Notes: generated by a model not told the origin, from the sequence alone. 32,000 nucleotides of DNA from Snodgrassella alvi (GCF_002777425.1 NZ_MDVC01000059.1:7802-39801); one strand, 5' to 3'. Positions 1-32,000 are shown, numbered from the stretch's first letter. Numbers and translations are program-made.

Positions 1-1106
1 GAAGCAGGCCGTACCGGATGTGCCATCGGGCCAGCATCCTCGGCAAACTGCATGCTACGCAACACCCTGACATTATGAATGCGGCGTACTGCCCTGCTGG
101 CACGATCGGCTGAAAATTCCTGATCACGGAATACCGTCAGACCTTCTTTCAGCGACAACTGAAACCAGTCACGACAGGTTACCCGGTTACCCGTCCAGTT
201 ATGGAAATACTCATGACCAATCACACCCTCAATTGCTTCAAAATCCGCATCGGTGGCCGTATCACTACTGGCAAGTACATATTTAGTATTGAAAATATTC
301 AGGCCTTTATTTTCCATGGCGCCCATATTGAAATCGCTCACGGCCACAACCATAAAAATATTCAAATCGTATTCCAGATTAAAACGCTCTTCATCCCACT
401 GCATCGCATGCTTCAGAGACTCCAGCGCAAAACCTGCCTTGGCACGGTCTTCCGGACGGGTATAAAACTTCAGCGCCACCTCTTTACCGCTACGGGTTGT
501 AAAACTGCCCTCCAGCACTGCCAGTTGCCCCGCCACCAGAGCAAACAGATAACTTGGCTTGGCAAACGGGTCACGCCAGCATACCCAATGACGGCCATTG
601 TCTAGTTCACCACTGTCAATCAGATTACCGTTAGACAGCATAACCGGATAACGCCGCTTATCACCAATAATAGTGGTGGTAAACTGACTCATCACATCCG
701 GCCGGTCAAAATAATAGGTAATCTTGCGAAAGCCTTCAGGTTCATTCTGGGTGTATAGATTATCACCAGACTCATACAGCCCCATCAATGTTTTATTTTG
801 TGCCGGATACAATCTGGTGGTGATTTCCAGCACAAATTCACTGTCTGGCGCCGCATGAATAATCAGCTTTTCATCTGCAACTGCATATTCATGTGGACAC
901 AAAGACTTACCATTTAAAACAATCTGCAATAGCTCAGCGCTGCCATCCAGTACACAAGGTTTGCCTGTCTGCCGTGGCATCACAGTCATGCGATTGAGGA
1001 CAGTGGTATAAGCATCCTCCAGAGAAAAAGTCAGATTAATATCAGCTACCGCAAAATCCGGTGCCTGATAATCTTTTAAGTAATGAACGACTTTATTTTC
1101 ACTCAT
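1..1106 (-). CDS. pepN: Aminopeptidase N (M1 family), N-terminal ~368 codons; gene continues past the left edge
   Basis: It is absent from the ORF track because it is open to the window edge. The minus-strand translation from ATG at 1106..1104 reads MSENKVVHYLKDYQAPDF... It contains GAMEN (plus coordinates ~309-323) and HEYFHNWTGNRVTCRDWFQLSLKEG (HExxH-18-E zinc site, ~150-240). I saw no stop codon in this frame. Confidence 0.9.
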   Translation of the reverse strand, partial: MSENKVVHYLKDYQAPDFAVADINLTFSLEDAYTTVLNRMTVMPRQTGKPCVLDGSAELLQIVLNGKSLCPHEYAVADEKLIIHAAPDSEFVLEITTRLYPAQNKTLMGLYESGDNLYTQNEPEGFRKITYYFDRPDVMSQFTTTIIGDKRRYPVMLSNGNLIDSGELDNGRHWVCWRDPFAKPSYLFALVAGQLAVLEGSFTTRSGKEVALKFYTRPEDRAKAGFALESLKHAMQWDEERFNLEYDLNIFMVVAVSDFNMGAMENKGLNIFNTKYVLASSDTATDADFEAIEGVIGHEYFHNWTGNRVTCRDWFQLSLKEGLTVFRDQEFSADRASRAVRRIHNVRVLRSMQFAEDAGPMAHPVRPA

Positions 1107-1353
1107 ATCTAACACTCTTAAATATCCAAATCTGTTCTGTCTATTGTACGGCTACCATGCACACAATCAACCCCATCACCGCCGTGCACAGTAGCAACAA
1201 CATTTCCGCCTTAAAATGCAGTCATTATTACCCAGACTCAATCCCTGCCATACATAATCTGTACCACTTGCATCAAGCGGGTATAGTCATATCTAACCTG
1301 ATAACCGCCACTCCCACCAATACCACTACCGGTTTTCATAATCGATAACACCA

Positions 1354-1617
1354 TCACAGCAGGCTGAACAACCACATCATTAGCAAGCCACTAATCTGAT
1401 GAATCAGAAAAAAATACCGAAAATAGCACCAGCCACAACCAGCATTCCAAATGCTTACGCCATAATATACCAGATTAGTAAAATAAATCGGATAAACGCC
1501 TTTTATCGTCGTGCTGATAAACATTCCAATACAACCATAGCCCATCACTAATCCGGTCTCAGTCCGGCGCAGGAACACATTCTCCCCTCTATAATCATTA
1601 TTCCTTAACCAGCCCAA
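1354..1617 (-). CDS. Hypothetical small hydrophobic protein (doubtful)
   Basis: This is an 87-codon ORF whose longest start is TTG. It is rich in aromatic and hydrophobic residues. I see no convincing RBS and recognise no family. Confidence 0.2.
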   Translation of the reverse strand: MGWLRNNDYRGENVFLRRTETGLVMGYGCIGMFISTTIKGVYPIYFTNLVYYGVSIWNAGCGWCYFRYFFLIHQISGLLMMWLFSLL

Positions 1618-1899
1618 CCTCGCGTGAGGTTAGCCGAAAAAATCACCACCTTAATACACACCACCCCATTCACAGCATCTGCATTCAGATATTGCCAGCA
1701 ACAGCAATAAACTGTGATACAGTATTATGACTTCAGGCTGGCTATGCAGCTAATAAGATGCACTATATTAAATACATGAATATAGGTCTGCCAGCACCAG
1801 AAAGTCATTTAGCATAAACAACCTTATACCCACGTATAATTCCCTAAAAAATAAAACCATGTTTTCGATTCCTGTTTTCCAGTCTCTAAAGGATATATC

Positions 1900-3300
1900 A
1901 TGAGCCGGCCGCCCGAGTTAAAACGTACATTGAAAAACCGACATTTACAGCTAATTGCCATCGGCGGTGCAATCGGTACCGGCCTTTTTATGGGTTCAGG
2001 CCGCACCATCAGCCTGGCAGGGCCATCCGTACTGTTTACTTACATCATCATCGGCGCATTCCTGTTTTTCGTTATGCGTGCCATGGGTGAACTGCTGTTG
2101 CACAATCTGCATTACAAATCCTTTGTCGACTTCACCACCGATATTCTTAATCCTACTGTCGGCTATTATGTTGGCTGGTCATACTGGTTTTGCTGGGTAG
2201 TAATTGGCATGGCCGATATCGTAGCCATTACCGGTTATACCCAGTTCTGGTGGCCAGATGTACCACTCTGGCTGCCCGGTATCATATGCATTATTGTCCT
2301 GCTGGTACTGAATTTATTATCCGTCAAACTGTTTGGTGAGCTGGAATTCTGGTTTGCGCTAATCAAGATTCTGGCTATTCTGGCGCTGATTGGCTGTGGC
2401 AGCTATCTGTTACTCACTGGCTTTGTCAGCTCCAGTGGCATTCAGGCACGAATCAGCAACTTATGGTCTTACGGTGGCTGGATGCCACATGGCTGGTCCG
2501 GCTTTTTTGCTGCCTTTCAGATTGCCATCTTTGCTTTTGTTGGTATCGAATTGGTTGGTACAGCATCGGCCGAAACAGACGACCCCAATACCACCCTGCC
2601 TGCCGCCATCAATAAAATACCGGTGCGCGTGATTGTCTTTTATGTACTGGCCTTAACCATCATCATGACAGTTACCCCGTGGAGCATGGTTGCGCCAGAT
2701 CGTAGCCCGTTCGTCAACATGTTCACCCTGATTGGCATTAGCGCCGCAGCCACCATTATTAATTTTGTTGTGCTCACTTCTGCCATGTCTTCTGCCAATA
2801 GCGGCATGTATTCCACTGGCCGTATGCTATACGGCCTATCAAGAAACGGCGTTGGCCCGAAAGCCTTCGCGCGGCTATCAGCTACAGGCGTGCCACAAAA
2901 CGGCCTGATCTATTCCTGTGCCCTGCTGCTGATTGGTGTTGGCCTGCTCTATGCCGAAGGTGATGTCATGAAAGTATTTACCATCGTCACCACTGTATCC
3001 AGTATCTGCTTTATCTTTGTCTGGGCAGTTATCCTGATTGCCTACCTGCGTTATCGCAAGCTCTATCCAGAGGCACACGCGCACTCAGTCTACAAAATGC
3101 CTTTTGGCATACCGATGTGCTATGTCTGCCTGATATTCTTTGTATTTGTGCTGTATCTGTTCAGTCAGGATAAGGATACCCTTACTGGCCTGCTGGCTAC
3201 CCCTGTCTGGTTTATTCTGCTGACCATGCTCCTGCCCCTGTATCGCCAGCAACTGAAAAAACGCATCACCTATTCAGATACCACCAGCACCAAGCAGTAA
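1900..3300 (+). CDS. cycA: APC-superfamily amino acid permease, CycA-like (D-Ser/D-Ala/Gly transporter type)
   Basis: The 466-aa product starts at an ATG with AGGA 7 nt upstream. The N-terminus LKNRHLQLIAIGGAIGTGLFMGSGRTISLAGPSVLF...FVMRAMGELLL and the later FVGIELVG, NFVVLTSA.SSANSG and YLRYRK blocks match my recollection of E. coli CycA almost block for block. Confidence 0.88.
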   Translation: MSRPPELKRTLKNRHLQLIAIGGAIGTGLFMGSGRTISLAGPSVLFTYIIIGAFLFFVMRAMGELLLHNLHYKSFVDFTTDILNPTVGYYVGWSYWFCWVVIGMADIVAITGYTQFWWPDVPLWLPGIICIIVLLVLNLLSVKLFGELEFWFALIKILAILALIGCGSYLLLTGFVSSSGIQARISNLWSYGGWMPHGWSGFFAAFQIAIFAFVGIELVGTASAETDDPNTTLPAAINKIPVRVIVFYVLALTIIMTVTPWSMVAPDRSPFVNMFTLIGISAAATIINFVVLTSAMSSANSGMYSTGRMLYGLSRNGVGPKAFARLSATGVPQNGLIYSCALLLIGVGLLYAEGDVMKVFTIVTTVSSICFIFVWAVILIAYLRYRKLYPEAHAHSVYKMPFGIPMCYVCLIFFVFVLYLFSQDKDTLTGLLATPVWFILLTMLLPLYRQQLKKRITYSDTTSTKQ

Positions 3301-3315
3301 CATTCAGAAAGGCTG

Positions 3316-3350
3316 TCCTGTTTAACCACCATCGGTGCAGTTAAACAGGA
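3316..3350 (+). terminator. Stem-loop downstream of the permease gene
   Basis: The arms tcctgtttaac (3316-3326) and gttaaacagga (3340-3350) form an 11-bp perfect stem with a 13-nt loop. No U-tract follows directly. Confidence 0.35.
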
Positions 3351-3369
3351 CAAAATAACCGCCAATATT

Positions 3370-3399
3370 AAATAAAGCGCTTACGCGCTTTATTTTTTA
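3370..3399. terminator. Bidirectional rho-independent terminator between convergent cycA-like gene and thiG
   Basis: The hairpin is aaataaagcgc / ttac / gcgctttattt followed by tttt. An A-run on the left gives a U-tract for the minus strand as well. The structure abuts the thiG stop codon at 3400-3402. Confidence 0.7.
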
Positions 3400-4194
3400 C
3401 TACTCATAATCAGGATAGTGCCAGAACGGCTGTCCAACCTGTGGCGTAGAAGCCTGCGCATTATGGCGCGGTACCACAGGTTCCGCTTCATAAGCCAGCC
3501 GCCCAGCATTAACCGCCAGCGCAAATGCCTCTGCCATCATTACCGGATCGCCACTGCGCGACACTGCCGTATTAAGTAATACAGCATCAAAACCCCACTC
3601 CATGACTTTTGCCGCATGCGAAGGTAAACCCAGCCCCGCATCTACAAGCAGCGGGATAGCTGGCAAGCGTTCACGCAATACATGCAGCGCGTATTCATGT
3701 ACCGGCCCCAAACCTGTACCAATTGGCGCAGCCCAAGGCATCAGTGCCCGACAGCCAACATCCAGCAAACGGCGGCAGGCAATCAAATCTTCCGTACAAT
3801 ATGGCAATACTTTGAAACCATCCTTAATCAGTATATCCGCAGCCCGTACCAACTGAAATACATCCGGCTGTAAAGTATCATCATCGCCAATCAGTTCCAG
3901 CTTGATCCAGTCAGTGTCAAATACCTCGCGCGCCATCTGAGCCGTAGTCACCGCCTCTTCCACACTCAGGCAACCGGCAGTATTGGGAAGAATAGGCAAA
4001 GCCAGCTCCTGTAACAAGCCCCATAAACCCCGACCATGCTCAGCCGAGGTAGCGCCCTGCCGGCGCAAGGCTACAGTAATCATGGCTGGTTGCGCTTTTC
4101 TTACTGCTGTACGCAGCACTTCCAGAGTAGGATAAGCAGCAGTGCCCAACAGCAAACGACTATCAAACTGCTTATCATAAAGTTGCAAAGCCAT
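3400..4194 (-). CDS. thiG: Thiazole synthase ThiG
   Basis: The product reads MALQLYDKQFDSRLLLGTAAYPT...WIKLELIGDDDTLQPDV...LPYCTEDL...MPWAAPIGTGLG. This is close to Neisseria ThiG as I recall it. The track start at 4212 is a GTG. I prefer the ATG at 4194, which has GAGGGGA 6 nt upstream. Confidence 0.93.
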   Translation of the reverse strand: MALQLYDKQFDSRLLLGTAAYPTLEVLRTAVRKAQPAMITVALRRQGATSAEHGRGLWGLLQELALPILPNTAGCLSVEEAVTTAQMAREVFDTDWIKLELIGDDDTLQPDVFQLVRAADILIKDGFKVLPYCTEDLIACRRLLDVGCRALMPWAAPIGTGLGPVHEYALHVLRERLPAIPLLVDAGLGLPSHAAKVMEWGFDAVLLNTAVSRSGDPVMMAEAFALAVNAGRLAYEAEPVVPRHNAQASTPQVGQPFWHYPDYE

Positions 4195-4424
4195 AAGCCA
4201 TCCCCTCTTCACATAAAATTAACCAATATTCCCAAATAGCCGCACTAAAAACCATCCGCAGTAAAGAATGTTAGATTTTATAACCAGAACAATAACTTTG
4301 CACCTATTTCACCTGACAGAACCACATCAGCTATTGTCACCATGCTTCGGCATATACCGAAACAGCCAGAATACTGCTTATTCCGGATACAAAAGCGTGA
4401 GCACAGGCAAGAATCAGACAAAGC

Positions 4425-4952
4425 TTACTGAAATTCCGCGTCAGATTTCTTGGTCAGGCGGCTACGCAAATCATGGCGGAAAACTTCAATCGTCCACATC
4501 CATAGCAGCGTACCCACCAGCTCAGAGAACAGCTCATCAAACGGCAGATTCCATAGTGCCGGTGACAGATTCAGTACCGGCAACATCATACCGTGAAACA
4601 GAATAGTTACCCCGATACCAAACGCCAACCCCTGCCCTAGCTTAACTTTAGGAAAAATCTCCGCAGCCATACAGTAAATCACCGCCCACACAATTGAAAA
4701 CAGAATATGCACCGCACTACCGCCCCAGTTCACCACCTGATCAGAATAGGTGTAAACCATATTGTGCATATCAATGCCCATATCCTGAATTATCTGAACC
4801 GTAGGAGCCACACGGTCTGGCATACGTGGAGGCATCACCCCTTCCGTACCCGATTTCACAAAAGCTGCAATCAGGCCACCCATAATACCGGCCAAAAAAG
4901 CCACCGCATAATTGCGGTTCGCAGGTTGTGTGCGAGTAAACAGATTAGACAT
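4425..4952 (-). CDS. yagU: YagU-family (DUF1440) inner membrane protein
   Basis: The 175-aa product has an ATG start with AAGAGGAA upstream. The blocks FVKSGTEGVMPPR, VYTYSDQVVNWGGSAVHILFSIVWAVIYCMAAEIFPKVKLGQGL and WMWTIEVFRHDLRSR parallel E. coli YagU from memory. Confidence 0.75.
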   Translation of the reverse strand: MSNLFTRTQPANRNYAVAFLAGIMGGLIAAFVKSGTEGVMPPRMPDRVAPTVQIIQDMGIDMHNMVYTYSDQVVNWGGSAVHILFSIVWAVIYCMAAEIFPKVKLGQGLAFGIGVTILFHGMMLPVLNLSPALWNLPFDELFSELVGTLLWMWTIEVFRHDLRSRLTKKSDAEFQ

Positions 4953-5354
4953 AAATTCAATTCCTCTTAATGTAATAATGATTGTTATAATTTTTTATTA
5001 ACTAATTAATAAAATAGACTCAAGTGTAAATGTAGACTAGAGATAAATTCAAGCAGATTTACCCTTTAAAGTCGAATATAGCGTCTGAATATAGCACCAG
5101 CAAAAATCTGGCTGGCTATCTTACTCATCAACACATTAATTTTATTTATAAACAAACTAGCACTATTTCAGAAAATATTCTCAGAAGAAAATATCATTTC
5201 ATTAAAAAATAAACAGATTAAATTGATTTAACAGCAGGTAAACTATCGTTCCCTTACCTGTAGACAAAATATATTCCTGTTTTTATTGGAATGACTGCAA
5301 CAGAAATACCCGCAAAATCCCATTACATAGGCAAAGACTGCCACTAGCCAAACA

Positions 5355-5383
5355 GCAAAAAACCCTGTATTCAAACAGGGTTT
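5355..5383 (-). terminator. Rho-independent terminator after thiS
   Basis: On the minus strand the sequence reads aaccctgtttgaatacagggtt followed by ttttttg. This is an 8-bp GC-containing stem with a 6-nt loop. Confidence 0.7.
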
Positions 5384-5413
5384 GCAGAAACAAATCAGCA
5401 CAGCAGCCAAATA

Positions 5414-5608
5414 CTAGCCACCCACTATCGGACTAACAATATCTACCTTGTCCTGCGGTTGCAAATGGTAGCTTGAATAGTGCTTTCTGGCGACAAAAGC
5501 CGTATTTACCGCAACAGCAAATGGCGCTTCTAGCATCAGATACTCAACCAGATCAGCGACCGTACTGCCATCAAAAACAATCACATCATCATTAACACAA
5601 ATATCCAT
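5414..5608 (-). CDS. thiS: Sulfur-carrier protein ThiS
   Basis: The 64-aa protein ends in the diagnostic ...SPIVGG. Its ATG at 5608 overlaps the thiO TGA by 1 nt (TGATG), and GGGGAGG lies 7 nt upstream. The track start at 5611 is a TTG. Confidence 0.85.
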   Translation of the reverse strand: MDICVNDDVIVFDGSTVADLVEYLMLEAPFAVAVNTAFVARKHYSSYHLQPQDKVDIVSPIVGG

Positions 5609-6723
5609 CAATCTGCCTCCCCATTCTGATTTACCGGCAAAACATCAATGTAATAGCACGCCTGAGCATCCGGCAATGACTGCTGTTGCATTAAATTCTG
5701 CAATACACGCACCGTAGCAATACTCACCGCAGGCGAAATCATAAAACCATGCCGAAACAGACCATTAACCGTTACAACACGATTCTGTGTATCATAGCGA
5801 ATTTCCGGGCTTTCATGATTAAGCGTAGGGCGCAGCTCAGCCATACTTTCCAGAATCCGAGCCTCTCCAAAAGCCGGATGAACCGTATACAGAGCAGACA
5901 TCAGCTCCAGACCACTGCGGACACTCAGATTACTGTCATCTTCACTTTCAATCTGCGTCGCCCCGATAACAAACAACTTATCCTGCTTGGGCGCAATATA
6001 AATAGGATAGCGCGGATGCAATACCCGCACCGGCCGGTGAAGCTCAATATCCGGTGCATACAGGCGCAACACCTCTCCTCGCACCCCGCGTAAACGGCTT
6101 TGACCGTGACTATTCCAGTTACCTTTGCCACCGTAGCCACGACAATCCAGCGTCCAGTGAGCCAGAGCAGCACATTCCGCCAAATCACTGCTGCGCCCCC
6201 AATGGCAGCTTACCTGCTGCCGGTCGAGCACATCCGCCAGAGCCAGCAGAGTTTGCCGGTTATCAAGTTGTCCTTCCGTCGGCAAAAACAGACCCTGCTG
6301 AAAACGGCCTGCCAGTTGTGGCTCGTGTTCACTAATTTCCTGATTATGCCATACCTGCCAGACACTGCTGTCCTGATGGGCACGTTGCAAATGCTGGGAA
6401 AACTGCTTAGCCAAAGCATGATCCTGCGGATGCCACACAATCAGCGAACCATTTTGCTGCATGAATATCGGTGTCGGAAACGAATCCACCCACTGGCGCC
6501 AGATGGGCAGACTAGCATAGCCTAGCTGTACCACCAGCGGCGTTGCTTCCACCGCTTCTGCCGTAGGTGCCAGCATCGCGGCAGCCGCAAAAGCAGCAGC
6601 ATCTTCACCATTACGCTTACCAGCATTGAACAATATCACCTTACAGCCCTGATCTGCCAATAACCATGCAGTCAGGCGACCCAATAAACCACCTCCCAGT
6701 ACCGCAACATCATATTGTTTCAT
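5608..6723 (-). CDS. thiO: FAD-dependent glycine oxidase ThiO-like
   Basis: The N-terminus has the dinucleotide-binding motif YDVAVLGGGLLGRLTAWLLADQGCKV. The gene is translationally coupled to thiS. Its size (371 aa) and context are typical of thiO. Confidence 0.8.
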   Translation of the reverse strand: MKQYDVAVLGGGLLGRLTAWLLADQGCKVILFNAGKRNGEDAAAFAAAAMLAPTAEAVEATPLVVQLGYASLPIWRQWVDSFPTPIFMQQNGSLIVWHPQDHALAKQFSQHLQRAHQDSSVWQVWHNQEISEHEPQLAGRFQQGLFLPTEGQLDNRQTLLALADVLDRQQVSCHWGRSSDLAECAALAHWTLDCRGYGGKGNWNSHGQSRLRGVRGEVLRLYAPDIELHRPVRVLHPRYPIYIAPKQDKLFVIGATQIESEDDSNLSVRSGLELMSALYTVHPAFGEARILESMAELRPTLNHESPEIRYDTQNRVVTVNGLFRHGFMISPAVSIATVRVLQNLMQQQSLPDAQACYYIDVLPVNQNGEAD

Positions 6724-6897
6724 TGTGCACCTATTTTCCTTGACCTGAATCTGTATTCAGCTCGTATCGGCCTGCATCCTGTAGCGCCAGCAATTAATCC
6801 ACACAAAACATTACACTGCGCTCAACCATCGATTTCTTGAACAAATTCACCCCAGCAGGTATAACCCCCATATTACTCATAACAGGTATACACCACC

Positions 6898-7170
6898 ATG
6901 GCCAAGGTTTTTCCGTTACATCCCAAACATCCCGAACGAATCTGTTGGGGCTGCGACAAATACTGCCGTGCCGATGACCTGCAATGCGGTAATGGCTGTA
7001 TCCGTATCCCTCACCCCTGTGAGGATTTCGGCGAACAGTGGTATCTGGATGGAGATTGGTCCGGTCTGCTCTCCGGCAAACAGCTCGCACAAATTGCCAC
7101 AGCCAGTAAACCGTCTGCGCCAGAAATCAAAGCGCAAAAACCCCACATCAAACTGGCATTAAAAAAATAG
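6898..7170 (+). CDS. Small Cys-rich protein, DUF3079-like
   Basis: The 90-aa product contains FPLHPKHPERICWGCDKYCRADDLQCGNGCIRIPHPCEDFGEQW. I recall this pattern from the DUF3079 family, but I have not verified it. The RBS is weak. Confidence 0.55.
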   Translation: MAKVFPLHPKHPERICWGCDKYCRADDLQCGNGCIRIPHPCEDFGEQWYLDGDWSGLLSGKQLAQIATASKPSAPEIKAQKPHIKLALKK

Positions 7171-7654
7171 CTTAGCCCTAATATAATAGCAAGCATATCT
7201 TGCTGTCAGAGCCTATATAGTAAAAAATCAACTTCTTTAATCTGGCTCATAATGTTTCAACCCAAATAGTCATCTATTTGTATGGGTTTAAAATTAATTA
7301 CCTTTAATATTAATATGAAATTATAAAATATTAATGTCATATCAAAGGGATAAACAGCAACTTTTATGCAAAAGCATAAAGGAAACAGATAGAAATATCA
7401 CAACTAGTACCCGTACCGCAGCAGTTGACACCTATACAATACACAATAAAAATAATACAAAATACTAGCACGGCAAGCTTAAAAACAGCCAAAACATTGT
7501 TTAAACGTGCTGCATGATGCACTTATCAGAATAATAGACTGGTTTCAGCGCACTGATATCTGAAACAAAAGTAACAGCAACGAATAGGAAAAATGATAGC
7601 AATAAATAAAACTAGCCGGCACATTCAAAAATTACTTTTGAACAAACAACACAG

Positions 7655-7691
7655 CAAATAAAAATAAACCGCCTGCAAAAATCCGCAGGCG
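7655..7691 (-). terminator. Orphan rho-independent terminator in a long noncoding stretch
   Basis: A 7-bp GC-rich stem pairs cgcctgc (7670-7676) with gcaggcg (7685-7691). On the minus strand it is followed by tttatttttattt. Confidence 0.5.
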
Positions 7692-7914
7692 AGTATTAAA
7701 TACCATCATTATCCTCTAAGTTTTAGATTATGCCTCTGTATTCTTGGCCTTTTCCAGACGAAATGTCTGCGTTACAAACTGTAATTTATGAGCACAGTTT
7801 TGGCAATAGCCCGTAAAATCACAACAACAAAAGACAATAATCATCTTATTTTTCTTAAATATTATTATTAATATTGCACAAAAAATCAGATTAACGAATT
7901 TTCTTGCCATATAA

Positions 7915-7954
7915 GCAACAAAATCGGGCAGATGACATAACCATCACCTGCCCG
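7915..7954 (-). terminator. Rho-independent terminator of pta
   Basis: The stem pairs cgggcag (7925-7931) with ctgcccg (7948-7954). On the minus strand it is followed by attttgttg. It lies 30 nt after the pta stop codon. Confidence 0.6.
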
Positions 7955-7983
7955 TACCATACAAAACCGGATGCAATAATCCG

Positions 7984-9681
7984 TTAGCTCATCTGTACCG
8001 CCTGAATTGCCGTCAGAGCAATAGTGTAGACAATATCTTCAATCAGAGCACCACGAGACAAATCGTTCACCGGTTTGTTCAGACCCTGCAACATCGGCCC
8101 AACACTCAGCACATGCGCACTGCGCTGTACGGCTTTATAAGTTGTATTACCGGTATTTAAATCAGGGAATACAAATACCGTTGCCTGACCGGCCACCTTG
8201 CTGTCAGGTGCTTTCTGTCTGCCCACGCTCGGTACACTGGCCGCATCATACTGCAAAGGTCCGTCAATATGCAGATCAGGACGTTTTTGCTGTGCCAGTT
8301 TAGTAGCAGCAGTAACCGTTTCCACATCGGCACCACTGCCTGATGAACCAGTAGAATAAGAAATCATCGCCACTTTTGGTTCAATACCAAATGCTTTGGC
8401 AGAATCCGCAGACTGAATAGCAATATCAGCCAGTTGCTCGGCAGTAGGATTCGGGTTTACCGCACAGTCACCATATACCAGCACCTGATCCGGCATCAGC
8501 ATAAAGAATACACTGGATACCAGACTGGCACCCGGAGCAGTTTTAATCAGCTGCAAAGCCGGACGGATGGTGTTGGCTGTAGTGTGTACAGCGCCGGATA
8601 CCAGACCATCCACATCACCTGTGGCCAGCATCATAGTGCCCAGCACCACCGTATCCTGCAACTGTTCAGCAGCCTGTTCAGCAGTCAACCCTTTGCTCTT
8701 TCTCAGCTCTACCATCGGCGCAATATAGCGTTCACGGATACTGTCAGGGTCAATGATTTCCAGCGAGGCTGGTAAAGTAATTCCTTTCGCCTGCGCCACT
8801 TCTTCCACTTCGGCTTTTTTTGCCAGCAGCACACAGCGGGCAATACCCTTATTTTCACAAATGGCAGCCGCAGCAATAGTGCGTGGTTCATTACCCTCAG
8901 GCAGAACAATGCGTTTATTCGCAGCACGGGCACGCGCCATCATCTGATAGCGGAATGCTGCCGGTGCCAAATGTTCTGCTACCGGTTTAGCCAGCTCCCC
9001 GCAAAGCAGCTCGGCGTTTAACTGGGCAGCCACAGCATTGGCCACATCCTGAGCCTGAGCAGCCTCTACACCAGCCGGTACAGCAGTAACCACACCGATA
9101 CATTCAAGCTTTTTACCGTGTGCAGCCAGTGCAGCCTGCACTTCTGCGGCAAAACCTTCTGCCGGTGCAGTTTGGGCATCGGCGGTTAAAATAAAGCCAC
9201 TGATTTCAGTATGGCCATGTGCATAATCATGCAAAGCCAGTTGCAACTGAACAGCCACCGCAGCCGGCGTCTGGTCAGCTACTGCCGCCACCAGAATCAC
9301 CCGTGCATTCAGTGCTGCCGCAATCTTCACATTTTGTGCAGGCAGGTAAGTCCGGCCGGCTTCAGGCACAGCACCCTCAACCACCACCACATCGTGCTTG
9401 GCCTCAGCCATCTGGTGGAAAGCAGCAACAAACTCTTCTACCACATCATCTGCCTGCCCCTGATACACACGCTCATCCAGATTCGCCAGCGACAGTGGTG
9501 CAGGCAAACTCTGCTGCAATACAGCCTGCACCAGCCCAGCATCATCCGCAGCCACATCCGTTGCTACCGGTTTGAAGTACAGCGGTACATGCCCAGCTTG
9601 TACAAAAGCCTGTGCCACACCCAAACCAACCACAGTCAGACCTGTCTGAGCCCCAGTCGGTACCAGCAAAAATTGCGACAT
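7984..9681 (-). CDS. pta: Phosphate acetyltransferase
   Basis: The 565-aa product has an ATG start with AAAGGGA upstream. The C-terminal PTA_PTB domain blocks are [61 protein letters not shown] and PLQYDAA. The N-terminal domain is short and lacks an obvious DRTGG segment. Confidence 0.9.
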
Positions 9682-10536
9682 AACTATCCCTTTCGTTCAA
9701 ATAACACCAGCAGCAACTGCTGCACTTACTTTATCCCTAACGATTATAATTTACTTCGTTTCACCACATCACAAACTACATCAACTTTTGCATGAAAAAA
9801 CACAAACCAGCCGGATATCCCAGCCGCCCACAGCCAGTTAAATCATTACTTACCAAACCCTCCCCAGCCTGAATCAGGCATCAGTACAGGCACAATAGTA
9901 CCAGTCATCACCGGCCAAATAATCATAACAGATATCAGACTAAGCTAAAGACCACCACCTAAACCTGCAAAACAAGCCATCAACAGATGCGGGCATGAAA
10001 GCACGATAATCAGAGATACATAATCTCTTTATATAGCTTAGTTCCTGTCTTCGATATTTATTTCATATCATCAATTTAGTATTTCAGTATTTTCCAGTTT
10101 TAGTGTGCGCTTTTTTTGCATCGATATTATCAATGAATTATTTATTTGTATTTGCAAAACCCCAGAAAATATAATGACATTATAATTAATTATTCCTGAT
10201 AAAATTCAAAAAATAGAAGTCATAGCAGCTTTTACCGTCGGCAAAGAACAGAATTAAATCGAAGTTAAAAAACATTTCATTAAAAGCTTTAATGATTATC
10301 CTGATTAAAGCAATTATTTTTCAAACAACCTGAATGCTATGGCATCAATCTTTTTTATTCATTTGGCATTTAACAGCATACTCTCATAATGAAAAAATTT
10401 TATACACCATTGCTTTTGCTTTTCTTGCTTAATACACTTTATATTGATATACAAAGTCAGAAATAGGATTCAAATACCAGATACAGCCATAAATTCAACA
10501 AACTAATCAAATAGTTGTATAGCATATAGCTAATTC

Positions 10537-10583
10537 CAAAAAAAGAACCTGAATAGCTTGTACAGCCAATTCAGGTTCTTTTT
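10537..10583. terminator. Bidirectional stem-loop downstream of the lipoprotein gene
   Basis: The arms aagaacctgaat (10543-10554) and attcaggttctt (10569-10580) form a 12-bp perfect stem. It is flanked by an A-run on the left and a T-run on the right. It lies ~120 nt from the lipoprotein stop codon. Confidence 0.55.
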
Positions 10584-10701
10584 CCACATCTATATCTTTT
10601 TTAATCACCGTATACCGGCCTGTAAACTTCCTGATAAAAGAACAGTTCCGTTTGTATTCCGGTTGCCACTGCAATTAAAAGAAAATCGTCATCTGAAACG
10701 A

Positions 10702-12117
10702 CTACAGATTGGCCAGTGTCCTGCTCATCTCATAAAAATCACCCCGCATTTGAGACCATAGATTGTCACGCGCCTGATCAAACTGCTCTTCCCGGCCAAG
10801 CAGTTTACCTTCAGTAAAAGCCGTATACTTTCTGGGCACATGGCCGTCAAACCAATAATAAGTCTGCGATGAGGAACTTTTTGCACTGTAGTGGCGGTTT
10901 AAGTTATATAGCCCGCTGGAATGCACTTCAGCCTCCATCACCGCCTCATTAACCGTCTTCACACTATATTGTTTGAAATAGAAATCCTCATAAACGGCCT
11001 GATCCACCATATTACCATTGTCATCAGCCACCTGTTTCGTACCCACCCGCAGATTTTCATGCTTGTCTCTGGTTTCAATATTCTCTTTATACTGCTGAAA
11101 ATGGCCACGAGTCATACTCACATCAATCACCAGATTAGCCGCGCTGGCACTGTTTACAAAACTCACATAATTCTTTTGCAGCGCAGAGCGAATTTGGTCA
11201 GCCAGATAGCTATTGCCGCGGACAAATATCTGTACCTGTCCCTTACGTGCATAAACATCAGCCAGTTTAGTCGCATTTTTATATGAATTACCATAAGGAC
11301 TGTATACCTCACTGGCCGCACTGAACAAACTGGCTGCCTCACGGTATTCACTCAAATGTTTTGCCTTGCGCACAATAGCCTGTGCCTGCTGATACTGGTT
11401 TTCTGCCTCAATAGTGCGCCATTTTTTTTCATAAATATCAGCTAGCTTAGCACTATCCTTATAATTACCTAAAGGCAGATAAACATCATGCGCCTTACGG
11501 AAATTTACTGCTGCCTGCTTATAATTACGCTCTCTCACATCTGCCTGCGCCTCAGCATAAAATTCCTGTGCAGCAGTTTTATAATACAGCTTCTGATTAT
11601 CCTCAGCGCGCTTATAGATATCTTTATAATTAAAATATTCATAGCCCTGACGATATAGCTTGGCCTTGCGTAGATAGTCACTACTATTAGTCGCCACAAT
11701 GGCACTGGCCTGCTGGTAAAACTGTATTGCCAGAGATTCCTTCAGCCCGTCCACCGTATACAGGCCTAAATATTGCTCAATAAAAGCACTGTAGCTTTTT
11801 TCTTCCAGCTCAGTTTTCAGCGCCAACAACAACTGATAGTTCTTAATCCGTGTATCATAATCCGCCGCCGCAGCCTGCTGAATATTTTTCTGTGCCATCT
11901 GGGTCAGGCTGCCGACTGTAGCCTGCAAATACAGAATATCCTTGTCTTTCCAGGGTTTATTCTGCTGTTTCAGCTTCTGGCTTTTCGCATTGAAATTGGT
12001 GGCCAGAATTTTCACGCCGCCGATATAATCGCCGGTTTTAAACTTGTCTTCCGGCTTAACCGGCAACACACAACTTGCTAAAAACAAACATAAAAATACC
12101 AGTAAAAGTTTCCTCAT
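10702..12117 (-). CDS. Lipoprotein with internal TPR-like repeats, function unknown
   Basis: The ATG start has GAGGGGA upstream. The signal peptide MRKLLLVFLCLFLASC carries the lipobox L-A-S-C (Cys16). Two clearly related ~34-aa units occur at aa 199-232 and 258-292. Confidence 0.75.
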   Translation of the reverse strand: MRKLLLVFLCLFLASCVLPVKPEDKFKTGDYIGGVKILATNFNAKSQKLKQQNKPWKDKDILYLQATVGSLTQMAQKNIQQAAAADYDTRIKNYQLLLALKTELEEKSYSAFIEQYLGLYTVDGLKESLAIQFYQQASAIVATNSSDYLRKAKLYRQGYEYFNYKDIYKRAEDNQKLYYKTAAQEFYAEAQADVRERNYKQAAVNFRKAHDVYLPLGNYKDSAKLADIYEKKWRTIEAENQYQQAQAIVRKAKHLSEYREAASLFSAASEVYSPYGNSYKNATKLADVYARKGQVQIFVRGNSYLADQIRSALQKNYVSFVNSASAANLVIDVSMTRGHFQQYKENIETRDKHENLRVGTKQVADDNGNMVDQAVYEDFYFKQYSVKTVNEAVMEAEVHSSGLYNLNRHYSAKSSSSQTYYWFDGHVPRKYTAFTEGKLLGREEQFDQARDNLWSQMRGDFYEMSRTLANL

Positions 12118-12465
12118 TTATATATCCCCTCAGCTATAAAAACAGGCATCTGGCAAAGAATAAACTGCATATTAACATTGACTAAAAAAACCGACAATCA
12201 ATACAGCTATTAGCCTCACTTCATTTTGCACCGATATAATTTCCCTATCCTAACACAGGAACAAGTCATCTGATGCGGCCAAAATCCCGACACCAAAATC
12301 TTCGCCACTAAACAGCAAAAGCCCTGTACGCATTCTAGTGAGATGAAATTAAGCTAAAATACAGACATCAGTGTAGCAAACAGGCTTGAAGACCTCCTCA
12401 ACAATCCACAGCCTGCGATAACAATTCATCGCACCTCTAGCTGTATCAGCTTAAGACAACAGATA

Positions 12466-13470
12466 ATGCTATTTAAAACAAAAAATCCATACTACAATCC
12501 GGCGAAAACCCACCATACACCCCATGGCTTCTGCAATCTGGAACCCACGGTTATCAAACAACTTGAAGTCTGGCGCTGGAGCTGGGAAAGGCGTGTTCAA
12601 CACCTGCCCAAACCACCGCAACAAGGCTATGAGTGCTTCGCTCACCACTGGCATCAGACACCAGACTTTACCCTCAGCGGCAATCGCCTGTGGTGGATTA
12701 GTCATGCCACATTGCTACTGCGTTTGCAGCAATGCACGATTATCACCGACCCAGTATTCTCCCAGCGGGTATCTCCAGTGACATTTGCCGGCCCGAAACG
12801 CCGCACCCAGCCGGCAGCCAGCATTGCCCAGCTTCCACCCATTGATGTTATTGTCTTATCACACAACCATTACGACCATCTGGACAAAGACAGTATCCGC
12901 CAGTTGGCTGCTCGTTTTCCGGCCATTACAGCCGTTGTGCCGCTAGGCCTGAAAAACACATTGCAAAAACTGGGCGTTAACAACGTAATTGAACTGGACT
13001 GGTGGGAGCAAGTAAGCATTAAAGATATTCAGTTCCATGCCGTACCGGCACATCACTGGAGCCAGCGCGGCATCTTCGATCGCAACCGTAGCCTGTGGTG
13101 TGGCTGGATAATGCAAACGCCTCAGGGCAGCAGTACTTATTTCAGCGGTGACACCGGTTTCAGCGAAATAATGTTCCGGCAGATAGCTGAACATTTTGCC
13201 CCCATAGACATGGCTGCCATCCAGATAGGTGCCTATGCGCCGCGCTGGTTTATGCACAATCAGCACATCGACCCACAACAGGCAGTATCTATTTTTAAAA
13301 TATTGCAATGTCGTCAGGCCGTTGGTATCCACTGGGGCGCTTTTGAGCTGGCCGATGAACCACTGGATGAACCACCACAACTGCTGGCCGCAGCCTGTGT
13401 ACAGCAGCAACTGGCTGCCTGCCGCTTTGAAAGTATCAAAATGGGAGCCAGCCGCCTCATTCCTGCCTGA
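12466..13470 (+). CDS. MBL-fold metallo-hydrolase (NAPE-PLD-like)
   Basis: The 334-aa product contains the HxHxDH motif as VLSHNHYDHLD. The N-terminal NPYYNPAKTHHTPHGF and the later GDTGF and HWG blocks are typical of this subfamily. Confidence 0.8.
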   Translation: MLFKTKNPYYNPAKTHHTPHGFCNLEPTVIKQLEVWRWSWERRVQHLPKPPQQGYECFAHHWHQTPDFTLSGNRLWWISHATLLLRLQQCTIITDPVFSQRVSPVTFAGPKRRTQPAASIAQLPPIDVIVLSHNHYDHLDKDSIRQLAARFPAITAVVPLGLKNTLQKLGVNNVIELDWWEQVSIKDIQFHAVPAHHWSQRGIFDRNRSLWCGWIMQTPQGSSTYFSGDTGFSEIMFRQIAEHFAPIDMAAIQIGAYAPRWFMHNQHIDPQQAVSIFKILQCRQAVGIHWGAFELADEPLDEPPQLLAAACVQQQLAACRFESIKMGASRLIPA

Positions 13471-13750
13471 TCTGACAGGAAACTTTGGCAGCGGAATATG
13501 ATTTTCAACAGAACTGGCCGGATAGCGAAATCATTCGTACCCAGCATATAGACCTTGCTGAAAGCAAGCATTTTATTTTACTGATAAAACCACAGTAAGA
13601 GAAACACTGAATCGAAAAGTTATCAGCGCGTATTGACCGAATAGACAGGCAAAAGCTAACTGGTCAGACAGATTGCACCCTAATAGAAAAATCCCGAATT
13701 AAACAGCTAAAACCAATCCCATTCAGCCTGAATAAAACTGGCTTTAACCT

Positions 13751-14398
13751 TCACACCTGATTACGTAAATCAGCCATCATACGATTAAATTCTTCACGAA
13801 AAGCAGGAGCAACATAGGGGCGCAACAACGTGAGCGTCTGGTATGTACCGCGAAATTTCGAGGCTTCAGTCAGCTTGCGCTCATACAGAGCATTATCATA
13901 GTCACACCAGTATTTGGTAATCAACCAGATATTAACCGCCAACTCCTTGCGAGCAATTTCATCTGTCTGAATAAACCCGATATTAGTTAGCTGTTGCAAT
14001 AGGTTTTGCAGCAATGGCGACACCTGTATCCGGGTGAAATTATTGTGTTCACCCAGCAGCTCGGCACTGCGCGATAACATCGCATTCAAATCACTAAACA
14101 AAAAACGGTATTTCCACATCACATCATAGACACCAAACATATAATTCTTAATGGCGTCCGTGTCCTGTGGCATTTTGGCCTGTTGCAAATAGCACAACAG
14201 TTCCTCACTGTAGCGCTTGAACAACTGCATAATAATTTCATCTTTATTACGAAAGTGATAATACAGATTGCCCGGACTGATACCCAGATAAGAAGCAATA
14301 TGATTGGTACTGGTATTACGCTCACCCTCTTCATTAAACAACTTCAGACTGGCATCAATAATACGATTATAAGTATTGGGGCGTGATTCTTTCACCAT
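13751..14398 (-). CDS. TetR/AcrR-family transcriptional regulator
   Basis: The N-terminal helix-turn-helix reads RIIDASLKLFNEEGERNTSTNHIASYLGISPGNLYYHFRNKDEI. The track start at 14437 is a TTG. I prefer the ATG at 14398 (MVKESRPN...). Confidence 0.85.
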   Translation of the reverse strand: MVKESRPNTYNRIIDASLKLFNEEGERNTSTNHIASYLGISPGNLYYHFRNKDEIIMQLFKRYSEELLCYLQQAKMPQDTDAIKNYMFGVYDVMWKYRFLFSDLNAMLSRSAELLGEHNNFTRIQVSPLLQNLLQQLTNIGFIQTDEIARKELAVNIWLITKYWCDYDNALYERKLTEASKFRGTYQTLTLLRPYVAPAFREEFNRMMADLRNQV

Positions 14399-14473
14399 AT
14401 TAATTTCTTTCAGATTATGCAGTGTTTTACCGCGCAAATCATACAGATAACATTTTCAGTAACTTGCCATACA

Positions 14474-15523
14474 TCAACTGGCCACCAGCGGCAGTGCTCG
14501 TGGCAGCCACACCGGTTCCGGCTCCAAGTGCACCTGAAAACGCTGTGCCACACATTCCTGAACATATTGTGCCAGCGCAACCACATCAGCGGCACTGGCC
14601 TGATTTTTATTCACGAGCACCAGCGCCTGCCGCTCATGCACCGCAGCACCGCCAAGCTGATACCCCTTCAAACCACACTGGTCAATCAGCCAGCCAGCAG
14701 CCAGCTTCACCTGTCCGTCAGGCTGCGGATAATGCGGTAAAGCTGGATACTGACTTAACAGTGTGGTCGCCAGCGCAGCCGGCACAACAGGATTTTTAAA
14801 GAAACTGCCGGCACTGCCCAGTACACGCGGATCAGGCAGCTTCTGCTGACGGATACGGCATACTGCCTGTGCTACCATAGTGGCCGTTAGCGTCTGTCCC
14901 TGAGCCAGTTCTGCCACCACCTGCGCCAGATCACCATAATGCAACTGCGGCGTAAAACTGCGCGACAGAGCAAACCGCACCGCCACAATCACATAACGTC
15001 CCTGTTCACCGTGTTTGAAAATACTGTCACGATAAGCAAAACAGCACTCAGCGCAGCTTAGCCAGCGCAGTTGCTGCGCTTCAAGGTCAAAACACTGCAC
15101 CGCCTCAATACAGGATCGTACTTCAACGCCATAAGCACCAATATTCTGTACTGGTGCAGCTCCTACCGTACCGGGAATCAGGCTGAGATTTTCCAGCCCG
15201 CACCAGCCCTGTGCCAGCGTATACTGCACAAATTCGTGCCAGTTTTCACCCGCAGCAGCTTCTACCACCACCCGCTCACCATCATCCGCCACCAGCCGGA
15301 TACCACGATTGGCCATACGTACCACCAGCGCCGGATAATCCTCACAAAACAGGATATTACTCCCGCCGCCCAGCCACAGCACACTTTGCCGGTCAAATTG
15401 TGGCAACGCCATAATGTCCGGCAACTGAGCACTATCATCTAGCGTTACCAGCCAGCGTGCGCGCACCGGCAGAGCAAAGGTATTTAATGGCTGTAAATCT
15501 GCATGTTCAACCACATCAATCAT
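14474..15523 (-). CDS. murB: UDP-N-acetylenolpyruvoylglucosamine reductase
   Basis: The 349-aa product has LQPLNTFALPVRARWL, LWLGGGSNILF, ENLSLIPGTVGAAPVQNIGAYG and GSAGSFFKNP blocks. Its ATG overlaps the norM TGA (ATGA). Confidence 0.92.
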   Translation of the reverse strand: MIDVVEHADLQPLNTFALPVRARWLVTLDDSAQLPDIMALPQFDRQSVLWLGGGSNILFCEDYPALVVRMANRGIRLVADDGERVVVEAAAGENWHEFVQYTLAQGWCGLENLSLIPGTVGAAPVQNIGAYGVEVRSCIEAVQCFDLEAQQLRWLSCAECCFAYRDSIFKHGEQGRYVIVAVRFALSRSFTPQLHYGDLAQVVAELAQGQTLTATMVAQAVCRIRQQKLPDPRVLGSAGSFFKNPVVPAALATTLLSQYPALPHYPQPDGQVKLAAGWLIDQCGLKGYQLGGAAVHERQALVLVNKNQASAADVVALAQYVQECVAQRFQVHLEPEPVWLPRALPLVAS

Positions 15524-16905
15524 GATTCTCTTTCAGCATGCGCCAGCGCAATTTTTTCACTTTGCCGGTGCAGATACCACACCAGCGCCACAGCCGCACC
15601 CGTTAATGCCAGTACCAACGCCAGCCAGAAACCATACAGCGCCATACCAAAATACAAACCAAATAAACAGCCAAAGCCCAGCCCCAGCCCCCAGAAACTG
15701 AATGCGTGAATCACCATCGGAATCTTGGTCAGCTTGTAGCCACGCAAAGCATACGAAGCAATTGTCTGTGTTGCATCCGATAGCTGGAAAACCGCCGCAA
15801 AAATCAGCAGCGTTCCACCCAGCAGAATCACTTCCTGATCAGCAGTATACAGACCCACCCAGAAATGCCGGAACAACAACAGCATCACCCCGGTGAAACA
15901 GGCGCCTAAAAGCCCCATGCTCAGCCCCACACCCGAAACAAAGCGGGCGCGCTGCCATTTACGCGCACCTACAGCCTGCCCAACACATACCGCCAGCGCA
16001 ATACCCACACTTTGCGGTAACATATAAAGCAGAGAAGTAATACTAATTACCACCTGCTGCGCGGCTACCTGAGTTACCCCGAAACGCGCAATCAGTAAGC
16101 TAATAAAAGTAAACAGGCTCACCTCAAGGAAAAACGACATCCCAATCGGAATACCCAGCCGCAACAGGGAACCCTGCAAGCGCCAGCGAGGCCAGTCAAA
16201 GCGCGCAAACAGTGCAAATGGTGCGAAATAGCGCTGGCGAAACACATAGATACCCAACACAATTGCATTAAACCAGAAACAGATAGCCGAAGCCAGGCCA
16301 CAGCCCGCCCCGCCCAGCTCCGGCATCCCATACTTACCATAAACAAAAACATAATTCAGCGGAATATTCAGCAACAGCGCAATCAGGCTCACCACCATAA
16401 TCGGTTTCGGGCGGTTTAAAGACGAAGCAAAGGCATAAAAAGCCCGATGAATCATCGCTGCCGGCATACCCAGCGCAATAAAGAACACAAACTGGCCAAA
16501 CACACCATTTACATACGTACCCATATTCAGCCAGCGCTGCATCGGCACGATCAGCGCCCACAACAGCAGCATACCCAGCACGCCCAGAAACAGCCCGAAC
16601 CACAGCCCCTGCCGCCCCTGCTCACCAATTTCCGTGGTTTTTCCGGCGCCATACAACTGCGCCAGTATTGGCTGCAACGCCGTCATCACCCCCAGAAAAG
16701 TAATATACAGAGTAATAAATACATTCGACCCCAAAGCCACCCCGGCCAGATCATTGGCACTGGCATGACCGGCCATCACCGTATCCACCACACCTACACC
16801 CACCTGCGCTGCCTGTGCGACAAGAATCGGCAACGCCAGCCGCAATAACCTGCGGCATTCAGCCAGCAGCTCACCGCGGCCATGCTGATTCAATTCAAAC
16901 AACAT
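15520..16905 (-). CDS. norM: MATE-family multidrug efflux transporter
   Basis: The 461-aa polytopic membrane protein has the N-terminus LLRLALPILVAQAAQVGVGVVDTVMAGHASANDLAGVALGS, which is characteristic of NorM. AGGTGA lies upstream of the ATG. Confidence 0.9.
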   Translation of the reverse strand: MLFELNQHGRGELLAECRRLLRLALPILVAQAAQVGVGVVDTVMAGHASANDLAGVALGSNVFITLYITFLGVMTALQPILAQLYGAGKTTEIGEQGRQGLWFGLFLGVLGMLLLWALIVPMQRWLNMGTYVNGVFGQFVFFIALGMPAAMIHRAFYAFASSLNRPKPIMVVSLIALLLNIPLNYVFVYGKYGMPELGGAGCGLASAICFWFNAIVLGIYVFRQRYFAPFALFARFDWPRWRLQGSLLRLGIPIGMSFFLEVSLFTFISLLIARFGVTQVAAQQVVISITSLLYMLPQSVGIALAVCVGQAVGARKWQRARFVSGVGLSMGLLGACFTGVMLLLFRHFWVGLYTADQEVILLGGTLLIFAAVFQLSDATQTIASYALRGYKLTKIPMVIHAFSFWGLGLGFGCLFGLYFGMALYGFWLALVLALTGAAVALVWYLHRQSEKIALAHAERES

Positions 16906-16997
16906 GTTTCACCTACAAACTTAAACAATACAAACAATAAAAGACGGCAAGCCGTCATAAACATCAGGCAGCGTGATGCCGCATAAATCACAACAAA

Positions 16998-17029
16998 ACA
17001 GGCTGCCTGAAATTCTTCAGACAGCCTGT
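16998..17029 (-). terminator. efp terminator built from an inverted pair of DUS-like 12-mers
   Basis: The arms are acaggctgcctgaa (16998-17011) and ttcagacagcctgt (17016-17029), giving a 14-bp stem with one C.A mismatch and a 4-nt loop. The minus strand continues with ttttgttgtgattt. The structure lies 16 nt after the efp stop codon. Confidence 0.7.
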
Positions 17030-17044
17030 CAGCAAGAAAATCAG

Positions 17045-17605
17045 TTAAGCGCGTTTGCGGAACTCAAAAGTACGTGAATCAATTTCCACCTTATCGCCAT
17101 TTTCAACATAAGCAGCCACCTGAATCTCGGCACCACCTACCAGACGAGCATTCTTCATTACCTTACCAGAAGTATCACCTTTTACCGCCGGCTCAGTGTA
17201 TTCCACTTCACGAACGATAATAGTAGGCAACTCCACAGAAATAGCGCGACCATCATAGAAAGTCACTTCACATTTTTCTTCCATGCCATCCACTATAAAC
17301 TTAATGGCATCACCAATGTTTTCAGCTTCCACTTCATACTGATTGAATTCATCATCCATGAAAACATACATCGGGTCAGCAAAATAGCTGTAAGTACACT
17401 GTTTGCGATCAAGTACTACCACATCAAACTTCTCATCGGCTTTATATACCGTTTCCGTAGCAGCACCCGTCAGCAGATTTTTCAGTTTCATTTTCACCAC
17501 GGCAGCATTACGACCGGATTTATTGTATTCGGACTTCTGCACCACCATTGGATCATTGCCCACCATAAACACATTACCCGGGCGCAATTCTTGTGCGGTT
17601 TTCAT
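17045..17605 (-). CDS. efp: Elongation factor P (Arg32 type)
   Basis: The product [47 protein letters not shown]... is near-identical in pattern to Neisseria EF-P. Arg32 sits in the KSGR loop. The track start at 17623 is a TTG, and the true ATG is at 17605. Confidence 0.95.
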
Positions 17606-17649
17606 CTTTAATCTAACTTCCAAAAATGTTCAGCAAATAGATAAGTACA

Positions 17650-18849
17650 TTATTTTAGCGGAAGATGGCAGAATCTGGCTAGTTTTTCCAACGCACCATC
17701 CTGCGCATGCAGCATTTCAGACCACGCTGCGGCTGCTTTTACCCAATTTTGCCAGTCCGCACACAAATCCTGCCACGCCGCTACACGCCTTAACCCATCC
17801 AGACTGCCTGCCCCATTCAAATCATCCGACAACACCATAAAAGCCGCCCGCAATCCTGCTGGCCAACCTGCCGTAGCCTTGTTCCAGAATGCATGCAGCT
17901 TGTGCAGATGAGCATCATCATCCTGCCGGTAAATATGCCAGAAAAACGGCAACCCAGCCCATAAAGCACGCACAAAACTGTCCTCACCGCGCACAATCGC
18001 CGCATCAGCCAGCCACAGCAAGCGGTCAAAGGCCGCTTGCGGCACAAACGGAATGCGCACCAGCGTCAGCTTACCCACTACCCAGACATCGCCGTCCTGT
18101 TGCAGAGCATCTGGGGGGATTACCTGTTGAGCGCGCAAACTGTCTATCACCTGCCCCCCGGCCAGCCACAGCGTTATCGGCGTATCTGCCTGCTGCCACA
18201 TCGCCATCCATTGCGGCCAGCACACCGAAGCATAGGCAAACACCAGCCACAACTGGCCGCTATGCTGCAACGGCAAACCATACTGCTGCCTGAATGCCTG
18301 CTGTAGCAATGGCTGCTGCAAGAATGCAGCCCGCTCAGCCACATAATCAGCTTCACGCAACAAGCCACCACTGGCCGCATCAATGCCCATAAACCAAAAA
18401 TACTTTTCCAGCCCATTAGCTTGCAACGATGGCATAGCATGTAAATCCACCGCCCAGTCTTCTGCCGTCAGATATTCCCAGTTCAGCCATAATGGCCGGC
18501 ATTCAGTCATGCGTGCCAGCACCGCTGGCGGCAAATCACAGCCAAATGTCTCAATCACCAGCACCGGATCGGCAGCATCAGCCAGTTGCCGTTGCACCAC
18601 AGCCTCATCCTGCCACACTTCCACCATAATCTGCGCCTGATAGCCGGCGCGTTCCGGTACCAGCCTGTCCAGCGCATCCACATCATCAATCCACAAGCGT
18701 ACCCGCAAGCACAAATAATCTGCCAGCAGGCAGCTTAAGCGCCAGCCCACTCCCACATCACCAAAATTATCAATGACCCGCACAAATACCCATGCCTCAG
18801 TGGCCAAACCATCCGGCGATGCACACACAGGCAAATTCAGAGAATGCAT
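17650..18849 (-). CDS. earP: EF-P arginine-32 rhamnosyltransferase EarP (DUF2331)
   Basis: The gene lies immediately upstream of efp on the same strand, with a 44-nt gap. The N-terminal VIDNFGDVGVGWRL motif is typical of EarP. The ATG at 18849 has AAGGAA 7 nt upstream. I judge the track extension to 18948 spurious. Confidence 0.85.
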   Translation of the reverse strand: MHSLNLPVCASPDGLATEAWVFVRVIDNFGDVGVGWRLSCLLADYLCLRVRLWIDDVDALDRLVPERAGYQAQIMVEVWQDEAVVQRQLADAADPVLVIETFGCDLPPAVLARMTECRPLWLNWEYLTAEDWAVDLHAMPSLQANGLEKYFWFMGIDAASGGLLREADYVAERAAFLQQPLLQQAFRQQYGLPLQHSGQLWLVFAYASVCWPQWMAMWQQADTPITLWLAGGQVIDSLRAQQVIPPDALQQDGDVWVVGKLTLVRIPFVPQAAFDRLLWLADAAIVRGEDSFVRALWAGLPFFWHIYRQDDDAHLHKLHAFWNKATAGWPAGLRAAFMVLSDDLNGAGSLDGLRRVAAWQDLCADWQNWVKAAAAWSEMLHAQDGALEKLARFCHLPLK

Positions 18850-18900
18850 AAAAATTTCCTTACCAGCAGCATAACTTAACCCATCACCACCACTACCCGT

Positions 18901-18935
18901 CATTCTGTCAAGAGCAAAACAGACTTGACAGAATG
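18901..18935. repeat. Perfect 12-bp inverted repeat (cattctgtcaag / cttgacagaatg) with 11-nt spacer
   Basis: I read this directly from the sequence. Each arm contains TTGACA on one strand. It sits ~50-85 nt upstream of the earP ATG and abuts a perfect DnaA box. Confidence 0.6.
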
Positions 18936-18938
18936 ATT

Positions 18939-19147
18939 TTATCCACATGAATTAAATTTACAGCACCAAAGCGTGTAAAAAGATGAAACAGACTTACTCC
19001 AGTCTTATATATTTTTAAATATATGTTTTTAAAAGATTTAATTTTCAGGCTTATTTTTTAGGCAAGCACATACAAAGCTTGATTTTCAGGCAATTATCCA
19101 CGCACAACTTTCATTTTCCACAGATTTATCCACAAATATTGTGGGCA
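18939..19147. promoter_or_regulatory. DnaA-box cluster flanking an AT-rich tract
   Basis: TTATCCACA occurs at 18939-18947 (9/9) and TTATCCACg at 19094-19102 (8/9). TTtTCCACA occurs at 19114-19122 (8/9) and TTATCCACA at 19126-19134 (9/9). All four are in the same orientation. A weak inverted box tgtgggcat lies at 19139-19147. The interval ~18985-19060 is almost pure A/T. Confidence 0.6.
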
Positions 19148-19229
19148 TATCTTTAACCCCTTTAACAACAAGGTTTTTTACACCAAATCGTCCTCACAAT
19201 GAAAAATAATCAGAAACCAATGACTGCTA

Positions 19230-19238
19230 TGGTAAAAT
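19230..19238 (+). promoter_or_regulatory. Candidate extended -10 (TGgTAAAAT) for gyrA
   Basis: The element tggtaaaat lies 32 nt upstream of the gyrA ATG. I see no good -35 hexamer. Confidence 0.3.
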
Positions 19239-19269
19239 AAACAATGCTCTCCAAAGTAGTAAAGCCATT

Positions 19270-21873
19270 ATGTCTGATGCACTTTTTGCCAAAGAAACCA
19301 TAACAGTATCTCTTGAAGAAGAAATGCGCCGCTCCTACCTCGATTACGCCATGAGCGTTATCGTAGGACGCGCCCTTCCCGATGTGCGTGATGGCCTGAA
19401 ACCAGTTCATCGCCGTGTACTGTACGCCATGCACGAGCTGAACAACGACTGGAATCGTGCCTACAAAAAATCAGCACGTATTGTCGGCGATGTTATCGGT
19501 AAATACCACCCGCACGGCGACACCGCCGTTTACGACACCATCGTGCGTATGGCACAGGATTTCTCCATGCGCTACATGCTGGTAGACGGACAGGGTAATT
19601 TTGGTTCCGTTGACGGCGACAGCGCCGCAGCCATGCGTTACACCGAAATCCGCATGGCAAAAATTGCGCACGAATTACTGGCCGATATCGATCAGGAAAC
19701 CGTCGACTTCATTCCCAACTACGACGGCAACGAAAGCGAACCAGCCGTACTGCCCACACGGATTCCGGCACTGCTGGTTAACGGTTCTTCCGGTATCGCC
19801 GTTGGCATGGCTACCAATATACCGCCGCACAACATCAACGAAGTGCTTGGCGGCGCCAAAGCCCTGCTGGCTGACGAAAATCTCAGCATTGACGAACTTA
19901 TCGACCTGATTCCGGCACCGGATTTTCCTACCGGCGGCATCATCTATGGCCTCTCCGGCGTGCGCGAAGGCTACCGCACCGGCCGTGGTCGCGTCGTCAT
20001 GCGTGGCAAAACCCACATCGAACCAATCGGCAAACACGACGATCGCGAAGCCATCATCATTGATGAAATCCCGTATCAGGTAAACAAAGCCAGACTGGTC
20101 GAAAAAATTGGTGAGCTCGTACACAGCAAAGTTATCGAAGGTATTTCCGACCTGCGCGACGAATCAGATAAATCCGGCATGCGCGTGGTTATCGAACTCA
20201 AACGCAACGAAAATGCCGAAGTTGTACTCAACCAGCTCTATAAACTAACTCAATTGCAAGACAGCTTCGGTATCAACATGGTGGCACTGGTAGATGGCCA
20301 GCCGCGCCTGCTCAATCTGAAACAGATACTAAATGAATTTTTACGTCATCGCCGCGAAGTCGTTACCCGGCGCACCATGTTTGCTCTACGTAAAGCACGC
20401 GAACGTGGTCATGTACTTGAAGGTTTGGCCGTAGCTCTGTCCAACCTTGACGAGATCATCACCCTGATTAAAACTTCCGCAACACCACCAGAAGCCAAAG
20501 CTGCTTTAACTTCGCGTCCGTGGCGCTCAGGTCTGGTCGCCCAGATGCTTGCCCGCAGCGACATCGATGCTCAACTGGTTAAGCCACAAGATTTACCTGA
20601 AAATACTGGGCTATTTGGCAATGACTACTTCCTCTCCGACGCACAGGCACAGGCCATCCTCGATATGCGTCTGCAACGCCTTACTGGTTTGGAACAAGAT
20701 AAAATCGTTGATGAATACAAAAGCGTCCTCGATATTATCCTTGACCTGCTCGACATTCTGGCCAATCCCGTGCGCATCAACCAGATTATTCATGACGAAC
20801 TGACTGCTATTCAGCAACAGTTTGGTGATGAACGCCGCAGCGAAATTAATGCCTTCGGTGGCGACATTGCCGACGAAGACTTGATCCCGCAGCGCGACAT
20901 GGTTGTTACTCTCACTCATGGCGGCTACATCAAAACTCAGCAGGTAGACGACTATCAGGCACAACGGCGTGGCGGTCGAGGCAAGCAGGCCACTGCCACT
21001 AAAGACGAAGACTTTATCGAAACTCTGTTTATTGCCAACACCCACGACTACCTGCTGTGCTTCACCAGCTTGGGCAAATGTCACTGGATAAAAGTCTACA
21101 AACTGCCCGAAGGTGGCCGCAACAGCCGTGGCCGACCGGTTAACAACCTGATTCAGCTCGAAGAGGGTGAAAAAATCAACACCATCCTGCCAGTACGCGA
21201 ATTCAGCGAAAACGAATACGTCTTCATGTGTACCGAACAGGGCATCGTCAAAAAAACCTCCCTGATCGACTTCTCCCGTCCACGTACTGCCGGCATCATC
21301 GCCCTCGGACTAGACGAAGGCGACCACCTGATAGGCGCCGTAAAAACTGCCGGCAAACACGACATCATGCTGTTTTCCAATGGCGGTAAAGCCGTACGCT
21401 TCAGCGAAGACAACGTCCGTGCAATGGGACGTAGCGCCCGTGGCGTACGCGGCATGAAACTGGCTGAAAACAATCAGGTCATCAGCCTGCTGGCATACGA
21501 TACCGAAGAAGACGGCAACAAACTGGTACTCACCGCCACCGCCAACGGCTTCGGCAAACGCACCGTCGTTGACGATTACCGCCGTTCCGGCCGTGGTACT
21601 CAGGGCGTTATTGCCATCGATACCGGTGAACGCAATGGCGACCTCGTGGCCGCCACCCTCGTGGCCGACAGTGACGACCTCATGCTGATTACCAGCGGTG
21701 GCGTACTGATTCGCACCAAAGTCGAACAGATACGCGCCACCGGCCGCGCCGCGGCCGGCGTAAAACTCATCAATCTTGATGAAGGCGAAAAACTGGTTAG
21801 TCTGGAACGCATTGCCGAACCAGAAGAAAACAGCAACACCGAAGTAGATGTACTGGATACCCCGGAAAATTAA
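19270..21873 (+). CDS. gyrA: DNA gyrase subunit A
   Basis: The 867-aa product contains [39 protein letters not shown]. It also contains the QRDR segment [20 protein letters not shown], the active-site AAAMRYTE, and a C-terminal beta-pinwheel. It is collinear with Neisseria GyrA from memory. Confidence 0.97.
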
Positions 21874-21889
21874 ATCCAGCAGCGAAATA

Positions 21890-21922
21890 AATAAAGCCGA
21901 CTTTGCCAGTCGGCTTTATTCT
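21890..21922 (+). terminator. Rho-independent terminator of gyrA
   Basis: The stem pairs aaagccgac (21893-21901) with gtcggcttt (21909-21917) and is followed by a T-rich run (attctt). Confidence 0.7.
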
Positions 21923-21964
21923 TATCCAAGCAAACACATCCTTAGCCATACACCACTTGATAAC

Positions 21965-21983
21965 AATAATGAAATCTATTATC
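21965..21983 (+). promoter_or_regulatory. Candidate Fur box upstream of bfd
   Basis: The sequence aataatgaaatctattatc matches GATAATGATAATCATTATC at 14 of 19 positions (counted by hand). It lies 44 nt upstream of the bfd ATG. Confidence 0.45.
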
Positions 21984-22026
21984 ATCTTCATTCGCAAAAA
22001 CAAACCACATCCACAAAGGAAAAATC

Positions 22027-22224
22027 ATGTACGTTTGTCTGTGCAATGCCATCACCGATCGCCAGATAAAAGAAACCGTAGCCGCCGGCGCTTCCAGCCT
22101 CACCGACTTGCAGGCGCAGCTTGGTGTAGCCACCTGTTGCGGCTGCTGTGCCGATTTGGCCAGCTCATACCTGTCATCTCGCCACGACAACCTAACCAGT
22201 TGCACCAAAGCCGATAACAAATAA
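22027..22224 (+). CDS. bfd: Bacterioferritin-associated ferredoxin ([2Fe-2S] BFD-like)
   Basis: The 65-aa product starts MYVCLCNAITDRQIKE and contains the ...TCCGCC cysteine pattern. AAGGAA lies upstream of the ATG. Confidence 0.85.
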   Translation: MYVCLCNAITDRQIKETVAAGASSLTDLQAQLGVATCCGCCADLASSYLSSRHDNLTSCTKADNK

Positions 22225-22350
22225 GCATCTGATAATCTGCCACACATTTAAATTACTTAAATTTCTCAGAATAACCAGAATACAAAACCCATATCAATTA
22301 CAAAAAAACAACATATAAACTTACATACACACATGTAAAACAAACATAAA

Positions 22351-22380
22351 TTGATATAAAAACCCAATTCATCACATAAT
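22351..22380 (+). promoter_or_regulatory. Candidate sigma70-type promoter for rhs (TTGATA-18-CATAAT)
   Basis: These hexamers were read from the sequence in the A-rich 262-bp bfd-rhs spacer. A 7-bp inverted repeat ctgccaa/ttggcag (22406-22427) lies between them and the RBS. Confidence 0.25.
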
Positions 22381-22486
22381 ATAACCTCAAACAAACCATT
22401 AACACCTGCCAACTTAACCATTGGCAGCTAATCAAACAAACTTTCGAATTTAGAAACTGATATTTTGAGCAAAAAGGGGTTTTGCT

Positions 22487-25400
22487 ATGGGAGAAGCTTA
22501 TTGGGCTGCTCGAAAAGGAGACAAACTTCTACACACCTCCATCTGGGCTGATATCGCAGGTGCCGCAGTAGAACTCGCCTGCTATGGCGCAATCGGCCTT
22601 ATCCCCGGTGGCCTCATCGTTACCACCCTTGTTAGCGTAGCTGTTTCTGTTACCGGACTTAATGACGTCATATCAGACTTATCTGAAAGTGTCAGCGACT
22701 TATTCCCCATGGTCGAAGATGGCGAAATCATGTCAGGTTCAGCCAACACCCATATCAACGGCAAACCAGCAGCCCGCGCTGCCGGTACCGTAGACCAAAG
22801 TATTCAGCTCAGTGACGGCAGTGAAGAACCACAACAGCCTGAAAGCTTTATCGATATGGCCAAAGGCATGCTGGATGGTGCATGGGAGAGCATCAAACAG
22901 CTTCCCCAGCAAATCGTCAGACCCACCGTAGCCGCACCAGACCCTCGGGCAGTACCCAAAGATAACGACAAAATCACTTGTGCCAAGCATCCACATCTAC
23001 CCGGCACATATGAATACATGGCCGAAGGTTCCAGCAAAGTCTACATCAACGGCCAGCCTGCCGTACGCAGCAACGACCGCAGCACCTGCGAAGCCAAAGT
23101 TACCGATAACTGCGAAGGTGGTGTCAGAGTTTCCAACAACGTGCGCATCGGCGGTGAACCCATCGTCGTGCGCGAGATCCGAAGTGGTAAACACCCCATT
23201 GGGCTGGCAATTTCCGTATTTTCACTAATATTTAACCGTAAAAAACTTTGCACTCAATTTGGCTGTTTTGGACTGGGATTTATGCGAGATGCCGCTATTG
23301 GCTATATCGCCGGTAAAGCAGCAGATGCCATAAAAAAAGGGTTCCCCGTTCACCTGCCCACTGGCGCCAAACTCCTTGCTGGCGCCGAAGAGCTCGACTT
23401 CTCTGTCCCCGCTCATTTTCCCATCGAATGGCAACGCTTCTACAGCAGCGTCGACACCCGTACCCACAACATATTTGGTGCCGGCTGGAGCGTCCCCTAT
23501 GAAGTAGAAATGGAAATTTCCCCGCAGCCAGACGGTTCCTGTACTGCCGTCTACATCGACGAACAAGGGCGGCGCATCGAAATCGAAGCCATGCAGCCGG
23601 GCGAAGGCATCCGCGGCTTCAACGAAAACCTCAGCATCCGCCGCGGTGAACAGAATCGCTGGGTCATCGAAGACGACGACGGCATCTACCGCCTGTTCGA
23701 ACCCGATCCCAACCAGCCCAACCGTCTCTACCTCACCGTACTGCAAGACCGCAACGACAACAAGCACCTGATCTCCCGTGATACCCACAGTCGCATCATC
23801 GAAATAGCCAACGAAACCAACACCACCCGCATCACCTTACACTATCAGGACAAACGCCACCCCCAGCGCGTCACACACATCAAAAGAGAACTAGCCGATG
23901 GCAGCAGCCAGCTACTGAACCAGTACCACTACAGCGAACAGGGCGACCTGCAACAAGTCATCGATGCAGAAAATCGCACCACCAGAGAATTTGCCTACGA
24001 CAACGGCCGGCGCATGACTTACCACCGCCTGCCTACCGGCCTACAGTGTTATTACCAGTGGCAGCACTTCGACGGAGCAGTAGAAACCGCATGGCGCGTC
24101 ATCCATCACTGGAGCGAAGCCGACGGCAAACGACTAGAAGACTATCACTTCCAGTATGATCTCGAACAACGCCTCACCACCGTCCACGACAGCATCGGCC
24201 GCAGCAGCAAACACTACTGGAACGAAGTCTACCAAATCACCCGTTATATCGACCCCCTCGGCCAGACTACCGAATTTGAGTGGAACGAAGACCAGCAACT
24301 GGTCAGCGTCACCGATCCGCAAGGTGGGAAGTGGCGCTACAGCTACGACGAACAGGGACGCGAAACCGCAGAAACCGACCCCCTCGGCCGTACCACACAA
24401 ACCCAGTGGCTGCCGCACTGGGCTTTACCCACCATCAGCGTTGACCCCGATGGCAGCATCTGGCGTTACTACTACGACCAGCGCGGTAACCTGCGCAGCG
24501 TTATCGACCCCCACAAACAGCGTACCCACTACCAGTACGACCAGCATGGCCAGATAGTTCAGATCACCGATGCCCGCGGTGGCAACAAATACCTGCGCTG
24601 GAACCAGAACGGCCAGCTGACCCAACATGTCGACTGCTCCGGTACCGCCACCCACCTCTATTACGATGCATCAGGCAATCTCAGCAGCATCTCCGACGCC
24701 CAGTGTAACAGCAGCAAATACCACTACAACGCTGCCGGCCAGCTTACCGGCGTTACCTTAACCGACGGCAGACAGGAACACTATCGCGTCAACAGTGCCG
24801 GCCAGCTACTGACCTATACCGATCCCGCCGGCCACAGCACCCACTACCAGCGCGACCCGCGCGGACTGGTGCATACCCGCATCGATGCTGCCGGACGCAA
24901 ACTCGGCTTTAACTACGACGCCTATGGCCGCCTCAATACCCTCACCAACGAAAACGGCGAACACTACCAGTTTCAATACGATGCCGCCGACCGCTTAATC
25001 GAACAGACCGATCTGGACGGGCGTAAACAGAGATACAGCTACGATACACTGGATAACGTCAGCGCCGTGCACTTTGCTGCCGGCAGCAGTGCCGAAATCA
25101 TCCACCGCTTTAAACGCGATGCCATCGGCCGCCTGATCGGCAAATATACCACCGACGGCAACACCGCCTACCAGTACGATAAAGCCGACAACCTTATCAA
25201 AGTCGGCTACAAAAAAGCCGGCCTGCCCGCAGAAGCTGAACCCGATATCATCACTTTCAGCTACGACCAACTGGGTAATCTGCTGAGCGAAACCACCGCA
25301 CAGGGTACCCTCAGCCACCAGTACGACCCACTGGGCAACCGCATCGCCACTACTCTGCCGGATGGGCGCACCATCAACAGCCTCTATTACGGCTCCGGCC

Positions 25401-26845
25401 ACCTGCACCAGATAAATATCGACGGCCACATCATCAGCGATATCGAACGCGACAACCTGCACCGCGAAGTATTACGCACCCAAGGACGCCTGAACACCCA
25501 GTTCAAATACGACCGCAACAGCCGTCTGCAACGCAAACAGATACAGCGCAATCAGAATCCCATCCTGCCCGATATCCTCATCGAACGCAGCTACCAGTAC
25601 GACAACCTCGACCGGCTGGTAAGCAAAAAGCACAGCAAACACGGGCAGACCGATTACTACTATGATCGCACCGGCAGAATCGAAGGCTGCCGCAACCAGA
25701 GATACTGGGAAACTCTGCAATACGATGCGGCCGCTAACCTGCTGGACAGCAAATACCGAGAAGACTACAGCAACTACAACCTGATTCGCTGTAACCAGCT
25801 CCTGCATTTCAGAGGGCACCACTACCGCTACGACGAGCACGGCAGAACCCAGACCAAACAGACCATTGGTGCTACCCAGCACTATCATTACGATGCCGAA
25901 CACCGTCTGAGCGAAGTACGCATCGAACAAACAGGCCGCAGTCAGCGTTACGGCTATGTTTATGACGCCTTAGGCCGGCGTATTGAAAAGCATCAAATAG
26001 ACCGCGAGGGTCAACCCTACAACCGTACCCGCTTCCTGTGGGACGGCTTAAGAATGATTCAGGAAACCGGCCCAAATCACCCCACCAGTCTGTATATCTA
26101 TACCGACCAGAACAGCTACGAACCACTGGCGCGGATAGACACAGACGGCAACCAAGAACAACATATCCGCTACTTCCACACCGACCTGAACGGCTGTCCG
26201 GAAGAACTGACCGACGAAAACGGCGAATTACTGTGGGAATGTAGCTTTCAGTTATGGGGAAAGCGGATTCATGAAATCGGACACGAATCAGTAGAACAAA
26301 ACCTCAGATATCAGGGACAATATTTAGACAGAGAAACCGGCTTACATTACAATACTTTCAGGTATTATGATCCGGATATAGGTAGATTTACTCAGCCAGA
26401 TCCGATTGGTTTAGCTGGTGGTTTGAATCTGTATCAGTATGCGCCTAATGGGTTGACTTGGATTGATCCGTGGGGCTTATGGACATACTATACAATGCCA
26501 GGTATTGATGGCTTCCAAAAACACCATATTATTCCGCAGCAATTAAAAAATCACGCTTTGCTTAAAGAGGCTGGCATGAATATTCATTCGATAAAAAACA
26601 TTATTTATCTCCCTAGATCGGCTGATGCGCATCCTACCAGAACTATTCATAAAGGTTCGCACCCTGAATATACTAAGATAACAAAACGTGAAATGGATCA
26701 TCTATTAGAACAAGGAAAAATAAATAAATGGACACAAAAAGAATATAAAGACGCTTTAAGAAAATTAATCCGAGAGCAAAGAGCTAATTTACGTAGTGGT
26801 AAAACCATTTTAAACAAAAATTCAATTAGATCTAAAGGATGCTGA
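22487..26845 (+). CDS. rhs: Rhs-family polymorphic toxin: prePAAR motif + TM helices + PAAR + YD-repeat cage + DPWGL + AHH-type nuclease tip
   Basis: The 1452-aa product has an ATG start with AAAGGGG upstream. AARKGDKLLH occupies aa 7-16, followed by a hydrophobic region at aa ~20-58. PAAR strands include GSANTHINGKPAARAAG and GSSKVYINGQPAVRSNDRSTC. Dozens of YD-type repeats are present (YxYDxxGR/N). The core ends PNGLTWIDPWGL (DPWGL at 26465-26479). The tip contains KHHIIPQ...IYLP...HKGSHPEY. Confidence 0.95.
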   Translation: MGEAYWAARKGDKLLHTSIWADIAGAAVELACYGAIGLIPGGLIVTTLVSVAVSVTGLNDVISDLSESVSDLFPMVEDGEIMSGSANTHINGKPAARAAGTVDQSIQLSDGSEEPQQPESFIDMAKGMLDGAWESIKQLPQQIVRPTVAAPDPRAVPKDNDKITCAKHPHLPGTYEYMAEGSSKVYINGQPAVRSNDRSTCEAKVTDNCEGGVRVSNNVRIGGEPIVVREIRSGKHPIGLAISVFSLIFNRKKLCTQFGCFGLGFMRDAAIGYIAGKAADAIKKGFPVHLPTGAKLLAGAEELDFSVPAHFPIEWQRFYSSVDTRTHNIFGAGWSVPYEVEMEISPQPDGSCTAVYIDEQGRRIEIEAMQPGEGIRGFNENLSIRRGEQNRWVIEDDDGIYRLFEPDPNQPNRLYLTVLQDRNDNKHLISRDTHSRIIEIANETNTTRITLHYQDKRHPQRVTHIKRELADGSSQLLNQYHYSEQGDLQQVIDAENRTTREFAYDNGRRMTYHRLPTGLQCYYQWQHFDGAVETAWRVIHHWSEADGKRLEDYHFQYDLEQRLTTVHDSIGRSSKHYWNEVYQITRYIDPLGQTTEFEWNEDQQLVSVTDPQGGKWRYSYDEQGRETAETDPLGRTTQTQWLPHWALPTISVDPDGSIWRYYYDQRGNLRSVIDPHKQRTHYQYDQHGQIVQITDARGGNKYLRWNQNGQLTQHVDCSGTATHLYYDASGNLSSISDAQCNSSKYHYNAAGQLTGVTLTDGRQEHYRVNSAGQLLTYTDPAGHSTHYQRDPRGLVHTRIDAAGRKLGFNYDAYGRLNTLTNENGEHYQFQYDAADRLIEQTDLDGRKQRYSYDTLDNVSAVHFAAGSSAEIIHRFKRDAIGRLIGKYTTDGNTAYQYDKADNLIKVGYKKAGLPAEAEPDIITFSYDQLGNLLSETTAQGTLSHQYDPLGNRIATTLPDGRTINSLYYGSGHLHQINIDGHIISDIERDNLHREVLRTQGRLNTQFKYDRNSRLQRKQIQRNQNPILPDILIERSYQYDNLDRLVSKKHSKHGQTDYYYDRTGRIEGCRNQRYWETLQYDAAANLLDSKYREDYSNYNLIRCNQLLHFRGHHYRYDEHGRTQTKQTIGATQHYHYDAEHRLSEVRIEQTGRSQRYGYVYDALGRRIEKHQIDREGQPYNRTRFLWDGLRMIQETGPNHPTSLYIYTDQNSYEPLARIDTDGNQEQHIRYFHTDLNGCPEELTDENGELLWECSFQLWGKRIHEIGHESVEQNLRYQGQYLDRETGLHYNTFRYYDPDIGRFTQPDPIGLAGGLNLYQYAPNGLTWIDPWGLWTYYTMPGIDGFQKHHIIPQQLKNHALLKEAGMNIHSIKNIIYLPRSADAHPTRTIHKGSHPEYTKITKREMDHLLEQGKINKWTQKEYKDALRKLIREQRANLRSGKTILNKNSIRSKGC
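25598..26479 (+). repeat. Rhs core 3' segment, master copy of the repeat shared with the orphan cassettes
   Basis: This segment aligns by eye with 28342-29229 and 30040-30917. Its last 150 bp (26330-26479) also aligns with 27405-27554. Confidence 0.9.
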
Positions 26846-26846
26846 T

Positions 26847-27392
26847 ATGGTATACGAACTAAAAATATCTGATAATTATTCTGATAGTTATTGGTTTGAA
26901 TATGAACAAAGTGAGTTTTCTAATATTGATTTGATTCAAGGCAAGAAAATAAGACTCGATAATCCTTTAAATTTTGAACTAAAAAAGAAGGTAAGTGAGA
27001 AGAAGTTACTATCTTTTGATTATTTTTTGAGTGATGGTCCTGATTTTATCTCACCCAGACTCGCAACCCTACTTGCAGATAATAAAGATTTTTTAAAAGA
27101 TGTTCAATTGCTTGATGCAAATGTGGTTATTAATGGTAAAAACTATTCTGGCTTTAAGGTATTAAATATTCTTCGTATGCTATCATGTATAGATATGGAT
27201 AAATCTGATAGTGTACCAATATTAGATCATTTGCCTGATGGACCAAAAAGATTTACTCAGATTGTCTTTAGGAATGATGTGATAGAAGATTTTTATATGG
27301 CGAGATGCCTAGAATATAAATATTGTGTTGTAATTTCAGAGAAATTAAGACAATTATTTATTGAAAATAATGTCAAAGGTATAGAATTATAA
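26847..27392 (+). CDS. Cognate immunity protein of the AHH tip (Imm11/DUF1629-like)
   Basis: The gene starts 1 nt after the rhs TGA, with AGGA 8 nt upstream. It is AT-rich like the toxin tip. The DFISPRLATLL...V..LDANVVING..Y.GF.VLNI....CIDMDKSD and ISEKLRQLF..N.V.G pattern resembles my recollection of Imm11, but this is unverified. Confidence 0.7.
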   Translation: MVYELKISDNYSDSYWFEYEQSEFSNIDLIQGKKIRLDNPLNFELKKKVSEKKLLSFDYFLSDGPDFISPRLATLLADNKDFLKDVQLLDANVVINGKNYSGFKVLNILRMLSCIDMDKSDSVPILDHLPDGPKRFTQIVFRNDVIEDFYMARCLEYKYCVVISEKLRQLFIENNVKGIEL

Positions 27393-27404
27393 CTATAATG
27401 AACT

Positions 27405-27554
27405 AGAAAAACCGGCTTACATTACAATACTTTCAGGTATTATGATCCGGATATAGGTAGATTTACCCAGCCAGACCTGATTGGGCTGCTGGGTGGGTTT
27501 AATCTGTATCAGTATGCGCCTAATGGGTTAACTTGGGTGGATCCTTTAGGATTG
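27405..27554 (+). repeat. 150-bp rhs core-end homology heading orphan cassette 1
   Basis: The segment encodes (R)KTGLHYNTFRYYDPDIGRFTQPDLIGLLGGFNLYQYAPNGLTWVDPLGL. It is collinear with 26330-26479. Confidence 0.9.
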
Positions 27555-27944
27555 AATGCTTTTGATGTTGGTAGTTATATTGATCTAAGGAATAAGGTCA
27601 AAGGTCGTAATACTGGATTAGATGCTCACCATGTAGGACAAAAAGCAATTATGCAAAATCTTGTAAAAGGATATGATCCTAAAACAGCTCCAGCTATTTT
27701 AGTTCCCGAAGCTGGACATAGGTTCCTTAAAGATGAAGTTGGAATTGTTGCACGTAGTAAAATTAACTCTAGAACAGGAAAACCATTTAGTAGCGCTAGA
27801 GAGTTATTAGCTAGAGATATACGTGAGTTAAGAAGAGTTTACCCACAAATACCCAATAGCGCTCTTCAGAAATTAATTACCAAAAATAAAGAAATGTATC
27901 CAGAGATGAGAAAACCGAAACCTAATGGAAAAAGAGGTTGTTAA
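27537..27944 (+). CDS. Orphan rhs-CT 1: toxin domain of unrecognised family with DAHH motif
   Basis: The frame is open from 27402, but the only start-like codon is the GTG at 27537, which is the Val of VDPLGL. The toxin part (27555-27941) reads NAFDVGSYIDLRNKVKGRNTGLDAHHVGQKAIM...AILVPEAGHRF.... It is AT-rich. Confidence 0.65.
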   Translation: MDPLGLNAFDVGSYIDLRNKVKGRNTGLDAHHVGQKAIMQNLVKGYDPKTAPAILVPEAGHRFLKDEVGIVARSKINSRTGKPFSSARELLARDIRELRRVYPQIPNSALQKLITKNKEMYPEMRKPKPNGKRGC

Positions 27945-28310
27945 ATGAATAAAATAGGAAAAGATGAATTAGTAGTTACCTCACTTTTATCTATACTTTT
28001 GGATGATACACTTGAATATTATAAAACTCATTTAAGTGATCCGAGTAAATCCACAAACGACAATGATCCTTATGCAAGAGCAAGAAGTATTATCACAAAG
28101 CTATCAGATAAAGACCAAGAAAAGATTTTTAATTTTCTGCGTATAGTAATAGTAGATACAATGTCAACGATTTTTGGAACCATAGATGGTTCATGTTTTC
28201 CTCTAAATATTAGTGGTGATTTCATTCTTGAGTATGATGGAGATGAAATACAAGGTTCATTGCAAGATGAGTTAATTGCAAAAGCAGAAGAGATTGGTGT
28301 CTATGATTAA
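27945..28310 (+). CDS. Putative immunity protein of orphan 1
   Basis: The ATG lies directly after the toxin TAA, with AAAGAGG 7 nt upstream. The 121-aa product is acidic. I recognise no family. The call rests on position and composition. Confidence 0.6.
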   Translation: MNKIGKDELVVTSLLSILLDDTLEYYKTHLSDPSKSTNDNDPYARARSIITKLSDKDQEKIFNFLRIVIVDTMSTIFGTIDGSCFPLNISGDFILEYDGDEIQGSLQDELIAKAEEIGVYD

Positions 28311-28341
28311 TGAATTAATCATTAAAAGTAAAAATTTTTTT

Positions 28342-29586
28342 TACGACACCCCCGACCGGCTGGTAAGCAAAAAACACAGCAAACACGGGTAGACCGATTA
28401 CCGCTATGATCGCACCGGCAGAATCGAAGGCTGCCGCAACCAGAGATACTGGGAAACTCTGCAATACGATGCCGCCGCCAACCTGTTAGACCACAGACGG
28501 CCAATAGAATTAGACCCTAGCAATCAGAATGTCATCCGCTGTAACCAGCTCCTGAATTTCAGAGAACACCACTACAGCTACGACGAGCACGGCAGAACTC
28601 AGACCAAACAGAGCATCGGCGCTACGCAGCACTACCACTATGATGCCGACCACCGCCTGAGCGAAGTACGCATCGAACAAACAGGCCGCAGCCAGCGTTA
28701 TGGCTATGTCTACGATGCTCTTGGCCGGCGTATCGAAAAGCATCAGATAGACCGCGACGGCCAACCTTACAATCGTACCCGCTTCCTGTGGGACGGCTTA
28801 AGAATGATTCAGGAAACCGGCCCGAATCATCCCACCAGCCTGTATATCTATACCGATCAGAACAGCTACGAACCACTGGCACGTATAGACACAGACGGCA
28901 ACCAAGAACAACATATCCGCTACTTCCACACCGACCTGAATGGCTGTCCGGAAGAGCTTACCGATGCAAACGGTAAAATACTTTGGGAATGCAGCTTTCA
29001 GTTATGGGGAAAGCGGATTCATGAAATCGAACACGAATCAATAGAGCAAAACCTCAGATATCAGGGACAATATTTAGACAGAGAAACCGGCTTACATTAC
29101 AATACTTTCAGGTACTATGATCCGGATATAGGTAGATTTACCCAGCCAGACCCGATTGGTTTGGCTGGCGGATTGAATCTGTACCAGTATGCGCCTAATG
29201 GGTTGACTTGGATTGTTCCGTGGGGGTGGGCATGTATACCAAACAAAAAAGCAGGTATGAAGCGTGAACAGAGGGCAAAAGATATATTGGAAAAGCGTTA
29301 TGGCAAGAAAAATGTTTTAAGTGAACGTTATTTAAGAGATAATAAGGGTAAATCAGTTAAAGACCCTTTAACAGGTGAACGACGTAGAATCGATTTTGTA
29401 GTTAAAGGGCAAGATGGGAAATGGAGGCCTGTTGAGGTCACGAGTCGAACCGGTGCTTTAAATAAAGGACCACAGATAGCGAAAGAAGAAAGAATCCGTG
29501 AAGCTGGGGGAGTTTTTGTGAAAAATAAAAATACCGGTCAATTAATACAATTAGATGATGTATCAACTGTTATTGGAGTAAAGTAA
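28342..29586 (+). pseudogene. Orphan rhs-CT 2: ~888 bp of core homology with in-frame TAG, altered DPxGL, PD-(D/E)xK-like toxin tip
   Basis: The segment is collinear with rhs 25598-26479. A TAG at 28390-28392 replaces the CAG (Gln) of the master copy. There is no ATG/GTG/TTG in frame until 28804, which is the track ORF 28804..29586. The core ends WIVPWGW (29215-29229) instead of DPWGL. The tip contains GMKREQRA...RRIDFVVKG...WRPVEVTS. Confidence 0.75.
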
Positions 29587-29927
29587 TGAGCAAAATTGAT
29601 TTTACCTTACATAATATTCCATTATTGCTTACAAGAAATAAAAGTAAGCAATGGCAAGAGGATATTATTCAAAGTTCAACAGCCTTATTAAACTTTTTAA
29701 AAAATAATGAATTATTAATTGGTATTGAGCCTTTTGATGATGCAGGAAAATTAAAAACTGATACTGTTATTAAGATGTCAAATGTTACTCAAGAAGGTTT
29801 AGAATTATTCAAAACTACTGTAGATGAATGGTATAAATATCTCGCTAAAAGTACAGTTCCCGATAAGTATAAAAATATAAGTCGCCTAGAAAAAGGTTTA
29901 GCTAAAATTCGAAAAACTAAAAGTTAA
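29586..29927 (+). CDS. Putative immunity protein of orphan 2
   Basis: The ATG overlaps the toxin TAA by 1 nt (TAATG). The 113-aa gene is AT-rich. I recognise no family. Confidence 0.6.
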   Translation: MSKIDFTLHNIPLLLTRNKSKQWQEDIIQSSTALLNFLKNNELLIGIEPFDDAGKLKTDTVIKMSNVTQEGLELFKTTVDEWYKYLAKSTVPDKYKNISRLEKGLAKIRKTKS

Positions 29928-30039
29928 TTAAAAAATGAAAGTCTATGGTCATGGACATATAAAAGCTGATGCTCCAATAGGATAATTATATGTATTAGCT
30001 CAAACGCTAATGATTAGCATAATTCTTAATGTAACAACT

Positions 30040-30917
30040 TCGACCATCTGGTAAACAAAAAGCACAGCAAACACGGCCAGACCGATTACCGCTATGATCA
30101 CACCGGCAGAATCGAAGGCTGTCGCAATCAGAGATACTGGGAAACCCTGCAATATGATGCTGCTGCTAACCTATTAGACCACAGACGGCCAATAGAATTA
30201 GACCCTAGCAATCAGAATATCATCCGCTGTAACCAGCTCCTGAATTTCAGAGAACACCACTACAGCTACGACGAGCACGGCAGAACCCAAACCAAACAGA
30301 GCATCGGCGCCACCCAGCACTACCACTACGACGCTGAACACCGCCTGAGCGAAGTACGCATCGAACAACTAAACCGCAGCCAGCGTTACGGCTACGTCTA
30401 CGACGCCTTAGGCCGGCGTATCGAAAAGCATCAGATAGACCGTGACGGCCAACCCTACAACCGTACCCGCTTCCTGTGGGACGGCTTAAGAATGATTCAG
30501 GAAACCGGCCCGAATCACCCCACCAGCCTGTATATCTATACCGACCAGAACAGCTACGAACCACTGGCACGCATAGACACAGACAGCAACCATGAACAAC
30601 ATATCCGCTACTTCCACACCGACCTGAACGGCTGTCCAGAAGAGTTGACCGATGCAAACGGTAAAATACTTTGGGAATGCAGCTTTCAGTTATGGGGTAA
30701 ACGGATTCATGAAATTGAACACGAACCCATAGAGCAGAATCTCAGATATCAGGGACAATATTTAGACAGAGAAACCGGCTTACATTACAATACTTTCAGG
30801 TACTATGATCCGGATATAGGTAGATTTACCCAGCCCGACCCGATTGGTTTAGCTGGTGGTTTGAATCTGTATCAGTATGCGCCGAATGGGTTGACTTGGG
30901 TGGATCCTTTGGGACTT
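30040..30917 (+). repeat. ~878-bp rhs core homology heading orphan cassette 3
   Basis: The segment is collinear with 25608-26479 and with 28352-29229. The frame is open from 30030. Confidence 0.9.
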
Positions 30918-31313
30918 GCAACAAGACCAAATAATGGTAAATACAATATATTTTTTGATCATTCTGTTGACCCAACCAATAGATACTCAAGTGATGCCGT
31001 TCAATTTAACAGAGCAAATAAAGAATTCATCAAAAAAATGAATGAGGATGCTGTTTTTAGGAAAGATATGCTTAAAAGATATCCAGAACTTTCTAATTGG
31101 ATGAAAAACGGAAAGAAAAATATAAGTCCACCAGGGTTAACATGGCATCACCATGAAGATACAAATAGACTTGTTTTGGTCGATAGAAAAGATCATAATA
31201 AAAACTACGCTTTATATCATCCTTCTGGAAAAGGTGGGCGTGATATATGGGGTGGAGGTACTCAAGGGCGAAAAGGAAAGTTAAATGGCTTTACTGGTAA
31301 GAAACTGTGTTAA
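30492..31313 (+). CDS. Orphan rhs-CT 3: core fragment + DPLGL + WHH-family HNH/EndoVII nuclease tip
   Basis: The reading frame is uninterrupted from 30030, but the first start codon is the internal Met at 30492 (LRMIQETG). DPLGL lies at 30903-30917. The tip contains GLTWHHHEDTNRLVLVDRKDHNKN..HPSGKGG..WGGG (WHHH at 31143-31154). Confidence 0.75.
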   Translation: MIQETGPNHPTSLYIYTDQNSYEPLARIDTDSNHEQHIRYFHTDLNGCPEELTDANGKILWECSFQLWGKRIHEIEHEPIEQNLRYQGQYLDRETGLHYNTFRYYDPDIGRFTQPDPIGLAGGLNLYQYAPNGLTWVDPLGLATRPNNGKYNIFFDHSVDPTNRYSSDAVQFNRANKEFIKKMNEDAVFRKDMLKRYPELSNWMKNGKKNISPPGLTWHHHEDTNRLVLVDRKDHNKNYALYHPSGKGGRDIWGGGTQGRKGKLNGFTGKKLC

Positions 31314-31339
31314 ATTTTTTATTACGGAGTATGAATACT

Positions 31340-31678
31340 ATGCTTGTTAAAGGTAATCTTTATCCAATAAAGGATATTATTTCTTATGTGAAAGGCAATA
31401 TTGAAAGAGGTGATGACTTTTGTATATATGGTGAATCAGATGAAGACTTGTTAAGTAATAAAAGTTATTATATTGATGACTATCCAGATGTAGATGATAA
31501 TGGAAAAGAAATTTATCCACCTCATGCGTTAAAAAAGAAACTAAACTATCTTTATTCTGGTCAGCAATTTGCTGATGTAATAGATTCAGTTATAGATCAA
31601 AAACCGTTAGCTACTACAGATGAATTTATAAAAGCTTTAAATTATTACTCTGAATATGATAATTTTTTAGATCTCTAA
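31340..31678 (+). CDS. Putative immunity protein of orphan 3
   Basis: The track start at 31307 is a GTG overlapping the toxin end. In-frame ATGs occur at 31331 and 31340, and GGAG at 31326-31329 favours 31340. The product is acidic and its gene is AT-rich. I recognise no family. Confidence 0.6.
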   Translation: MLVKGNLYPIKDIISYVKGNIERGDDFCIYGESDEDLLSNKSYYIDDYPDVDDNGKEIYPPHALKKKLNYLYSGQQFADVIDSVIDQKPLATTDEFIKALNYYSEYDNFLDL

Positions 31679-31763
31679 ATTTTTGCAATTATAATATAAG
31701 TTGTAGTAGTCTTTATTTAATCTGACATTTAGTGTATTTTAAACCAACAATGGAGTGTCAGTA

Positions 31764-32000
31764 ATGAATCAATCTGCAAAAATAATTAAACCTAAATTAG
31801 GACTTTTAGAACTCGCTAAACAGTTAGGTAACGTTCAGCAAGCCTGTAAAGTCTTGGGGTATAGTCGCGACAGCTATTATCGCTTCAAAAAACTCTATGA
31901 ACAGGGCGGAGAATTAGCTCTTCAGGAAATAAGTCGCAAAAAACCTATAGAGAAAAATCGCGTAGAGCCTCATATTGAGCAGGCTGTAGTTAATATGGCT
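31764..32000 (+). mobile_element. IS transposase, N-terminal HTH part (IS481-family-like); continues past the right edge
   Basis: The ATG at 31764 has GGAG 9 nt upstream. The product reads [61 protein letters not shown].... This resembles the HTH N-termini of IS481-type DDE transposases from memory. It is absent from the ORF track because it is open to the edge. Confidence 0.6.

Follow-up and report, generated by a model that had tools for sequence, protein, structure and literature searches.

A probable C-terminal-displacement array of rhs toxin cassettes in a Snodgrassella alvi-like bee-gut bacterium

Arrays in which a full-length rhs gene is followed by displaced C-terminal ends have been described in several bacteria. 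In Snodgrassella alvi, this C-terminal-displacement architecture was reported by Steele et al. (2017, mBio, PMC5727410; 2021, mSystems, PMC8125069), and the same array architecture is found in enterobacteria (Jackson 2009, PMC2935791; Koskiniemi 2014, PMC3967940). In the encoded proteins, the aspartate of the PxxxxDPxG(L/W/F) motif that precedes the toxin tip is catalytic for self-cleavage (PMC8636562, PMC8765631). The locus described here lies in a 32,000-nt stretch of DNA that was analysed as a whole (the window), and it shares with the S. alvi wkB2 and other bee-gut rhs loci (PMC5727410, PMC8125069) the organism group and the core family. A 5' PAAR-Rhs gene and its immunity gene are followed in both by truncated, "orphaned" toxin domains with immunity genes, and HNH-type tips, cassettes shared with Gilliamella and a nearby integrase- or transposase-like gene recur as well. 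The differences are that here a particular AHH nuclease tip, AHH_b, is borne by a full-length gene linked to gyrA-bfd, an arrangement for which no case is on record, and that the second orphan carries private inactivating changes. The layout is real but already published for the species, and the locus is a textbook example of it rather than a discovery. We assign it, with a probability of about 0.87, to the C-terminal-displacement arrays of T6SS-type PAAR-Rhs polymorphic toxins, in a Snodgrassella alvi-like bee-gut bacterium (Table 1).

The full-length gene, here called the master, contains RHS repeats in 11 stretches (RHS_repeat, PF05593, 4.5e-74), an RHS core domain (PF03527, 7e-12) that is present too in orphans 2 and 3, a DUF6531 match and a PAAR domain (PF05488, 1.2e-12; NCBIfam T6SS_PAAR_dom at 1.1e-08, which is under that model's cut-off). 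The prePAAR motif AARKGDKLLH occupies residues 8-17 of the translation and is followed by hydrophobic stretches. The core closes with the demarcation motif WIDPWGL, ending at 26479, and the tip (26480-26842) is an AHH (HNH/EndoVII) nuclease domain with E values of 5.6e-19 to 1.4e-20. Judging by its repeats, core, PAAR domain, demarcation motif, tip and putative immunity ORF, the master may be classed as an Rhs/YD-repeat polymorphic toxin, and its delivery would presumably be by a T6SS. Neither vgrG, hcp, an eag chaperone gene nor T6SS structural genes were found in the window, where the genes around rhs all have housekeeping roles (gyrA, bfd, earP, efp, murB and others). The interval from gyrA to rhs contains bfd (Fer2_BFD) alone; no eag (DUF1795) gene was found beside rhs, and the ORF at 21903-22217 gave zero Pfam matches. 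The gyrA-bfd site is empty of rhs in other strains (L094, L095), which match the window only up to 22241, 17 nt past the bfd stop. At the opposite edge, collinearity of the window with six related contigs stops at 31702.

Table 1. Features of the rhs array and its edges, in window coordinates
Feature	Position	Strand	Evidence
Left edge of strain-variable rhs island and AT-rich (27-30% GC) leader or promoter region of master	22242..22486	+	collinearity, GC profile
Master rhs gene, 1452 aa: prePAAR, PAAR, DUF6531, RHS/YD repeats, RHS core	22487..26845	+	Pfam, translation
Core 3' end of master, reference repeat copy	25598..26479	+	self-BLAST, alignment
Crossover interval vs GCA_002777465.1: left as its master, right as its orphan AHH copy	26426..26465	+	three-way alignment, identity profiles
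immM, putative immunity gene for AHH tip, 181 aa, weak Imm11/Imm43 matches	26847..27392	+	Pfam
Orphan 1: core 27405-27554 (150 nt), tip 1 27555-27941	27402..27944	+	self-BLAST, frames
imm1, putative immunity gene for tip 1, 121 aa	27945..28310	+	ATG directly after orphan 1 stop
Orphan 2: core 28342-29229, tip 2 29230-29583	28342..29586	+	self-BLAST, frames
imm2, putative immunity gene for tip 2, 113 aa	29586..29927	+	ATG overlaps orphan 2 stop by 1 nt
Orphan 3: core 30034-30917, tip 3 30918-31310, open frame of 427 codons	30030..31313	+	self-BLAST, frames, Pfam
imm3, putative immunity gene for WHH tip, 115 aa, DUF7716	31331..31678	+	Pfam DUF7716 2e-12
Start of IS481-family element that ends or interrupts array; transposase ORF from 31764 runs past window	31703..32000	+	NCBIfam transpos_IS481 4.4e-13, HTH_29

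An earlier note on this DNA had recognized four copies of the rhs core 3' end in tandem orientation, and self-BLAST of the window confirms them, with boundaries within 6 nt of those given there. The master matches orphan 2 at 90.1% over 886 nt (25598-26475 against 28342-29225, E=0), orphan 3 at 88.4% (25602-26475 against 30034-30913) and orphan 1 at 90.8% (26330-26469 against 27405-27544, E 3e-50), while the cores of orphans 2 and 3 are 92.7% identical to each other. Pairwise comparison, the check named in that note, showed that all four copies are direct repeats, collinear with the core, with a 6-nt indel as the sole gap; only the term "nested" was wrong, as the cassettes sit serially. The blocks end at 26479, 27554, 29229 and 30917, in each case on the codon that closes the DPxG(L/W) demarcation motif, and DPxG[LWF] is kept by 174 of the 177 core ends of related loci. 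Each copy is indeed followed by a different AT-rich tip (25-39% GC versus 52-58% in the core) and a tightly coupled small ORF, which begins 1 nt after the stop (26847), 0 nt after it (27945), with a 1-nt overlap (29586) or 17 nt downstream (31331). The four tips are mutually unrelated, without similarity in self-BLAST and from different Pfam families or none.

Reading of the frames also bore out that the orphan blocks have no start codon at their 5' ends. A stop codon lies directly 5' of each orphan open frame (TGA before 27402 in orphan 1, TAA before 30030 in orphan 3), and from there it is 45-155 codons to the first in-frame starts. Only the master has a start codon, the PAAR/prePAAR secretion end and a complete shell. 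The core fragments show omega values of 0.10-0.14 at dS 0.31-0.44 and zero frameshifts, which points to divergence under purifying selection and fits pieces of once-functional genes better than in-place duplicates. No convincing plus-strand terminator was found inside the array.

The orphans differ in their state of preservation. In orphans 1 and 3, the demarcation motif reads WVDPLGL, with the catalytic aspartate intact, and the first motif of orphan 1 is DLIGL instead of DPIGL (P→L). Tip 1 corresponds to a widespread polymorphic-toxin C-terminal domain with invariant HH...GH residues, and it occurs elsewhere on Rhs fragments of at least 557 and at least 637 aa. Tip 3 is a WHH/colicin-DNase HNH nuclease by Pfam. 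Tip 2 gives a weak NERD or PD-(D/E)xK-like signal, and its family is carried by full-length Rhs proteins of 1577-1604 aa; like tip 1, it may well be toxic. Orphan 2 is damaged: codon 28390-92 is a nonsense TAG, and a private change of GAT to GTT (D→V, 29215-17) affects the catalytic aspartate of the DPxGW self-cleavage motif, which now reads WIVPWGW. An uncleavable fusion is predicted from this substitution, so orphan 2 would be a decaying relic and not a usable spare, and not every cassette can be expected to be usable. The earlier note had described the orphans as swappable cassettes or relics, which agrees with the general model, although for orphan 2 only the second term seems adequate.

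The immunity ORFs, on the other hand, are intact in all four cases, and identical proteins occur on 4, 9, 18 and more than 24 other contigs. The exact immM protein is present in 4 other contexts, that of imm1 on 9 contigs, each time behind tip 1, that of imm3 on 18 contigs, each time 18 nt behind a WHH ORF, and that of imm2 is indexed in 326 collection blocks. SD-like sequences precede immM (-5.4 kcal/mol) and imm1 (-7.0 kcal/mol). The immM cassette is found elsewhere behind core fragments of 62 nt, of about 370 aa and of at least 391 aa, and between IS copies.

Cassettes are shared not only among strains but also between genera, single ones being 95-100% identical to those of other strains and of Gilliamella. 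At the DNA level, imm2 is 99.4% identical in Gilliamella sp. N-G2 (L024), and a Gilliamella contig with flanks of 31% GC matches the stretch of tip 2, imm2 and the following junction at 99% identity. The master core family has 87-94% amino-acid identity with copies of S. alvi Nev4-2 and Gilliamella. Arrays of S. alvi may reach much greater lengths, an example being a 15.7-kb stretch (L018) with 12 core fragments.

The most direct evidence for exchange comes from GCA_002777465.1. This is a draft assembled from short reads; its contig stops within the array, and some misassembly is therefore possible. Its flank and master gene show 0 mismatches in 14,435 nt against window positions 12027-26461. 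Exactly at the core repeat, it contains an extra 2.2 kb with an AHH_a tip, the immunity gene of this tip and an Imm9 cassette, and the window from about 26426 to 28976 is 100% identical to its downstream orphan copy. The window thus has on its master the same AHH_b tip, with its immunity gene (100% identical), that GCA_002777465.1 has as a downstream orphan. The alignment places a break of recombination in the core repeat of these near-clonal strains, at which the tip has moved between master and orphan. The window has ATT at 26462-64 and both copies of GCA_002777465.1 have GTG, so the window is no simple deletion derivative of that genome; the ATT-AHH_b junction runs unbroken through two independent contigs, L101 and L102, of which L102, from a metagenome, is 100% identical to the window master 3' end from 25776 on. 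Either a deletion in the window lineage or an insertion in the GCA_002777465.1 lineage may have occurred.

The master currently bears the AHH nuclease tip and is followed by the putative immunity gene of that tip. We propose that the downstream units are former or imported 3' ends, each made up of a core piece with a tip and an immunity gene of its own. The tip on the master would be changed by RecA-type recombination between core pieces of about 90% identity, through loss of intervening cassettes or through insertion of others, by which the old tip is displaced downstream. Most probably, the intact immunity genes are expressed, by transcription continuing from the master promoter, from internal promoters or by both routes, and they would guard against sister cells and neighbours firing those toxins. 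Swapping by homologous recombination and displacement by new cassettes had both been put forward in the earlier note; they are the published model, and the GCA_002777465.1 comparison provides an example of such an event.

This example would lose its value if the differences between the two genomes were assembly artefacts from collapsed or chimeric repeats. Besides the draft state of GCA_002777465.1, the identical sequence shared at the junction measures only about 36 nt, and 0 SNPs over 14.4 kb could mean a single strain. We think that this is very unlikely, considering that the ATT of the window is in neither copy of GCA_002777465.1 while its junction with AHH_b recurs in L101 and L102, that AHH_a and AHH_b, with only 70-94% identity, should assemble separately, and that cassette contexts vary among many independent assemblies. 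A local tandem duplication of the master 3' end, with tips diverging later, would agree with the single orientation of the blocks and with the two long ones starting within 4 nt in core coordinates. It is nevertheless strongly disfavoured, because the tips are from unrelated protein families, the blocks have diverged to the dS given above while the near-clonal flanks are unchanged, the cassettes are almost identical to those of other strains and of Gilliamella, and the truncation points of core fragments are scattered over 1.6 kb (86 fragments).

The function of the orphans can be seen in other ways. They had been called silent in the earlier note, a view disputed by published S. alvi data: many wkB2 orphans are reported to be transcribed, with tips that poison E. 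coli and immunity genes that are either essential or needed for fitness (PMC5727410). The orphans might then be expressed from signals in the core ends as non-secreted toxin fragments, forming toxin-antitoxin (addiction) pairs that stabilize the island. The first in-frame ATGs of orphans 2 and 3 (28804 and 30492) have an SD-like sequence of -6.4 kcal/mol, a promoter-like TAGACA-N17-TACAAT is present in every long core end (26325, 29075, 30763), and gene callers annotate these ORFs in other assemblies. However, the same ATG and hexamers belong to ordinary coding sequence in the master core and are therefore no specific signals, the count of promoter-like sites, 29, is not significantly above the 20.1 ± 5.0 expected, and before residue 84 the frame of orphan 1 offers just GTG (27537) and TTG (27552) as starts, no ATG. 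Moreover, products without PAAR and most of the shell would be undeliverable, and fire from sister cells explains essential immunity genes equally well, so we regard such expression as unlikely. Somewhat less doubtful, to our mind, is an acquired immunity island, in which the immunity genes alone count, the toxin fragments being remnants in decay, and recombination onto the master is irrelevant. The two lesions of orphan 2 next to an intact, very widespread imm2, and the P→L change of orphan 1, point in this direction, and Gilliamella apicola genomes have orphan toxin domains only, for which a possible defence through the linked immunity genes was suggested (PMC8125069). Yet tips, frames and cleavage motifs are intact in orphans 1 and 3, the frame of the latter being open for 427 codons, the GCA_002777465.1 comparison puts one tip in both master and orphan positions, and re-activation of an orphan has been shown experimentally in Salmonella (PMC3967940).

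A more far-reaching form of the exchange model is that the array serves to switch toxins fast, as opposed to being a graveyard that fills slowly. Against a strain without a single point difference in about 17 kb of compared DNA, the window has two differences in the array, which would suggest that rearrangement at the core repeats outruns mutation by orders of magnitude. If so, a clonal gut population would continually yield cells firing a different toxin and immune to all, comparable, for polymorphic toxins, to the pilE/pilS cassette variation of the related Neisseria. We find this quite improbable; no G-quadruplex (G4) motif, as in a pilE/pilS-type initiator, was found anywhere in the window.

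The interest of the locus lies in a natural pair of near-identical strains in which the Rhs toxin repertoire appears to have changed by recombination at the conserved core, in cassettes that move between bee-gut bacteria of different classes, and in "spare" cassettes that can quietly lose their self-cleavage site while immunity genes persist. It opens no new question, but it can be of use for annotating such loci and for choosing strains in which switching rates could be measured.

Start-less tip/immunity cassettes with short upstream homology also stand behind full-length toxin genes as orphan cdiA-CT/cdiI and, in Neisseria, mafB-CT/mafI modules. These differ from Rhs in delivery (CdiA two-partner secretion; MafB) and in their demarcation motifs, VENN and DWVKN. 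Within the Rhs family, Salmonella Typhimurium LT2 has an immunity-linked orphan lacking translation initiation and export signals, and main-orphan recombination fuses the orphan tip onto the main gene (PMC3967940); there, one orphan is present and the event was seen experimentally, whereas the present locus has three and its event is deduced from strain comparison. The enterobacterial tip arrays (PMC2935791) have the same evolutionary decoupling of core and tips, dissociated tips downstream and lateral acquisition across taxa, the differences being that the present locus belongs to a betaproteobacterial host and that no circular intermediate has been seen. In Vibrio cholerae, as summarized in PMC8125069, arrays of orphan immunity genes arise from sequential T6SS effector displacement (Kirchberger 2017), and Steele 2021 compared the acquired immunity genes of gut Bacteroidales as a defensive strategy (PMC8125069). 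Immunity genes are retained in these systems, as here, after the toxin has been displaced or lost, presumably for protection from kin; those arrays consist mostly of immunity genes, whereas the present one keeps complete tips and core pieces too.

The 3' end of the rhs core occurs in tandem copies, as the earlier note had proposed. In a self-BLAST of the window, the core of the master gene (the full-length rhs) at 25598-26475 aligns with 28342-29225 in orphan 2 (90.1% identity over 886 nt), at 25602-26475 with 30034-30913 in orphan 3 (88.4%), and at 26330-26469 with 27405-27544 in orphan 1 (90.8%), the orphans being start-less units of core fragment and tip downstream of the master. The closest pair of copies is formed by orphans 2 and 3 (92.7%). 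These repeats are real and well beyond chance. The coordinates of that note agree with the self-BLAST blocks to within 6 nt, and its blocks stop at the final codon of the DPxG(L/W) demarcation motif. In base-level pairwise alignment, the check it suggested, the blocks run collinear with the core apart from a single 6-nt indel. The cassettes stand in series, however, and the term 'nested' of that note does not fit. An AT-rich tip and a coupled small ORF do follow each block: the core has 52-58% GC and every tip with its small ORF 25-39%, and each ORF is coupled to the stop of its tip. In the last ~250 nt of the core blocks (26200-26479, 28950-29229, 30640-30917) the GC content is already about 41-43%, which suggests that this segment moves together with the tips, apart from the core, which is richer in GC.

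Features of the master gene and the orphan cassettes
Feature	Position	Strand	Remarks
Master rhs	22487-26845	+	1452 aa
Orphan 1 open frame, core fragment into tip	27402-27941	+	translation
Orphan 2 open frame, core fragment into tip	28393-29583	+	translation
Orphan 3 open frame, core fragment into tip	30030-31310	+	translation
immM (putative immunity gene of master), start	26847	+	SD-like context, coupled to tip stop
imm1, start	27945	+	SD-like context, coupled to tip stop
imm2, start	29586	+	SD-like context, coupled to tip stop
imm3, start	31331	+	SD-like context, coupled to tip stop

The core fragments show dS of 0.31-0.44, omega of 0.10-0.14 and no frameshifts, which fits divergence inside working genes and not duplication in place. 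The start points of orphans 2 (28342) and 3 (30034) are no more than 4 nt apart in core coordinates, with unrelated spacers before them, and a Gilliamella bombi fragment (L017) starts 1 nt off, at the equivalent of 25599, forming a mild cluster amid otherwise scattered points. A truncation hotspot at ~25600, considered as the explanation for the starts of orphans 2 and 3, was rejected, as starts scatter over 24816-26423 in a survey of 86 distinct fragments. An apparent third junction was a false alarm, the fragments concerned reaching further upstream.

None of the three orphans (0/3) has a start codon at its 5' boundary, in agreement with what had been claimed. A stop codon lies directly upstream of the frames of orphans 1 and 3, and in orphan 2 there is a CAG to TAG change at 28390-28392. 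The first in-frame start candidates are GTG 27537 and TTG 27552 in orphan 1, ATG 28804 in orphan 2 and ATG 30492 in orphan 3, both ATGs being a Met codon (LRMIQE) also present in the master at 26054.

The tips belong to different families. Tip 1 (27555-27941) is a widespread polymorphic-toxin C-terminal domain with 97 relatives and invariant HH...GH residues, which sits behind RHS, PT-HINT and PT-TG pretoxin modules; it gave no Pfam, PDB-sequence or PDB-fold match, although its AlphaFold model is confident (pLDDT 85). Tip 2 has a sub-threshold NERD (PD-(D/E)xK-like) signal and a family of 521 representatives, always C-terminal, including Rhs proteins of 1577-1604 aa and carriers of 2.3-4.8 kaa. 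Tip 3 is a WHH/colicin-DNase nuclease by domain match, imm3 is DUF7716, and immM weakly matches Imm11/Imm43. The 74 relatives of tip 3 are all 78-229 aa long; a family restricted to orphans was nevertheless rejected, since the word-index search under-samples long carriers and gave for tip 1 only relatives of up to 231 aa, even though tip 1 occurs in Rhs fragments that measure at least 557 and at least 637 aa. Unrelated tips share an ending of basic residue/Gly plus terminal Cys before the stop, SKGC (26831-26845), KRGC (27930-27944) and KKLC (31299-31313), as do tips of the comparison contig L078 (NKWC, RGRC); in the WHH family, a final Cys is present in 26 of the 74 members, across genera. 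The K/R-G codons at these tip ends double as the SD of the immunity gene.

The near-clonal assembly GCA_002777465.1 (L078/L096/L100) bears on how tips change places. It matches window positions 12027-26461 over 14,435 nt with 0 mismatches and 0 gaps; beyond ~26461, its master carries another allele of the AHH tip (AHH_a, with 70-94% identity to the AHH_b of the window over the length of the tip). AHH_a is followed by its immunity gene and by an extra cassette (core fragment of ~270 nt, tip and Imm9-type gene), and further on come a 62-nt core fragment and then AHH_b, immM, orphan 1, imm1 and the core of orphan 2, in a copy that matches window ~26426-28976 at 100% identity. What separates the arrangements is a 2.2-kb block flanked by the core repeat; the break falls within 26426-26465. 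Past ~29000, the orphan 2 core of that assembly runs into yet another tip. The proposed swapping or displacement of tips is supported by this pair, in which AHH_b is on the master in the window and in a downstream orphan in its near-clonal relative.

Either an insertion displaced AHH_b in GCA_002777465.1, or recombinational replacement or deletion put AHH_b on the master of the window; both are predicted by the displacement model. At 26462-26464 the window has ATT, whereas both copies in GCA_002777465.1 have GTG, and because of this difference we prefer neither direction. The rearrangement could also be thought of as an artefact of assembly, which is unlikely, since metagenome contig L102 (from 25776 on) and contig L101 (from 26297 on) both have the ATT-AHH_b junction in one contiguous stretch at 100% identity.

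Not every spare tip seems usable. The self-cleavage site at the Rhs C-terminus has the consensus PxxxxDPxG(W/L/F) with a catalytic Asp; cleavage and toxicity are lost when it is replaced, as in D1338N of P. laumondii Rhs1 and D1346N of P. protegens RhsA (PMC8636562, PMC8765631). The motif is intact in the master, orphan 1 and orphan 3, and DPxG[LWF] is present in 174/177 core ends of the related loci compared. Orphan 2 reads WIVPWGW, through a private GAT to GTT change (D to V) at 29215-29217, the position of the catalytic Asp; the other tip 2 copies with an in-frame core end have DPWGW, including a full-length PAAR-Rhs of 1604 aa. Since homology continues for only 9 nt downstream of this codon, nearly every fusion of the master with tip 2 would inherit the change, and hence we regard orphan 2 as disabled, a decaying relic. 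The imm2 gene behind it is intact and very widespread. In orphan 1, the first DPxGL motif reads DLIGL ('PDLIGL' at 27473-27478, P to L), a change that otherwise only GCA_002777465.1 and contig L103 have and that a crossover further downstream could eliminate. L103 shares the 150-nt core fragment of orphan 1, but there an AHH tip takes the place of tip 1.

The description of the orphans as silent is doubtful in S. alvi. For strain wkB2, Steele et al. (2017, PMC5727410) report that silencing does not extend to all orphans: transcripts exist for many of them, the tips show toxicity in E. coli, and a number of the immunity genes are essential or required in vivo. No convincing + strand terminator interrupts the array in the window, and read-through from the master promoter is therefore plausible. 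Internal promoters were considered and set aside: the core ends do contain consensus matches, but over the region their number shows no significant excess (29 found, 20.1 +/- 5.0 expected). Each long core end has a promoter-like TAGACA-N17-TACAAT site (26325-26353, 29075-29103, 30763-30791), ~150 nt upstream of the tip and in conserved coding sequence (LDRETGLHYNT); it is inseparable from coding constraint. As for recombination-stimulating or RNA elements, the window has no G4 motif, Rfam family or tRNA, and just one DUS-like 12-mer, distant from the array.

The cassettes recur elsewhere as units. The exact immM protein is found in other settings too: after core fragments measuring 62 nt, ~370 aa or at least 391 aa, and also with an IS copy on either side. 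Tip 1, imm1 and a 31-nt spacer occur together in S. alvi Nev4-2 and in another eight contigs, some of which have them after Rhs fragments of at least 557 or at least 637 aa. The segment made up of tip 2, imm2, a 106-nt spacer and the core fragment after it has counterparts with 96-99% identity in eight loci and in Gilliamella sp. N-G2, where the contig flanks have 31% GC. The exact imm3 protein is encoded on 18 contigs, in every case 18 nt after a WHH ORF. An IS481-family transposase starts at 31764, at the 3' end of the array, and six related contigs are collinear with the window only as far as 31702, so that the IS ends or interrupts the array there. The part of the element inside the window (31703-32000) abuts the array 24 nt after imm3; related contigs continue instead with another Rhs fragment. 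The array may continue past the window end, and the element may be the 'integrase-like gene' of Steele 2017 near Rhs loci.

The master comprises a prePAAR-like motif (AARKGDKLLH), PAAR, DUF6531, 11 RHS-repeat stretches, the RHS core and an AHH (HNH/EndoVII) nuclease tip; the motif and hydrophobic N-terminal stretches lie within 22487-22700. In protein sequence, its core end shares 87-94% identity with the copies of S. alvi Nev4-2 and Gilliamella spp.; neither the exact master protein nor the orphan 3 ORF is on record, and E. coli gave no match. No vgrG, eag (DUF1795) or T6SS gene is present within the window. The upstream neighbours are housekeeping genes (amino-acid permease, thiG, pta, murB, MATE pump, efp, earP, gyrA, bfd), with bfd only between gyrA and the master. 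In a bfd-anchored comparison, rhs is absent here in 2 assemblies (L094, L095) and present in 3 others; since the former are collinear with the window up to 22241 only, the array is a strain-variable island with its left edge at ~22242. Further upstream, a 471-aa ORF (10702-12117, minus strand), conserved in position in related strains, has no Pfam match at E<=1e-5, and a 44-nt imperfect palindrome (10540-10583, 86%) just 3' of it is probably a terminator.

By those defining features that sequence can test, the locus is an orphan rhs-CT/immunity array. The observation of the earlier note is confirmed and its interpretation supported, with corrections on 'nested', 'silent' and orphan 2. S. alvi Nev4-2 (L018/L004, MEIR01000089.1) has a much longer array, with 12 consecutive core fragments of about 270-800 nt each in the 15.7 kb of L018. 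The displacement mechanism was proposed by Jackson 2009 (PMC2935791) and demonstrated in Salmonella by Koskiniemi 2014 (PMC3967940), and S. alvi has already been described with this architecture and model, HNH-type tips, sharing with Gilliamella and nearby integrase-like genes (PMC5727410, PMC8125069). The near-clonal rearranged pair and the lesion of the catalytic Asp are, in our opinion, useful details and no surprise; such loci are already known from studies of this same organism group.
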